Source: Candidatus Nanosynbacter lyticus (lineage in GTDB: Bacteria > Patescibacteriota > Saccharimonadia > Saccharimonadales > Saccharimonadaceae). Taken from it: a DNA stretch of 32,000 bases. Every line of letters starts with the position of its first letter. Positions within the stretch are counted from its first letter, which is position 1. The DNA lies in contig NZ_CP124549.1 in assembly GCF_030253515.1 (NCBI RefSeq), positions 270,001 through 302,000 of the forward strand, written 5' to 3'. The notes under the pieces are model-generated. The model was not told the origin of the DNA and searched no databases. It saw only the letters and a list, made by a program, of their open reading frames with translations. The position numbers and the translations under genes are program-made. Shown here one piece after another: positions 1 to 32,000 of this stretch.

Positions 1-1046
1 TGTGGCAAGTGAAAAACAGAGGCCAGCTCCTCGATATTGAGGATGTAGCCATCACCGTAAAACGCGCGCTTGCGGTACTTGTCGAGGAACTCCTTGCCGA
101 ACGCACCCTTGACAGCGCGAAAGCCGTTGAGATTGGTTGAATTGAATTGCTTAAAAGCACCGACCAGCGCCTGCATATGTAGCTTGGCGCTGGTTTGATC
201 TTCACCAAGATATGCCAGGCGGATCTTGACGTCGTAGCCCAATTTAGTGGCTTTCTTCTCCGCCTCAGAGACGCGCGTCTTGTCACGCTCAGACAGCTCG
301 GGCGCTTTTTTGCCATCACTTCCCTGGCCCGGTGGTCTCCAGAGAGCCTCGAGCAGCGTACCGATCCACTGCAAGCCGCCCCCGCCGAGCCCGGGGATGA
401 GTTTATGCCCACTCTTGACGCTGGCGATCCAGCGATCAGCGGACTGTTGCCAGCTGTCGGCGATCGGCCTGATGAGTACCTGCACCCAGAGTTCCTCGCC
501 GGTCAATTCTAGCTTGGCCAGCGTGCCGGTAATCCCCGCCAGCGGATCGACTTCAAAGGTTTGAAAGGTGCGGATTGGCAAGAACTCTGGCGCCGTCAAA
601 GTTAGCTCAGTGGTGTACACAGTGGAGTGTTCGCGCTCGTGCTCGGTGTAATCTTCGCTAGCGACGTGGATTTGAACGGTTGGGTACTGGGCGTAAATTT
701 GTCCCTCAACGAAACTTTGCAGCGTTCGGGGCACCCAGACATAAAAACGAATTTGACCGTTGACCGAGGCGATCTCAAAGCTGATATGCTCCTGCCGGCC
801 GCCCGATAATTTGAGTTCGCGTTTGTCGCGCAAGATGCCGTGCAGGCTGGCGAATAATTGCTCGGCGGCTAGTTCTTTCTTGTCGTTGGCTTTGGGGATT
901 TCCAGTACTAACAACACGCTCTCGGTTGGCTCAAACTCGTCAGCTCGCTGATAATTGCGCCACGTCAAAAACGACAGCACGGCTGTGACAGGTATCCAGA
1001 CGTACCATTGTGTCAAAAAGCTAATCATCGAAGAGATAATTTCCAT
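1..1046 (-). CDS. membrane-anchored hypothetical protein, N-terminal 348 codons; the gene runs off the left edge. Possibly the N-terminal module of a TraD/VirD4- or HerA-like ATPase
   Basis: Absent from the ORF track because it is open at the window edge. Hand translation of the minus strand from ATG 1046..1044 gives MEIISSMISFLTQWYVWIPVTAVLSFLTW (one hydrophobic helix), then RNYQRADEFEPTESVLLVLEIPKANDKKELAAEQLFASLHGILRD ... GYDVKIRLAYLGEDQTSAKL ... NIEELASVFHLP, with no stop down to position 1. The family guess is recollection only, because the ATPase part would lie off-window. Confidence 0.6.
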   Translation of the reverse strand, partial: MEIISSMISFLTQWYVWIPVTAVLSFLTWRNYQRADEFEPTESVLLVLEIPKANDKKELAAEQLFASLHGILRDKRELKLSGGRQEHISFEIASVNGQIRFYVWVPRTLQSFVEGQIYAQYPTVQIHVASEDYTEHEREHSTVYTTELTLTAPEFLPIRTFQTFEVDPLAGITGTLAKLELTGEELWVQVLIRPIADSWQQSADRWIASVKSGHKLIPGLGGGGLQWIGTLLEALWRPPGQGSDGKKAPELSERDKTRVSEAEKKATKLGYDVKIRLAYLGEDQTSAKLHMQALVGAFKQFNSTNLNGFRAVKGAFGKEFLDKYRKRAFYGDGYILNIEELASVFHLP

Positions 1047-1085
1047 GCTATTTCATTATCTCACCCCTTATAGATAAATGCAAAC

Positions 1086-2141
1086 CTAGGCTTCGCTGAC
1101 CAGAATGTAGGTGGCCTTGGCGGAGCGTTGGAATTGCGGCTTGGCTTGCAAGTTGAGCAGAATGGTGGTTTCTTTGACTTGACGCTTGTCAAGGACGCGC
1201 TTCACGATTTCATCGCGGTGTAGTGGCTCGCCGGCCTCGCGTAGGACGCTGGCAATGATGTCAGCGACGGTACCGCGAGCGTAACCCCACGATTCGAGGG
1301 CGTAAATACCGCGGCCGATCAGGACGAAGCGTTTGTCCTTGATGAGTTCGTTGTGAATGGCTTGGATGGTGACATCTTTGCGTTTGAAGTCGCTGTCCTT
1401 GATGGCTTTAGCAATGTCCGAGAAGTGCATTGGCTGGCTGTTGCTGTCGAGAATGACGAAAATCTTGTCACGGATAGTCTTTGGGTTGACGAGCGGCCAC
1501 TTGACCAGGCCCCATAGGCCGCGGAGATGGGCTAGTTTCTTACTGATTGAGGCCAGCGCGGCAATGTTGGATGGGTGCTCGTAATTGAGCGTTTTGTGTA
1601 GTTCCTCGGCAGTGACTGGCTGGCCGTGCTGTTTGATGGCTTTGACAATTTCTTCAACTTGCTTCTTGATATTCTTCTCGTCGTTTGGCGTGCCGATGAT
1701 GGCTGAGTGGTAATAGTCATCGTTCTCGGTGATAATGTTGATCGACGGATTGAGTTCGGCGATAAAGGCGACGTGTGATCGTTCGCTATCGGTGACATCT
1801 CGGCCGAGGACGTGCTTGGCGAGATTATGTAATGGTGCCGCCCGACCCATTTCCGACAGGTGTGAGGTAACCATCTTTTCAGCAGCCGAGGCACTTGGTA
1901 TACCGCCGTCAGCCACCAACAGGCGCAGGCGAACGAGGATAGCCTTCTCTAGCTGGCGGACACGTTCACGAGTGATCCCGAGCATGTCGCCGATCTGTTC
2001 CAGCGTCTCTTTATTGCCGTATAAACCAAAGCGACGGCTAATAATCTCTTTCTCGCGCTCCTGCGGAATCTGCGCCAAGACATCCTCGGCCGCTTGCCGA
2101 AGCTGCCTGTCTGGTGCGCTCTGTTCTTGTATGTCGCTCAT
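1086..2141 (-). CDS. DNA-binding protein with an N-terminal sigma-70 region-4-like HTH and a C-terminal HARE-HTH-like domain
   Basis: 351-aa ORF. The N-terminus REKEIISRRFGLYGNKETLEQIGDMLGITRERVRQLEKAILVRLR matches the sigma-70 region 4 pattern. The C-terminus TVADIIASVLREAGEPLHRDEIVKRVLDKRQVKETTILLNLQAKPQFQRSAKATYIL resembles a HARE-HTH/RpoE-delta-like winged helix. No sigma region 2 was seen. Confidence 0.7.
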   Translation of the reverse strand: MSDIQEQSAPDRQLRQAAEDVLAQIPQEREKEIISRRFGLYGNKETLEQIGDMLGITRERVRQLEKAILVRLRLLVADGGIPSASAAEKMVTSHLSEMGRAAPLHNLAKHVLGRDVTDSERSHVAFIAELNPSINIITENDDYYHSAIIGTPNDEKNIKKQVEEIVKAIKQHGQPVTAEELHKTLNYEHPSNIAALASISKKLAHLRGLWGLVKWPLVNPKTIRDKIFVILDSNSQPMHFSDIAKAIKDSDFKRKDVTIQAIHNELIKDKRFVLIGRGIYALESWGYARGTVADIIASVLREAGEPLHRDEIVKRVLDKRQVKETTILLNLQAKPQFQRSAKATYILVSEA

Positions 2142-2204
2142 GGCTTTATGTTAAATCCTCTCTGCCTCACCTCAGAAGTTATGTTGATATATGACGATAT
2201 TGCT

Positions 2205-2232
2205 ATTATACAATAAAATATTTTCGTGTCAA
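2205..2232 (-). promoter_or_regulatory. sigma-70-type promoter for the 1086..2141 gene (TTGACA-16-TATAAT on the minus strand)
   Basis: The minus strand reads cTTGACAcgaaaatattttattgTATAATagc. The -35 is the reverse complement of 2227..2232 and the -10 is the reverse complement of 2205..2210. A leader of about 55 nt with GAGAGGA precedes the ATG at 2141. Confidence 0.6.
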
Positions 2233-2381
2233 GCAAGTCGTGTAGTACGCCGTAATTATAGCATGTATTTAACAATTTTTGCAATGAAATGGTGTGATAG
2301 TTTTTGATTTTGTGAATTATGGGGATGTGGTCTATACAGCCCTAATGAAATGTGGCTTGATTGGGTTATTTTATGGGTCAA

Positions 2382-4979
2382 TTACTTCTTTGAGCGGCTG
2401 CTTTTTCTCGGGGATTTGGATGGTTTGGTTGAGGTGCGGCCGCGGCGGGCGGGCTTCACGGGTGCGACCTTCAGAAGCTCCAAGGCTTGCTCGTGAGTAA
2501 TGGTTTTTGGGTCGGTGTCTTTAGGGACTTTGGCGTTTTTCGTGCCATCAGTGATGTACGGGCCAAAGCGGCCGTTGAGGACTTTAACACCATCGCCAAA
2601 GTCAGCGATGTTTTTCTCGGCTTCGGCCTGGAGTTTGGCGGCGTAGAGCTCGCGGGCTTTCTCTAGGGTGATGGTGTGCGGGTCTTCGGGCTTGATGGAG
2701 ACGAACAGCTTGCCGACTTGGATGTACGGGCCAAAGCGGCCGATGTTGGCTTTGATGTCTTGTCCGTCTTCGGTTTGACCGACGACCCGCGGCAACTTGA
2801 ACATTTCCAGCGCTTGCTCCAGGGTGACGGTTTCAATTTTCGCCCCCTTCGGCAGCGGCGCAAAGCGTGGTTTGTCCTCGTCGTCAGTGGCTCCCAGTTG
2901 CAACATTGGACCAAAGCGGCCAAAGCGCGCCAGGATTGGTTTGCCAGATTTTGGATCGATGCCGACTTCGCGGTTAGCGCCGACTTTACTGCGGTCGATG
3001 CCGCCTGACTGCTCAATCAGTTTGTGAAACGGCGTGTAAAATCCGTGCAGCATGGCGCTTTTGGCCAGCTCAGCGGCAGCGATTTTATCAAATTCGGTTT
3101 CGACATTGGCGGTAAAATCATAGTCAACGATCTGCGTGAAATGGTCGGTCAAAAAGTCGGCGATTAGTTCCCCGCTTGGCGTTGGGATGAGCTTGCCGCG
3201 GGTGGAACCGGTTTTTTCTTGGATGACGTCGCGGCTGACTTCCTCGCCGTTGTAGCTGAGGACGATGACGTCGCGCGGCTGGCCTTCGCTGTCGCCCTTT
3301 TCGACGTAGCCGCGGGTCTGTACGGTGTCGATGATAGTGGCGTAGGTGCTTGGCCGGCCAATACCGAGATCTTCGAGTTTTTTAACCAGTGAACCTTCGG
3401 TGTAACGGGCCGGCGGCCGGGCGAAGGTTTGGCGGGCGATGATGTTGTGAGTTTCAAGCGTGTCGCCAGAGTGGAGCTTCGGCAAGATTTCGTCTTTGCC
3501 GCCGCCATAGACGCGTAGGAATCCGTCGAAGGTGATGACTTCGCCTTTGGCTTCGAAGTATAAGTCTGCGGTAGCCGCCTCTCGGACATCGTCAGAAAGG
3601 TCGGTATTACCAGCGCCACGCTCCTGCGCTGGAGTACTCTTTTCGCTTGTATCTCCACTGGAGATACTAAGCGAGCGTTCGGCTGAAACGTCCGCTCCTC
3701 GCGAACGTTTCACAGCCTCCAGCGCAGGAGGTGTCGCTGGCGCTGGCTCATCTGGCGCGAGTGGCGTCTCAGAAAAAATCTGGGCAACTTCATGTGGGTC
3801 CCGGATTGTTTTATGAGATGCCCGAGCGCCGCCGATAGCGATTACCATCGTGGTTTTCTCTAACTTCGCTGCCGACATTTGCGATGCCAGAGTGCGGCGG
3901 CGGATGAGGTCGTAGAGTTTTTGGTCGTACTCGTTGGAGGTGACGGTTTCGCGGGTGATGTCGGTCGGGCGGATGGCTTCGTGAGCTTCCTGGGCGGAGG
4001 CGGATTTGGTTTTGAATTTACGCACAGTCGAATAATCTGGGCCGTACAGCCGCTTGATGAAATCAGTCGCGCTGGCGATGGCCTGCCCGCTCAAATTGAC
4101 TGAGTCGGTGCGCATGTAGGTGATTTTACCGTCTTGGTAGAGCCGCTGGGCCGAGGCCATGGTGGCCTTGGAGCTGAAGCCAAGCTTGGCGTTGGCCTCT
4201 TGCTGCAAGGTTGAGGTCGTAAACGGCGCGGCTGGGTTGCGGGTGCCAGGCGTTTTTGAGATATCGCTGACGGTGAATGTGGCTGGCTTGAGGCTGCTCA
4301 AAAATTCGTGGGCGGCTGCTTCAGAATCAAATTTCTGGTTAAGTTCGGCTTTGAATTCTTGATTGTTATGGATAAATACGGCGGTCACCTTGAACTGCGA
4401 GCTACCCTCAAATTTCATAATTTCTCGTTCACGCTCGACCAATAGCCGCACCGCTGGACTCTGAACACGTCCGGCTGACTTGCCGCCCGGTACTTTTTGC
4501 CAGACTACCGGGCTGAGCTCAAAGCCAACCAATCGGTCGAGAATCTGCCGTGCCTGCTGGGCTTGCACCAGATTCATATCAACAGTGCGCGGGTTTTTAA
4601 TGGCATTGGTGATGGCGTCCTTGGTGATCTCGTGAAAAACGATGCGCTTGGTCGTCTCAACCGGCAAATCCAGCACTTTACAGAGATGCCAAGCAATCGC
4701 CTCCCCTTCGCGGTCTTCATCGGTGGCCAGCCAGACGTTGTCTTTGCCGACGGCCTTGACATTTTTCTTTAGCTCGGTGATGACTTTCTTTTTCTCGGGA
4801 TCAACTTCGTAGACAGCAAAAAAATCATTCGCCACATCAATCGGCGGCGTGCCGTCCTTGGTTTTTTTGACAATCGAGCGGATGTGCCCCACGCTTGATA
4901 AGACATGAAAATCCTTGCCCAAATATTTCTCAATGGTTTTGGCTTTGGCTGGTGACTCGACGATGACGAGATTTTTCAT
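2382..4979 (-). CDS. topA: DNA topoisomerase I (type IA) with a GRFGPY-repeat C-terminal domain, a Lys/Arg-rich tail and an in-frame low-complexity insertion of about 85 aa
   Basis: 865 aa. TOPRIM N-terminus MKNLVIVESPAKAKTIEKYLG and DEDREGE; active-site region ITYMRTDS. C-terminal repeats ARFGRFGPMLQLG, ANIGRFGPYIQVG and LNGRFGPYITDG replace Cys4 zinc fingers. The tail is KPARRGRTSTKPSKSPRKSSRSKK. The insertion ARASHKTIRDPHEVAQIFSETPLAPDEPAP...NTDLSDDVREA lies just before the conserved FEAKGEVITFDGFLRVY. Confidence 0.95.
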   Translation of the reverse strand: MKNLVIVESPAKAKTIEKYLGKDFHVLSSVGHIRSIVKKTKDGTPPIDVANDFFAVYEVDPEKKKVITELKKNVKAVGKDNVWLATDEDREGEAIAWHLCKVLDLPVETTKRIVFHEITKDAITNAIKNPRTVDMNLVQAQQARQILDRLVGFELSPVVWQKVPGGKSAGRVQSPAVRLLVEREREIMKFEGSSQFKVTAVFIHNNQEFKAELNQKFDSEAAAHEFLSSLKPATFTVSDISKTPGTRNPAAPFTTSTLQQEANAKLGFSSKATMASAQRLYQDGKITYMRTDSVNLSGQAIASATDFIKRLYGPDYSTVRKFKTKSASAQEAHEAIRPTDITRETVTSNEYDQKLYDLIRRRTLASQMSAAKLEKTTMVIAIGGARASHKTIRDPHEVAQIFSETPLAPDEPAPATPPALEAVKRSRGADVSAERSLSISSGDTSEKSTPAQERGAGNTDLSDDVREAATADLYFEAKGEVITFDGFLRVYGGGKDEILPKLHSGDTLETHNIIARQTFARPPARYTEGSLVKKLEDLGIGRPSTYATIIDTVQTRGYVEKGDSEGQPRDVIVLSYNGEEVSRDVIQEKTGSTRGKLIPTPSGELIADFLTDHFTQIVDYDFTANVETEFDKIAAAELAKSAMLHGFYTPFHKLIEQSGGIDRSKVGANREVGIDPKSGKPILARFGRFGPMLQLGATDDEDKPRFAPLPKGAKIETVTLEQALEMFKLPRVVGQTEDGQDIKANIGRFGPYIQVGKLFVSIKPEDPHTITLEKARELYAAKLQAEAEKNIADFGDGVKVLNGRFGPYITDGTKNAKVPKDTDPKTITHEQALELLKVAPVKPARRGRTSTKPSKSPRKSSRSKK
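3588..3650 (+). repeat. possible degenerate copy D of the palindromic element, inside topA, in the same orientation as A and B
   Basis: It starts atcgTCAGAAAgg, compared with atcaTCAGAAAat in copy A. The encoded peptide QERGAGNTDLSDDVR parallels QKKSGIVSGPELSSDDTR (B) and QKKSGQLYVGPGLFSDDIR (A). Nucleotide similarity is weak in the centre and the right arm. Confidence 0.4.
3757..3821 (-). repeat. palindromic repeat element copy C, inside topA, in reverse orientation relative to copies A and B
   Basis: gcgagtggcgtcTCAGAAAAAATCTGGGCAACTTCATGTGGGTCCCGGATTGTTTTATGAgatgc. By hand alignment, the 50-nt core 3767..3816 matches the reverse complement of copy A (17092..17141) at 46/50 positions. In topA it is read in frame as HKTIRDPHEVAQIFSE. 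Confidence 0.85.
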
Positions 4980-5084
4980 AACTCTATATTATATCAAATC
5001 ACCTCGCAACCACAACCGCCGAGGGTGTTTCTCGGTGGCTCTGGTTGCGAGGACAGAGAGATGGGTCTGTCCTCGCGGGGAGCG

Positions 5085-5486
5085 CTAGACAAGTCTAACA
5101 ATACTCTCTTCCTCGAGCAACTCCTCGAGGAGATCATGGTATTTCAGAATCTGATCTCCATCCCCTGTAATAACGGCCTCGTGGAAATGCTTCTCGTACT
5201 GTGCTTTGCGCATAGTATAGCACCACTTCCTGACTTCATCGGCGAGATCACCAGTGATTCGCCAGGCGCCAGTGCCGAAACAGCCGAGCAGAACATTGGC
5301 CACAACCAAGGGGTCGCTATAGCTAGCCCTAAAGCCAAAGGTAGACTCATCAATGGCCCATGCGGCTTCCACACCGTTGATTTGGATTATTTGCCACAGG
5401 TGCTCATTATAGAGCTCCCTGTTGGTACGGATGGTGATGTCACCATTCATAGCCTTGATGACGAAGAAATCATCATAGTTCGCCAT
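5085..5486 (-). CDS. hypothetical protein (133 aa from the internal ATG; the ORF track extends it to 5597)
   Basis: MANYDDFFVIKAMNGDITIRTNRELYNEHLWQIIQINGVEAAW... The ATG at 5486 is preceded by AGAGAGAAGG about 7 nt upstream. The gene runs in the same direction as its neighbours. No motif was recognised. A 211-aa ORF overlaps it on the plus strand, so the strand choice is not certain. Confidence 0.5.
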   Translation of the reverse strand: MANYDDFFVIKAMNGDITIRTNRELYNEHLWQIIQINGVEAAWAIDESTFGFRASYSDPLVVANVLLGCFGTGAWRITGDLADEVRKWCYTMRKAQYEKHFHEAVITGDGDQILKYHDLLEELLEEESIVRLV

Positions 5487-5609
5487 GTCAGACCTTCTCT
5501 CTCTGTCCGAATTGTCAACACCCAGACTTTCTGGGTGGACGAATCTTCGTTTTTCAACGAAAATCTGATATATATCAATTATTGGATAAAAAGTCAAGAA
5601 TCTGGCGTA

Positions 5610-6242
5610 TCATTCATCGCCATCACTACCAAAAATAGCTCGTTTGATATAGGTCCATGAGGCATGAGCAGCAAGTGGTAACGAGGCGACAAATGCGGTG
5701 CGGCCGACCGTGCGGAGGGTTTCGGCCAGCTCTGATTTATCGTTATGTTCGGCGGTGTAGGCACTGGCATAGGCAAATAACGCCAGCGTCTCGCCGGCCA
5801 TGGCTAGTTTGCCGGATTTTGTTGGGCGCGTTTCACCCTTGTGTTTACTACGATAATTGGCGATGCCCGTTGCGGTGGCGTTTATCGTGTTCAATAGGGC
5901 GATGGTGCCGATAACTGATTTTGGTGCTGCACCCTTTTTTAGCATTTCATAGAGTAGTTTGAGCGTGACCACTTTATCGGTGATTGCGTCAACGGCTGCA
6001 CCGACATTACTTGTCTGTCCTGTTGCGCGGGCGACCGCCCCGTCAGCCACATCAATTGATCGTCCGATAATTACCCGTACCAAGCCAGAAACCTCCTCAA
6101 GGTTTTCCGCACCGTCCCATGTCAACTTGCCGCCTGTTAGGCTCATCGCATTAGGGATGGTCAAGACATCCCTAGTAAAGGTAGCGATACTACTGTCACT
6201 AACCGCCTCGTTACTACGTACCAGTTTCCGGCCCTTTTTCAT
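5610..6242 (-). CDS. hypothetical protein (210 aa), Ala/Gly/Thr-rich and predicted to be largely helical
   Basis: ORF MKKGRKLVRSNEAVSDSSIATFTRDV... with a hydrophobic stretch LAMAGETLALFAYASAYTA. No signal peptide or catalytic motif was recognised. Confidence 0.55.
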   Translation of the reverse strand: MKKGRKLVRSNEAVSDSSIATFTRDVLTIPNAMSLTGGKLTWDGAENLEEVSGLVRVIIGRSIDVADGAVARATGQTSNVGAAVDAITDKVVTLKLLYEMLKKGAAPKSVIGTIALLNTINATATGIANYRSKHKGETRPTKSGKLAMAGETLALFAYASAYTAEHNDKSELAETLRTVGRTAFVASLPLAAHASWTYIKRAIFGSDGDE

Positions 6243-6289
6243 AGTTTGTAGCCTATCATCAATTTGTCAAATTAGCAATATTATCGCGA

Positions 6290-7189
6290 TTATCGCAGTG
6301 TCCAATTATTCGCCCCGAGCGGTTTGATCACGCCGTTGATCTCTAGCATGGTTAGCGCCGTGGCGAAGTCGGCCGGGGTGAGGCCGGATTGTTGCTGCAG
6401 TTGGTCGCCATCTCTGAGGCCGGTTCGGAGTAAGTCGATGATAGTGTTTTCGGCCGGGGTTTCACCGAGGGGGATGATGGCTTGGTCGGTGGCAGATTGA
6501 GTGGTTGACGGGGCGATGACATCGAGGATGTCTGTGGCAGTGGTGGCGACGAGGGCGCCTTGTTTGAGCAGCGCGTTGCAGCCGGCAGATAGCGGGCTGG
6601 TGATGTTGCCCGGTACAGCAAAGACGTCGCGGCCTTGGGATAAGGCGTGGGCAGCGGTATTCAGCGTACCGCTACGCTCGGCGGCTTCGGTGATAATGAC
6701 GGCGTCAGCCAGGCCAGAAACCAAGCGGTTGCGCTCTAAAAAGCTCCAGCGATTGACGATTTTACCATCGCCCTTTTTCCATTCAGACAGAATAGCGCCG
6801 CCATTTTCGATGATGTTCATCGCTAGTTTGTAATTGGTTTGCGGCGAGATGTCAGGTAGTTCATTGGGGATAACGCCGATGACTGTGCCGCCAGCCTCGA
6901 GGGCGGCTTTCTGGGCGATGCCGTCGATGCCGAGCGCCAAGCCGCTAACGATGATGCAGCCGGCTGTTGCTAGGTCGCCTGCCAGCTGCTCGGTCACTTC
7001 CCGGCCGTACGCCGAGGGTTTGCGCGAGCCAACGATGGCCACGACTGGCGCACTAGCAGTTGGCAATGTTCCCATGAAACACAAGCTTTTCGGCGGATTA
7101 GCAATACTTGCCAACCTCTGGGTAAAGTTATGCTCATCTGGACGGATTCTATTGATTTCCATGACTTTTGTGATAAAAAGTATTGACAT
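6290..7189 (-). CDS. dprA: DNA processing protein DprA (Smf)
   Basis: GSRKPSAYGREVTEQLAGDLATAGCIIVSGLALGIDGIAQKAALEAGG ... ERNRLVSGLADAVIITEAAERSGTLNTAAHALSQGRDVFAVPGNI is the DprA Rossmann-fold signature. A C-terminal winged-helix-like tail is present. An alternative start is ATG 7162 (MEINRIRPDE). Confidence 0.9.
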   Translation of the reverse strand: MSILFITKVMEINRIRPDEHNFTQRLASIANPPKSLCFMGTLPTASAPVVAIVGSRKPSAYGREVTEQLAGDLATAGCIIVSGLALGIDGIAQKAALEAGGTVIGVIPNELPDISPQTNYKLAMNIIENGGAILSEWKKGDGKIVNRWSFLERNRLVSGLADAVIITEAAERSGTLNTAAHALSQGRDVFAVPGNITSPLSAGCNALLKQGALVATTATDILDVIAPSTTQSATDQAIIPLGETPAENTIIDLLRTGLRDGDQLQQQSGLTPADFATALTMLEINGVIKPLGANNWTLR

Positions 7190-7211
7190 GTTGTCAAATG
7201 CTTGCTATAAT
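7183..7211 (+). promoter_or_regulatory. perfect consensus sigma-70 promoter TTGACA-17-TATAAT
   Basis: TTGACA lies at 7183..7188, followed by a 17-nt spacer and TATAAT at 7206..7211. The -35 is part of the palindrome TTGACAtgtTGTCAA (7183..7197), whose other arm is a minus-strand TTGACA facing dprA. Confidence 0.7.
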
Positions 7212-7217
7212 CAGGAG

Positions 7218-7532
7218 CGATTGGTTAGCCGAAGTGCTAATCAAAAGCACCTTATACCCCCTATTCTAACTAATATGTTAGGTTGCGCGCAATGGCATTA
7301 AGTATTCTTACCCTCCACTTTTTGCGATTCAACGTTACGCGCATACTAACCCCTTTAACTGCCCTTTTTTGAAGGCGACCTCTGTTAAGGTGAGCACTGG
7401 ATGGTGTTGATATTACTAATCAGGCGCGGACTTTTGGAGTTTTAGTCACGACGCTTCACTGAGACGGGAGCTCGGGTGGGTTGAAGGGTAACAAAGCGCC
7501 AGGTGATGCCCACCCTTACCTGGCGCTTTTTT
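7218..7532 (+). ncRNA. candidate non-coding RNA of about 315 nt, class unknown
   Basis: It is bounded by the consensus promoter (expected transcription start near 7218) and an intrinsic terminator at 7494..7532. No ORF has a credible start. Local hairpins include GTGCTaatcaaaAGCAC (7233..7249), CTAACtaatatGTTAG (7266..7282) and TGCGCG...CGCGCA (7284..7343). The terminator loop CCCACCC/ACCCTT can pair with the upstream GGGTGGG (7474..7480) or AAGGGT (7484..7489). Confidence 0.4.
7494..7532 (+). terminator. rho-independent terminator
   Basis: AAGCGCCAGGT (7494..7504) pairs with ACCTGGCGCTT (7518..7528) in an 11-bp stem with a 13-nt loop. It ends in a run of six T (7527..7532). Confidence 0.8.
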
Positions 7533-7643
7533 AGTTGGGTTTTTGGCGTGATCTTGTAGTGTCTGAGTGAGGATTGGGTGCGAATTGGCGTGGGACGGTT
7601 TGCTAGAAAGTGAAATTTTGGTTGGATATGTCTGAGCATAATA

Positions 7644-7672
7644 TTGACTTTTTGTCTCTAAAATAGTATAGT
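7644..7672 (+). promoter_or_regulatory. promoter TTGACT-17-TATAGT, placed 8 nt upstream of ATG 7681 (leaderless arrangement)
   Basis: TTGACT lies at 7644..7649 and TATAGT at 7667..7672, with the ATG at 7681 and no Shine-Dalgarno sequence between them. Confidence 0.6.
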
Positions 7673-7680
7673 GAATACAT

Positions 7681-8664
7681 ATGACGCAGACAATTGAGCA
7701 CGATACCTTAGTCAAATTAAGTCAAGAGCGCCCGTTGGTGTTTCGAGCGCAGGCAGCTACTGTCTTGGCACGCGTACCGCGACGATTTCGACGAGACGCG
7801 CGGGTGCTGAATCATAGCAAGCGCACAATGCACGACATGTTGACGGCGTGGCGGGACGAATGTTTGCCGAGGTTAGAGACGATCACCTCGGCGCATAATG
7901 CGACAATGTTGCAACAAGCCTTGCGGGAGGATTTGCTAGCCGAGACGTCGTCGCAGCAACAGCTGATTGCCATGATGATACCGGTGCGGCTCGAGGAGGA
8001 GCGACTGGCCTTTGCGGGGTCGCAGTTTACGTCAAGGCGAGAAAAAAAGCCGTATCGACGAACGCTGGCGTTTGCCCAGCAGCCAATTGATGTCTGTCGG
8101 CAGCAGGTTGAAGATTTTATGAGGTATGAACTGTACCGGGCGGTGCTCGGTGAGGTTGGTGTGACTGTGGTGGATAAGCAGGCCCGGGGGCTGGTGCGAT
8201 GCTGGCAGCGGCTGCGGGCTGGTCGTCAGGTTAAGAAACTGCGGCGCGAGGTAACCAGGCGCTTAGCGGCAATTGAGCGAGAAATGGTGGCGATTGAGCA
8301 GGAGCGCGGCGGCTTGGCGGCCCGGCTGTTCGGGCTGAATATTGATTATGTGACGGTACTAGCAGCGCGACAGGAGTATGAAAAGGCGCTGGGTCGGCTG
8401 AGTAAAAAAGCGGCCGAGAGCCCAGCCAAGCGGCTGGCGCTATATGAGAAAAAGACCGAAGCGATTCGCGAGGAGTATCTCGATACGGTACCGGGCGTGG
8501 CGAATTTGTCAGAGGCGCAGCGGGCGGTCAAGGAAATTGATTCGGTGCTGCTGGCGATTTTTGACCTAGACGCGACAGCACGCAACGAACTGATGAGTGC
8601 GTTCAAGCGCTACCGGATGCTGACGCGTGAGCGGGATGTGCTACGGGCGAAGCTTGAGGTGTAG
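7681..8664 (+). CDS. hypothetical Arg/Glu/Ala-rich protein, probably coiled-coil (327 aa)
   Basis: Long ORF with its own promoter. Composition and heptad-like stretches such as RRLAAIEREMVAIEQERGGLAARL suggest a coiled coil. No catalytic motif was recognised. Confidence 0.6.
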   Translation: MTQTIEHDTLVKLSQERPLVFRAQAATVLARVPRRFRRDARVLNHSKRTMHDMLTAWRDECLPRLETITSAHNATMLQQALREDLLAETSSQQQLIAMMIPVRLEEERLAFAGSQFTSRREKKPYRRTLAFAQQPIDVCRQQVEDFMRYELYRAVLGEVGVTVVDKQARGLVRCWQRLRAGRQVKKLRREVTRRLAAIEREMVAIEQERGGLAARLFGLNIDYVTVLAARQEYEKALGRLSKKAAESPAKRLALYEKKTEAIREEYLDTVPGVANLSEAQRAVKEIDSVLLAIFDLDATARNELMSAFKRYRMLTRERDVLRAKLEV

Positions 8665-8729
8665 TTTGTAGGAGAGATATCGGGCCCCGTGTGGTTCGTT
8701 GGAATTGAGATAGCTGCTGCCGCGGCTAA

Positions 8730-9179
8730 TTAGGCTTGGCTCGTCGTTTCGGTTGAGCCAGGCTGCGTATCGCCAGCTGCCATGCAGGTCTGGCACACTC
8801 CTTCAAGTTCAAAGTGGTGGCGCTCGACACGGAAGTGATGGCGCTGGCCGATCAAGGCAATGAGTCGCTCTAGCTCTGGTGTCTCCAGCGGTTCGGCATT
8901 ATGACAGCGGGTGCAGTAGAGGTGGTGGTGATGTGTGATGAATGGCTCGGCGAGCTCATAACGGACTTTCCAACCGATGTGGATGGTGTTAATGACGTGG
9001 AGCTCGTGAAAGGTTTCGAGAATGCGATAGATGCTGGTGCGGTTAGTGTTCGGGCAGCGCTTGGCGATTTCGGCGATGGTCAGTGGCACGTCGATGGATT
9101 CGAGTGCCGTAAAGACTTCGCAGCGTGATTTGGTCAGACGAAGGTCGGCCCGGCGAAAGATGTCGTGTAAGGTATCCAT
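8730..9179 (-). CDS. Fur-family metal-responsive transcriptional regulator (Zur/Fur/Nur type unresolved)
   Basis: N-terminal winged helix LRLTKSRCEVFTALESIDVPLTIAEIAKRCPNTNRTSIYRILETF. A His cluster and two Cys pairs are present: HHHHLYCTRCHN...GVCQTCMAAG. The genomic context is metal-uptake genes. Confidence 0.85.
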   Translation of the reverse strand: MDTLHDIFRRADLRLTKSRCEVFTALESIDVPLTIAEIAKRCPNTNRTSIYRILETFHELHVINTIHIGWKVRYELAEPFITHHHHLYCTRCHNAEPLETPELERLIALIGQRHHFRVERHHFELEGVCQTCMAAGDTQPGSTETTSQA

Positions 9180-9246
9180 GTCGCAATTGTATCACTTATT
9201 GCGACAAAATTGCAATAAGCTACACAATGCGCCATACTGATGAGCT
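9179..9246. promoter_or_regulatory. divergent fur/NAS promoter region carrying motif copy S1 and an extra half-site (probable operator)
   Basis: Plus strand: TTGCAA(9209..9214)-17-CATACT(9233..9238), then 8 nt to ATG 9247. Minus strand: TTGCAA-18-TACAAT (reverse complement of 9186..9191), then 6 nt to ATG 9179. The palindrome CTTATTGC-N9-GCAATAAG (9195..9219) and the half-site TGTCGCAAT (9179..9187) overlap both promoters. Confidence 0.6.
9199..9218 (+). repeat. 20-bp motif copy S1 (TTGCGACAAAATTGCAATAA; 16/20 to the window consensus)
   Basis: Read directly from the sequence. It lies in the fur/NAS intergenic region. Confidence 0.8.
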
Positions 9247-10014
9247 ATGAATGAATGTATTGAACGAGTGCTGAGCTTGCCGCAGCTCACACCTTCTGAG
9301 GAAGTTAATGCGGCATTTACCGAATTAGTTGAGAAAGTGGTGGCGCATGGTAAAGAGCCGCTACTATGCGACGAGGATATTCGCCGTCAGGTGCAGCGGC
9401 GCTGCGCGGTAGCCGAGGGAGAGCTGGAACAGTACTGGTCAAGGCGTATCACAGGGGCGGATAACCCGTGGGCGGAGTTAGGAGCGTTTCCGTATCATGA
9501 AAATTATGAGGAGTTGACGCGGCGTGAGATTGGGCTACTGGGACGGACTGGGCTCCAGTTATGTAGCTCCTCGGAGGTAGCGATGATCGGTAGCGGGCCG
9601 TTGCCACTAACGGGCTGGTGGCTGCATCAATCAACGGGAGCGCGGATTACGCATGTTGATGCGTCGGACAAGGCGATTGAGTTATCACGCGGCCTTGCGG
9701 CGGCGCTTGATTGGCCGGGTGAATTTGTGACCGGTCTGGGTCAGTCGGTGGTGTTGGATGAGGGGTGGTACGATGCGATATATGTAGCGGGGCTGGCTGG
9801 CGAAACGCTGGCGGAAAAGCAAGCAATTGTTGATCATGTACGACCAGCGCTTAAACCAGATGGGCGACTGCTCGCGCGCGGGGCGTATGGGGCACGTACC
9901 CTGCTCTATCCAGGGTTTGATGCTCACGCTCTCGAGGGTGTGCGGCTGATGGAGGAATATCATCCGACAGATAACATCATTAATTCAGTCTTTGTGTATG
10001 AAGCTGCACAGTAA
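9247..10014 (+). CDS. nicotianamine synthase-like (NAS/CntL-family) SAM-dependent aminobutyryl transferase
   Basis: Motifs line up with plant and archaeal NAS: FPYHENYEELTRREIGLL (FPYxxNY), MIGSGPLPLTG (IGSGPLP), AIYVAGLAG...EKQAIVDHVRPALKPDGRLLAR, GAYGARTLLYP (GARxxLYP) and HPTDNIINSVFVYE (HPxxxViNS). Confidence 0.8.
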   Translation: MNECIERVLSLPQLTPSEEVNAAFTELVEKVVAHGKEPLLCDEDIRRQVQRRCAVAEGELEQYWSRRITGADNPWAELGAFPYHENYEELTRREIGLLGRTGLQLCSSSEVAMIGSGPLPLTGWWLHQSTGARITHVDASDKAIELSRGLAAALDWPGEFVTGLGQSVVLDEGWYDAIYVAGLAGETLAEKQAIVDHVRPALKPDGRLLARGAYGARTLLYPGFDAHALEGVRLMEEYHPTDNIINSVFVYEAAQ

Positions 10015-10030
10015 AATAACTTAGCACTAA

Positions 10031-10050
10031 TTGAGACATTGTCGCAATAA
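10031..10050 (+). repeat. 20-bp motif copy S2 (TTGAGACATTGTCGCAATAA; 19/20)
   Basis: It lies between the convergent stops of the NAS-like gene (10014) and the TIGR03943-like gene (10061). Confidence 0.8.
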
Positions 10051-10060
10051 TGATACATAG

Positions 10061-10834
10061 CTACACACCGAGGAATTCATATGGGTTGGCTGGTTCGGTG
10101 GTTGGGGTGATGGTGGGATTGGTGAGGACGTAGACGGCTTTGCCGCCGGATAGTTCACGCTTGATCTGGCCGCGCACCTGTAGCCATTGGTTGTCGCGGT
10201 AGCGCTCGGCGTCTGGGGATTTAACGAGAATGCTGATCGGGGTACTGTCGACGGCGCAGCAGCTAATGACGAAGCGCGAGAGCTCGAAGTAGCGGTTGTC
10301 GTAAAAGCCGCCTGGGTCGCGCGCCACAAAGCCGGTGACGTCAATGGTTACACCGTCAAAAAAGCTATCGTTTGGACAGTCGTCAAACGCGCTGCGCCAG
10401 CGGTTCATGGAAACGGGCTTGCCGTCAAGTGGCTCTGGCTTATCACAGCGGCCGGTGGTGCTGGTCGGCCCAGACGTGGCACGATTGGCGGCACTGGACG
10501 AGGACAGTGGGCGCGGCGGCAGGACGATGGCCAAGGTGAGGATGCCGGCGGTGATGATTGAAAGTAGAGAGATTTTACACCGTGGCTTTGCTGGACGCTC
10601 CATGGTTGCCGCGCCAGCGGAGGCGCGTCGCTTCCCTGCTAGGTTATGGCGCAGCTGTAGAACAATATCGATAAGGAGTAACATGCCACCAGCCACGGTC
10701 GCCACGACGGCGAGCAAATGGTAGCGCGGATGAATGTAAAAGCCGAGCTGGCCGCGGACGGCGATGAGGATGATGTAGCCACAGGCGAGTAGCCCGCCGC
10801 CAGCGCGCAGTAGTGGGCCGAGTTTAGCGCGCAT
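10061..10834 (-). CDS. TIGR03943/DUF1980-family putative permease subunit
   Basis: Two N-terminal transmembrane helices, a Cys-containing linker and a C-terminal domain with the family-typical SCCAVD motif (RFVISCCAVDSTPISILV). It overlaps the upstream COG0701 permease gene by 11 nt, which suggests translational coupling. Confidence 0.7.
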   Translation of the reverse strand: MRAKLGPLLRAGGGLLACGYIILIAVRGQLGFYIHPRYHLLAVVATVAGGMLLLIDIVLQLRHNLAGKRRASAGAATMERPAKPRCKISLLSIITAGILTLAIVLPPRPLSSSSAANRATSGPTSTTGRCDKPEPLDGKPVSMNRWRSAFDDCPNDSFFDGVTIDVTGFVARDPGGFYDNRYFELSRFVISCCAVDSTPISILVKSPDAERYRDNQWLQVRGQIKRELSGGKAVYVLTNPTITPTTEPANPYEFLGV

Positions 10835-11867
10835 AGAGATTGACTCCGATCCCTGCCGCGAGCGACAGACTGAAAATAATGAGCATAACCAGCAGGATAA
10901 ATCGCGGACGGAAGGTGCTTCTCATGAGGAGAATCAGTTTGATGTCGATCATCGGGCCAGTCAGCAGAAAAGCGAGGACGGAGCCATTGGTGAAGATACG
11001 GGCGTAAGCCAGCGCGAAAAACGCATCGACGCTGGAGCAGATGGAGACGACGAAGCCGAGACCGATCATGGCGATGACCGACAGGATGATGTCGCCGCCG
11101 ACGGTGTTGATGATGGAGCGCGGAACGAAGACTTGGGTGGCGGCAGCGATCATGGCGCCAAGGACCAGCATGGTGGTGAGCTGCCAGAATTCGTTGCGAG
11201 AATCAGCGAGAATGTGGCGAAAAGTTGTTGGATGACGGTCGGTGCAAGAGGCAGCAAATGACGGCTGGAGGACGTGCCTCGGGTGAATAAAGCTGACGAT
11301 CAGAGCGGTCAGCTGGACGATTAGAAAGCCAAAGCCGATGCGCCACCAGACCATGCGCGGCTCGAAACTAAAGGCGGTCATGGTGGCGATGATGGTGATC
11401 GGATTGAGGATCGGCGCGGCCAAGAGAAAGCTGATGACGTCGGCGGGCTTGAGGCCGTGCGCTAGGAGGCTGCGGGCGACTGGCACATTGCCGCATTCAC
11501 AGACTGGCAGTGCGATGCCGATGAGCGAGAGGAGGAAGCGGCGGATGAGCACGTGTTTGGGGAGGATTTTAAGTAGTCGGTCTGGTGGTAGGAAACGGCG
11601 AATGAGGGCAGAAACGATGATACCGATGATCAGAAATGGCGTGGCTTCAACAATGACGCTGCAGGTTAGCGTCAGGAAATCCTGTGCCAGCGGTGCTAGT
11701 GTCCCGGCCCATGTCTGCGGCGGATGAGCGACCAGCCAGAGGTCAATTTGTAAACCGTACTGCATGACGACAATCCCAAACAGGCCGACGATACTCCATC
11801 GGATCGCGTCGCTATGGTTTTTGAACCAGGCGCCAGCGCGCTGATATATTGTCTGTAGTGACGACAT
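10824..11867 (-). CDS. COG0701/ArsP-like (DUF318) permease, partner of the TIGR03943 protein
   Basis: 347-aa polytopic membrane protein with the CECGNVPVARSL motif (CxCGxxP) typical of this permease family. TATAAT (reverse complement of 11875..11880) lies 7 nt upstream of ATG 11867. Confidence 0.7.
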   Translation of the reverse strand: MSSLQTIYQRAGAWFKNHSDAIRWSIVGLFGIVVMQYGLQIDLWLVAHPPQTWAGTLAPLAQDFLTLTCSVIVEATPFLIIGIIVSALIRRFLPPDRLLKILPKHVLIRRFLLSLIGIALPVCECGNVPVARSLLAHGLKPADVISFLLAAPILNPITIIATMTAFSFEPRMVWWRIGFGFLIVQLTALIVSFIHPRHVLQPSFAASCTDRHPTTFRHILADSRNEFWQLTTMLVLGAMIAAATQVFVPRSIINTVGGDIILSVIAMIGLGFVVSICSSVDAFFALAYARIFTNGSVLAFLLTGPMIDIKLILLMRSTFRPRFILLVMLIIFSLSLAAGIGVNLYAR

Positions 11868-11916
11868 GATCTCTATTATACTACTCCCCGCCCAGCGTGG
11901 TATACTGAAACTTAGT

Positions 11917-13038
11917 ATGAAACATTGGCTACATTCACATCACCCATTTCGGATTTTTTGGTTTTCGGCGCTATTAACACTGGCGTTGGGCGGGCTGATT
12001 TTCGGACATTTGGGTGCGAGCGGCTTGTGGTTATTCGCGATTTTGGTGGTGCTGGAAGTGACATTTAGCTTTGATAACGCGGTGATTAACAGTAAGGTGC
12101 TGGCTGGCATGAGCCAGGTTTGGCAGAAAGTGTTTTTGACAGTTGGAATTTTCGTGGCGGTGTTCATGGTGCGGTTCGTGCTGCCGATTATCATCGTGAT
12201 GGTGGCGAGTGGCCATGGCTTCATGGAAGTGGTTGATTTGGCGCTGCACAGGCCGGCGGAATACGGTCATATCTTGCACGAGGCCTCGCCGATGATCGAT
12301 GCCTTTGGCGGCGCGTTTCTGATTATGATTGGCCTCAGTTATTTCATCGATTATAACAAGCGCGTGCACTGGATGCGGCATGTCGAGCCGTGGCTGGCTA
12401 AGGCTGGGCGGTTTGAGAATTTCAAGGTGTGTTTGATGCTGGGTGTGGCGGCGGTGCTGTACTTTACGGTTGAGCCGCCGCATCGGGCGCTGGTGCTGAT
12501 CTCGTCGGTGCTGGGGATTATACTGCACATTGGGCTGGAACTATTTGGCTCATTCTTTCACGAGGACGACGCTAAATCAGCTAAGGTCAAGACCGGCTGG
12601 GCGGCGTTTGCCAGCCTGCTCTATCTGGAGGTGCTGGATGCCAGCTTTAGCTTCGACGGCGTCATCGGCGCCTTTGCCATCACTAGCAGCGTGCTGCTGA
12701 TCGTGGCAGGCCTGGGTGCTGGGGCGATTTGGGTGCGGTCGCTGACGGTGTATTTGCTGCGGACGGGTGTGCTCGGCAAATATAAATATCTGGAAAATGG
12801 CGCGCACTGGGCGATCATGGCGCTGGGTATGATGATGATCGCCAAGCTGTTTCATCTGGAGCTGCCGGAGTGGGCGACGGGCGGTTTGGGGCTGTTGTTT
12901 GTAAGTTTGGCGGTTGGCAGCAGTATGCTGGAGGCGCGAGCGATTAATTTACAAGAGGCGGCCGCGGCGAAATTGCACCGTGCTGAGCGGCGGTTGAAAC
13001 GCGGCGCGGCGAAAATTGTGCCGCGGAAGCGACGGTAG
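11917..13038 (+). CDS. TerC/DUF475-like integral membrane protein
   Basis: Duplicated membrane motifs LEVTFSFDNAVINSKVL and LEVLDASFSFDGVIGAFAIT in a polytopic protein with a basic C-terminal tail. The start was taken at ATG 11917 (MKHWLH), with TATACT at 11901..11906 upstream. The ORF-track start at 11866 would overlap the divergent gene. Confidence 0.6.
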   Translation: MKHWLHSHHPFRIFWFSALLTLALGGLIFGHLGASGLWLFAILVVLEVTFSFDNAVINSKVLAGMSQVWQKVFLTVGIFVAVFMVRFVLPIIIVMVASGHGFMEVVDLALHRPAEYGHILHEASPMIDAFGGAFLIMIGLSYFIDYNKRVHWMRHVEPWLAKAGRFENFKVCLMLGVAAVLYFTVEPPHRALVLISSVLGIILHIGLELFGSFFHEDDAKSAKVKTGWAAFASLLYLEVLDASFSFDGVIGAFAITSSVLLIVAGLGAGAIWVRSLTVYLLRTGVLGKYKYLENGAHWAIMALGMMMIAKLFHLELPEWATGGLGLLFVSLAVGSSMLEARAINLQEAAAAKLHRAERRLKRGAAKIVPRKRR

Positions 13039-13083
13039 TTGTTGGTACTTTGGGTTTTTCGTTTCGGGCGTGAGCGTTTGCTG

Positions 13084-13103
13084 TTGCGACATTGTTGCAA
13101 TAA
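13084..13103 (+). repeat. 20-bp motif copy S3 (TTGCGACATTGTTGCAATAA; 19/20)
   Basis: It lies between the convergent stops of the TerC-like gene (13038) and pth (13157). Confidence 0.8.
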
Positions 13104-13156
13104 GAATTTATTTGGTTTAATCTCGCAGGCGTAGTGGCGTAGCGATGTGCCGGGGA

Positions 13157-13717
13157 CTAGAGCTTGACGCTGAGCGGTTCGATCGTATCGTCAAGAAATG
13201 TGCTGATCAGCTTGATCGCTTCGGGGATTGTCCAGTCGCGGAGGATTTTGTGTTCATCGTTGTTAAATTTACTAAGGACGAAATCAACATCGCCAATTTG
13301 CCGCCGCAGTAAATTGTCGGTGCCGATACGAATATGCCAGAAATCAGCGCCGATGTGAGTATGTAGCGATTTTAAGCCGTTGCTACCAGCGTCGCGGCCG
13401 CCTTTTCGGACACGGATTTTACCAAAATCAAGGTCAGTGTCATCGTGAATAATTAGTAAATCATCCAGTGCCAGTTTATAAAAATCTAAGATCGCTCGCG
13501 CGGCAATGCCGACTTCGTTATAGTATGTCGTTGGTTTGACGAGGAGGATTTTTGCTCCAGACATGTTTAATTCGGTAATATCCGCCGAGAATTTTGGCTT
13601 ATTGCTAAAATGTGCACTCTGCCCTGCCGCCAACTGGTCAATCACTAAAAAGCCAGCATTATGTCGCGTGTAAGCATACTTTTCGCCAGGATTACCAAGG
13701 GCCAGAATGACTTTCAT
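13157..13717 (-). CDS. pth: peptidyl-tRNA hydrolase
   Basis: MKVILALGNPGEKYAYTRHNAGFLVIDQLA is the GLGNPGxxYxxTRHNxGF signature. The 186-aa length is typical. Confidence 0.9.
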   Translation of the reverse strand: MKVILALGNPGEKYAYTRHNAGFLVIDQLAAGQSAHFSNKPKFSADITELNMSGAKILLVKPTTYYNEVGIAARAILDFYKLALDDLLIIHDDTDLDFGKIRVRKGGRDAGSNGLKSLHTHIGADFWHIRIGTDNLLRRQIGDVDFVLSKFNNDEHKILRDWTIPEAIKLISTFLDDTIEPLSVKL

Positions 13718-13761
13718 AGCCTTAGTATATCACCTCGGCCAGGATGACGTATAATAGATGT

Positions 13762-14730
13762 ATGGCGAAACGCGATGACGATTTGGAATTTAGTGTTAAT
13801 GCGGCGTTTGACGAAGAGCGGGCGGTCGTTGACAAGGTGCCGCTTTATTTGGTGAATGGCTCGCTGGGTGCCGGCAAGACTAGCGTGCTGGAATTCTTAT
13901 TGCAACAAAGTGACTATAAGGGCGCGCGAGTGATTGAAAATGAATATGCCAATGAAAATGTCGACGGCTATCGGCTGGAGGGATTGGCGGAGATGGTGAC
14001 GACGCTGGCTGGTGACTGTGTCTGCTGCTCGTCGAAGCATGCGCTGACGCGGATGCTGCTGGACTTTTGTCGTAATTCTCCGGCGCCAGTGTTTATCGAG
14101 GCGGCGGGTGTGGCGCGAACGATGAATTTGGTTGAGAAACTGATAAACGCACAAATCTTCAATAAGTATGAACTGATGCAGAGTTTTTACGTGATTGATG
14201 CGCACGAGATTTTGCGCGGGATTGAGCCGGCGCACGAAATTGAACTGCAAGCCGCAGACGTGATTTTGGTGACCAAGGAAGATTTGCTGAATGATAGAGA
14301 GCGAGATGAATACGAAGCAAAACGCCGCGCCCTGCCCTACGCCAAGGTTTTAAGCGCGCCGCACGGTCAGTTTGACCTCAGCAAAATCATCACGCCGTCG
14401 GGACTGCTGGCGTTTTTTGATACGTACGACGGCGAGCTGGCGGTGCCGGATAATCCGACGTACGCCGTGCTGGATGTGTCGGGTATGAATATCTCTGCAA
14501 TGGCGCTAGAAAACATGTGGCCGGAGTTGTTCAGGGCGTATGGCCTACGGCGGATGAAGGGGTGCTTTATCAGTGACAGCGGCGTGCGTCAGCATGTGGA
14601 GGCGACCGAGCAGCAGATTCAGTTAACTAGTGCCAGGCCCGAGGAAGCGGCGAAGATCGTGCTCATCGGCGAGCGAGCAGATGAAATCACGCGCGATATC
14701 TTGCAGATGCAGCTGATGATGTTTGAATAA
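13762..14730 (+). CDS. COG0523-family (CobW/ZigA/YeiR-like) metallochaperone GTPase
   Basis: Walker A GSLGAGKTS and the metal-binding CxCC motif GDCVCCSSK; a C-terminal CobW_C-like region is present. The start was taken at ATG 13762 (MAKRDD), with TATAAT at 13750..13755 six nt upstream. The ORF track starts at 13744. Confidence 0.8.
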   Translation: MAKRDDDLEFSVNAAFDEERAVVDKVPLYLVNGSLGAGKTSVLEFLLQQSDYKGARVIENEYANENVDGYRLEGLAEMVTTLAGDCVCCSSKHALTRMLLDFCRNSPAPVFIEAAGVARTMNLVEKLINAQIFNKYELMQSFYVIDAHEILRGIEPAHEIELQAADVILVTKEDLLNDRERDEYEAKRRALPYAKVLSAPHGQFDLSKIITPSGLLAFFDTYDGELAVPDNPTYAVLDVSGMNISAMALENMWPELFRAYGLRRMKGCFISDSGVRQHVEATEQQIQLTSARPEEAAKIVLIGERADEITRDILQMQLMMFE

Positions 14731-14747
14731 ATCATTCCAATGAAAAT

Positions 14748-14855
14748 AGCCCACCGAACGAGCTCAAGCTGCATGCGGGTTTATTCAACCCGAGAGATAG
14801 AAAAATCCTACCTCAATCAGATTGAGCGCATACGGCGAGCTATTTTCGGTGGGCT
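14748..14855. other. long imperfect hairpin or structured intergenic element
   Basis: AGCCCACCGAA (14748..14758) pairs with TTCGGTGGGCT (14845..14855), extended by AGCTC (14761..14765) with GAGCT (14837..14841). Two inner hairpins are present: CGGGTTtattcAACCCG and CTCAATcagATTGAG. It lies between the convergent ends of the COG0523 gene and the 95-aa gene. Confidence 0.45.
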
Positions 14856-14856
14856 G

Positions 14857-15144
14857 TTAGCCCTCTTGTGCTTCTGGAAGCATCTTGATGAGCTTCTCCG
14901 TTGTGGCCTCTGCACAGTTGGATACTGCTACGTCCATCTGTGCAAAAATATCTTCTGCGATTTCTCCTCCTGCCGCGATCGCGACAGTAAGTAGCTGTGT
15001 GAAGCGCTGCAGTTGGCGCCCCATCTCCTGTTTAACGAGCTCTTGGTCCTCTGGGTTAAGGGCCAAGAGCTTTTCTTGAACCGTCAACTGAGGCTCAAAT
15101 CTAACCCTCCCAATTTCGGGCGATGCGATCTCGATAGTCAACAT
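14857..15144 (-). CDS. hypothetical small protein (95 aa)
   Basis: ORF MLTIEIASPEIGRVRFEPQL... preceded by AAAGGAAAG about 6 nt upstream and by a promoter plus leader hairpin. An alternative 84-aa plus-strand ORF overlaps it. Confidence 0.5.
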   Translation of the reverse strand: MLTIEIASPEIGRVRFEPQLTVQEKLLALNPEDQELVKQEMGRQLQRFTQLLTVAIAAGGEIAEDIFAQMDVAVSNCAEATTEKLIKMLPEAQEG

Positions 15145-15157
15145 GACGCTTTCCTTT

Positions 15158-15212
15158 CAACAAAAAGCTCAAAGCTAAAGGGCGACTTCCGCCCTAAGAC
15201 AAAACTTTGAGC
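15158..15212 (-). terminator. terminator-like hairpin in the leader of the 95-aa gene (attenuator, or the 3' end of a very small RNA)
   Basis: The minus strand reads GCTCAAAGttttgtcttAGGGCGgaagtCGCCCTttagCTTTGAGCTTTTTGTTG, giving outer and inner stems followed by a T-run. It ends about 13 nt before the ATG at 15144. Confidence 0.6.
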
Positions 15213-15223
15213 AAAAGCTGATA

Positions 15224-15252
15224 TATATATCACTAATAGAATAAAATGTCAA
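15224..15252 (-). promoter_or_regulatory. promoter TTGACA-17-TATATA (minus strand)
   Basis: The -35 is the reverse complement of 15247..15252 and the -10 is the reverse complement of 15224..15229. Confidence 0.6.
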
Positions 15253-15270
15253 TGGATTTTGTCAAAAATG

Positions 15271-15279
15271 TGATATAAT
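15271..15279 (+). promoter_or_regulatory. extended -10 promoter TGaTATAAT (plus strand), back to back with the minus-strand promoter
   Basis: TGATATAAT lies at 15271..15279. The downstream plus-strand sequence runs about 160 nt to the hairpin at 15409..15447. Confidence 0.45.
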
Positions 15280-15408
15280 ATCTTCTCTCACCCCTGTTAT
15301 GATCATAGACAACTTTTTTATAGAAAATAGTAGCCGGTGTTTTCTGATAACAGTAACTTGGTGCAGCATGATAAGAACGGATCGGAATGTGGGTATTTCA
15401 AGAACATC

Positions 15409-15447
15409 AAAACGCCGATAAGTACATAAGTACGTCGGCGTTTTGTT
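15409..15447. terminator. bidirectional intrinsic terminator
   Basis: AAAACGCCGA...TCGGCGTTTT stem (15409..15418 with 15435..15444), with an A-run upstream and a T-run downstream. It serves the minus-strand gene ending at 15493 and any plus-strand transcript from 15280. Confidence 0.7.
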
Positions 15448-15492
15448 AGGATTCTCATAGCCTAGAGACACTTGATATCAAGCGTGTAATTG

Positions 15493-16539
15493 TTACTGGG
15501 CCTGAGATGGAAGAGGTGAGCGGTATCCACTTTGTCGCTCGCGTACTTCGTTATACCATCCTAATAGCTCTTGACCATGATCCCAGCCCCACGCTGAGTC
15601 TGGCAATAAATAACCAGTTACTGCATTAAACAATGGATCTGAGGTATTTACCCTGATATCCAATATTTTTAGGGCCTCTTCGGCAATATCTGCTACGGTT
15701 GCAGTCTCGTTATTGTTGAGATGATCTTCTATGAGCTTTGCCAATAGGAATGTGTAAGAGCTGTACATGACTCCTCTTGCCTCAAACTCACTCGTAAATG
15801 GCTCTGCTTGTATTGGGTTATCTCTGTCGCCATAGATATTAGGTGGTAGCTGCGCCGCCGCCGCTCCAGTAAGGTGTATTTCTACGTCCCAGAGTTTTCC
15901 TTTTAGCTCCTCATATTTTTCTTTTCTGTTGATAATGGTATCTGCCCGCTGAATATCATAATCATCTCCAGCATTGCGCCGAGCTTCATCTTCCCGCGCT
16001 TCAGCGGCAAGGACTTCTTCTGGTATATCGTCCAGATTTTTTATCACGAGTGGATATGTCTCTGCCATTACAGGATGCTCGCTATACGGGTCAGGAACTT
16101 CTATCTGCTGATCACGGTGTCCGCGCATAACTCGCGCCCAAGCTGCCTCTAGTTTTTCGGGATCAGAATTTTCATATACGGGAACACAAACACCACCAAA
16201 AATAAGTAGTACCGGCTGGCCTTCTTCTGGTGCTTCTGGGCCGTTACTGATAGTGTATTTGGCTATACCTACTGCATCAGAGAAAAATATTCTGGCATCA
16301 GCAAGGTCGTCGCCCAACGCAAGCAATGGGGCTTTTTCCAGCGGCCCGCTATACATTTCAGGTTCGCTAGGTTCAGGGGTGACTTCGGTATGATCGTTAG
16401 TGTCAACGGGTGTTTCTGGATCTGCCTGAACTTCTTCCTTGATACCCGCAGGATTTTCCTGAAGCGTGTCCCAGGGGGTTGCAGGATTATTTTGCTCTTT
16501 GCTCAGCATTCCCTCAGGTGGCTTTGGTATTCCTGTCAT
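15493..16539 (-). CDS. hypothetical acidic protein (348 aa) with a Pro/Glu-rich, probably disordered N-terminus
   Basis: ORF with the Shine-Dalgarno sequence GAGAGGAG 8 nt upstream and a consensus promoter. No motif was recognised. Confidence 0.6.
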   Translation of the reverse strand: MTGIPKPPEGMLSKEQNNPATPWDTLQENPAGIKEEVQADPETPVDTNDHTEVTPEPSEPEMYSGPLEKAPLLALGDDLADARIFFSDAVGIAKYTISNGPEAPEEGQPVLLIFGGVCVPVYENSDPEKLEAAWARVMRGHRDQQIEVPDPYSEHPVMAETYPLVIKNLDDIPEEVLAAEAREDEARRNAGDDYDIQRADTIINRKEKYEELKGKLWDVEIHLTGAAAAQLPPNIYGDRDNPIQAEPFTSEFEARGVMYSSYTFLLAKLIEDHLNNNETATVADIAEEALKILDIRVNTSDPLFNAVTGYLLPDSAWGWDHGQELLGWYNEVRERQSGYRSPLPSQAQ

Positions 16540-16577
16540 AGTTATAACTCCTCTCGCATGGATTTTAGTGTGCTGAG

Positions 16578-16606
16578 ATTATATCAGCGGTGTAGTACTA
16601 TGTCAA
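16578..16606 (-). promoter_or_regulatory. perfect consensus promoter TTGACA-17-TATAAT (minus strand) for the 15493..16539 gene
   Basis: The -35 is the reverse complement of 16601..16606 and the -10 is the reverse complement of 16578..16583, with a 17-nt spacer. Confidence 0.7.
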
Positions 16607-16652
16607 GGTTATGAGAATTCAGCTACAGTTATTACTACGCCGTTGAGTTGGT

Positions 16653-18197
16653 TCATTTCTTGTCAAGAACAACCAAGTGCTCAATATGCGGTGTGCGCGG
16701 GAAAAAGTTGTAGCCATGATGATGGACGATGCGGTAGTGTTGTTGGAGCAAGGCGACATCGCGGGCTTGGGTGACGGGATTGCAGCTGAGATAGAGGATG
16801 CGCGGCGGCAGCTGTTGCAACAATGTCGCAATAACGTCGGGATGCAAGCCGGCGCGCGGCGGGTCAACGATGACGATTTCCTTGCCTGTAATGTAGTCGA
16901 GAGCTTGTTCGCTGGGAGCGAGGACAGCGCGGGCGTCAGTGCGGTCAAGTTCGGTGATGTTACGCTGCATCTCGGCGACGGCGTGTTCGTTGATTTCTAC
17001 CAGTGTGACGTTGCCATCAGCAATGGTCAGGCCGATGGTGCCAACGCCAGCATAGAGGTCGATGGTTGATAATTTGACAGCTCGAATATCATCAGAAAAT
17101 AATCCGGGACCCACGTAAAGTTGCCCAGATTTTTTCTGAGATATTGCTCGCTGTTGACTATCGGTGTTATCATGTGCCGCCAACTGATCCAGCTGGCGCT
17201 CTTGGCGCGCCTTATTGTACGGTACCCATTCCCGCATATCGCATAGCGCCTGCTCGTAAACCGGGATGTTGACTTGGAAAAAGCCTTCGCAGGCGTAGCA
17301 AAATGGCACACCAAGAATGGTGTCGGTCAAGGTGGTGTTGCCGAAATGCGCTAGTTGCTCGGTGATGCGGCTGGCTGGTGAGCGCGGGTCGGAGTAGATG
17401 ACTTCCCCGCCCTGAGCCGGTAATTTGGCGGCTTCATCAGCGGTAATTATTTCGGGCAAGCGATCCTTGATATACAGCTGCCAGACGCAACTTCCTGACT
17501 GATCGCAGCGGACGAGCAAGGTCTTGAGCTGGCGAGCCGCGACGCGTTTATGGCGCAGTAAATCACGGATAGCCCGCGCCAGGTTATTGATTTCTGGGTG
17601 TGCCAAACTTGTGCCCTCGACGACCACCTTGCCCTTGCTGCCGCGACGGAAAAATGCCAAGTCAAGCGTATCAATCGATGATTCTTCACGGTCGCTATCC
17701 GCGTCTATCCCCCGGGTATCATCAGAGGATAATTCGGGACCTGAGACAATCCCAGATTTTTTCTGAGGTACCGCTCGGGATACTACCGATTCGCTGTACC
17801 AGCTAAATTCAACTTTGTTGCGATAACCATATGCGACATTGTCGCAATAAATATCAATCGCTGCTGGTAGTGTGACATTATGCAGTGTAAACGCATCATT
17901 AATCAACTGTGCCTTATACGTCTGCTCAACTTCGAGTGGAATAATCTGCCACGGGCTGGTCGACAGATAACTATCTGGGTCACGTGGCTGGATGCGGTCG
18001 GGGCTTGGCGAGATTACTTCCTCGGCGACCGCCTCGACGAAGTGCGATTTCTTTTTGGTAATGCGAACGGTGACGGTCTCGCCCGGCAGCCCGCCCCATA
18101 CGAAACATTTGCGGCCGTCAGCCAGCGTTCCTAGTGCTTGCCCGCCACCAACAATTTTCTCTAGTGTCAGCGTCTCGAAACTCTGCCGTCCCATCAA
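16653..18197 (-). CDS. TrmA/RlmD(RumA)-family RNA (uracil-5-)-methyltransferase with a TRAM domain, carrying two in-frame insertions
   Basis: TRAM-like N-terminus (GETVTVRITKKKSHFVEA), SAM motif I DLYAGVGTIG, DPPRAGL, and catalytic YLSCNP. Insertions sit around VPQKKSGIVSGPELSSDDTRG and SQKKSGQLYVGPGLFSDDIRA. The likely true start is ATG 18194, with TATAAT (reverse complement of 18202..18207) 7 nt upstream. Confidence 0.85.
   Translation of the reverse strand: MMGRQSFETLTLEKIVGGGQALGTLADGRKCFVWGGLPGETVTVRITKKKSHFVEAVAEEVISPSPDRIQPRDPDSYLSTSPWQIIPLEVEQTYKAQLINDAFTLHNVTLPAAIDIYCDNVAYGYRNKVEFSWYSESVVSRAVPQKKSGIVSGPELSSDDTRGIDADSDREESSIDTLDLAFFRRGSKGKVVVEGTSLAHPEINNLARAIRDLLRHKRVAARQLKTLLVRCDQSGSCVWQLYIKDRLPEIITADEAAKLPAQGGEVIYSDPRSPASRITEQLAHFGNTTLTDTILGVPFCYACEGFFQVNIPVYEQALCDMREWVPYNKARQERQLDQLAAHDNTDSQQRAISQKKSGQLYVGPGLFSDDIRAVKLSTIDLYAGVGTIGLTIADGNVTLVEINEHAVAEMQRNITELDRTDARAVLAPSEQALDYITGKEIVIVDPPRAGLHPDVIATLLQQLPPRILYLSCNPVTQARDVALLQQHYRIVHHHGYNFFPRTPHIEHLVVLDKK
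16814..16833 (+). repeat. 20-bp motif copy S5 (TTGCAACAATGTCGCAATAA; 18/20), inside the methyltransferase CDS
   Basis: It encodes DVIATLLQQ on the minus strand. Confidence 0.8.
17087..17151 (+). repeat. palindromic repeat element copy A, inside the methyltransferase CDS
   Basis: tatcaTCAGAAAATAATCCGGGACCcacgtaaagttgCCCAGATTTTTTCTGAgatattgctcgc. The arms TCAGAAAATAATCCGGG and CCCAGATTTTTTCTGA are complementary apart from one bulge and one mismatch. It is translated as SQKKSGQLYVGPGLFSDD. Confidence 0.85.
17717..17778 (+). repeat. palindromic repeat element copy B, inside the methyltransferase CDS
   Basis: tatcaTCAGAGGATAATTCGGGACCtgagacaatCCCAGATTTTTTCTGAggtaccgctcgg. Against copy A the left arm matches at 17/20 and the right arm at 17/17, and the centre differs. 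It is translated as PQKKSGIVSGPELSSDD. Confidence 0.85.
17831..17850 (+). repeat. 20-bp motif copy S4 (ATGCGACATTGTCGCAATAA; 19/20; contains the perfect 15-bp palindrome TGCGACATTGTCGCA), inside the methyltransferase CDS
   Basis: It encodes DIYCDNVAYG on the minus strand. Confidence 0.8.
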
Positions 18198-18212
18198 AGC
18201 TATTATAACAGA

Positions 18213-18686
18213 TTAGAAGTTGCACTCTGGCACGCCGCCAAACCAGCCGTTTTGCATATTGCGGCCAGTGCGGCAGGTGGTGCCATCTGAGAGCGGCACC
18301 TTTATGGCGTAGCGGGTCGGCACGACGCTGGAAGCGTGGGTCGTGTCAGTGGCTGCGAGATACCAATAATCGCGGCCTTCGTGGTCTTTCGGCAGCTGCT
18401 TGATGTAGCGTGGAATGAGAAGTGCGCCGAGCTCGCCGCCATTACAAATCTTCATATTAGCGGTGTTATAAATGGTGCAGGCGCTCGTCGGCCATGGATA
18501 TTCGCCGTTGTCCGAACGATATTTCTCGATCGCTTCCTTGAGCATTGAGATATTTGACTTGGTTTCGTTGTCGCGAGCGGTGTTGTAGGCATTGCGCCAG
18601 ACGAGGCCGCCTAAGGTAGCGAGGATCGCGATGACCACGATAATAATGATAATTTCGACGATAGTAAAGCCATACTGCTTATGCAT
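18213..18686 (-). CDS. type IV pilin/pseudopilin with a prepilin N-terminal cleavage/methylation domain
   Basis: MHKQYG|FTIVEIIIIIVVIAILATLGG shows the G/FTxxE prepilin peptidase site with Glu at +5. Cys pairs lie in the C-terminal part. TACAAT (reverse complement of 18693..18698) lies 6 nt upstream of the ATG. Confidence 0.85.
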   Translation of the reverse strand: MHKQYGFTIVEIIIIIVVIAILATLGGLVWRNAYNTARDNETKSNISMLKEAIEKYRSDNGEYPWPTSACTIYNTANMKICNGGELGALLIPRYIKQLPKDHEGRDYWYLAATDTTHASSVVPTRYAIKVPLSDGTTCRTGRNMQNGWFGGVPECNF

Positions 18687-18765
18687 ATGATGATTGTAGC
18701 GCGTTTTGAGCCCGATCGCAAGGCTGGTAATTAGGTGATTATTATGCTACACTAATCCTTGGTAT

Positions 18766-18840
18766 TGGGCCGTCGCCAAGTGGTAAGGCACCAGGTTTTG
18801 GTCCTGGCATTCGGGGGTTCGAATCCCTCCGGCCCAGCCA
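18766..18840 (+). tRNA. tRNA-Gln (anticodon UUG), CCA encoded
   Basis: TGGGCCG tc GCCAAGTGGTAAGGCA CCAGG TTTTGGT CCTGG cattc GGGGGTTCGAATCCCTC CGGCCCA G CCA. It has a 7-bp acceptor stem, a T-loop GGTTCGAATCC and an anticodon loop TT-TTG-GT. It closely parallels E. coli tRNA-Gln. Confidence 0.9.
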
Positions 18841-18890
18841 TAGAATTACACATCAACCGTCTAGTCTGTAATGGCTGGGCGGTTTATTTG
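18833..18890 (+). terminator. terminator hairpin using the tRNA 3' end
   Basis: CCCAGCCAT (18833..18841) pairs with ATGGCTGGG (18871..18879), with an inner TACA/TGTA extension, followed by cggTTTATTTG. Confidence 0.55.
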
Positions 18891-18925
18891 TCGAAGTGTT
18901 GCTACTTGGCCTATAATAAACACCA

Positions 18926-20218
18926 GTGACCAATAGTAAAGATGAAAAGTTAAAGCTGCTCTATATACAATGCCGAGACGCATATCACGAATGGCTTATA
19001 GAGCAAGGAGTAGACGATAGCTTCGGGGGTATACCATTTCCTGGATGGTTTTATGACCCCTACAACATCCCTGCTGAGTTGCTGTTTAGGGCATTGTACG
19101 GAAAAGTCAATAATAAGACCACAGCGCGCGCTGAATTTGATAGCAAGCTTCTTAGCATGGTTTATAAAAATGATACCTATGACAGAGAATCGCTAACAGC
19201 AAGGCCACAGGACTTAGAATACAAGAACTTCACTGTTTGCTTTCAAATATATTTTCGGTCAAAGACTGCCAAAGTAGATCTATTCAAAACACAACTTACT
19301 CTTTCCGGTATTAAGTTTACATGGTGTAGCGAGCGAGCGTTTTGGAAGATAGTTGATAAGGTTGGTGGCATGAATGAGTATTTGCAGTATCGAAATAAAG
19401 TTTTTCCAAAGCTCAACAACGAATTTGGTACTTACACAGTTAAGGCTCAGGTCGCCGACCTTACTGTAGAAGAGGCTGTTAATAAAGCTGCGAGAGCTTT
19501 TCAGGGTTTTATGGACTGTGTTAATGTCGTACAGTCGTTTAACCGTCAGAAACGTAAGCTCTCACACGGCCCGAACGATAATAATATGGCCATAAGTGAC
19601 GTTGGTGTGTTTGTTGCAGAGGAAGATAGCAAAGTCGAGATACTCTGGTCTAATATAAGAAGACACTCTTTGCCTTCGGAAAGTCTTAATAGTTTAGATA
19701 TTGGTAAAGAGCGTTTATATAAGGTGCTGATAAGGGCGTTTCAGGATAATAATTCTGTAGTTGCCGAGCGATTGAAGTATACTGTTATGGAATTTGCGTC
19801 TGCTTTGAGTGCGGAAGATCCAAATCTTGGCCTGTTGGGATTTTGGAGGTGTCTAGAGATTGCTACCAGGAAAGCAAACCAACAAACTCGCAAAGAAGAA
19901 GAAATACTAAATATATTCAAAAATTATCACCCTGAGGAAAAGTACTGGAGACAGCAAGGGTCTCTAATAAAGGAAGTTCGCAATACTTACGTTCATCAGG
20001 GCGTCTCTAGTGTAAAGGATACGCCCGACTACTACCTAAACTGGTCTAAGCAATACGCTGAAGCTGCCATTGGGATATTAATATGGCTTTACAATAACCG
20101 TGCGATATGGAAAGATAATGACGATATCGATATCTTTTTTGATCATTATAGCCAGTCGAGCCACAAGCTTGAGCTAGCTGGAAAGGTATTAAGGGGGCGC
20201 AGTGTTCGCGTTGCATGA
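18926..20218 (+). CDS. hypothetical protein (430 aa) with a C-terminal helical region carrying an RNxxxH (HEPN-like Rx4-6H) motif
   Basis: GTG start at 18926, 8 nt after TATAAT (18912..18917). The C-terminal region is LGLLGFWRCLEIATRK...GSLIKEVRNTYVHQGVSS, with the R-N-T-Y-V-H codons at 19979..19996. The gene is AT-rich. The N-terminal two thirds were not recognised. The HEPN call rests on a single short motif plus helical context. Confidence 0.55.
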   Translation: MTNSKDEKLKLLYIQCRDAYHEWLIEQGVDDSFGGIPFPGWFYDPYNIPAELLFRALYGKVNNKTTARAEFDSKLLSMVYKNDTYDRESLTARPQDLEYKNFTVCFQIYFRSKTAKVDLFKTQLTLSGIKFTWCSERAFWKIVDKVGGMNEYLQYRNKVFPKLNNEFGTYTVKAQVADLTVEEAVNKAARAFQGFMDCVNVVQSFNRQKRKLSHGPNDNNMAISDVGVFVAEEDSKVEILWSNIRRHSLPSESLNSLDIGKERLYKVLIRAFQDNNSVVAERLKYTVMEFASALSAEDPNLGLLGFWRCLEIATRKANQQTRKEEEILNIFKNYHPEEKYWRQQGSLIKEVRNTYVHQGVSSVKDTPDYYLNWSKQYAEAAIGILIWLYNNRAIWKDNDDIDIFFDHYSQSSHKLELAGKVLRGRSVRVA

Positions 20219-20244
20219 TTACAACTCGTGAGGCTCCAAAACTT

Positions 20245-22485
20245 CTACTTTTTCGCCTCTTGTCTCTTATTAAAGAAGTAGATAAACTGCTTTATTATGG
20301 CCTCCTTAAGCTCGGGGGATTTTTCATTTCCCACTTTTGCGATAGTGCGAATACTATTTGTCGTCGGACGCTCAAACAGTACAAGATCTACCTCCTGTAT
20401 ATTGCCTAGAGTGCCATATCGCGGATCGGATATGATAATTTGGTGCAAAGTATCAATATTGATAATGGTATCTATACTAAGCATTATATCTGGTGTCAAA
20501 TCTCTATAGGTATAATCGCTTTTGCCCATAGTATGCCAAGTTCCTACGAACTGTAGTATAAAGCCTATTACATCATCTGCTGACTGTATCTTTTTCTCTA
20601 AATACTGACTAGTCTCCTCTCTGGTGGAAAGCTCAGCCCATCTTGTGTATAGTCGGATAGATGAGCCATTTTGACTGAGTAGCGGCAATTTATCATTCTT
20701 AGCAAAGCACCTGATACACTGCAAAGCGGTAGTCTTATATTGTTGAATTTGATCTTTTTTCAGTTCAATAGAGTGATTACCCTTATTTGTACTGTAATGG
20801 ATTACGTGGTCTATAGTGCGTGAGAATGTATCTATTCTGTCTTGGTCGAAGAGATGATTAATGAGAGAGATATATCCTGTGGTCTTTTCATCTTTACTTT
20901 CACTGGCAAGTATGTCATCGATAGTAAATAACACTCTCTCTAATGCCGTAAGTGTTAGTGAAGATGATCTGGCAGTAGGCATTCCTTCGATTAAATCCAG
21001 TAGACATGTACAGAATACTATTTTGTTTTTTATGACACTGTGTCTTTTAGAGATAATCCATAGTGCTGTGGCAATATTATTCTCGTTGATTATGTGTAAG
21101 TTTTTACGAATAGACGCCTCATCAACAGAATTCGTTAGTAAATTCATAACTGCAACATCAGAGATATCCTCTATTTCGTCAAGCGATGCAAAGAACTTCT
21201 CGAAATAATAGTCTGAGGCAATCCGCTGGTGGTACCGTAGGTCATTCTCATTTATATTGCCATAGCCCTTAAGTGTATATGCAACAAAAGGAAATAATTC
21301 TTGTACTATCTCTAACCAACGATCGTCGCCTCCGAAAGTATCCTGAAGGTCCTGCTTGCGAGAGGTGTCGTCATTAATGCCATATTTAGAGCTGATTTTT
21401 TCTATTAACATATCCCCGTTGTTTTTGATTCTTTCATATAGGCCATCGTCAAATAGGCGAATAATTTCAAGTACTATGACATCAACCATATTCATCTCTC
21501 CGTGGCACAGGGGAAGTCTAAACAATAATGAATTATTCAGTCGGTTAATATCTCTCGGTGATTGTATATATGCACCCAGGTCGTGATACCCGAGTATAAG
21601 TCGGAATCGCTCTATTTCATTTTCCTCTAAGACAATGGAATGTTGCTTACAGATTGATTCAATAGTAGCCGCCAGCATCCTATTTAGCGACGACCTGCTT
21701 GCTTTGGGTAGCTCAAGAGGTATTTGTATAATTTTTTCGAGGTATTCTTGGCCGCTGGCACCTTGTGGAAGGAATTGTTCAATTGCCGATGCAACATACC
21801 TATTGTCAAATGGAAGTATATATACTATACCGGCATAGTTTGCTATTTGGGCGATTATATGCATCAGATCTGTGATGCTTTGACTTTCAAGTCTGTCTAT
21901 GTCATCAATGACAACGATCACTTTTTTACCTGATTCCTTAATTTCTTCCTGTGTTTTAATCTTAATCTTATTTATGAAGTAGCTTGATTGTAGTATCCTG
22001 CTGACATAATCCATGCTCGCTGTAATCCTACCGAGGTATATGGACGTCTCCTTGCGACCCCCAGAGTTAAGGTCGATCTCTATAGTGGAATCAATTGGAA
22101 GTTTTGCTCTACTTAATTTGCCGAAGAATCTGCTAGTTTTTTCTCGAAAGCCGCCGAAGGCTTTGTCGGTAACTTTTTCGTATATGTTTTTAAGAATTTC
22201 ATGAAAAATTGCGTCGCCGTTGCCATTAAGCTCCCAGGCATTAAGTTTGACAAGGACTGGTTTATTCTTTCTCGTGCTGTCATTAATTCTTTGTTCAATT
22301 AAATTAATAGTAGATGTCTTACCGGAGCCCCAGCTTGCATACAGGCCGATGATAAAGCTCCTCTCTTTGTCGAGTGAGTTCAGGATACTGACTATTTTTT
22401 CTGCAAAAGAAAGCCTTCCAAGTGAGTCATATTTCTTTGAATTGATCGGACTATCAGAGCTATAGGTATTCATTCTACAGATCAT
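20245..22485 (-). CDS. KAP-family P-loop NTPase (soluble form, no obvious transmembrane insertion)
   Basis: Walker A in the KAP-typical context IIGLYASWGSGKTSTINLI and Walker B KKVIVVIDDIDRLES. A long helical C-terminal region follows. The gene is AT-rich. An alternative start is ATG 22473 (MNTYSSD). Confidence 0.8.
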   Translation of the reverse strand: MICRMNTYSSDSPINSKKYDSLGRLSFAEKIVSILNSLDKERSFIIGLYASWGSGKTSTINLIEQRINDSTRKNKPVLVKLNAWELNGNGDAIFHEILKNIYEKVTDKAFGGFREKTSRFFGKLSRAKLPIDSTIEIDLNSGGRKETSIYLGRITASMDYVSRILQSSYFINKIKIKTQEEIKESGKKVIVVIDDIDRLESQSITDLMHIIAQIANYAGIVYILPFDNRYVASAIEQFLPQGASGQEYLEKIIQIPLELPKASRSSLNRMLAATIESICKQHSIVLEENEIERFRLILGYHDLGAYIQSPRDINRLNNSLLFRLPLCHGEMNMVDVIVLEIIRLFDDGLYERIKNNGDMLIEKISSKYGINDDTSRKQDLQDTFGGDDRWLEIVQELFPFVAYTLKGYGNINENDLRYHQRIASDYYFEKFFASLDEIEDISDVAVMNLLTNSVDEASIRKNLHIINENNIATALWIISKRHSVIKNKIVFCTCLLDLIEGMPTARSSSLTLTALERVLFTIDDILASESKDEKTTGYISLINHLFDQDRIDTFSRTIDHVIHYSTNKGNHSIELKKDQIQQYKTTALQCIRCFAKNDKLPLLSQNGSSIRLYTRWAELSTREETSQYLEKKIQSADDVIGFILQFVGTWHTMGKSDYTYRDLTPDIMLSIDTIINIDTLHQIIISDPRYGTLGNIQEVDLVLFERPTTNSIRTIAKVGNEKSPELKEAIIKQFIYFFNKRQEAKK

Positions 22486-22692
22486 TATAACCCACAGTAT
22501 AAAAATAGCTAATAAACTATTGGTTTCTCGGTGTAAGCACCCCCTTTAATGCACCTTTAGCAAGCTTGGCTTGTTGTATATAGCTCTCAGTTGCCAACAT
22601 ATCGCGGTCGATCATAATCATAATTCATAAGAGGCTTTACTTTTTACCACTCTAAGGCTTGAGATTTTCATGCTTAGCTAATTTGGCTTGCC

Positions 22693-22724
22693 AAGAACAC
22701 CCCTCGTATTGCATGGGTGTTCTT
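22693..22724. terminator. 10-bp stem hairpin downstream of the P-type ATPase gene
   Basis: AAGAACACCC (22693..22702) pairs with GGGTGTTCTT (22715..22724). A T-rich tail follows only on the plus strand (gtgtattctgt), so its role as the ATPase terminator on the minus strand is uncertain. Confidence 0.4.
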
Positions 22725-22738
22725 GTGTATTCTGTAGC

Positions 22739-25240
22739 TTATCTCTTCCTCGCAACATACTTATGCCATTCGGAGATGACAATTGGGATGATGAATGATA
22801 TCAGGCTGATGACGATCATGTCGCTGAGGGCGACGTGTGCGATGTGGAGGATTTCACCAAGCGGCCCAAAGAAGACCAGGATTTGCAGGACGATAGATAG
22901 GCTCATACCAGCGTAGAAGCTCTTGTTCATGACTTTCAGGCGCTTCAACAGTGACTCGTCATCGGAGCGAGCGTTGAAGGCATTGGCCCACTGGCTGACC
23001 ACTAGGGCGATGAAGGCCATGGTTTGGGCGTATGCATGTCCTTGTCGCTGTTCGAAGAATATGTAAACCGCCAAGGCGATGGCCGACATGGTGCCAGCGA
23101 CGATGACCATCCGCCAGATCATTTGGTGGCTGAGAATCGGTGCGTCGGGGTTTTCGGGCGAGCGGTTCATGGCCTGCTTTTCGCCCGGCTCCAGGCCAAG
23201 CGGAATGACCATCGAGGTGTCGGTCACCAGGTTCACCCAGAGGATTTGCACTGGCTCTAGCGGCGTCTTGATACCGATGAGCAGCGCGCCGAGCATGGTG
23301 ATCAGCTCGCCAGTGTTAGTCGACAGTAGATAAAACAGCATCCGGCGAATGTTGGCGATGATGGTGCGCCCCTCGCGCATGGCGTCGATGATGGTCTTGA
23401 AATTATCGTTGAGCAGAATGATATCGCCAGCGTCTTTGGCGATGTGCGAGCCCGATCCCATAGCCACGCCGACATGGGCATTGGTCAGTGCCGGTACGTC
23501 GTTGACGCCGTCGCCGGTCATGGCGGTGATGTGGTGCTTTTTGAGAATGGTCAGCAGGCGGTATTTTTGCTCGGGGATGACGCGGGAGAAGACTTTGGTT
23601 TTGGTGACGATGGCGTCCAACTGATCATCAGACAACTTGGCCATGTTACGGCAATCAAACACCTCGTCGCGATCCTCGACCATGCCAAGTTCCCGGCCAA
23701 TCTGATAGGCTGTCTCGAAGTGATCGCCGGTGATCATCCGCACCGACACGCCCGCTTTCAGAGCCGCTCGGATAGCCCGCGGCGCCTCTGGTCGCAGCAC
23801 ATCGGCCACGGCCACGAAGCCAGCAAATGTCAGGCGCTGCTTGCCCAGTTGATCAAAGCCAGCAATTGCCTCGTCTAGCTCACCCATCGCCAGCCCAATC
23901 ACTCGGTAGCCGCGGGCGGTCATCTCATCAAGCATCTGCTGGGCACGCTTCTTGGTGCGGGCCGACACGCGACAGGCCGCCAGGATGGCTTCGGGTGCAC
24001 CCTTGACGTACAAGCGAAACTGCCGGCCGTGATGCCAGATGGTGGCGGACATGGCGTGGGCTTGACTGAATGGCAGGTCACGAACTGGCGCGTGGCGCGG
24101 GCTGGCGCTCTGCTTGCGGGCGTATTCATTGAGAGCGATGTCCAGCGGATCGTGGCTCTTGGCGTGAGCGCGGTTGACCGCTAGCCCGATGATGCGGTCG
24201 ATGTTCTCTGTCGCCTCGTCCGGTGTCCAGGTTTGCTGAACGGTCAGTTTGTTCTTGGTCAGGGTACCTGTCTTGTCGGTGGCGATGGTGGTGATGACGC
24301 CGATGGTCTCGATGGCGCGCATCTGATGTACTAGCGCCTTTTTGGCGGCCATCCGCCGCATCCCTAGGACCAACACCACGGAGATCGCAATCGGCAAGCT
24401 CTCCGGCACGGCGCTCACCGCCAGGGCCATGACGAAGCGCAGACTCTCTAGTACATCCATGCCGCGCAGCAAGCTCAGCCCAAAGGCGACGAGGGCGATG
24501 GCCGAGACAGCGGCGATGACTCTGGTGATCAGGGTGTCGATTTTTCGCTGGACTGGGCTTTGGGTCGATTCGCGCTTCGAGAGCATGGCGAGATTACCGA
24601 ACTCGGTCTGATTGCCAGTGGCGACGACCACGCCGGTGCTGGTGCCGCTGACGACGAATGAGCCTTGAAATAGCATGTTGGTTTGCTCGTACATTTCTTT
24701 GGTGCCGGTGAGGGCATCGGTTTGTTTGGAGATCGGTAGTGATTCGCCGGTCAGCTGCGCCTCGTCTACCCGCAAGTTGGTGCTACGAATGAGGCGGATG
24801 TCGGCGGGGACTTTCTCGCCCTCGGCTAGCGAAACGACGTCGCCCGGAACTAGCTGACTGGCGTCGACGCGGGTGGTACGATTGACTCGGTGGACATCAA
24901 CTTTTTGGGCATCGTGGCGCGACAGGCTGCGTAGCACGCGGTCGGTCGAGAATCGCTGAATATAGAAAATAACGGCCGAGATGGCGGCGATGACGAAGAT
25001 AATGATGGCGTCAATGGCCTCGCCGTGCCAGAGGCTGATGATGGCGGCGATGAGCAGGACGAGCATAAAAATGTCGAGGAATGGCTCGAGGATGATGCGC
25101 CAGAGCGGTTCGGATTGGACTTTGATGATATTGAGGCCATAGCGTTTTTGGCGGCGCTGGACTTCGGCCGCGCTCAGGCCGCTACTCGAGGAACCCAGTC
25201 GCCGCAGTACCTCGTCGCTTGATGATTGATAAAAATGCAT
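22739..25240 (-). CDS. P2-type cation-transporting P-type ATPase (Ca2+/Mg2+-ATPase-like)
   Basis: Cation_ATPase_N-like LSAAEVQRRQKRYGLN, then TGES (LTGESLPISK), PADIRL, the phosphorylation site DKTGTLT, MITGDH and TGDGVNDVPAL. There are about 10 transmembrane segments. TATAAT (reverse complement of 25247..25252) lies 6 nt upstream of ATG 25240. Confidence 0.9.
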   Translation of the reverse strand: MHFYQSSSDEVLRRLGSSSSGLSAAEVQRRQKRYGLNIIKVQSEPLWRIILEPFLDIFMLVLLIAAIISLWHGEAIDAIIIFVIAAISAVIFYIQRFSTDRVLRSLSRHDAQKVDVHRVNRTTRVDASQLVPGDVVSLAEGEKVPADIRLIRSTNLRVDEAQLTGESLPISKQTDALTGTKEMYEQTNMLFQGSFVVSGTSTGVVVATGNQTEFGNLAMLSKRESTQSPVQRKIDTLITRVIAAVSAIALVAFGLSLLRGMDVLESLRFVMALAVSAVPESLPIAISVVLVLGMRRMAAKKALVHQMRAIETIGVITTIATDKTGTLTKNKLTVQQTWTPDEATENIDRIIGLAVNRAHAKSHDPLDIALNEYARKQSASPRHAPVRDLPFSQAHAMSATIWHHGRQFRLYVKGAPEAILAACRVSARTKKRAQQMLDEMTARGYRVIGLAMGELDEAIAGFDQLGKQRLTFAGFVAVADVLRPEAPRAIRAALKAGVSVRMITGDHFETAYQIGRELGMVEDRDEVFDCRNMAKLSDDQLDAIVTKTKVFSRVIPEQKYRLLTILKKHHITAMTGDGVNDVPALTNAHVGVAMGSGSHIAKDAGDIILLNDNFKTIIDAMREGRTIIANIRRMLFYLLSTNTGELITMLGALLIGIKTPLEPVQILWVNLVTDTSMVIPLGLEPGEKQAMNRSPENPDAPILSHQMIWRMVIVAGTMSAIALAVYIFFEQRQGHAYAQTMAFIALVVSQWANAFNARSDDESLLKRLKVMNKSFYAGMSLSIVLQILVFFGPLGEILHIAHVALSDMIVISLISFIIPIVISEWHKYVARKR

Positions 25241-25364
25241 ACGGTTATTATAGCGTGAAGTGCTGTTTGGGGGAAATTTGAGGTTCGGGACGTAGCTTGA
25301 AATGGTAGGTAGTCATTGTACCCAGTATAGCTGAGGTTGCTATTCTGCAACAGTTAATTACAGG

Positions 25365-25401
25365 CAAAAAGGTGCGCCTCTGGCTTCTGCCTCGCGCACC
25401 T
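25365..25401 (-). terminator. rho-independent terminator of the ABC transporter operon
   Basis: The minus strand reads AGGTGCGCgaggcagaagccagagGCGCACCTTTTTG. Confidence 0.75.
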
Positions 25402-25495
25402 CTTGCTTGAGATGAGGGTTGTATGGGTTGATCATCGTCGGTCGATTCGGTCACTCCACGTACCGTAAGTGACGTGGGCCGCACCAGGCCTGACG

Positions 25496-26125
25496 CTATG
25501 CTCGTAGCTTCTTATCTTTCAGCTTCAACACCACGTCCGCCTGCTTAGCCAGCTGCTTGCTGTGAGTGACGACGATGACGCATTTGTCATTTTCGTGGGC
25601 GGCACGGCGCAGGATGTCGATGATGTCGGCGGCGGTAGCTTCGTCCAGGTTGCCAGTTGGCTCGTCCGCCAAGATAATCGGTGCATGTGAGACGAGCGCT
25701 CGGCCGATCGCTACGCGCTGTTGCTGACCGCCAGAAAGTTTCATGACATTGCGGTGAATGTGATCGTCGTCCAAGCCCATGGAGTGCAACGTTTCGTTAG
25801 TGGCCTTGGAATTAACCAATTTCAAGTTTTCCAGCGGCGTCAGATAATCAATCAGATTATAATTCTGAAACACCAGCGAGATATTGTGTTTGCGATGATG
25901 CGAATAACCCTGCTCGGCGATGTCTTGGTCGTTGAACAAAATCTGCCCGTCGGTCGGCGTGTCCAGCCCCGCCAGCAGCCCCAGAAGGGTCGACTTACCA
26001 GCACCAGAACTACCGACGATAGCGTAGAACTTGCCCCTTTCAAATTGATAATTGATGCCGTTAAGCACGTTGCTCGTACCGTCGGCGTATGAGTAGATGA
26101 TATCGCGTAACGTAAGTAGTGACAT
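25496..26125 (-). CDS. ABC transporter ATP-binding protein (MacB/LolD-like)
   Basis: Walker A GSSGAGKST, Q-loop, signature LSGGQQQR and Walker B IILADEPTGNLD. The Shine-Dalgarno sequence AGGAG lies 5 nt upstream. Confidence 0.9.
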   Translation of the reverse strand: MSLLTLRDIIYSYADGTSNVLNGINYQFERGKFYAIVGSSGAGKSTLLGLLAGLDTPTDGQILFNDQDIAEQGYSHHRKHNISLVFQNYNLIDYLTPLENLKLVNSKATNETLHSMGLDDDHIHRNVMKLSGGQQQRVAIGRALVSHAPIILADEPTGNLDEATAADIIDILRRAAHENDKCVIVVTHSKQLAKQADVVLKLKDKKLRA

Positions 26126-26133
26126 AATAACTC

Positions 26134-27375
26134 CTAACTTAATTTTGCTAAAATTTGCTTTGGTGATTGGCGCATGATTGGCGCGGTGGCAGCGATGGCT
26201 GACAGCAGAACGACCATGTAGCCGAAGGCGAAAGCCTCTAGGTAGGTCGCTACTGGTGCGGCGTGCACCACGGCCTTTTCTGTGCGCTGGTTTTGGTCGG
26301 TTTGCGCTGTCAGGGCAGTAGAAATTTGCGATGAGGCGACCGAACCGACACCGAGTGCGAACACCGAGCTAACTAGAGCGATGATCGCCAGCTCCGCCAA
26401 GAACTGCCCGATGATCTGCCGCTTCGACGTGCCGATGGACAGCAAGATGCCAATTTCATGCAAGCGGCCGCGCACCCAGAACACCAGTACCAACGACAAA
26501 ACTGCCAGCCCCGCCCCAGCCGCACCGATGGTGGCAATTGTCAAAATGTTTTGAATGCCAGCGATGTTTTGGAGAACTCCGGCAAATACCGCCCCGTTGT
26601 CGGTCAGGCTGAATTTTTTCCAATCGACGTTTGGTAGGCTTTTAGTACGGTCCGTTAACGACTTCAACTGATGTGGATTTTCGGCGAAATACGTCGCCCG
26701 CGTCAACTGCTGGCTACCTGTCAGCTGCTGCGCCGCGGCCAAGTTGGTGATGAGATGATTCTCCGCCATGTCGGACTGTAAGACCGCCGGCTTTTCGCCT
26801 TTGCCGCTGAAGATGCCCATGACAGTCACCGTCACCCGCCGGCCGTCTTTGGTGATGTCCAGCTTGTCGCCTGGCTTGATATTATTTTTCTCAGCGAAGG
26901 TCTTGTGAATGAGGGCTGCGTTTTGATCGTGCGCCCCCAGATGCTTACCCTGCTCCAGTTGGTAAAATCGACCGGTGAACTCGCTAAGCAGATTGCTCTC
27001 TGTCGCGCCCGTCACCTTCGCCTCGCCAGCCACGTTAGCGTCCAGCTGCACGCCGCTGCCTGCCGTGTCGACCAATTGTTTACCCGGCAGTCCCGCAGTG
27101 GTCTCTGCCTGGAAATTGTGCGCTTTGACCTTGTCCAGGCGCTGCACTCGCTGCGCGATATCCATCGGCACCTCGCCCGACGGCTGCTTGCTGGCGATAC
27201 TAAAGCCAGCGCGGATATTCCGTTCAATTGATTGCTTCAGCTGCGCCATCGTTTGCTGCACTGTCAGCGTACCGATCAGCAGCGTGAAAATCAGCGTCAT
27301 GATCAGGGCGATGGTCAGGCTGCGACGCCGTTTGCGCGTCACAGCCGTCCAGGCTCGTTTGATAATCGTCATCAT
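26134..27375 (-). CDS. ABC transporter permease, FtsX/MacB-type
   Basis: An N-terminal transmembrane helix, a large extracytoplasmic domain and three C-terminal transmembrane helices (FtsX-like topology). It is tightly spaced with its neighbours. Confidence 0.75.
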   Translation of the reverse strand: MMTIIKRAWTAVTRKRRRSLTIALIMTLIFTLLIGTLTVQQTMAQLKQSIERNIRAGFSIASKQPSGEVPMDIAQRVQRLDKVKAHNFQAETTAGLPGKQLVDTAGSGVQLDANVAGEAKVTGATESNLLSEFTGRFYQLEQGKHLGAHDQNAALIHKTFAEKNNIKPGDKLDITKDGRRVTVTVMGIFSGKGEKPAVLQSDMAENHLITNLAAAQQLTGSQQLTRATYFAENPHQLKSLTDRTKSLPNVDWKKFSLTDNGAVFAGVLQNIAGIQNILTIATIGAAGAGLAVLSLVLVFWVRGRLHEIGILLSIGTSKRQIIGQFLAELAIIALVSSVFALGVGSVASSQISTALTAQTDQNQRTEKAVVHAAPVATYLEAFAFGYMVVLLSAIAATAPIMRQSPKQILAKLS

Positions 27376-27381
27376 TCGCCC

Positions 27382-28764
27382 CTAGTCCACTTCAGTTAGT
27401 AATTCTTTTGGCGTTGATTGGGTAATTGGTCGAGAGGCCAAGAGCACTGCAATGATAATCACTGCCAGCCCAGCGCCCCACACCGCCAGCAGATCCGTCG
27501 GTTGCATACCAACCGTCACCTTGTCTAGCGTGCGTGATGACGTCACCGAGTCAGCGTCAGCCCCGAGCGACGCACCATTGAGAGAACTGCCAGCTTGACG
27601 TGTGGCATTCTGCGCCGCCTGCGACACCACGTGATCGCCCATTTGTTGGGCAATCAGCCCCGCGGTAAAGTACGATGCGCCGAAACTCAGCACCGCGATC
27701 ATCACTAGCTCAGCGATATATTGCAGCACAATCTTTGACTGCGGCACGCCCGTCGCCAAGAGTACGCCCGCTTCGCGCTTACGCTCGTTCATCCACAAGT
27801 ACAGCACCATGCCGATTACCGCCACGCTGACCAGTGCCGTCGCCCACAACATACCGTCGATCAAGCCGTACACGCTGTTCACCGCACCAGTCACGCCAGC
27901 CAGTTCCTGGCTATTCTTATTCAATTGATACTTTTGCCAATTGACCGGCAATTTATTCGCCCGCGCCATCACCTCATCCAACTGTTTGGTGCCTTTGGTG
28001 AAGAACGTGGCGTCCTGGTAAATCTCATTTTGCGCTGTATAGGCATTCAACTGGCGAGTTGTCGCGAGGTCAGTCAGGAATAAATTCTCAAACAGCTCCA
28101 CCTGATAGGTCGCCTGCTTTGGGTTCTTGCCATTAAATATACCGACGATTTCCACTTCCACCTCGTCCTTGGATGGATGCTCGTTGTCGGTGTCGTATTG
28201 ATTGGCTTTCAGTTTAATTTTACTGCCAAGCTTCAGGTTATTAGCCTTGGCGAAGTCTTCGTGCACCAAGATCTTGTGCGAATCGTTCTCGGTGATGTGC
28301 CGGCCAGCGATGAGCTTGAGTGACTCAGCCCGGAACTTTTTCTCGGACTCAGATTTGTTGACGCCGATGATAGTTGCGGCATTGCCAAACTGTTTGTCTT
28401 TCTGGGCGTCATAGCCGCTGCCACCACTCGGTAGTGGCACCAGTTTGGTATTGATAAAATCAACCGTGGCGTTCTGGCGCTTGACATAGTCCGTCACGCC
28501 CTCCAGATTCTTCACCGCGTCGATGTCTTTGTTCGACACCGTTCCTGAGCCGCGGGCGGTTCCTGGATTGGTACGCGGATTATTGCCCAGCGTAAAGCCG
28601 GCCTTGAGCGTTTTGTCTAGCGACTGCGCTGCCGCGTCGGTCGAATGCTTGATAGCAAATCCACTCAGCATGATCGTCGACATACACAGCAAAATCGCCA
28701 GCAAAATCAGCGTTTTGAGTTTTTTCCTGGTGATATACAACCAGGCACGTTGTATAAATGACAT
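27382..28764 (-). CDS. ABC transporter permease, FtsX/MacB-type (second paralogous subunit)
   Basis: Same topology as 26134..27375 and a similar N-terminus (MSFIQRAWLYITRKKLKTLILLAIL versus IIKRAWTAVTRKRRRSLTIALIM). The Shine-Dalgarno sequence AAAGGAG lies upstream. Confidence 0.75.
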   Translation of the reverse strand: MSFIQRAWLYITRKKLKTLILLAILLCMSTIMLSGFAIKHSTDAAAQSLDKTLKAGFTLGNNPRTNPGTARGSGTVSNKDIDAVKNLEGVTDYVKRQNATVDFINTKLVPLPSGGSGYDAQKDKQFGNAATIIGVNKSESEKKFRAESLKLIAGRHITENDSHKILVHEDFAKANNLKLGSKIKLKANQYDTDNEHPSKDEVEVEIVGIFNGKNPKQATYQVELFENLFLTDLATTRQLNAYTAQNEIYQDATFFTKGTKQLDEVMARANKLPVNWQKYQLNKNSQELAGVTGAVNSVYGLIDGMLWATALVSVAVIGMVLYLWMNERKREAGVLLATGVPQSKIVLQYIAELVMIAVLSFGASYFTAGLIAQQMGDHVVSQAAQNATRQAGSSLNGASLGADADSVTSSRTLDKVTVGMQPTDLLAVWGAGLAVIIIAVLLASRPITQSTPKELLTEVD

Positions 28765-28836
28765 AGATCTCCTTTCTTGATTCTATGTCAGTGTAGCAGG
28801 GGCGTGTGAAGGGAATGTGAAATGGGTGAACTTACT

Positions 28837-29967
28837 CTAGTCCATAACGATTAAACCGCTAGTTGACATTTCGGTCAGTAGTATTGGCAGCAGTTCCTTA
28901 TTCCTAGATAGCGTCAGAGCATACTTCTTCTTGCTGTAGTACAACAGTCCTCTATCTGTTAGTTCTCTTAGTTTTCTTGACCGCCGCCTATCGTTAGCTG
29001 AAGAATTACCGCCGAAAATCATAGAAACATCTCGAGCCTGAATCACGTCTTTTTTAACAGCAACTTCTAAAATTTGCCTTTCTTCGTCAGATAAAGCTTT
29101 TATTTCGGCTGCTCGTTTCAGGGTTGGTAGAATTACTTTCTCAACAACTTCTTTTTTATCGAGGAGCTGCATGGTTCGCTTGATTTCTTCCTTTATTCCT
29201 TCCGCAACATAAAGACACCACTTTTCAAGCAGCGAATCATCTCCTGTTTCTATTCCTCTATCAGCTACACTTAGCATTTCATAATATCGTCTGCGATCAA
29301 CGCAAAAAATTGAAGATGGATTCAATACGGACGCATCGTGAATAAACCCTTTTTGAACCAGCATAGCGTAGGTAAAGAGCCTAGCTACACGGCCGTTTCC
29401 GTTCTCAAAAGGATGAATCAGCGTAAATCTATGATGAGCAAGAGCTATATTGATGATATCAAACTGAGGCGCTTCGCGTATGTTTACTGTGTTCAGCAAG
29501 TCCTCAAGCTCTTCCTTAACCTTCAGATGACTTGTTGTTTTTGCTGAGCTGCCATTAATGATATTATCTCTGGTCTTAAATTGTCCAGGATGTTCCGCGC
29601 CGTCTTTATCAAGAGGTAGATCCTTCACTACAATTTTATGCAGCTCGCGGATCATTGCCAATGTGATGTCATCGCCAGCTTTTATCGTTTCGTCTATAAA
29701 ATTCAGACCTCTACGGATATTCAGAAACTGCTTTACTTCATCAACTTCTTCTTCCTCGCTATTTTCTATCGAGCTAATCGCAGCAGAAACAAGGGTAGTG
29801 TTATTCCCCTCAATCCGTGCGGAGGCGACACTTTCCATAAGATATATAATATTTTTAATATCATAAAATATCCAAGGCGGTGTCGAGCCTTGTATATAAC
29901 GATTGCGCATATTCTCAATCTCAAAAATAGTATTAGTGATAGGAGAATCAAAACGAGGATTTATCAT
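28837..29967 (-). CDS. Fic-family protein (AMPylase-type motif) with an N-terminal inhibitory-helix motif and a C-terminal winged-helix-like region
   Basis: Fic motif HPFENGNGRVARL (HxFx[DE]GNGRxxR) and an N-terminal SARIEGN ([ST]xxxE[GN]). The gene is AT-rich. TATGAT (reverse complement of 29974..29979) lies 6 nt upstream of the ATG. Confidence 0.85.
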   Translation of the reverse strand: MINPRFDSPITNTIFEIENMRNRYIQGSTPPWIFYDIKNIIYLMESVASARIEGNNTTLVSAAISSIENSEEEEVDEVKQFLNIRRGLNFIDETIKAGDDITLAMIRELHKIVVKDLPLDKDGAEHPGQFKTRDNIINGSSAKTTSHLKVKEELEDLLNTVNIREAPQFDIINIALAHHRFTLIHPFENGNGRVARLFTYAMLVQKGFIHDASVLNPSSIFCVDRRRYYEMLSVADRGIETGDDSLLEKWCLYVAEGIKEEIKRTMQLLDKKEVVEKVILPTLKRAAEIKALSDEERQILEVAVKKDVIQARDVSMIFGGNSSANDRRRSRKLRELTDRGLLYYSKKKYALTLSRNKELLPILLTEMSTSGLIVMD

Positions 29968-30315
29968 ACAGATATCATATCAGATTATTTTTCACTAATC
30001 AATAGATGAGGACAAAAATGTACATTTAACACTTTAGAAATACTTATTCTGTCATTATACTTTAGGACAAAATGTCTTAATGGATGATGACATTTTTAGG
30101 TTGTAATTGCTTATTTCTTCTCAAGCTCAGCTTTTGCGGCAATATGCATAGAGATGGTGCTACTTTATGCTGCGATAAATCTGTATAGAATAGTGAAGCT
30201 TAGCTGAGATTCTACTATCAAAAGATTTCATAATACTTTCTCGAGGAAAATAGGCTAGTTGTTCGGTGTCTTAAGTCAGGTATCAGTGACGCTAGCCCAA
30301 GTCACTCGCATCTAT

Positions 30316-31701
30316 TCAGATGAATTTCTCTAATCCAGGGGGATGCGCCCCCTTGCTGTCCTGTTTCTCAACCTCGATGACGTGAACGCCGAGGCGTTCC
30401 TTATGCGGTGGGTAGATCTTGTGAAGGAGGCGAAGCGCCTCTTCTTTGCTTTTCGCCTGCGGCACGATCTGCTGCCATGACTCAGCCGCCAGCATGTCGG
30501 CGAATTTACTGTAGATTCGAATTGACTTGATTCGCACTACACCAGACGCATGTCCGTTTTCGAGCTGTAATAGCTGACCCTCCTTAAGGCGCTTGATGCT
30601 GTTGTAGCCGATACGAACTTCTAAGGTCTTGCGACCCGACATGATTGCGTCATAGTACGGCCGCTTTATACGCATCTTACGCACGGGATCTCCTTTCTGG
30701 AGGCTGAGCCCCCACTGCTGAACAGTGACGTCTGGCGCATAGCCTTCGGGAAACAAGCCTTCAATCATCCAGCCGTGGCGCTGGAGGCAGGCAATCTGCC
30801 ACGGCTCAGGAACAAGGTGGATATACAGCTTGTGACCATAACCGGCTAATAATTGTGGCAAGTTAGCTATCAGTGCTTCGAAAACAGCCTCTGATTTTGC
30901 TACCAGCGGCATGATTTTGATCGGCTGGCCTTTCTTTGGGGTTGCAACGACAACGCCAATAACCTTTCTATCCTGCTCGGCGATGAAAATGAGCTTATAC
31001 TTAGCGTTGACGTCTCGGCTCTCACGCCGTTGGTAGCTAGCAAATAGCGCATCCACCCATGTATCATCCACACCATTAAAGTCACTGCCCACTCGCGATA
31101 GGATCAGTTGGCGCGCCGCTGCAGCGTGCTTTTTCTCGTCAAACGGGACGATTGAAATGCCTGACAAATCAGGAGTTAGACCCTGATTCAGCGGCTTGTA
31201 CAGCATACACTCGTCGATACCGGGTTTATAATGATCTTGCGCCTTGCCGACCAGATGAAATCCTTTGCGCAATAGAAACTTGAGCGTGGCTTGGTTTTGG
31301 GCAGCTACTGTACAGTAGAGTTGCCGAGCGTGGTGTTTGCGAGCAAAATCCTCAGCATGACGAAGCAATTTACTGCCAATGCCAAATTGGCCGCGATATT
31401 CTGGCGCAACGATGAGCGGACTAATTTTAACTGTTCCCTGCTTCTTGCCGACCAGATGAATCATCCCGGCGGGATGATGATTGACTTCTGCAATAAACAT
31501 GTATTGTCCAAGTGAAAACTGCCCGGCAGAATCGACGTTGCCATTGATATGCGTGGTAAAAATCCGCTGTGCATGAGCTTGATGATCGCCATTGTAAAAC
31601 GGCCCAAGTGTTTCTGCCATCAAGTGGGAAACGAAATCAACATCGCCTGTTTTGGCTTTACGGATATCCACAGTGACTGACGATTTCTTATATCGGTGCA
31701 T
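30316..31701 (-). CDS. fusion protein: GNAT acetyltransferase, a second degenerate GNAT-like domain and a C-terminal ASCH (PUA-like) domain
   Basis: GNAT motif A in LIVAPEYRGQFGIGSKLLRHAEDFARK. The second GNAT-like fold lacks Q/RxxGxG/A. The C-terminus RKMRIKRPYYDAIMSGRKTLEVRIGY...GVHVIEVE matches the ASCH pattern (GxKTxExR). Confidence 0.7.
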   Translation of the reverse strand: MHRYKKSSVTVDIRKAKTGDVDFVSHLMAETLGPFYNGDHQAHAQRIFTTHINGNVDSAGQFSLGQYMFIAEVNHHPAGMIHLVGKKQGTVKISPLIVAPEYRGQFGIGSKLLRHAEDFARKHHARQLYCTVAAQNQATLKFLLRKGFHLVGKAQDHYKPGIDECMLYKPLNQGLTPDLSGISIVPFDEKKHAAAARQLILSRVGSDFNGVDDTWVDALFASYQRRESRDVNAKYKLIFIAEQDRKVIGVVVATPKKGQPIKIMPLVAKSEAVFEALIANLPQLLAGYGHKLYIHLVPEPWQIACLQRHGWMIEGLFPEGYAPDVTVQQWGLSLQKGDPVRKMRIKRPYYDAIMSGRKTLEVRIGYNSIKRLKEGQLLQLENGHASGVVRIKSIRIYSKFADMLAAESWQQIVPQAKSKEEALRLLHKIYPPHKERLGVHVIEVEKQDSKGAHPPGLEKFI

Positions 31702-31898
31702 GAGTTTATTGTCTTATACCCTATACAATAATACAAGTTATCTATCGCTATACATGCGTAATTTATGGCTATAGCTAGTCAAATTGGTACAAGTACAGAC
31801 CGTAACCACTACTAAGGCGCGAGACATTCCGCCTTGCGCCGTAAAAGCCGCCCATTGCTTTTGGGTGGTTTATGCTTCTGTTTTGGTGTTGGGGTGTC

Positions 31899-32000
31899 TT
31901 ATGTTTTTGCTAGATAATCTCTCAGCATTACAAATCCATCAACCGCCTCAATCGCCGCCAAATATTCTTTCCACTCCTCATCATTCAGCTCTGCCAAGCT
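31899..32000 (-). CDS. C-terminal 33 codons of an unidentified protein (the gene starts beyond the right edge)
   Basis: The minus-strand frame is open from the edge: SLAELNDEEWKEYLAAIEAVDGFVMLRDYLAKT, with the stop at 31899..31901. Confidence 0.4.
   Translation of the reverse strand, partial: SLAELNDEEWKEYLAAIEAVDGFVMLRDYLAKT

Follow-up and report, generated by a model that had tools for sequence, protein, structure and literature searches.

A 256-nt insert in topA of Candidatus Nanosynbacter lyticus as a probable cassette of protein-coding palindromic modules

In-frame 'coding palindromes' have so far been regarded as something peculiar to Rickettsia. There they are the Rickettsia palindromic elements (RPEs), short palindromic repeats that lie in frame in unrelated genes (Ogata et al. 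2000, 2002; PMC10969869, PMC1779305), measure 100-150 bp and also occur abundantly between genes (PMC1779305). Other systems share some of these features. Bacterial MITEs such as Correia/CREE, ERIC and BOX (reviewed in PMC10969869) are small, non-autonomous and strongly self-complementary, carry terminal inverted repeats and occasionally form in-frame fusions, whilst intragenic recoding invertons are segments within an ORF whose inverted repeats allow two in-frame protein versions (bioRxiv 10.1101/2023.03.11.532203). PARCELs are coding sequences of dyad symmetry that are reshuffled both inside a genome and from one genome to another; they are tandem arrays of an amphipathic motif of 25 residues and lie in ORFs without a known function, many of which have membrane-targeting sequences. 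REP/BIME sequences lie outside genes; they are imperfect palindromes of 20-40 nt that have a conserved GTAG head and are associated with a RAYT transposase gene. A search of the literature found no paper describing coding palindromes in Saccharibacteria or Patescibacteria, and coding palindromic modules are apparently undescribed in this phylum.

The window analysed here, a single stretch of 32,000 nt, contains topA (2382..4979, minus strand), which by its ORF and translation encodes a type IA DNA topoisomerase I of 865 aa. The protein is 96% identical to the type I DNA topoisomerase of Ca. Saccharibacteria oral taxon 488 and matches TopA entries in the PDB down to E = 3e-130. The first-pass annotation of this DNA had described an in-frame insertion of about 85 aa placed directly before the conserved strand ADLYFEAKGEVITFDGFLRVY, and the ORF, its translation and an orthologue alignment all agree: an A/S/P/E-rich segment of ~85 aa occupies residues 385-470 (ARASHKT...DDVREAAT), and ADLYFEAKGEVITFDGFLRVY comes immediately after it. 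In the PDB match, the insert falls on the turn of a beta-hairpin, at the equivalent of E. coli TopA residues ~416-421. The AlphaFold model places it between strands 371-383 and 474-484 and gives residues 390-470 a pLDDT of 27-40 (<50), against a whole-model mean of 85; the insert is modelled as a disordered surface loop at the hairpin tip, a possibility that the first-pass annotation had raised. In orthologues with at most 69% identity the turn is short and ordinary and lacks the insert, which is therefore not a phylum-wide feature and, on the sequences compared, is clade-specific. All of the >130 TopA sequences examined in this clade keep some insert at the turn, and an empty site looked for among them was not found. 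More distant Saccharibacteria carry other inserts at the same turn, including one strongly palindromic, different insert of ~115 nt in a 59%-identical relative. Across alleles, the hairpin tip accommodates between 23 and ~98 variable residues. The DNA flanking the insert is 89-92% identical among all species representatives in a star-like pattern, and a phylogeny of cassette orientation consequently had no resolution.

The insert is encoded by a composite cassette of 256 nt (3576..3831, minus strand; boundaries known to a few bases and uncertain by 1-3 nt) that runs module E, spacer, module H, half-copy of E and encodes about 85 TopA residues (385-470). As single-stranded DNA, positions 3575-3830 fold at -75.7 kcal/mol (z = -10.1 relative to shuffles). 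The intact module E, copy C (3754..3830, minus strand), is a hairpin of ~77 nt with the outer stem GGCGC/GCGCC and encodes ARASHKTIRDPHEVAQIFSETPLA. Its identification as the right end of the insertion and as a copy of an element found twice in a methyltransferase ORF is secure: nhmmer recovered it at 3758-3824 (minus strand) with E = 1e-18 to 2.5e-22, and it is 92% complementary to 17092-17141, the region of copy A. The spacer between E and H (3747..3753, minus strand), read straight from the sequence, is variable among alleles and is longer by 36 nt in K-type alleles. Module H (3610..3746, minus strand), delimited from its inverted repeats and fold, is a branched palindrome of 137 nt encoding PPALEAVKRSRGADVSAERSLSISSGDTSEKSTPAQERGAG. 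Its outer stem joins 3610-3634 to 3717-3746 and contains a perfect 14-nt pair, CTCCTGCGCTGGAG/CTCCAGCGCAGGAG, in which CTCCTGCGCTGGAG within 3610-3634 pairs with 3717-3730. The inner hairpin of H (GGCTGAAACGT...ACGTTTCACAGCC; 3681..3717, minus strand) has arms at 3684-3695 and 3701-3712 that are 92% complementary, and these are the interior inverted repeat, TGAAACGTCCGC/GCGAACGTTTCA, that had been picked out at first pass; across 44 distinct H variants the hairpin core shows little or no change. A second small hairpin (GTATCTCCA.TGGAGATAC; 3649..3667, minus strand) has perfect 9-nt arms. The interior of the cassette is thus not filler: it forms another palindromic module, which has a distribution of its own and inverts separately.

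At the left end lies a half-copy of E, a single arm of 29 nt (3581..3609, plus strand) inverted relative to copy C and encoding ...NTDLSDDVRE. The cassette ends are inverted copies of one E arm. The coding strand carries CTCGGGCATC-TCATAAA and the opposite strand CTCGGACATCGTCAGAAA, each read 5'->3' inward, and the two form imperfect terminal inverted repeats of ~18-23 nt. Positions 3588..3650 had previously been taken for a decayed copy of the whole element in opposite orientation. The inverted orientation and the outer part of that reading hold, whereas 3610-3650 belongs to H, leaving a 29-nt half-copy in place of a decayed 63-nt full copy. Neither a three-copy nhmmer profile nor a profile iterated from ~80-90 hits detected a copy at 3588..3650; the best trace had E = 7.6 and covered 3582-3598 only, and no hit reached E <= 1. 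In Smith-Waterman comparisons against dinucleotide shuffles, 3588-3650 scored p = 0.03-0.37 versus copies A, B and C, and the similarity of 3601-3650 to any E copy was not significant (p >= 0.38). Support for the left copy came from orthologous alleles only, and not from profiles. I-type alleles have an intact inverted E at this junction, and the 16 aligned bases of 3583-3598 all match its terminus, a score reached by none of 2000 shuffles of 3575-3612, and by eye the identity extends over all 18 bases of 3581-3598. A longer remnant, ~26 nt of the same E arm, survives in allele P0047/L126 (CCCCGGCTTTTCTGACGATGTCCGAG), and K-type alleles are without the half-copy. Because only the outer end matches E, and 3610-3634 is an arm of H, we interpret the left copy as a half-element comprising one arm (3581-3609). 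The peptide likeness proposed alongside it is real for LSDDVR and unsupported for QERGAG versus QKKSG.

Within the window, E is present as three full copies and the one half-copy. Copies A (17083..17152, plus strand; nhmmer E = 1.6e-23) and B (17713..17781, plus strand; E = 1.3e-21) lie 630 nt apart in the same orientation within one tRNA/rRNA (uracil-5)-methyltransferase-like ORF (RumA-like; Pfam PF05958; 16653..18197, minus strand), where they are in frame and encode SQKKSGQLYVGPGLFSDDIR and PQKKSGIVSGPELSSDDTR, respectively. Scans of two collections yielded at least 70 further copies in genome contigs and at least 149 in metagenome contigs; both scans were seeded with exact E words, so that the counts are lower bounds with possible sampling bias. 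Among the matches listed, there are five known E sites in four host genes, encoding the RumA-like methyltransferase, TopA, Dus and an ABC-F ATPase, with the copies in frame, and none of the ~219 copies listed from these word-seeded scans is intergenic. The whole 256-nt unit also occurs inside dus of other Saccharibacteria with the same two ends, at 93% (L220), 91% (L214) and 87% (L232) identity, in alignments that span window positions 3576-3831 (L220, L214) or 3581-3831 (L232). Together with the inverted ends, the clade-specific distribution, the allelic variation and the modelled disorder, this recurrence upholds the first-pass view of a composite insertion that has inverted terminal element copies and that an essential enzyme tolerates. 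Metagenome contigs are the source of some dus alleles, and contigs chimeric across the cassette do occur; those dus alleles that are used here are bordered by dus sequence on either side. An element-only allele, 97% identical to copy C, is found in dus of L014. The GGCGC/GCGCC outer stem goes with E in topA and dus alike, which ruled out the outermost 5-bp stems of E as inverted target-site duplications.

The first-pass annotation had proposed that strains be compared for presence/absence polymorphism, and the insert does prove polymorphic: some alleles consist of the element alone, some lack it, some lack the interior, and in others the block is inverted. Other genomes carry H in their topA, ABC-F and dus genes in one orientation or the other, E occurs in either orientation at one dus site, and topA and the ABC-F gene display inverted blocks. 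Each module is also found by itself, and each inverts independently. E is predicted to be read in two frames, one per orientation (HKTIRDP and QKKSG), and by inspection nearly all of the 54 distinct E copies are open in both. The TopA peptide changes completely once the block is inverted. In further alleles E, H or the greater part of the cassette is missing: a hairpin-base deletion brings the topA insert of P0116 down to 23 residues, and a deletion at the hairpin base is likewise seen in ABC-F (e.g. PPA|QERG). Loop variants are common to different sites and loops are swapped among alleles.

The reading we favour, with moderate confidence, is that the topA insert is a 256-bp cassette assembled from two families of protein-coding palindromic modules, RPE-like repeated DNA that is selfish or neutral, has no gene of its own and persists in conserved housekeeping genes of oral Saccharibacteria because the frames in use are free of stop codons. 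The unit would pass from one site that holds an element to another through gene conversion or homologous (ectopic) recombination, for which the palindromic E arms would give homology at both ends and natural competence would help; E and H modules as such were probably spread by ectopic recombination. The palindromes would themselves generate inversions, hairpin deletions and stem-restoring changes through arm-arm recombination or template switching, with no involvement of a dedicated transposase or invertase. With no more than five sites known, E may also be an old family that has ceased to proliferate and is maintained through gene conversion, as opposed to one still transposing.

Measured against the described systems, E and H most closely parallel RPEs in several respects: the host is a reduced-genome, host-dependent bacterium, the copies are in frame in unrelated housekeeping genes without a gene of their own, and they appear to be read as extra peptide segments where the fold tolerates them. 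Sizes overlap only in part, with E shorter at ~77 nt, H at 137 nt and the composite at 256 nt against 100-150 bp for RPEs; E, H and the composite are all strongly palindromic. RPEs, however, have abundant intergenic copies, whereas here the ~219 copies listed include none and are confined to four host genes; unlike RPEs, two module families form a composite and both orientations serve as coding sequence. Membership of the RPE family by descent is not expected, since the host belongs to Ca. Saccharibacteria and not to Rickettsiales. The cassette shares dyad symmetry in coding DNA and shuffling within and between genomes with PARCELs, but is found as single copies inside conserved enzymes instead of tandem arrays. 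In contrast to REP/BIME, the modules are 77-137 nt long, intragenic and without a GTAG head, and no RAYT-like family is represented among the 20 window ORFs of >=150 aa.

Cassette ends that are sharp and common to two unrelated genes, imperfect terminal inverted repeats of ~18-23 nt and a small size without an ORF would also suit a composite mobilised in trans by a transposase that is encoded elsewhere and recognises the inverted E termini. This is the strongest of the alternatives, yet we regard it as unlikely. The cassette resembles MITEs in its small, non-autonomous nature, terminal inverted repeats and strong self-complementarity, but unlike them it shows no target-site duplication: no direct duplication was seen at the junctions in topA (flanks ...ATCGGC / GCTACC...) or dus (flanks ...GTACC / AGCGAA...). 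Transposase, integrase, invertase and RAYT-like families are absent from the 20 window ORFs of >=150 aa, and so, within the same set, is any cognate transposase. Copy number is tiny compared with MITEs and, among the matches listed, exclusively intragenic, at four host genes with 0 intergenic among ~219 copies. Moreover, E and H occur alone and invert and recombine independently of one another, which fits recombination better than cut-and-paste.

The stems also raise the question of whether structure itself is selected, in that stem-loops in mRNA or DNA would act in translation or replication pausing or in protein binding, with the coding effect incidental. Compensatory changes affect 10/21 pairs of the E stem, across 30 of the 54 distinct copies, and compensatory differences between alleles can be read by eye in the H stems; the cassette fold is far better than shuffles (z = -10), and the different ~115-nt palindromic insert occupies the same topA turn in the 59%-identical relative. 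Taken alone, the E stem covariation could equally reflect selection on RNA or DNA structure. However, template switching re-establishes pairing in quasi-palindromes even where no selection acts. Against a conserved structural role, the modules occur in both orientations in four unrelated genes, alleles dispense with E, H or most of the cassette, and positions 3400-4000 have no match in Rfam at E <= 1. On the model strand, G-T versus A-C mismatches (33+13 versus 18+8) display no clear excess, a comparison to which we give no weight because its per-gene strand assignment is unreliable. We rate selection on structure as rather doubtful, somewhat below mobilisation in trans.

Less probable again is a programmed intragenic inverton, whereby a recombinase would flip the block between the inverted E arms, or H between its own arms, and so recode TopA within a population. 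Like recoding invertons, the cassette is a segment within an ORF with flanking inverted repeats and one in-frame version per orientation: the E arms (3581-3609 and 3754-3830) and H arms (3610-3634 and 3717-3746) flank segments wholly inside the ORF, topA, ABC-F and dus each accommodate the two orientations in frame, and an in-silico flip of H alone (3610-3746) or of 3599-3808 stays free of stop codons. One I-type and one Q-type TopA are 99.5% identical outside the insert, which had suggested a recent active flip; this was rejected, as the inverted blocks are only ~85% alike at the DNA level. The inverted alleles are not mirror images, since E is ~85% identical and the spacers strongly divergent against flanks of 96-98.5% identity, I-type alleles lack the left E and Q-type alleles retain half of the right E. 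An in-silico flip of 3581-3826, or of E alone, creates a TGA in this allele, and the window ORFs of >=150 aa include no invertase family. Unlike the two states of an inverton, the orientations seen here are old, diverged alleles in different strains, and the ~85% likeness between them makes an active inverton unlikely.

An adaptive, lineage-specific protein insertion, in which the loop is selected for TopA function and its likeness to other genes is secondary, is highly improbable even though all of the >130 clade sequences retain some insert and distant Saccharibacteria have others at this turn, because the peptide is wholly different after block inversion, the loop shrinks to 23 residues in P0116 and is without confident predicted structure, and the same DNA lies in dus, ABC-F and the methyltransferase.

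Returning to the favoured reading of a cassette of RPE-like coding palindromes, a broader version of it is possible, and we put it forward tentatively. In oral Saccharibacteria, E and H might represent an undescribed modular coding-palindrome system that resides only in a few essential nucleic-acid enzymes, is open on both strands, and moves, flips and exchanges parts without a transposase by using hairpins as recombination landing pads. Such a system would be a second, independent origin outside Rickettsia and would possibly amount to continual recoding of surface loops.

The shared 256-bp cassette has practical consequences for the widely binned oral genomes in which it is found, as it produces chimeric metagenome contigs that join unrelated genes and inflates apparent protein diversity. 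An essential topoisomerase that tolerates 23 to ~98 variable residues at one hairpin tip also provides a case for the study of protein tolerance. The natural competence and genetic tractability of Saccharibacteria (PMC10633639) would permit tests of how coding palindromes spread and of any cost they impose. A family comparable but unrelated to that of Rickettsia, in the ultrasmall epibiotic Saccharibacteria, would suggest that coding palindromes are tied to genome reduction and host dependence.

The insertion in topA (2382–4979, − strand) of this oral Candidatus Saccharibacteria genome was resolved into a 256 nt cassette (3576–3831) comprising E (a palindromic hairpin module of ~77 nt), a spacer, H (a second, branched palindrome, 3610–3746) and half of E. 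The 865 aa product of the gene was 96 % identical to proteins named by NCBI as type I DNA topoisomerase of 'Candidatus Saccharibacteria bacterium oral taxon 488', and dprA adjoins it. The first-pass annotation had proposed a composite insertion with inverted terminal copies, and the strongest support for this was the recovery of the same unit, with the same ends, in tRNA-dihydrouridine synthase genes (dus) of other Saccharibacteria. Three such alleles, with dus sequence on both sides, aligned to window positions 3576 or 3581 to 3831 at 93 % (L220), 91 % (L214) and 87 % (L232) identity. A further dus allele (L014) carried E alone, 97 % identical to 3754–3831, and another (L131) carried E in the opposite orientation, then H and a half-copy; E, H and the full unit act like interchangeable modules. 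Some metagenome contigs joined different genes: in L163 and L242 the N-terminus of dus ran into the C-terminus of topA, and that of an ABC-F gene into the C-terminus of dus, through the shared cassette, whilst L168 and L180 joined topA to unrelated ORFs. These junctions are most likely repeat-induced assembly chimeras and less likely real ectopic recombinants.

Repeat searching and nhmmer (E-values 1e-18 to 1.6e-23) located three E copies in the window, namely A (17083–17152, +), B (17713–17781, +) and C (3758–3824, −); copy C shows that the insert does end, on the right, in a true element. The interior inverted repeat was also real, with arms at 3684–3695 and 3701–3712. The left end (3588–3650) had been described as a decayed copy in opposite orientation, which was correct for its outer part only: this (+) is an E arm, part of a half-copy at 3581–3609, and the rest (−) belongs to H. 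A profile built from the three copies matched the left end only at 3582–3598 (E = 7.6), and one iterated from about 80–90 matches found nothing there at E ≤ 1. Smith–Waterman comparison with dinucleotide shuffles gave p = 0.03–0.37 for 3588–3650 and p ≥ 0.38 after removal of the outer 13 bases; the proposed copy was not detected over its full length. In I-type TopA alleles (P0114/L121, L021, L026, L071, L093, L107 and others), an intact E at the C-terminal junction reads SQKKSGLALAGPGLFSDDVRE followed by AATADL, and its last bases, TTTCTGACGATGTCCGAG, together with the following flank, are identical in the window. All 16 aligned bases at 3583–3598 matched this terminus, a score reached by 0 of 2000 shuffles, and by eye the identity spans 3581–3598. 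The P0047/L126 allele retains a longer E remnant, CCCCGGCTTTTCTGACGATGTCCGAG (element arm GTCCCGGATTATTTTCTGACGATGTCCGAG), and K-type alleles lack 3581–3609. These orthologous alleles identify 3581–3609 as a half-copy, one arm of E, inverted relative to copy C. The adjoining 3610–3634 forms the outer arm of H, its 14 nt core pairing perfectly with 3717–3730, and H encloses two smaller hairpins (3681–3717 and 3649–3667). Folded as single-stranded DNA, 3575–3830 reached −75.7 kcal/mol against a shuffle mean of −40.9 (z = −10.1).

In the protein, the predicted in-frame insert occupies residues 385–470 (ARASHKT...DDVREAAT), has A, S, P and E as its commonest residues, and lacks an equivalent in the solved structures of TopA. 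With Mycobacterium smegmatis and E. coli TopA, the alignment broke at query residues 386–389 and restarted at 471–473, the gap in E. coli corresponding to a four-residue turn around residues 416–421. In P0121 and some 45 further TopA representatives, all ≤69 % identical, this position is an ordinary turn, e.g. SIEISGEKELFEAKGEV, the span being 38 residues versus 124 in the window; the insert is therefore clade-specific and not conserved outside the clade. Modelled with AlphaFold2 from 81 aligned sequences, the protein had a mean pLDDT of 85, falling below 50 only in residues 390–470 (block means 27–40) and the C-terminal tail, consistent with a disordered loop. Strands 371–383 and 474–484 flank the insert, on a hairpin that in the E. 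coli enzyme would be part of domain II. Inserts have struck this turn more than once. P0139/L127 (L127:20–1645; 59 % identical) carries a distinct in-frame palindrome, close to perfect and ~115 nt long (−69.8 kcal/mol), whose outer arms extend into codons of both flanking beta-strands, and P0135/L128 carries yet another insert of 22 aa. The TopA allele on metagenome contig L148 has 70 residues between KLEKT and FEAKGE (TVTIDIEGGELSAHDKTSTQTRELNDDETRRGEDCLSEASS...) with no obvious relation to E or H peptides. Elsewhere in topA, towards its 3′ end, three direct repeats of ~26–33 nt (GGCCAAAGCGGCCG...) at 2553–2943, spaced by 168 and 189 nt, look ordinary and coincide with repeated C-terminal domains (PF13368, Toprim_C_rpt).

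This turn was polymorphic across 120 closely related TopA proteins and some 45 loci. The Q-type, present in the window, is E, H and half-E; the I-type has the whole E and H block inverted in frame, with its left E reduced to CTCG, and window coding positions 40–235 align to its reverse complement; the K-type has E, 36 extra nt and H. Deletion alleles comprised P0116 (E only, after a 63-residue deletion at GAG microhomology), P0091 (most of E missing) and P0098 and P0073 (internal or terminal deletions). Outside the insert, one I-type TopA was 99.5 % identical to a Q-type protein. The I-type was nonetheless rejected as a fresh flip of the Q-type, as the inverted blocks shared only about 85 % identity and had dissimilar spacers; from this divergence, set against flanking DNA 96–98.5 % identical, we infer that both are old alleles moved between backgrounds. 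Alleles of the ABC-F gene carried E with direct H or E with inverted H, or had lost H by excision at a stem-base GCGC repeat. The first methyltransferase E site (17150–17260; L007, L116, L099, L092, L027, L061) was also rearranged between genomes. In some alleles E is reduced to its right half and another small hairpin (GCCTTTGCCGGAAAGGCAAAGCC) comes next; the ARQERQLDQL-encoding segment is on the opposite side of E relative to the window.

Species-representative genomes scanned with an exact 17-mer, chance matches in other phyla being discarded, yielded at least 70 E copies among the matches listed, and metagenome contigs at least 149 among the 20-mer matches listed. Among these, the hosts were four genes: a uracil-5 methyltransferase-like ORF with two E sites (PF05958), topA, dus (PF01207) and an ABC-F-like ATPase with two ABC domains. 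One copy at a contig edge, beside topA sequence, lacked a gene assignment, and no intergenic copies occurred among the listed matches of either scan, both seeded by exact words. One orientation of E encodes ...RASHKTIRDPxxxAQIFSETPLA... and the reverse one ...SQKKSGxxxxGPGLFSDDxR...; both readings are in use, and by inspection nearly all of 54 distinct copies were open in both frames. A 94 aa antisense ORF crossing the cassette (3532–3816, +) looks like a by-product of modules stop-free on both strands, not a gene. The loop variants CCACGTAAAGTTG, CCGCTAAAGCCAG and CCGAGACAAK occur at different sites, which points to exchange between them.

Elsewhere in the window, a 17–21 nt palindromic motif, TTGCGACANTGTYGCAA, occurs at about seven places. 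Six of these (7898–7914, 9199–9215, 10031–10047, 13084–13100, 16815–16831 and 17831–17847) accounted for 11 strand matches in a pattern search, versus 0.05 expected, and the repeat search added 13900–13920. The sites at 16815 and 17831 lie inside the methyltransferase ORF (16653–18197). The motif is unrelated to E and H, and is a candidate that could be a regulator-binding site or uptake-type signal. Genes for a KAP-family P-loop NTPase and a Fic/DOC protein (ORFs 20245–22485, − and 28837–29967, −) and a nearby 430 aa ORF without a Pfam match (18926–20218, +) may mark a variable or defence-type region.

Full-text literature searching found no account of coding palindromic elements from Saccharibacteria or Patescibacteria. 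Among phenomena already described, the cassettes come closest to Rickettsia palindromic elements (RPEs), MITEs, intragenic recoding invertons (bioRxiv 10.1101/2023.03.11.532203) and PARCELs (PMC2996958). We file them with in-frame coding palindromic repeats, among which they are unusual in their modular composites, the coding use of both strands and their restriction, among the matches listed, to four genes. The reading with most support is that of RPE-like coding palindromes, either selfish or neutral (PMC10969869, PMC1779305). A MITE mobilised in trans is unlikely; no target duplication was found at the cassette, and the 20 window ORFs of ≥150 aa had no Pfam match to transposase, integrase or invertase families. 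Compensatory double changes affected 10 of the 21 E stem pairs (30 of the 54 distinct copies; e.g. GCACC/GGTGC, ATATC/GATAT and ACATC/GATGT), and H has at least two sub-types whose outer stems differ compensatorily by eye (CTGGAG/CTCCAG versus CCAGAG/CTCTGG). Selection on an RNA or DNA structure is a somewhat less probable account still. A programmed inverton is improbable, and an adaptive loop in TopA highly so.

As coding palindromes of the RPE kind, E and H would be gene-less repeats that survive in housekeeping genes by being stop-free in the frames used; in topA they would occupy a permissive surface loop. Because both ends of the composite are E arms, a single palindromic E at any site provides homology to both, and ectopic recombination or gene conversion would explain the sharp shared ends. 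Template switching occurs within quasi-palindromes, and this or arm–arm recombination would produce the inversions, hairpin-base deletions and restored pairing with no need to call on selection for structure. Saccharibacteria are naturally competent (PMC10633639), and it is by such recombination or conversion that the modules probably spread.

What the first reader, a model, noticed from the sequence alone, without database searches (positions are those of the whole stretch)
9179..17850. Five same-orientation copies of a 20-bp near-palindrome clustered in 8.7 kb, two of them inside a CDS
The motif is TTGCGACATTGTCGCAATAA. Its copies, scored against the window consensus by hand count, are:
- 9199..9218 (16/20)
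- 10031..10050 (19/20)
- 13084..13103 (19/20)
- 16814..16833 (18/20)
- 17831..17850 (19/20; contains the perfect 15-bp palindrome TGCGACATTGTCGCA)

All five have the GCAATAA extension on the same side. None was seen in the remaining ~23 kb.

Copy 1, together with an extra half-site TGTCGCAAT at 9179..9187, overlaps both divergent promoters of the Fur-family regulator and the NAS-like gene. That fits an auto-regulated Fur/Zur operator.

The other copies do not sit where operators usually do. Two lie between convergent gene ends and two lie inside the methyltransferase coding sequence, including the best palindrome.

Alternatives worth testing:
- a binding-site cluster for a chromosome-organising protein; the core GCGACAnTGTCGC resembles the enterobacterial matS shape GTGACRNYGTCAC, and parS-type sites also occur within genes
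- a DNA-uptake-sequence-like over-represented word, given that dprA and a type IV pilin are in this window
Basis: partly seen in the sequence, partly recalled or inferred. Interest (0 to 1): 0.7.

Follow-up and report, generated by a model that had tools for sequence, protein, structure and literature searches.

The report
Metal-regulator binding sites clustered around its gene
The repeated 20-bp near-palindrome is the DNA-binding site of the neighbouring Fur-family metal-sensing repressor in a tiny oral Saccharibacteria (TM7) genome; the motif is ordinary in kind, but most copies lie inside genes or at gene ends rather than in promoters.

Summary
The core TTGCRACAWTGTYGCAA occurs six times between 7898 and 17847 with at most 2 mismatches; the sixth copy (7898-7914) was missed. 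Shuffled sequence gave none.

The window comes from an oral Saccharibacteria (TM7) genome. The copy at 9196-9218 overlaps the promoters of the Fur-family gene and the divergent NAS-like gene. The same operator sits at the same distance from the -10 box in relatives down to 56% protein identity.

The exact 20-mer recurs in at least 120 genomes, against about 9 expected by chance. Outside TM7, 33 of 70 hits lie just upstream of a Fur-like or COG0523 gene. The motif is therefore a Fur-family operator with a zinc-type (Zur-like) regulon. Its geometry resembles the Streptomyces Nur box.

The matS/parS and uptake-sequence readings are rejected.

The non-promoter copies are real and clade-conserved. 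Both methyltransferase copies occur in all 68 orthologues sampled without reference to the motif, but not in a 60%-identity sister clade. Intragenic boxes in six different genes share one codon phase, which suggests selection on the DNA. Their role is inferred only: roadblock or auxiliary operator.

This is a new member of a known kind, of moderate interest.

The parts
9196..9218 (.). Box 2: full 23-bp palindrome TTATTGCGACAAAATTGCAATAA. It is the operator shared by the divergent fur and NAS-like promoters.
   Evidence: It overlaps the fur -35 (TTGCAA, 9215-9210) and ends 4 nt before the -10 (TACAAT, 9191-9186). The geometry is identical in L001, L002 and TM7x L004, which were chosen by Fur protein only.
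9179..9187 (.). Extra half-site (TTGCGACAT on the fur strand) overlapping the fur start codon.
   Evidence: A similar AGCGACATG is present in L001, but it is not conserved in L002 or TM7x. Its status is uncertain.
7898..7914 (.).
   Evidence: A box lies at a similar position in the orthologous gene of L001, L014 and L089.
10031..10047 (.). Box 3: TTGAGACATTGTCGCAA, in the 46-nt gap between the convergent NAS-like and DUF1980 genes.
   Evidence: It is identical in the closest relative, L060. Its flank CTAATTGARACATTGTYGCAA matches the box inside the second cobW gene of L002 and L042. It is therefore probably a relic kept after loss of cobW2 and the 181-aa gene (inference).
13084..13100 (.). Box 4: TTGCGACATTGTTGCAA, in the 118-nt gap between the convergent DUF475/TerC and pth genes.
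   Evidence: The exact 20-mer is at this position in at least 23 TM7 species genomes. No promoter and no convincing RNA structure was found around it.
16815..16831 (.). Box 5: TTGCAACAATGTCGCAA, inside the methyltransferase CDS. Codons ATT GCG ACA TTG TTG CAA encode IATLLQ.
   Evidence: It is present in every orthologue of at least about 67% identity in the sample chosen without reference to the motif, and absent from the 60% clade.
17831..17847 (.). Box 6: ATGCGACATTGTCGCAA, containing the perfect 15-mer, inside the methyltransferase CDS. It encodes YCDNVA.
   Evidence: It is present in nearly all orthologues of at least about 70% identity, with paired G-to-A and C-to-T changes that keep the symmetry. 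It is absent from the 60% clade.
8730..9179 (-). Fur-family regulator gene, the presumed binding protein.
   Evidence: PF01475, E = 2.6e-15. It has HHHH plus two CxxC motifs. Homologues are Saccharibacteria Fur-family proteins. The recognition-helix motif N/D-R-T/A-T/S-I/V-Y-R is shared with box-adjacent Fur-like proteins of other phyla.
9247..10014 (+). Nicotianamine-synthase-like gene, divergent from fur and sharing box 2.
   Evidence: PF03059, E = 1.5e-44.
10061..11867 (-). ArsP_1 permease plus DUF1980/TIGR03943 subunit, a putative metal permease operon. Its promoter carries no box.
   Evidence: In relatives a box lies inside ArsP (L014, L089) or DUF1980 (L002, L012, TM7x).
11917..13038 (+). 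DUF475/TerC-family membrane protein. The start at 11917 is inferred.
13157..13717 (-). pth (peptidyl-tRNA hydrolase), convergent with DUF475. It lies between box 4 and cobW.
13744..14730 (+). CobW/COG0523-type GTPase. It has no box at its own promoter.
16653..18194 (-). RlmD/TrmA-like RNA methyltransferase carrying boxes 5 and 6.

Best explanation
The motif is the operator ("box") of the Fur-family metal-sensing repressor encoded at 8730-9179. The full site is the 23-bp palindrome TTATTGCRACAWTGTYGCAATAA. The genome is an oral Saccharibacteria (TM7) genome.

Shown by sequence and comparison:
- Box 2 (9196-9218) covers the -35 and spacer of the fur promoter and also the divergent NAS-like promoter. 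A metal-loaded dimer bound there would repress both genes, which is classical autoregulation.
- The same palindrome is the promoter operator of related Fur-like genes and of COG0523 metallochaperone genes in other phyla.

Inferred:
- The regulon is Zur-like (zinc limitation). This rests on COG0523, the NAS-like metallophore gene and a metal permease. The protein lacks the cysteine ligand typical of Zur, so iron, manganese, nickel or cobalt sensing is not excluded.
- The other five boxes are further high-affinity sites for the same protein. This genome has almost no intergenic space: divergent promoter pairs share 26-50 nt. The boxes appear to have been written into coding sequence or left at gene ends. 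There they most plausibly act during elongation, as metal-dependent roadblocks, or as auxiliary operators that raise local repressor occupancy.
- One concrete possibility for box 4: it blocks read-through from DUF475, across antisense pth, into cobW.

No step of the roadblock or auxiliary role is shown here.
For: **The motif is non-random.**
- Shuffles gave 0 matches to the 20-mer and a mean of 1.2, maximum 5, against 12 observed for the 15-mer.
- My estimate is about 2e-8 per position for 1 or fewer mismatches, or about 0.02 sites per Mb.

**The operator position is conserved in loci chosen by Fur protein alone.** The window, L001 (69% identity), L002 (58%) and TM7x L004 (56%) all have TTATTGCAnnTTTGTYGCAATAA, then 4 nt, then the -10 box, then a near-leaderless ATG.

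**It sits next to Fur-like and COG0523 genes outside TM7.**
- In 70 non-TM7 loci, 29 boxes lie 400 nt or less (mostly under 70 nt) upstream of the only Fur-like gene in the locus. Five lie upstream of COG0523 genes. In total 33 lie upstream of one or the other.
- Pfam confirms FUR, cobW plus CobW_C, and Pyr_redox_2 for these neighbours.

**The box-adjacent Fur-like proteins share key residues.** Proteins from Bacteroidota, Moraniibacteriota and TM7 (24-33% identity) share R47, Y51 and R52 in the recognition helix.

**The geometry has a precedent.** It matches the footprinted Nur box tTGCaa-N5-ttGCAA (PMC2691836).

**The boxes are rare and local.**
- None with 2 or fewer mismatches lies elsewhere in the window.
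- All 130 boxes in 472 kb of methyltransferase loci lie inside that gene.

**Evidence that the non-promoter boxes are selected.**
- Both methyltransferase boxes are in all 68 orthologues of about 67-99% identity. A 60% sister clade instead encodes VFTDGVEFN and DVVRRLLETA at these positions.
- Intragenic boxes in six different genes (unk327, methyltransferase, cobW2, a 179-aa gene, DUF1980, ArsP) all use one codon phase, encoding [A/E/D]-T-[M/L/K]-[L/S]-Q.
- Several of these hosts are expected Zur-type targets whose promoters lack a box.
- Box 3 appears to have survived deletion of its host gene.

**Precedent for intragenic boxes.** B. subtilis Zur binds 35 intragenic sites, 16 of them with a Zur box. 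These have a 3-10-fold cis-repressive effect of unresolved mechanism (PMC4324032).
Against: - No binding, expression or metal data exist.
- Within the box-bearing clade the methyltransferase boxes are not exceptionally conserved relative to the rest of the gene. Diversity of the 17-nt window ranks 84 of 1268 for box 5 and 327 of 1268 for box 6. Synonymous diversity is around the 10th percentile. Extra constraint is therefore not demonstrated.
- Box 4 lies in a block (11897-14731) that is 87-89% identical across species whose flanks are about 70% identical. Its wide conservation may partly reflect recent gene flow.
- Boxes just downstream of stop codons (boxes 3 and 4) cannot block expression of the upstream genes. 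No promoter was found next to boxes 3-6 (and manual inspection).
- The protein has a Fur-like 'YEL' glutamate where Zur proteins carry a cysteine ligand: L76 aligns with C76 of M. tuberculosis FurB. The ligand identity is from my own knowledge. Zinc is therefore not established.
- The methyltransferase is not an obvious metal-regulon member.
Confidence: 0.8

Rival explanations
1. Only box 2 is functional. The other five are bound weakly or not at all, or are bound without consequence. They persist because these lineages diverged recently, because of gene flow, and because of ordinary coding constraint.
For: - Conservation of boxes 5 and 6 within their clade is not exceptional against the rest of the gene.
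- Box 4 lies in a mosaic high-identity block.
- No promoter is associated with boxes 3-6.
- In B. subtilis the role of intragenic Zur boxes is also unresolved.
Against: - Near-perfect 17-mers are expected about 0.02 times per Mb, yet five occur within 10 kb.
- Creating them required several amino-acid changes relative to the sister clade.
- Six genes carry boxes in the same codon phase.
- Box 3 appears retained after its host gene was deleted.
- The box position within the ArsP/DUF1980 operon moves between lineages, but a box is kept.
Confidence: 0.2
2. The sites form a binding cluster for a chromosome-organising protein (matS/MatP-like or parS/ParB-like) that marks a replication landmark.
For:
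- Sites occur inside genes, as parS sites do.
- Cumulative GC skew peaks near 25 kb.
Against: - The same palindrome is a promoter element next to Fur-like and COG0523 genes in several phyla.
- The methyltransferase boxes are on a different contig from the fur cluster in the same genome (L045 versus L042).
- No MatP or ParB gene was seen among the window genes scanned.
- The GC skew shows no inflection at the cluster.
Confidence: 0.02
3. The motif is a DNA-uptake-sequence-like over-represented word used by the competence machinery (dprA and a pilin are in the window).
For: dprA (6290-7189) and a type IV pilin (18213-18686) are in the window.
Against: - Uptake sequences occur roughly once per kb across a genome (my own knowledge).
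- Here there are none with 2 or fewer mismatches in the other roughly 22 kb of the window.
- There are none in about 350 kb of flanks.
- Each large TM7 record returned only 1-3 exact copies.
- The motif is shared with non-competent phyla at promoters.
Confidence: 0.01
4. The copies at gene ends (boxes 3 and 4) act at the RNA level. The palindrome would form a hairpin in 3' untranslated regions, serving as a terminator, a stabiliser or a small-RNA element.
For: - The palindrome can form a 7-10-bp stem with a 3-nt loop.
- Box 4 was flagged as weakly terminator-like.
- The whole DUF475/pth gap is conserved.
Against: - No U-tract follows the stem.
- The RNAalifold covariation term is only -1.33 kcal/mol, and the palindrome pairs never vary.
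- Rfam found nothing.
- The identical sequence is a DNA operator elsewhere.
Confidence: 0.05

Closest known systems
Zur boxes and Zur regulons (Fur-family zinc uptake regulators of Bacillus, Actinobacteria and Proteobacteria)
   Same: - A palindromic operator overlaps the promoter of an autoregulated Fur-family gene.
- The regulon content includes COG0523 GTPases, a metallophore (NAS-like) gene and a metal permease.
- Intragenic boxes also occur in B. subtilis.
   Different: - Established Zur boxes are described as AT-rich palindromes (PMC3087516). This one has a GC-containing TTGCRA half-site.
- The protein lacks the Zur-type cysteine ligand.
- Most boxes here are not in promoters.
Nur box of Streptomyces coelicolor Nur (nickel-responsive Fur homologue): tTGCaa-N5-ttGCAA
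   Same: - The same 17-bp 6-5-6 geometry and the same outer hexamers TTGCAA.
- Nur (3eyy) is among the closest solved relatives, at E = 1.6e-11.
   Different: - The central five bases here are conserved (CAWTG), and a further TTA/TAA extension makes the site 23 bp.
- The neighbouring genes are COG0523 and NAS-like, not sodF or nik.
- The protein is no closer to Nur than to C. jejuni Fur or M. tuberculosis FurB.
Roadblock repression by CodY and CcpA, and auxiliary intragenic operators such as lac O2
   Same: High-affinity repressor sites lie inside transcribed regions, downstream of promoters.
   Different: Nothing about elongation block or looping was tested here. Boxes 3 and 4 lie after stop codons. 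The comparison rests on my own knowledge plus the references cited.
matS/MatP, parS/ParB and DNA uptake sequences
   Same: Short palindromes or words that can lie inside genes.
   Different: The distribution, genomic context and cross-phylum promoter association all disagree.

Membership tests
Fur-family repressor operator (Zur/Fur/Nur-type box) | An inverted-repeat site of about 15-23 bp suited to a dimeric winged-helix protein | tested here: met
   The site is the 23-bp palindrome TTATTGCRACAWTGTYGCAATAA with a single central base.
Fur-family repressor operator (Zur/Fur/Nur-type box) | The site overlaps the promoter of the regulator's own gene or of target genes | tested here: met
   Box 2 covers the fur -35 and spacer and ends 4 nt before the -10 box. 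This is conserved in three relatives chosen independently of the motif. It is not met for boxes 1 and 3-6.
Fur-family repressor operator (Zur/Fur/Nur-type box) | The motif co-occurs with a Fur-family gene across taxa | tested here: met
   In 29 of 70 non-TM7 loci the box lies 400 nt or less upstream of a Fur-like gene. Pfam FUR is confirmed. The recognition-helix residues are shared.
Fur-family repressor operator (Zur/Fur/Nur-type box) | Metal-dependent binding of the protein to the site | not testable with these tools
   This needs EMSA, footprinting or DAP-seq with and without metals.
Zur (zinc-specific) regulon | Boxes lie upstream of zinc-limitation genes (COG0523, zinc uptake, zinc-independent paralogues) | tested here: met
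   The box lies 5-206 nt upstream of cobW plus CobW_C genes in five loci of other phyla. In TM7 it is associated with NAS-like, cobW2 and ArsP/DUF1980 genes. No ribosomal paralogues or znuABC genes were seen.
Zur (zinc-specific) regulon | The regulatory zinc site includes a cysteine ligand (D/H-C-H-H type) | tested here: not met
   The position aligned to C76 of M. tuberculosis FurB is L76. The protein keeps a Fur-like 'YEL' glutamate. The ligand identities are from my own knowledge.
Nur box (6-5-6, tTGCaa-N5-ttGCAA) | TTGCAA hexamers separated by five non-conserved bases, with nickel-responsive sodF/nik targets | tested here: inconclusive
   The hexamers and spacing match. However, the central bases are conserved here and the targets differ.
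matS/MatP Ter organiser | GTGACRNYGTCAC sites spread over a large Ter domain, with MatP present | tested here: not met
   The sites cluster within 10 kb around fur. The motif is a promoter element in other phyla. No MatP was seen among the scanned window proteins.
DNA uptake sequence | Hundreds to thousands of copies per genome, roughly evenly spread | tested here: not met
   There are no copies in the other roughly 22 kb of the window and none in about 350 kb of flanks. Each large TM7 record had 1-3 exact copies.

The most novel reading that the evidence does not exclude
In ultra-compact Saccharibacteria genomes, a Fur-family metalloregulator may control much of its regulon from boxes written into coding sequences and gene ends, not from promoter operators.
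- The boxes recur in the one codon phase that encodes a harmless [A/E/D]-T-[M/L]-L-Q peptide.
- They would act as metal-dependent roadblocks to elongation or read-through.
- One example would be switching cobW on through read-through from DUF475 across antisense pth.

If so, operators migrating into genes would be a general solution to the lack of intergenic space.
Probability: 0.25. Interest if true: 0.6.

Novelty: new member of a known kind. Interest (0 to 1): 0.4.

Why it matters
- It gives a concrete and testable operator motif for an uncharacterised Fur subfamily. The subfamily is shared by Saccharibacteria, Moraniibacteriota and many Bacteroidota, and has the recognition-helix signature D/N-R-T/A-T-V/I-Y-R. 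I found no description of this motif in the searchable literature.
- It gives a first view of a metal regulon in TM7, an epibiotic group of the human mouth that is hard to study experimentally.
- The recurrent in-phase embedding of boxes in coding sequence is a clean natural case for asking whether intragenic repressor sites regulate elongation. That question was left open for B. subtilis Zur.

Tried and rejected
- **Internal or antisense promoters at boxes 3-6.** No consistent -10 box lies at the distance seen in the fur promoter. The gene downstream of the methyltransferase has its own perfect TTGACA-17-TATAAT promoter without a box. The antisense ORF 17880-18134, just downstream of box 6, is broken by stop codons in close relatives.
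- **Structured RNA or terminator at box 4.** Rfam found only tRNA-Gln in the window. RNAalifold gave weak covariation.
- **Extra synonymous constraint on the methyltransferase boxes.** The test was not significant: the sample was too shallow, with gene-wide nucleotide diversity of 0.14.
- **Boxes as boundaries of recombination blocks.** The high-identity block 11897-14731 does not end at boxes.
- **Assigning the regulator to a named subfamily.** All NCBIfam equivalog scores are far below their cut-offs. PDB relatives are equidistant among Fur, Nur and Zur.
- **Exact look-up of the window's Fur protein.** It is not on record.
- **Literature search for the motif string.** It returned only unrelated eukaryotic papers.
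- **A 3-mismatch 'box' in L001 at 9104.** This is a by-product of the CobW Walker A motif GKTTLL, so I did not count 3-mismatch hits.

Full report
**1. The observation**

The 15-bp core gave 12 strand hits against a shuffle mean of 1.2 and a maximum of 5.

The five reported copies are real. The fourth aligns one base to the right, at 16815-16834. The perfect 15-mer is at 17832-17846. A sixth copy, ATGCGACAATGTTGCAA at 7898-7914, lies just left of the reported span.

Scored against the degenerate core TTGCRACAWTGTYGCAA, the six sites have 0-2 mismatches. Nothing else in the 32 kb has fewer than 3.

**2. Gene context and organism**

Pfam and NCBIfam scans give this order:

| Coordinates | Strand | Gene |
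|---|---|---|
| 6290-7189 | - | dprA |
| 7681-8664 | + | unknown ORF (box 1 at +217) |
| 8730-9179 | - | Fur-family regulator |
| 9247-10014 | + | nicotianamine-synthase-like gene |
| 10061-10834 | - | DUF1980/TIGR03943 |
| 10824-11867 | - | ArsP_1 permease |
| about 11917-13038 | + | DUF475/TerC |
| 13157-13717 | - | pth |
| 13744-14730 | + | CobW/COG0523-type GTPase |
| 15493-16539 | - | unknown ORF |
| 16653-18194 | - | RlmD/TrmA-like methyltransferase (boxes 5 and 6) |
| 18213-18686 | - | type IV pilin |

Homologues of the regulator are Saccharibacteria (TM7) proteins, including that of Nanosynbacter lyticus TM7x. The closest DNA relatives are oral Saccharibacteria assemblies, among them oral taxon 488.

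**3. Box 2 is a conserved autoregulatory operator**

I fetched loci through the Fur protein only, so the choice was not biased by the motif. These were L001 (69% identity), L002 (58%) and TM7x L003/L004 (56%).

All carry the same structure upstream of fur: TTATTGCAnnTTTGTYGCAATAA, then 4 nt, then a -10 hexamer (TATAAT, TATACT or TAAAAT; TACAAT in the window), then a near-leaderless ATG. The promoter scan independently calls TTGCAA-18-TACAAT at 9215-9186.

In the window the same box also lies over the divergent NAS-like promoter. Synteny of the whole metal cluster is conserved.

**4. The motif belongs to a Fur subfamily that crosses phyla**

My estimate of the chance expectation is about 9. About 50 of the loci are Saccharibacteria. 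The rest are mostly Bacteroidota, with Moraniibacteriota and others.

Outside TM7 the site is usually the full palindrome TTATTGCAACATTGTTGCAATAA in an intergenic region.
- I used an HMM built from the box-adjacent Fur-like proteins. Of 70 non-TM7 loci, 29 have the box 400 nt or less (mostly under 70 nt) upstream of the locus's only Fur-like gene.
- Five have it upstream of COG0523 genes, and 33 have one or the other.
- Pfam confirms FUR, cobW plus CobW_C, and a divergent Pyr_redox_2 oxidoreductase.
- These proteins are only 24-33% identical to the window protein. They still share R47, Y51 and R52 in the recognition helix (motif D/N-R-T/A-T/S-I/V-Y-R), the HxH motif and both CxxC motifs.

Adjacency of a motif to the gene of one transcription-factor family across phyla is the standard signature of a cognate, autoregulated operator.

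**5. Which metal**

The regulon content points to a Zur-like zinc-limitation response: COG0523, a NAS-like gene and an ArsP/DUF1980 permease.

The sequence does not settle it.
- NCBIfam places the protein in no equivalog.
- Solved relatives are equidistant: C. jejuni Fur 2e-12, S. coelicolor Nur 1.6e-11, M. tuberculosis FurB 1.5e-10.
- The residue aligned with the FurB cysteine ligand is a leucine, and a Fur-like 'YEL' glutamate is kept (ligand identities are from my own knowledge).

The box has the 6-5-6 geometry and TTGCAA hexamers of the footprinted Nur box (PMC2691836). Unlike the Nur box, its central bases are conserved.

No paper in the searchable library prints this motif or discusses a TM7 Fur or Zur.

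**6. The non-promoter boxes are real and recurrent**

In TM7 genomes the exact 20-mer recurs at two places:
- the DUF475/pth gap, in at least 23 species (box 4);
- about 170 nt before the methyltransferase stop codon, in at least 25 species (box 5). This holds even when that gene is on a different contig from fur.

Those loci were selected by the motif. I therefore drew a sample without reference to it: 80 methyltransferase loci from metagenomes, found by protein.
- Both boxes are present in nearly all 68 orthologues of about 67-99% identity. The one clear exception is the most divergent, L189, which has lost box 6.
- Box 6 shows paired G-to-A and C-to-T changes that keep the symmetry.
- Both boxes are absent from the 60%-identity clade, which encodes VFTDGVEFN and DVVRRLLETA instead of IYCDNVAYG and DVIATLLQQL.
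- All 130 boxes in these 472 kb lie inside the methyltransferase gene.

Other relatives carry boxes inside ArsP (L014, L089), DUF1980 (L002, L012, TM7x), the second cobW gene, a 179-aa gene and the unknown ORF next to fur.

All of these use the same codon phase, xxT-GCR/GAA/GAC-ACA-WTG-TYG-CAA, which encodes [A/E/D]-T-[M/L/K]-[L/S]-Q. Only box 6 differs. Six genes out of seven sharing one of three phases has a probability of about 0.02 by my estimate. This fits a DNA motif imposed on proteins in the one frame that is harmless.

Box 3 shares its unusual flank (CTAATTGARAC) with the cobW2-internal box of relatives. It seems to have been kept when cobW2 and the next gene were lost (inference).

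**7. Limits on the non-promoter boxes**

- Within the box-bearing clade the methyltransferase boxes are not significantly more conserved than the rest of the gene (ranks 84 and 327 of 1268).
- Box 4 lies in a block (11897-14731) that is 87-89% identical between species whose flanks are about 70% identical. Its ubiquity may partly reflect gene flow.
- I found no promoter beside boxes 3-6, no conserved antisense ORF and no convincing RNA structure.
- The promoters of ArsP/DUF475 and pth/cobW have no box. They are packed into about 50 and 26 nt respectively.

**8. Mechanism**

Shown: box 2 is positioned to repress fur and the NAS-like gene.

Inferred: the other boxes bind the same protein. They act as metal-dependent roadblocks or auxiliary operators, because there is no room for gene-specific operators in these promoters.

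There is precedent. B. subtilis Zur occupies 35 intragenic sites, 16 of them with Zur boxes. These have a 3-10-fold cis-repressive effect of unresolved mechanism, and roadblock repression is established for CodY and CcpA (PMC4324032).

A specific and untested idea for box 4: it gates read-through from DUF475 across antisense pth into cobW.

**9. Rejected readings**

- **matS/parS-like organiser.** This is contradicted by the promoter association in other phyla and by the unlinked methyltransferase boxes.
- **Uptake-sequence-like word.** This is contradicted by the motif's rarity.
- **'Same orientation'.** This is an artefact of the degenerate left arm. In coding copies it also reflects the need to avoid an in-frame TAA.

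**10. Verdict**

The operator reading of copy 1 is supported and now generalised to a cross-phylum Fur subfamily. The exotic alternatives are rejected.

This is a new member of a known kind. One feature is genuinely curious: boxes are recurrently written in phase into coding sequence, and their function needs experiments.

Noticed in passing
window 17076-17160 and 17706-17790 (methyltransferase CDS); window 3767-3812 (865-aa topoisomerase-like ORF 2382-4979); L002 16037-16082 (topA): A hairpin-forming element of about 50-85 nt is inserted in frame in unrelated genes. In the methyltransferase it adds peptides such as SQKKSG...GP.L.SDD.R. This resembles the Rickettsia palindromic elements that insert into ORFs.
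   Followed up: partly
window 11897-14731 (DUF475-pth-cobW); also the dprA block 6301-7544: Divergence is mosaic. These blocks are 87-89% identical at the DNA level to L002, L023 and L089 (DUF475 is 96-97% identical in protein). Adjacent ArsP, NAS and fur are only about 70% (50-68% in protein). This suggests recent gene flow between TM7 species.
   Followed up: partly
window 13718-13743 and about 11868-11916: Divergent gene pairs (pth/cobW and ArsP/DUF475) share intergenic regions of only 26 and about 50 nt. Their -10 boxes sit back to back and their start codons are near-leaderless.
   Followed up: partly
window 10015-10060, compared with L002 8651-8667 and L042 3533-3549: Box 3 with its left flank looks like the only surviving piece of a second cobW gene. 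That gene is present, together with a 181-aa gene, after NAS in relatives.
   Followed up: partly
window 18766-18840 and 18926-22485: tRNA-Gln is followed by a low-GC stretch (39-40% against about 52% elsewhere). The stretch encodes an unknown 430-aa ORF and a KAP-family P-loop NTPase. It is probably an island integrated next to the tRNA.
   Followed up: no
window 16578-16606 (- strand): A perfect consensus promoter, TTGACA-17-TATAAT with an upstream TG, drives the unknown 348-aa gene downstream of the methyltransferase.
   Followed up: no
L001 9104-9120: The CobW Walker A motif GAGKTTLL (GGT AAA ACG ACA TTG TTG) produces a 3-mismatch pseudo-box purely through coding. This is a caution against counting weak hits.
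   Followed up: yes
L061 1328-1350, L063 4050-4072, L069 2127-2146: Further perfect TM7 boxes lie just after a DHH/DHHA1 (NrnA-like) gene. In L061 and L063 they are 108 nt upstream of an unknown 316-aa gene, which may be another regulon member.
   Followed up: partly
L064 7108-7665, L066 5091-5651, L112 7071-7634, L054 4140-4700: In several Bacteroidota and Proteobacteria loci the box precedes a protein of about 186 aa with no Pfam match. These may be an uncharacterised member of the same regulon; I did not compare the four proteins with each other.
   Followed up: no
window 14740-14994: An 84-aa ORF directly after cobW has 8 cysteines and no family match. It may be spurious or a small metal-binding protein.
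   Followed up: no

Follow-up and report, generated by a model that had tools for sequence, protein, structure and literature searches.

In the window, by which we mean the whole 32,000-nt stretch of DNA that was analysed, three copies of an imperfect palindrome lie inside two genes. One copy (C) is in topA, and two (A and B) occupy two variable linkers of a gene encoding an RNA m5U methyltransferase, the likely start of which is the ATG at 18194. The family of imperfect-palindrome DNA of approximately 80 nt that contains these copies was named H. Both host genes, assigned by Pfam, are intact in the window and collinear with many orthologues at 90–98% identity. The positions are collected in Table 1, together with a second palindromic module, M2, and a remnant of a further H copy.

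Table 1. Host genes and palindromic modules in the window
Feature	Position	Strand	Evidence or description
topA	2382..4979	-	Pfam (Toprim, Topoisom_bac, C-terminal repeats)
H-end remnant (23 nt, CGCCTCTCGGACATCGTCAGAAA)	3576..3598	+	nhmmer E 0.76 alone; orthologous intact copies support
M2	3610..3747	-	second palindromic module, ~130–140 nt
H copy C	3753..3831	-	two-arm pattern, 17-mer, 46/50 vs A
RlmD/RumA/TrmA-type RNA m5U methyltransferase	16653..18197	-	Pfam (TRAM + tRNA_U5-meth_tr)
H copy A	17076..17155	+	exact two-arm pattern, 17-mer, nhmmer 17076-17157
H copy B	17706..17782	+	17-mer, nhmmer 17706-17785

An initial annotation of this DNA had pointed out the three copies, and all of them were found where it had placed them. 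The 17-mer CCCAGATTTTTTCTGAG occurs exactly at 17124 and 17751 on the plus strand and at 3768–3784 on the minus strand, that is, three times as compared with 0.07 expected from shuffles. The pattern CCGGGACC-N12-CCCAGATTTTTTCTGA matched A and C exactly, with 0 matches expected. The sequence agreement stated in that annotation was reproduced, both for copy C, which is identical to A at 46 of 50 positions (92%) when A is compared with the reverse complement of C, and for the arms of B as compared with those of A (left 17/20, right 17/17). The size of the unit had to be revised: instead of approximately 50 bp, H covers approximately 80 nt, with the outer stem segments Y and X.

The arms of H are approximately 35 nt each and form inverted repeats around a centre of 9–12 nt. 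They consist of a conserved hairpin core and the outer stem segments, with a conserved TCG/GCTC internal loop between Y and X, and the tetranucleotide CTCG borders H on both sides. In copy A the order is X arm, TCG, Y arm, core left arm TCAGAAAATAATCCGGGACC, a 12-nt loop (allele V1), core right arm CCCAGATTTTTTCTGA, Y', GCTC, and X'. The loop of copy C is likewise allele V1 (CACATGAAGTTG), and copy B has a 9-nt loop of allele V2 (TGAGACAAT). When the copies were folded as DNA, the z-scores were −4.4/−5.3 for A, −2.5/−4.7 for C, and −1.1/−0.2 for B. The left arm of B is partly degenerate, with GAGG replacing AAAA, and it is because of these mutations that this copy has no stable fold. Thus, the proposal that every copy is an imperfect hairpin held for A and C, and failed for B.

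Copy A, which runs antisense to the ORF of the methyltransferase, reads QQRAISQKKSGQLYVGPGLFSDDIRAV, immediately upstream of SAM motif I; copy B, which separates the TRAM/N-terminal part from the central domain, reads VVSRAVPQKKSGIVSGPELSSDDTRGI. Copy C is in the sense orientation in topA and reads GARASHKTIRDPHEVAQIFSETPLAP. Translation of the ORFs predicted the insert peptides SQKKSG...GPGLFSDD, SHKTIRDP...AQIFSE, and PPALEAVKRSRGADVSAER; the peptides in the host frames were ISQKKSGQLYVGPGLFSDDIRAV (just before DLYAGVGTIG), VPQKKSGIVSGPELSSDD, and, in TopA, SHKTIRDPHEVAQIFSE. The peptides quoted in the initial annotation were therefore correct, including that of copy A directly before DLYAGVGTIG, and both ORFs stay open through the copies as claimed.

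In TopA, copy C belongs to a larger structured insert of 266 nt, likewise in frame, that is composed of H, M2, and the 23-nt remnant, an outer end of H that is inverted in relation to copy C and encodes LSDDVREA. An intact H is present at the position of the remnant in the TopA of six other loci (L009, L010, L028, L044, L052, and L054). M2 is predicted to fold into a Y-shaped three-way junction, the outer stem of which includes CTCCTGCGCTGGAG / CTCCAGCGCAGGAG, and its in-frame translation is PPALEAVKRSRGADVSAERSLSISSGDTSEKSTPAQERG; 12 of its 40 pairs show compensatory double changes. M2 adjoins H not only in TopA but also in the Dus and ABC-F genes of other genomes, and the DNA of the TopA H+M2 and of ABC-F was 91% identical over 221 nt (97% over 119 nt for M2 alone).

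A ribosome-type GTPase may be an additional host of M2. The reference proteins carry the modules themselves, which made blastx uninformative for classifying the hosts of M2.

To place the inserts in the proteins, we aligned the host sequences with solved homologues, on which the loop assignment is based entirely. TopA residues 389–471 (window 3567–3815) aligned to just 2 residues of the solved mycobacterial TopA 6pcm, and H-type segments were absent from the solved homologues of both TopA and the methyltransferase. The alignments suggest that the inserts sit in permissive surface loops. An AlphaFold2 model of the methyltransferase, built from a 10-sequence alignment, had a mean pLDDT of 39 and was unusable for this purpose. 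The inserted peptides matched no Pfam family. A search of 1.84 billion representative proteins with the 92-aa TopA insert gave 4 matches, and as three of these were chimeras, the search should be regarded as a negative census and not as a census of hosts. Within each host, the per-column identity of the inserted peptides was 0.83–0.91, as compared with 0.94 for the remaining protein.

The distribution of H was examined by scanning with the exact pattern. Among 185,579 species genomes there were 69 matching stretches, 68 of them from Saccharibacteria; the only other one (L061, Acidobacteriaceae) proved to be an unrelated intergenic hairpin and is considered a chance match. The corresponding scan of 241 million metagenome records yielded 113 stretches with H. 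In both scans H was limited to human-associated, oral Saccharibacteria (TM7; Candidatus Saccharimonadota). The DNA around the matches, in stretches of 8–14 kb, amounted to 1.44 Mb of fetched sequence, and all 241 profile matches in it fell inside four host genes, which were recognised by their Pfam domains. Altogether, about 240 copies, every one in frame and within a long ORF, occupy five loops of four housekeeping genes: two loops in the RlmD-like methyltransferase and one each in TopA, Dus, and the ABC-F ATPase. The further copies in Dus and ABC-F bear out the expectation that the family would extend beyond the window. No intergenic copy was present among the 241 profile matches or, the chance match aside, among the exact-pattern matches; since the loci were ascertained by an exact 23–27-nt pattern and whole genomes were scanned with that pattern only, diverged or intergenic relics elsewhere in the genomes could have escaped. 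There are at most approximately five copies of H per genome. Each of the four host enzymes is associated with nucleic acids or with the ribosome. H had no match in the collections of viral contigs, plasmids, or phages, which hence revealed no vector.

Comparison of close relatives showed that individual copies are missing from orthologues that are 85–97% identical. Among the RlmD alleles, P0109 (L070) lacks B and has an empty site, and P0119 lacks A. One TopA allele (P0215/L187) is without H, and in another (P0240/L188) M2 has been lost through an in-frame deletion. The empty sites that the initial annotation had suggested looking for in relatives were thus found for B, for A, and for the H of TopA. 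The TopA insert occurs in 80 distinct variants among homologues of at least 90% identity, some of them with 12-nt deletions. Decayed or truncated copies of H were seen in L017, L020, L040, and L002, in addition to the remnant in the window.

In four of the five loops H is found in both orientations, giving two unrelated peptides, one per orientation, which is in accordance with the earlier claim that the same DNA yields different peptides in its two directions. The flanks of opposite-orientation alleles are up to 94–99% identical host sequence. In the ABC-F lineage with reverse H, the flanks share only approximately 70% identity with those of the other ABC-F lineage, and the H core is intact. 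The two orientations at site A of the methyltransferase have different Y and X arms, and the forward and reverse copies of Dus belong to different sub-families. The H-M2 unit of TopA is inverted as a whole between lineages, with M2 identities of 82% across orientations and 89–95% within one orientation. A simple inversion in situ at the methyltransferase was rejected, since L140 carries both of two adjacent insertion points, which implies differential loss elsewhere.

The core of H is almost invariant whichever orientation is considered. The outer arms vary among sites, yet they remain complementary: 93.7% of the H stem cells were paired, as compared with 39–52% in slid controls, and 12 of the 27 stem pairs change on both sides, so that the hairpin is kept by compensatory change across nine site classes. 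When mismatches were read in the mRNA sense, there were 57 A.C events and 36 G.U events. Selection on RNA pairing would be expected to give the reverse excess, and an mRNA hairpin was rejected as the main explanation. Neither H nor M2 had a match in Rfam 15 at the gathering score or even at E <= 1.

The substitutions in H lack codon periodicity. The identities at the first, second, and third codon positions were 0.93/0.96/0.76 in the host, 0.97/0.91/0.96 in H at site A, and 0.90/0.87/0.87 in H at site B. The difference at site A persisted when the searched pattern was excluded (third-position identity 0.945 vs 0.755 in the host). H at site A is therefore more conserved than the synonymous sites of the host, and conversion or selection must be invoked; at site B, H evolves at about the rate of synonymous sites. 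Three loop alleles, as well as chimeras of them, recur at most sites. In a test for ongoing conversion, loop classes from the same genome resembled one another no more than those from different genomes did (0.25 vs 0.21, p = 0.2).

The modules thus behave as DNA: they occur in either orientation, are present or absent, are trimmed in frame, exchange loop alleles, and show no codon periodicity. H is a lineage-specific, RPE-like family of in-frame insertions at the DNA level (RPE, Rickettsia palindromic element), and not a protein module. The spread at the nucleotide level proposed in the initial annotation agrees with the occurrence of the same DNA in four unrelated genes and with the missing codon periodicity.

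We consider the best explanation, to which we assign a probability of roughly 70%, to be an ancient insertion of a hairpin element that was sheltered in essential genes and has since been shaped by conversion and by selection on the reading frame. According to this explanation, a non-autonomous, MITE/REP-type hairpin element would have colonised the loops before the present lineages diverged, and it would survive only where imprecise deletion or a frameshift destroys an essential gene. Conversion from copy to copy and from arm to arm, including template switching on the hairpin, could keep the arms complementary. Reading-frame selection would preserve the asymmetries in arm length and permit indels only in multiples of three, and the inserts would be translated as tolerated surface-loop peptides.

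None of the about 240 copies occupies a new, lineage-specific insertion site. Since H is low in copy number, exclusively intragenic, and without new sites, ongoing transposition is not shown, and the mobility of the element is a historical inference; present-day transposition is not indicated. The designation 'RPE-like selfish DNA' is thus apt as regards the in-frame DNA insertion, whereas the active spread implied by 'selfish' goes further than copies without new sites allow. The window contains no transposase, RAYT, invertase, or other recombinase. At site B, a 9-bp repeat with diverged halves (TACAGCGAA / GATAGCGAC) is a candidate target-site duplication; site A and TopA showed nothing comparable, and none of three comparisons of filled and empty sites gave a convincing duplication. 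The absence of intergenic copies and the restriction to nucleic-acid- and ribosome-associated hosts are odd for a purely selfish element and leave room for a function.

Such a function could mean that H and M2 are selected nucleic-acid elements, either protein-binding dsDNA/cruciform sites or co-regulating mRNA structures, which lie in coding DNA because a tiny genome has scant intergenic space. The compensatory changes that preserve M2 and, in nine site classes, the H hairpin would fit this, as would the near-invariance of the core in either orientation, the conservation of H at site A beyond the synonymous sites of its host, and the intact core of the reverse-H ABC-F lineage despite its approximately 70% flank identity. 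The narrow set of hosts (TopA, RlmD, Dus, and ABC-F, possibly a GTPase for M2, and nothing intergenic) points in the same direction. We nevertheless regard it as unlikely, as close relatives dispense with individual copies, decay or truncation has affected H in four loci and in the window remnant, copy B of the window has lost its fold, and the rate of change of H at site B is close to that of synonymous sites. The excess of A.C over G.U and the lack of any Rfam match even at E <= 1 argue against selection on an RNA, and the variable orientation against a strand-specific RNA role. A rather unlikely reading is that H and M2 form a dedicated, exclusively intragenic, selection-maintained cassette system of an ultra-small episymbiont, located in loops of enzymes that act on DNA, tRNA, or the ribosome, and are not passive relics. 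The cassettes could possibly be shared recognition sites for a protein that binds or processes DNA structures, or possibly recoding cassettes that can be inverted or exchanged and thereby diversify enzyme surfaces. If true, genes would be regulated or diversified from within in a way undescribed for the candidate phyla radiation.

The cassettes could also be intragenic invertons, in which an invertase or recombination would act on the arms of H, or on an inverted pair of H around M2, and flip the segment so that a gene could specify two versions of its loop (programmed recoding). Recoding intragenic invertons are known from other bacteria (PMC10028968); in our data, four loops have H either way round with the frame open both ways and flanks up to 94–99% identical, and the inversion of H-M2 in TopA between lineages together with the inverted-H remnant beyond M2 has the expected layout. 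We find this improbable given that the orientations carry fixed differences (for M2, 82% identity across them vs 89–95% within), that the Y and X arms at site A and the sub-families in Dus differ with orientation, that the methyltransferase case comes down to the two adjacent insertion points of L140, and that there is no recombinase within the window. Ordinary lineage-specific protein linkers or domains, with a nucleotide likeness that is incidental or due to duplication of a coding module, would explain the invariably open frames, and the peptide identity within hosts (0.83–0.91) is not far below the 0.94 found elsewhere. The two strands of the same DNA are nevertheless read as unrelated peptides without codon-position periodicity, close orthologues and solved homologues lack the copies, Pfam gave no match, and 1.84 billion representative proteins gave only four, which makes this explanation very improbable. 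Repeat-induced mis-joins do occur in the metagenome assemblies, as the chimeric predicted proteins P0121–P0123 (ABC-F/TopA, GTPase/Dus, and GTPase/ABC-F), joined at H or M2, indicate, and L138 is similar in appearance. That the copies as such are assembly artefacts can practically be dismissed, since they recur at identical positions in the complete genomes CP128407.1 and NZ_CP076459.1 and in roughly 180 contigs that had been assembled independently (well over 100 assemblies), and the host genes of the window are intact and collinear with their orthologues.

Saccharibacteria are reduced, host-dependent, naturally competent members of the candidate phyla radiation, and some TM7 strains are cultivable. 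Palindromes inserted in frame into core genes have hitherto been best known from Rickettsia, and an unrelated family in Saccharibacteria suggests that the phenomenon is a recurrent outcome of extreme genome reduction. In the literature searched, no paper links such elements to Saccharibacteria, in agreement with the initial annotation, to which no description of them for the lineage was known. H offers a compact system for asking whether essential genes shelter elements from deletion, and it is also suited to asking whether self-conversion of a palindrome mimics structural selection. In practical terms, the repeat produces chimeric contigs and proteins in TM7 metagenome assemblies and inflates the apparent 'lineage-specific insertions' in TopA, RlmD, Dus, and ABC-F.

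H resembles several known systems in part. Like PARCELs, which are translated, it is coding DNA with dyad symmetry that has apparently moved between genes and genomes, and its translation is predicted. PARCELs, however, consist of a 25-residue motif arrayed in tandem in accessory ORFs whose function is unknown and which are often membrane-targeted, and they occur in distant taxa, whereas H is inserted as a single copy, in core enzymes, and within one clade. With the recoding intragenic invertons (Chanin et al., PMC10028968) H shares a gene segment bounded by inverted repeats, the two frame-keeping orientations of which recode a stretch of protein. Intragenic invertons flip within a clonal population by means of an invertase, whereas the orientations of H are fixed in separate, diverged lineages, and one cassette is common to four unrelated genes.

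MITEs that fuse to ORFs, such as QMITE1/2 of Coxiella (PMC5896051), are similar to H in being small, non-autonomous elements that encode no transposase, have terminal inverted repeats, are predicted to form a strong hairpin, lie within or overlap ORFs to which they are predicted to contribute peptides, and are conserved between strains. Typical MITEs have target-site direct repeats, approximately 50 or more copies that are mostly intergenic or in 3'-UTRs, and often a recognisable parent IS. H has no clear direct repeats and very few copies, all inside essential genes, and a parent IS with matching ends was found neither in the window nor in the plasmid, phage, and viral-contig collections. ERIC, BOX, and Correia-type elements are further examples of this kind (reviewed in PMC3184786 and PMC10969869). 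REPs are extragenic sequences of 20–40 nt with more than 100 copies and a GTAG or CGTC tag, which form BIMEs and are associated with RAYT transposases (PMC3733652, PMC2817692). H has in common with them an imperfect palindrome in which the bulges and a tetranucleotide next to the stem (CTCG in H) are conserved, and H-M2-inverted H is, like a BIME, a mosaic of units in alternating orientation. H differs from REPs in being longer (approximately 80 nt), intragenic, low-copy, and CTCG-flanked.

The RPEs (Ogata et al. 2000) are short hairpin repeats that lie in frame in housekeeping genes of reduced genomes; as summarised in PMC10969869, PMC1779305, and PMC3184786, they are 100–150 bp long and comprise about ten families with tens to hundreds of copies, both intergenic and genic. 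H is likewise a palindromic hairpin repeat of a reduced, host-dependent genome, lies in frame within unrelated housekeeping genes to which it adds a predicted fold-compatible peptide, is present or absent among related genomes, and has no known transposase. Unlike the RPEs, H is approximately 80 nt long, has approximately five copies per genome in four genes and none in intergenic DNA (whole genomes being covered by the exact pattern), is found either way round in four of its five loops, is combined with the module M2, and belongs to another phylum. Thus, H is analogous to the RPEs and, judged by its length and lineage, not a member of an RPE family.

The initial annotation had placed three copies of a palindromic repeat in two genes, and these locations were borne out. 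The right arm, CCCAGATTTTTTCTGAG, was exact in copies A, B and C (three matches versus 0.07 expected from dinucleotide shuffles), the two-arm pattern matched exactly at A and C with none expected, and A and reverse-complemented C shared 46 of 50 positions, as had been counted. The peptides quoted at the time and the placement immediately before DLYAGVGTIG were also correct. The repeat therefore stood, but not its proposed length of ~50 bp, as the similarity runs past the 50-bp core; the module, a DNA imperfect palindrome of ~80 nt, is referred to here as H. The claim that each copy is a hairpin did not hold for copy B, the folding of which was not significant because its left arm is mutated.

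Positions of H, M2 and other features in the window
Feature	Position	Strand	Remarks
H copy A	17076-17155		inside methyltransferase gene (site A), antisense
H copy B	17706-17782		inside methyltransferase gene (site B), antisense
H copy C	3753-3831		inside topA, sense direction
Methyltransferase gene, RlmD/RumA type	16653-18197	-	TRAM and tRNA_U5-meth_tr domains
topA	2382-4979	-	
TopA insert	3570-3835		
M2	~3610-3747		Y-shaped module, predicted fold
Remnant of inverted H end	3576-3598		23 nt, within small hairpin of TopA insert
Inverted repeat upstream of topA	5002-5052		22 nt, 86% complementary, 7-nt spacer
Fur-family regulator gene	8730-9179		
TTGCGACAnTGTCGCAA sites	7898-7914, 9199-9215, 10031-10047, 13084-13100, 16815-16831, 17831-17847		17-bp perfect-palindrome motif
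Structured intergenic segment	14737-14858		42-nt arms, 74% complementary, 32 nt apart; outer 14-nt pair
KAP-family P-loop NTPase and Fic/DOC protein genes	20245-22485 and 28837-29967		

In a fixed orientation, H consists of X (5-6 nt), TCG, Y (6 nt), TCA(G/T)AAAA(T/C)AATCCGGGACC, a loop, CCCAGATTTTTTCTGA, Y', (G/A)CTC and X', where X, Y and X', Y' are the outer stem segments. The core is nearly invariant, and the X and Y arms differ from site to site with their complementarity kept. When pairing was examined in 35 sequences representing nine site classes, standard pairs occupied 93.7% of the stem cells versus 39-52% with slid partners; 12 of the 27 stem pairs showed changes on both sides, and five of the six X pairs covaried. 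The loop occurs as three alleles, V1 (CAC(G/A)T(A/G)AAGTTG), V2 (CGAGACAAN, 9 nt) and V3 (CGCTAAAGCCAG), and as chimeras among them. Of the nine classes of site and orientation, six or seven had any given allele, and loop alleles were not homogenised within genomes. The frame is preserved with loops of 9 and 12 nt; the reverse-orientation copies in ABC-F have an 11-nt loop, and the ORF is open nonetheless.

When one genome from each prokaryotic species was scanned for the exact pattern, 69 stretches matched. Of these, 68 belong to Candidatus Saccharibacteria/Saccharimonadota, with oral taxon 488, TM7 HOT-348 and Candidatus Minimicrobia vallesae among the sources. The 69th, from an acidobacterium (L061), is an unrelated hairpin and was rejected as a chance match. 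Metagenomes yielded 113 additional stretches with the pattern, and the viral contigs, plasmids and phages scanned yielded none. The methyltransferase and TopA of the window share 93-98% identity with proteins encoded by oral taxon 488-like genomes.

All Saccharibacteria copies lie inside long open frames, and assignment by Pfam and BLAST gave only four hosts: the methyltransferase (two sites), TopA, a tRNA dihydrouridine synthase (Dus) and an ABC-F-type double ATPase, in which the insert directly follows the second Walker A motif. A profile HMM of H, applied to the full 1.44 Mb of DNA retrieved, had 241 hits, every one within these four genes, the sole other being the acidobacterial chance match; no genome carried more than five copies. 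In the metagenome set, reverse and forward copies numbered 59 and 10 in the methyltransferase, 8 and 16 in ABC-F, 8 and 13 in TopA, and 12 and 13 in Dus. Each orientation uses one reading frame, the forward peptide being (A)SHK(T/I)IRDP...AQIFSE(T/M)PLA and the reverse one SRAVSQKKSG...GPGLFSDD. The insert peptides matched no Pfam family.

The TopA insert folds far better than its shuffles, both as DNA (-75.8 kcal/mol, z -8.8) and as RNA (-135.7 kcal/mol, z -9.3), and does so as three units, namely H, a second palindromic module (M2) and a small hairpin. M2 adjoins H in TopA, ABC-F and Dus with 80-97% nucleotide identity: one ABC-F stretch (L055) matched the window M2 at 97% over 119 nt, and another (L038) matched H plus M2 at 91% over 221 nt. 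Its consensus structure has 40 pairs, 12 of them with compensatory double changes. H and M2 occur in several relative orientations, and in L009 and L010 the entire TopA unit runs opposite to that of the window. Only four of 1.84 billion representative proteins matched the 92-residue TopA insert, and three of these (P0121-P0123) are chimeras with junctions exactly at H or M2, one combining ABC-F with TopA and the other two fusing a GTPase N-terminus, in one case to Dus and in the other to ABC-F. The repeat thus either causes mis-assemblies or marks real recombination. The stretch L138 resembles these chimeric proteins. The chimeras also suggest that a Der/Era-like, ribosome-type GTPase may be a further host of M2.

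Presence of the modules varies among close relatives. In methyltransferase homologues with 85% identity or more, H is missing from site B in P0109 and P0117, which show a clean 102-nt gap there, and from site A in P0119 and P0105; P0088 and other longer alleles (548-565 aa) have extra material at site A. The 120 closest TopA homologues (at least 90% identical) showed 80 distinct forms of the insert, of 34-97 residues. M2 is present and H absent in P0215; P0240 keeps H, M2 having been removed in frame by a 219-nt deletion at a GAGA microhomology, and several alleles have 12-nt deletions inside H. Among solved homologues, 6pcm has two residues in place of TopA residues 389-471, and 5xj1 has 16 in place of methyltransferase residues 316-376.

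In TopA copy C, the left outer arm X (GGCGC) overlaps the codons ATC GGC GGC (Ile-Gly-Gly), which align with sequence retained in the H-less allele L187 and with the IGG of mycobacterial TopA. Host flanks may have served in part as the template for the site-specific outer arms of H. Some methyltransferase alleles 548-565 aa long (L140, P0085-P0090 and others like them) carry a left-end piece of a forward H upstream of site A; an additional ~130 nt, also in frame, separates it from the reverse H. With its nested or partial copies, the methyltransferase linker is therefore a hotspot.

Pairwise identities at codon positions 1/2/3 of the methyltransferase genes were 0.93/0.96/0.76 for the host, 0.97/0.91/0.96 for H at site A and 0.90/0.87/0.87 at site B; with the codons overlapping the searched pattern excluded, they were 0.95/0.89/0.945 and 0.89/0.84/0.81, respectively. 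Thus, H is without the three-base periodicity of protein-constrained sequence. It is better conserved than synonymous sites at site A and not at site B, and the insert columns are somewhat less conserved at the protein level (0.83 and 0.91 versus 0.94 for the rest). The results showed a clade-restricted family of palindromic DNA modules common to four unrelated core genes, always in frame in either orientation, present or absent in close relatives, and evolving without a codon signature.

If the stems were maintained by selection on mRNA structure, single-sided changes would be expected to favour G.U, read as mRNA; we observed the opposite, 36 G.U versus 57 A.C events, and this idea was dropped as the main explanation. 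Active flipping would leave the two orientations otherwise identical, which holds neither for M2 (~82% identity between orientations versus 89-95% within one) nor for the H arms, which differ between orientations. L140, in which a partial forward copy, ~130 nt of intervening sequence and a full reverse copy follow one another, shows that the two orientations at methyltransferase site A represent two adjacent insertion points. Alleles of opposite orientation can occur in genes with 94-99% identical flanks, so the rearrangement or allele exchange is not very old everywhere. The window encodes no transposase or recombinase; it does encode DprA, which is consistent with between-strain allele exchange by transformation. 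We infer that the family may stem from a non-autonomous hairpin element that colonised these genes long ago and would persist because imprecise loss from an essential gene would be lethal. Arm complementarity could be upheld by selection or by the palindrome converting itself through template switching, and the arm-length asymmetries would be conserved through frame selection.

The window also contains TTGCGACAnTGTCGCAA, with six occurrences at up to three mismatches versus 0.15 expected. Several sites flank the Fur-family regulator, a nicotianamine-synthase-like gene, a DUF1980/permease pair and a CobW GTPase, and these neighbours make a Fur/Zur-type operator the probable identity of the motif. 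The methyltransferase ORF contains two of the sites. The structured segment in the gap after the CobW gene had no Rfam match. The inverted repeat directly upstream of the topA start codon lies in a gap between divergent or adjacent genes. KAP-family P-loop NTPases and Fic/DOC proteins are often tied to defence or toxin functions, and those encoded here have no relation to the H finding.

A literature search found no paper tying Saccharibacteria, Nanosynbacter or TM7x to palindromic, RPE or MITE elements. The behaviour of H matches published descriptions of Rickettsia palindromic elements (RPEs), to which the initial annotation had likened it, but H is without their size, copy number and intergenic presence. 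It likewise matches descriptions of some ORF-fusing MITEs, but no parent IS and no clear target duplication were found for H, a diverged 9-bp repeat at site B being the one candidate. REPs, unlike H, are extragenic, tagged and high-copy. Recoding intragenic invertons are alike in architecture, although, so far as the data allow a judgement, they differ from H in how they behave in populations.

Follow-up and report, generated by a model that had tools for sequence, protein, structure and literature searches.

Several described systems are close to the locus analyzed here. ApeA acts in abortive infection as a tRNA anticodon nuclease and needs the arginine of its HEPN domain for defense (bioRxiv 10.64898/2026.01.26.701840). 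Its link to restriction-modification operons was noted by Anantharaman et al. 2013 (PMC3710099), and HepT is the reported nearest structural neighbor of HEPN_ApeA. PifA of the F plasmid (PADLOC PDLC02361) is a KAP NTPase known for T7 exclusion. KAP NTPases whose C-terminal regions are uncharacterized function as antiphage proteins encoded by a single gene, and KAP NTPase domains have also been proposed as regulators of linked antiphage modules (PMC13552941). Finally, core defense hotspots have been described in Pseudomonas aeruginosa (cDHS, PMC10250203) and for P2/P4 (PMC9122126).

The features of the locus are listed in Table 1. An earlier note on this DNA, which comes from an oral Candidatus Saccharibacteria (TM7), had described a tRNA-Gln with its terminator followed by a 430-aa open reading frame (ORF A) and a convergent 746-aa KAP NTPase gene in the window, that is, the whole 32,000-nucleotide stretch analyzed. 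All of these are present according to ARAGORN, Rfam and the ORF calls, while the spacing between the two genes, given as 27 bp, measures 26 bp. The sharp drop in composition after tRNA-Gln is real, with a G+C content of 0.395 (18892–22738) compared to 0.494 in the left and 0.562 in the right flank, and the spot counts of 17/60 at 21001–21060 and 38/60 at 24001–24060 were exact. GC3 is also low, 0.41 in ORF A and 0.39 in the KAP gene compared to 0.59–0.74 in the RumA, pilin, ATPase and ABC genes on either side. Homology to sister genomes stops at 18840/41 (at 18891 in L020) and returns only inside the P-type ATPase gene, whose stop codon lies at 22739, beyond the right edge of the islet. The tRNA-Gln is kept in syntenic sister genomes regardless of whether the slot is filled, and the hairpin that follows it is core sequence in at least one of them (L020). 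The tRNA and its terminator thus belong to the core genome and the foreign segment extends from about 18841/18892 to 22738; of the extent proposed earlier (18766–22738), the right end stands and the left end does not. In agreement with the earlier note, the window contains no integrase, nor is the 3' end of the tRNA repeated in it when three mismatches are allowed. The 26-bp junction shows no notable RNA structure (z = −0.83), and the 15 promoter-like sites in the region do not amount to an enrichment over the 11.8 expected.

Table 1. Features of the tRNA-Gln/ATPase slot in the window.
Feature	Position	Strand	Basis
tRNA-Gln(UUG), core gene, left edge of variable slot	18766..18840	+	ARAGORN (anticodon TTG); Rfam tRNA 61.8 bits
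Terminator-like hairpin of tRNA gene	18855..18884	+	12-bp stem, then T-run
Promoter-like site (TTGTCG, 18 nt, TATAAT) directly 5' of ORF A	18888..18917	+	10/12 consensus match only
ORF A, 430 aa, GTG start	18926..20218	+	ORF call
ORF A residues 1-256, alpha/beta N-terminal and middle region	18926..19693	+	AF2 model, mixed helices and strands
ORF A residues 257-430 and stop, putative all-helical ApeA-like HEPN domain	19694..20218	+	domain model, hhalign, weak PDB profile match
W307-R-C-L-E311 helix motif	19844..19858	+	invariant or nearly so in A1 and A2; pairs with ApeA W377...E381
R352-N-T-Y-V-H357, Rx4H putative HEPN catalytic motif	19979..19996	+	R352 and H357 invariant in 47 sequences; pairs with ApeA R508-N509...H513
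Convergent junction between both stop codons, 26 bp	20219..20244	.	coordinates
PifA-like soluble KAP-family P-loop NTPase, 746 aa	20245..22485	-	PADLOC PifA, Pfam KAP_NTPase, BLASTP to F-type PifA
Walker B V189-IVVIDD195	21901..21921	-	aligns with PifA FIVVLDD
Walker A (P-loop) A50-SWGSGKT57	22315..22338	-	translation; aligns with PifA GKWGAGKTS
KAP gene upstream region, islet right edge, 253 bp	22486..22738	.	without sister-genome homology until inside ATPase gene

The islet is accessory, as the earlier note had supposed, and it occupies a hypervariable slot. Where the ATPase...tRNA-Gln-pilin-RumA synteny is preserved, ATPase and tRNA-Gln are ~500–550 bp apart in genomes with an empty slot (L017, L019, L024, L025 and L045) and up to 4.7 kb apart in others, and only L016, whose ATPase is 97% identical, carries the pair of ORF A and KAP gene. 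Elsewhere the slot holds GajA (4.9e-106) with GajB (2.4e-48), that is, Gabija; a CBASS cyclase (3e-100) with a 2TM effector (2.7e-62); PDC-S19/DUF3644 (5e-120); HEPN_RiboL-PSP (3.8e-8); or a helicase matching C3a193 (2.9e-161). Given these occupants, the tRNA-Gln(UUG)/P-type ATPase slot is a recurrent core-genome defense hotspot of oral Saccharibacteria (TM7). We found no published description of this hotspot in the literature searched.

The assignment of the 746-aa protein to the KAP family without a transmembrane insertion was borne out, with a Pfam KAP_NTPase match at 3.5e-44 and no TM-grade 19-residue window (Kyte–Doolittle maximum 1.41); F-type PifA contains no transmembrane segment either. 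By its sequence, the protein is more specifically a homologue of PifA, a known defense family, and a soluble P-loop NTPase in which both Walker motifs, A and B, are intact. PADLOC, which the note had proposed to run on the locus, matches its residues 5–663 to positions 2–678 of the 720 in the PifA profile (7.7e-62), and BLASTP against F-type PifA (748 aa, encoded immediately 3' of pifC on an IncF plasmid) gives E = 2e-23 over 687 columns. The two proteins are nearly equal in length (an alternative start at Met5 would shorten the TM7 protein to 742 aa) but only 23% identical. In addition, the TM7 gene has no pifC repressor upstream, its neighbors being the HEPN gene and the ATPase, and it is chromosomal, in an episymbiont, whereas PifA is carried by an enterobacterial conjugative plasmid. 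A region of ~400 aa follows the NTPase part. EF_KAP and its relatives likewise combine a KAP NTPase domain with a large C-terminal part in which no domain is recognizable, although EF_KAP has two transmembrane helices, the TM7 protein none, and EF_KAP is reported not to work by abortive infection (PMC13552941).

ORF A belongs to a rare, unnamed and previously unannotated family with 63 representative clusters among 1.84 billion proteins. Where the source can be identified, its members belong to Saccharibacteria or other Patescibacteria, whereas ApeA is from Proteobacteria. Across 47 members, down to 16% identity, only E311, R352 and H357 are invariant, the latter two within the EVRNTYVHQG segment noticed earlier, which starts at residue 350. 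The AF2 model has a pLDDT of 74 overall; the C-terminal domain, modeled with eight helices, reaches a pLDDT of 86 and a pTM of 0.83. Residues 1–256 have no library match; presumably they form the sensing or regulatory part. The genomic context of the family is defense-like, including a type IIG restriction-modification enzyme (5e-127) with overlapping stop and start codons, DpnII and HpaII restriction-modification systems, HEC-09 NYN, PDC-S11, DUF2726, MazG-like and SLFN-GIY-YIG proteins, and a large serine recombinase.

Comparison of profiles suggests that ORF A is a short, distant relative of ApeA with a C-terminal HEPN domain. Alignment of the ORF A profile with ApeA by hhalign yields E = 0.0014 over 213 collinear columns, pairing W307, E311, R352, N353 and H357 with W377, E381, R508, N509 and H513 of ApeA, respectively. 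ORF A aligns from residue ~167 onward, starting in a stretch before the ApeA HEPN domain which is presumably the Mid domain. In a PDB profile search, a weak match to Ec4ApeA (9hxm) at both motifs was the only meaningful alignment. Like ApeA (Ec1–Ec4ApeA; Pfam PF18739, HEPN_Apea), ORF A would be a single-gene system with a non-catalytic N-terminal region and a C-terminal HEPN domain; the W-x-x-L-E helix, the R-N-x-x-V-H motif and the collinear pre-HEPN region are shared, and both are found in defense islands, next to or inside restriction-modification operons. ApeA differs in its length of about 600 aa (ORF A is ~180 residues shorter), in having a long insertion, absent from ORF A, that separates its first core helix from the catalytic one, and in that the first ~166 residues of ORF A do not align with it. 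A ligand pocket, a doughnut-shaped oligomer and tRNA specificity characterize ApeA. Being shorter and unaligned in its N-terminal part, ORF A may differ from ApeA in sensing, oligomerization and target choice.

The HEPN similarity anticipated by the earlier note holds at the level of profiles and not in structural searches. Neither the full-length nor the C-terminal model of ORF A had a PDB match with E < 0.1 in Foldseek, and the solved ApeA structures were missing from the top 50. Together with an hhalign probability of 17%, the lack of any HEPN match for ORF A itself in Pfam, PADLOC, NCBIfam and PHROGs, and the predominance of MauJ among weak Pfam matches in the family (16 of 47 members), this would fit a protein that is not a HEPN nuclease but carries E...RNxxxH in a helical domain unrelated to ApeA, serving binding or other chemistry and leaving the PifA homologue as the only recognizable defense gene. 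We regard this as quite unlikely. The three universally invariant residues pair with the conserved E, R and H of ApeA in the same order and on the same helices, and the score of 35.7 exceeds those of all 120 shuffled controls (mean 19.7, sd 2.8, maximum 26.4; z ~5.7). One family member matches HEPN_Apea at 8e-5, and the one MauJ protein examined has an Rx4H motif of its own. Moreover, the validated Ec4ApeA has no Pfam match and barely matches the PADLOC ApeA model, so that insensitivity of these models to ORF A is to be expected. The weak Foldseek tail repeatedly contains HEPN entries, among them HepT, Csm6 and sacsin-HEPN, with a target-normalized TM of 0.40–0.42 for the HepT chains. HepT, the toxin of the MntA-HepT system, also combines a helical HEPN core and an Rx4H motif, but these structural matches are not significant, ORF A has a 256-residue N-terminal extension, and no MNT-type antitoxin gene adjoins it.

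The co-occurrence of the two genes that the earlier note had envisaged does extend to other contigs, while being obligatory in neither direction. L008, L071 and L072 carry the same cassette, again convergent and with 26 bp between the genes (68% identity for ORF A and 71% for KAP), with a junction that is homologous but less conserved than the coding DNA. In L012, independently, the gene downstream of an ORF A relative (44% identical) lies on the same strand and encodes another KAP protein (PifA match 4e-68; 25% identical to that of the window), and in L106 the MauJ protein mentioned above lies 4.4 kb from a KAP homologue. Such associations, and the regulatory role proposed for KAP domains, could be taken to mean that both genes work together as a single two-component system in which KAP is the sensor or switch controlling the HEPN RNase, or the reverse. 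This appears unlikely to us. The ORF A family occurs without a KAP gene in about 10 other independent contexts, and no ORF A relative is present at the sampled loci of KAP homologues with 37–41% identity (in Enterococcus and other contigs). The genes are convergent here and co-directional in L012, hence there is no conserved operon, and the junction lacks structure. ApeA and PifA each function as a single gene, and two associations in ~13 contexts are not compelling when defense genes cluster anyway. As most relatives of either gene occur without the other, the pair is probably better read as two neighboring, independent single-gene abortive-infection systems. A different possibility is suggested by the genes that adjoin related cassettes, namely a ParB-methyltransferase, a PDC-S11-like gene and a large serine recombinase with Resolvase, Recombinase and Zn_ribbon_recom domains. 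The recombinase is truncated in both L071 and L072, and the window lacks it. The islet could be a decaying mobile-element remnant whose genes serve the element, through addiction or exclusion of competitors, or are inactive passengers; phage restriction is, according to the literature, perhaps not the primary function of PifA. We consider this very unlikely, since both ORFs are intact and full length, and their conserved catalytic residues and Walker motifs, at 94–98% identity in conspecific contigs and 68–71% in the sister lineage, indicate purifying selection. Bona fide defense systems occupy the same slot in sister genomes, and element-borne and host defense are not mutually exclusive.

With no integrase or att repeat in the window, the delivery route can be judged from relatives only. 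The cassette may have been delivered by an element using the large serine recombinase, which was kept beside the pair in related contigs and lost here. EF_KAP and its relatives are similarly tied to recombinase-bearing mobile elements, although that study uses small serine recombinases as markers.

Profile similarity to HEPN, co-occurrence of the two genes elsewhere and the variable presence of the islet support its interpretation as a candidate defense locus. Like the core defense hotspots described previously, the TM7 slot is a fixed, tRNA-adjoining site between core genes that is empty or filled with differing defense systems in different strains; unlike those, it is situated in an ultra-small episymbiont genome (856 kb in CP128407, the closest complete genome found). 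It is likely that the segment at ~18.85–22.74 kb is horizontally acquired cargo in this hotspot, consisting of two independent single-protein defense genes, probably of the abortive-infection type. By analogy with ApeA, ORF A would assemble a composite RNase site by dimerizing via its HEPN domain and be held inactive until its N-terminal and middle region senses an infection cue; once activated, it would cleave RNA, most likely tRNA anticodon loops, and thereby halt translation and phage production. The KAP protein would sense phage components and, through NTP binding or hydrolysis, trigger a growth-arresting or lethal response, as PifA does against T7.

The two genes of the low-GC islet, ORF A and the KAP gene, occupy the 3.6 kb beyond the hairpin of tRNA-Gln and are convergent, as the earlier note described, with their stop codons 26 bp apart instead of the 27 bp given there. 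The GC content is 0.37–0.41 over positions 19000–22500 and 0.52–0.62 on both sides of this interval. It amounts to 0.395 in the islet compared with 0.49–0.56 in the flanks, and GC3 is about 0.40 (0.41 in ORF A and 0.39 in the KAP gene) compared with 0.59–0.74 in the RumA, pilin, ATPase and ABC genes. The earlier note's drop in composition after the tRNA is thereby borne out; recounting reproduced its spot counts of 17 and 38 G+C in single 60-nt lines, the string EVRNTYVHQG and the numbering of R352 and H357 in ORF A are exact, and its overall observation (the tRNA, both ORFs, the fall in GC, the motif and the counts) is confirmed. Its interpretation of the islet as a candidate defence locus is supported overall.

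DNA homology between the window and the sister genomes ends at 18840/41 (18891 in the sister locus L020) and restarts only within the ATPase gene, so the tRNA and its terminator belong to the core and the foreign segment extends over approximately 18.85–22.74 kb. No integrase was found among the window ORFs and the 3' 25-mer of the tRNA has no repeat copy in the window even when 3 mismatches are allowed, both in agreement with the earlier note; nor were direct repeats flanking the islet found in the window, and the islet ends carry no meaningful direct or inverted repeats. The window locus therefore lacks the integrase and tRNA-derived att repeat of a tRNA-associated island, and it has the compositional deviation (GC) and presence/absence polymorphism (empty or alternative-cargo sisters) of a genomic island. 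We rejected the notion that tRNA-Gln is itself cargo or linked to the nuclease at this locus, as the tRNA is kept in syntenic sisters whatever occupies the slot. Elsewhere in the window, a second low-GC patch (GC 0.40, GC3 0.36) holds a gene for a 376-aa Fic/DOC-family protein (28837–29967, minus strand; Pfam Fic, 1.8e-14), possibly a further toxin or defence-type gene of foreign origin, and an acidic ORF of 348 aa that is rich in Pro and Glu and has no Pfam match (15493–16539, minus strand) has a GC3 of 0.38, below that of its neighbours.

Features of the islet in the window and contents of the corresponding slot between the ATPase gene and tRNA-Gln in sister genomes (L handles denote loci of relatives)
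Feature	Location	Strand	Basis or model match
tRNA-Gln (anticodon TTG)	18766-18840	+	ARAGORN, Rfam
Hairpin with T-run, 3' of tRNA-Gln	18855-18884		
ORF A, 430 aa, GTG start	18926-20218	+	long ORF
KAP gene, 746 aa	20245-22485	-	long ORF
Gabija	slot of L034, L037, L054		GajA 4.9e-106, GajB 2.4e-48
CBASS	slot of L018, L021		cyclase 3e-100 (SMODS domain), 2TM effector 2.7e-62
PDC-S19/DUF3644	slot of L040		5e-120
HEPN_RiboL-PSP protein	slot of L038, L039		3.8e-8
1,048-aa helicase	slot of L043, L031		PADLOC model C3a193, 2.9e-161
1,204-aa protein	slot of L020 (12943-16557), L032, L033, L044	+ (L020)	Pfam and PADLOC blank

The flanking P-type ATPase has 91–97% identical relatives in genomes of Candidatus Saccharibacteria (TM7), including a complete 856-kb chromosome of oral taxon 488. 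Human oral metagenomes are the source of the 55%-identical homologue P0003. We mapped the ATPase, tRNA-Gln, pilin and RumA positions in 52 related loci. The gap between the ATPase stop codon and tRNA-Gln measures approximately 500–550 bp in L017, L019, L024, L025 and L045, where synteny is kept, approximately 600–820 bp in L026 and a second clade, and 1.25–4.7 kb in the remaining syntenic loci. Among the syntenic loci, ORF A and the KAP gene are present together in L016 only (ATPase 97% identical), and the slots of sister genomes are empty or otherwise filled, as the accessory nature proposed in the earlier note would have it. Occupied sister slots are likewise GC-poor (0.32–0.44). One core-bounded slot holds differing defence systems across related genomes, as core defence hotspots do, and these comparisons show the islet to be foreign, accessory and located in a defence slot. 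Such a hotspot is an ordinary phenomenon; the lineage is unusual and under-studied, and our literature search found no paper describing this hotspot for Saccharibacteria. The 1,204-aa slot protein is a candidate uncharacterised defence gene product.

The KAP protein matches KAP_NTPase (Pfam PF07693, 3.5e-44) and the PADLOC PifA model PDLC02361 (7.7e-62), with residues 5–663 covering profile positions 2–678 of 720, and QatA and PDC-S20, which are likewise KAP proteins, score far lower. A plasmid tblastn search with the KAP protein led to IncF plasmids, where the match in pEC14III is a 748-aa gene directly downstream of pifC and is therefore pifA itself. The two proteins are 23% identical over 687 columns by BLASTP (E 2e-23); in this alignment ASWGSGKTS, containing the Walker A motif ASWGSGKT (residues 50–57), faces GKWGAGKTS of PifA, and at the Walker B motif VIVVIDD (residues 189–195) VIVVIDDIDRLE is aligned with FIVVLDDLDRLE of PifA. 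The earlier note rightly called the protein soluble, given that a hydrophobic stretch of transmembrane grade is absent both from it and from PifA (Kyte–Doolittle 19-residue maximum 1.41 and 1.2, respectively). Full-length and profile matches to PifA are thus found together with the KAP domain, the Walker motifs and the lack of a transmembrane stretch, showing that the KAP gene of the islet encodes a homologue of PifA whose NTPase motifs are intact; the gene adds a new member to a known defence family. On F-type plasmids pifC directly precedes pifA, whereas the PifC repressor partner is absent from the window locus: no pifC-like gene lies beside the KAP gene, and upstream of it are 253 bp of non-coding DNA followed by the ATPase stop codon. 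Enterococcus innesii is among the genomes and contigs that encode full-length homologues with 37–41% identity. KAP NTPases whose C-terminal regions are uncharacterised are reported to act as single-gene antiphage proteins (PMC13552941), and T7 exclusion with membrane permeability lesions is attributed to F PifA in the work of Schmitt et al. 1991 (cited in PMC13552941).

ORF A is recognised by none of the model libraries: direct scans with Pfam, PADLOC, NCBIfam and PHROGs gave noise only (MauJ 0.13, PDC-M50A 0.015), and neither Pfam PF18739 nor PADLOC ApeA matched at E ≤ 1. Homologues form 13 clusters in a set of 5.8 billion sequences and 63 representatives (E ≤ 1e-3) in 1.84 billion sequences; nearly all are 410–455 aa long, none is named, one comes from soil with a Patescibacteria-style locus tag, and none was found on viral contigs. 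In an alignment of 13 members, LGFWRCLEI (304–312) and R352-N-x-Y-V-H357-x-G are invariant, N353 included, and in a wider alignment of 47 members reaching down to 16% identity the invariant residues are exactly E311, R352 and H357, which looks like an active-site signature. The sequence R352-N353-T-Y-V-H357 has the form of the HEPN Rx4-6H motif with a polar residue after the arginine. AF2 modelled full-length ORF A with a pLDDT of 74, and the C-terminal 174 residues alone with a pLDDT of 86 and a pTM of 0.83 as an entirely helical domain of eight helices, with the RNxxxH motif at the end of predicted helix 341–358. Foldseek comparison of the full-length model with the PDB gave no match below E 0.1, Csm6 and IRE1 being present in the weak tail only, and the C-terminal domain model gave no match below E 1. 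HEPN structures recur in these tails, namely HepT, Csm6, sacsin and AF_0298 at E > 1 for the domain model, with entries Csm6 5yjc/6tug, IRE1 7bmk, HepT 7bxo/6m6u/6m6w, sacsin HEPN 3o10, 2hsb and 1wwp; we take the last of these to be a HEPN-domain protein as well.

Member-by-member Pfam searches of the 47 sequences returned HEPN_Apea (PF18739) in one member (8e-5) and MauJ in 16 of 47 (best 3.3e-4, at the WRCLE helix), and PADLOC returned one Cas13-ApeA match (0.026). The sole meaningful alignment of the 47-member profile to PDB sequences was with Ec4ApeA (9hxm) at E 1.5, a lead rather than evidence, which pairs WRcLE with YWSALE and RNtyVHqG with RNTIVHNA; hhalign against one ApeA sequence was too weak (probability 3.7%). 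We took the Ec4ApeA gene from its plasmid, gathered 61 homologues and aligned 29 of them. Against this alignment the 47-member profile scored 35.7 in hhalign (E 0.0014, probability 17%), collinear over 213 columns (ORF A 167–401, ApeA 254–555) and pairing E311 with E381, R352 with R508, N353 with N509, H357 with H513, W307 with W377 and T314 with T384. The reversed ApeA alignment scored 19.9, 60 shuffles in 12-column blocks averaged 19.7 (sd 2.8, maximum 26.4) and 60 column shuffles averaged 16.0 (sd 2.6, maximum 25.3), so that the real score exceeds all 120 shuffles and surpasses the mean of the stricter null by about 5.7 sd. Ec4ApeA itself has no Pfam match and reaches only 3e-8 with PADLOC ApeA; the missing model matches for ORF A consequently carry little weight. 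The HEPN assignment of the earlier note therefore stands in respect of profile similarity, to ApeA; the Foldseek matches to HEPN structures are not significant.

ORF A differs from ApeA in that ApeA comprises about 600 aa, with N-terminal, Mid and split HEPN domains and insertions, among them an ApeA-specific one of about 80–100 residues between the WxxLE and RNxxxH helices that ORF A lacks. ORF A is about 180 residues shorter and its first ~166 residues are unalignable with ApeA, for which reasons it is not a canonical member: profile homology to the ApeA family was found, recognition by curated models and the three-domain architecture were not. From these comparisons we conclude that ORF A is a predicted compact, distant ApeA-like HEPN protein, its putative HEPN-type catalytic triad shown in alignment with that of ApeA, and that it is a new variant of the ApeA-type HEPN proteins, one that present models do not detect. 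ApeA itself acts as a single gene by abortive infection: it is a HEPN nuclease that forms a doughnut-shaped decamer or dodecamer, cuts the tRNA anticodon loop and is activated by a ligand whose binding pocket is separate from the active site; its HEPN arginine is essential and its nearest structural neighbour is HepT (bioRxiv 10.64898/2026.01.26.701840).

A 273-aa Pfam MauJ protein (L106:825–1646, plus strand), located 4.4 kb upstream of a KAP homologue, contains FFWHTL and ARHAIAH (Rx4H), and because of this motif and because MauJ is the commonest weak Pfam match of the ORF A family, MauJ may be an unrecognised HEPN family; we found no MauJ–HEPN link in the literature. On an IncHI2 plasmid the Ec4ApeA gene lies directly beside the anti-phage gene ppl, as does pifC-pifA on an IncF plasmid (L100, L101), so ApeA and PifA share comparable plasmid defence neighbourhoods.

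The genomic context of the ORF A family was examined in 37 loci, representing about 13 independent contexts. In the clade of 42–44% identity, a complete gene for a type IIG MmeI-like restriction-modification enzyme (L012:524–3565, 5.4e-127) precedes the ORF A relative (3565–4926), the stop codon of the one overlapping the start codon of the other, with a like overlap in L014 (1–1647/1647–3008), where the upstream restriction-modification gene is truncated at the end of the contig; the overlap implies that the relatives are probably co-transcribed with the enzyme. ApeA-family genes embedded in restriction-modification operons were already noted by Anantharaman et al. 2013 (PMC3710099). DpnII and HpaII restriction-modification systems lie near the family member in L010, and other neighbours are HEC-09 NYN, PDC-S11-like, DUF2726, MazG-like, SLFN-helicase/GIY-YIG and Bro-N proteins, as well as a large serine recombinase (Resolvase, Recombinase and Zn-ribbon domains), which lies beside the related cassettes of L008, L071 and L072 and is also adjacent in L084 and L086, which are more distantly related. 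An 87-aa ORF upstream of distant members was rejected as a partner, being an MtN3/semiSWEET-type membrane protein and probably an unrelated neighbour.

In separate lineages, members lie just downstream of tRNA-Gln(UUG), tRNA-Gln(CUG) or tRNA-Thr(GGU); the relatives near the latter two are L076–L079 and L082 (tRNA upstream of the match) and L001, L073, L074 and L084. Such closeness to tRNA genes is curious in a protein that may itself cleave tRNA; hotspots beside tRNA genes are the simplest explanation here. In L001 (11414–13054, minus strand), L073 and L074, from oral TM7, a gene for a 546-aa protein is convergent with a 55%-identical ORF A homologue downstream of tRNA-Gln(CUG) and is followed by an Mbeg1-like lipase gene. 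The 546-aa protein has no Pfam match and weak Cas3-HD matches only (4e-5), and may be another unknown defence protein.

The pair singled out in the earlier note recurs elsewhere. L008, L071 and L072 retain the same convergent cassette with an identical 26-bp gap (ORF A 68%, KAP protein 71% identical), located in L071 and L072 directly after tRNA-Gln(UUG) and RumA and followed by the serine recombinase, and in L012 a 44%-identical ORF A relative is independently associated with a different, same-strand KAP protein (25% identity to that of the window; PifA model 4e-68). Both arrangements speak for ORF A and the KAP protein acting as one cooperative system, which we nevertheless regard as unlikely, because the other ORF A family contexts are all without a KAP gene (phmmer), the loci of four KAP homologues (37–41% identity) hold no ORF A family member (hmmsearch) and the orientation of the pair is not conserved. 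The 26-bp junction is unstructured and less conserved than coding DNA, and was rejected as a regulatory element. With most contexts unpaired, orientation variable and no special conservation of the junction, we favour two adjacent, co-inherited, independently acting single-gene systems. A bolder reading, in which ORF A founds an unrecognised branch of ApeA-like HEPN anticodon nucleases, centred on Patescibacteria and bearing a new compact sensor where ApeA has its N-terminal domain, and in which the two independent associations with PifA-type KAP NTPases reflect a real partnership, the NTPase gating or complementing the RNase in a two-component immune module of ultra-small episymbionts, seems to us quite improbable.

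These results lead us to propose that ORF A dimerises via its HEPN domain and would remain inactive as long as its N-terminal and middle region detects no infection; once triggered, it would cleave RNA, with tRNA anticodon loops the probable target. The KAP protein would detect phage products and respond with NTP-dependent growth arrest or death. The recombinase is intact in L008 (422 aa) and fragmented in L071 (5723–6082, 119 aa) and L072 (4537–4962, 141 aa), which suggests that the delivering element is decaying; it is possible that a serine-recombinase element brought the cassette to the window locus and that the recombinase was lost afterwards.

Saccharibacteria are ultra-small episymbionts with genomes below 1 Mb whose phage resistance is poorly charted. 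Our analysis does not overturn current concepts and extends known kinds of defence into this understudied lineage: oral TM7 have a dedicated, fast-turnover defence slot beside tRNA-Gln, with Gabija, CBASS and PifA as in free-living bacteria. The slot offers an easy way to search these genomes for new systems, such as the 1,204-aa gene found in four genomes with no known domain. The ORF A family, rare and unseen by Pfam, PADLOC, NCBIfam and PHROGs, marks where present defence-finder models fail; as a putative remote relative of ApeA it would widen ApeA-type HEPN immunity, and the compact ORF A could be a minimal model for the gating of ApeA-type nucleases.
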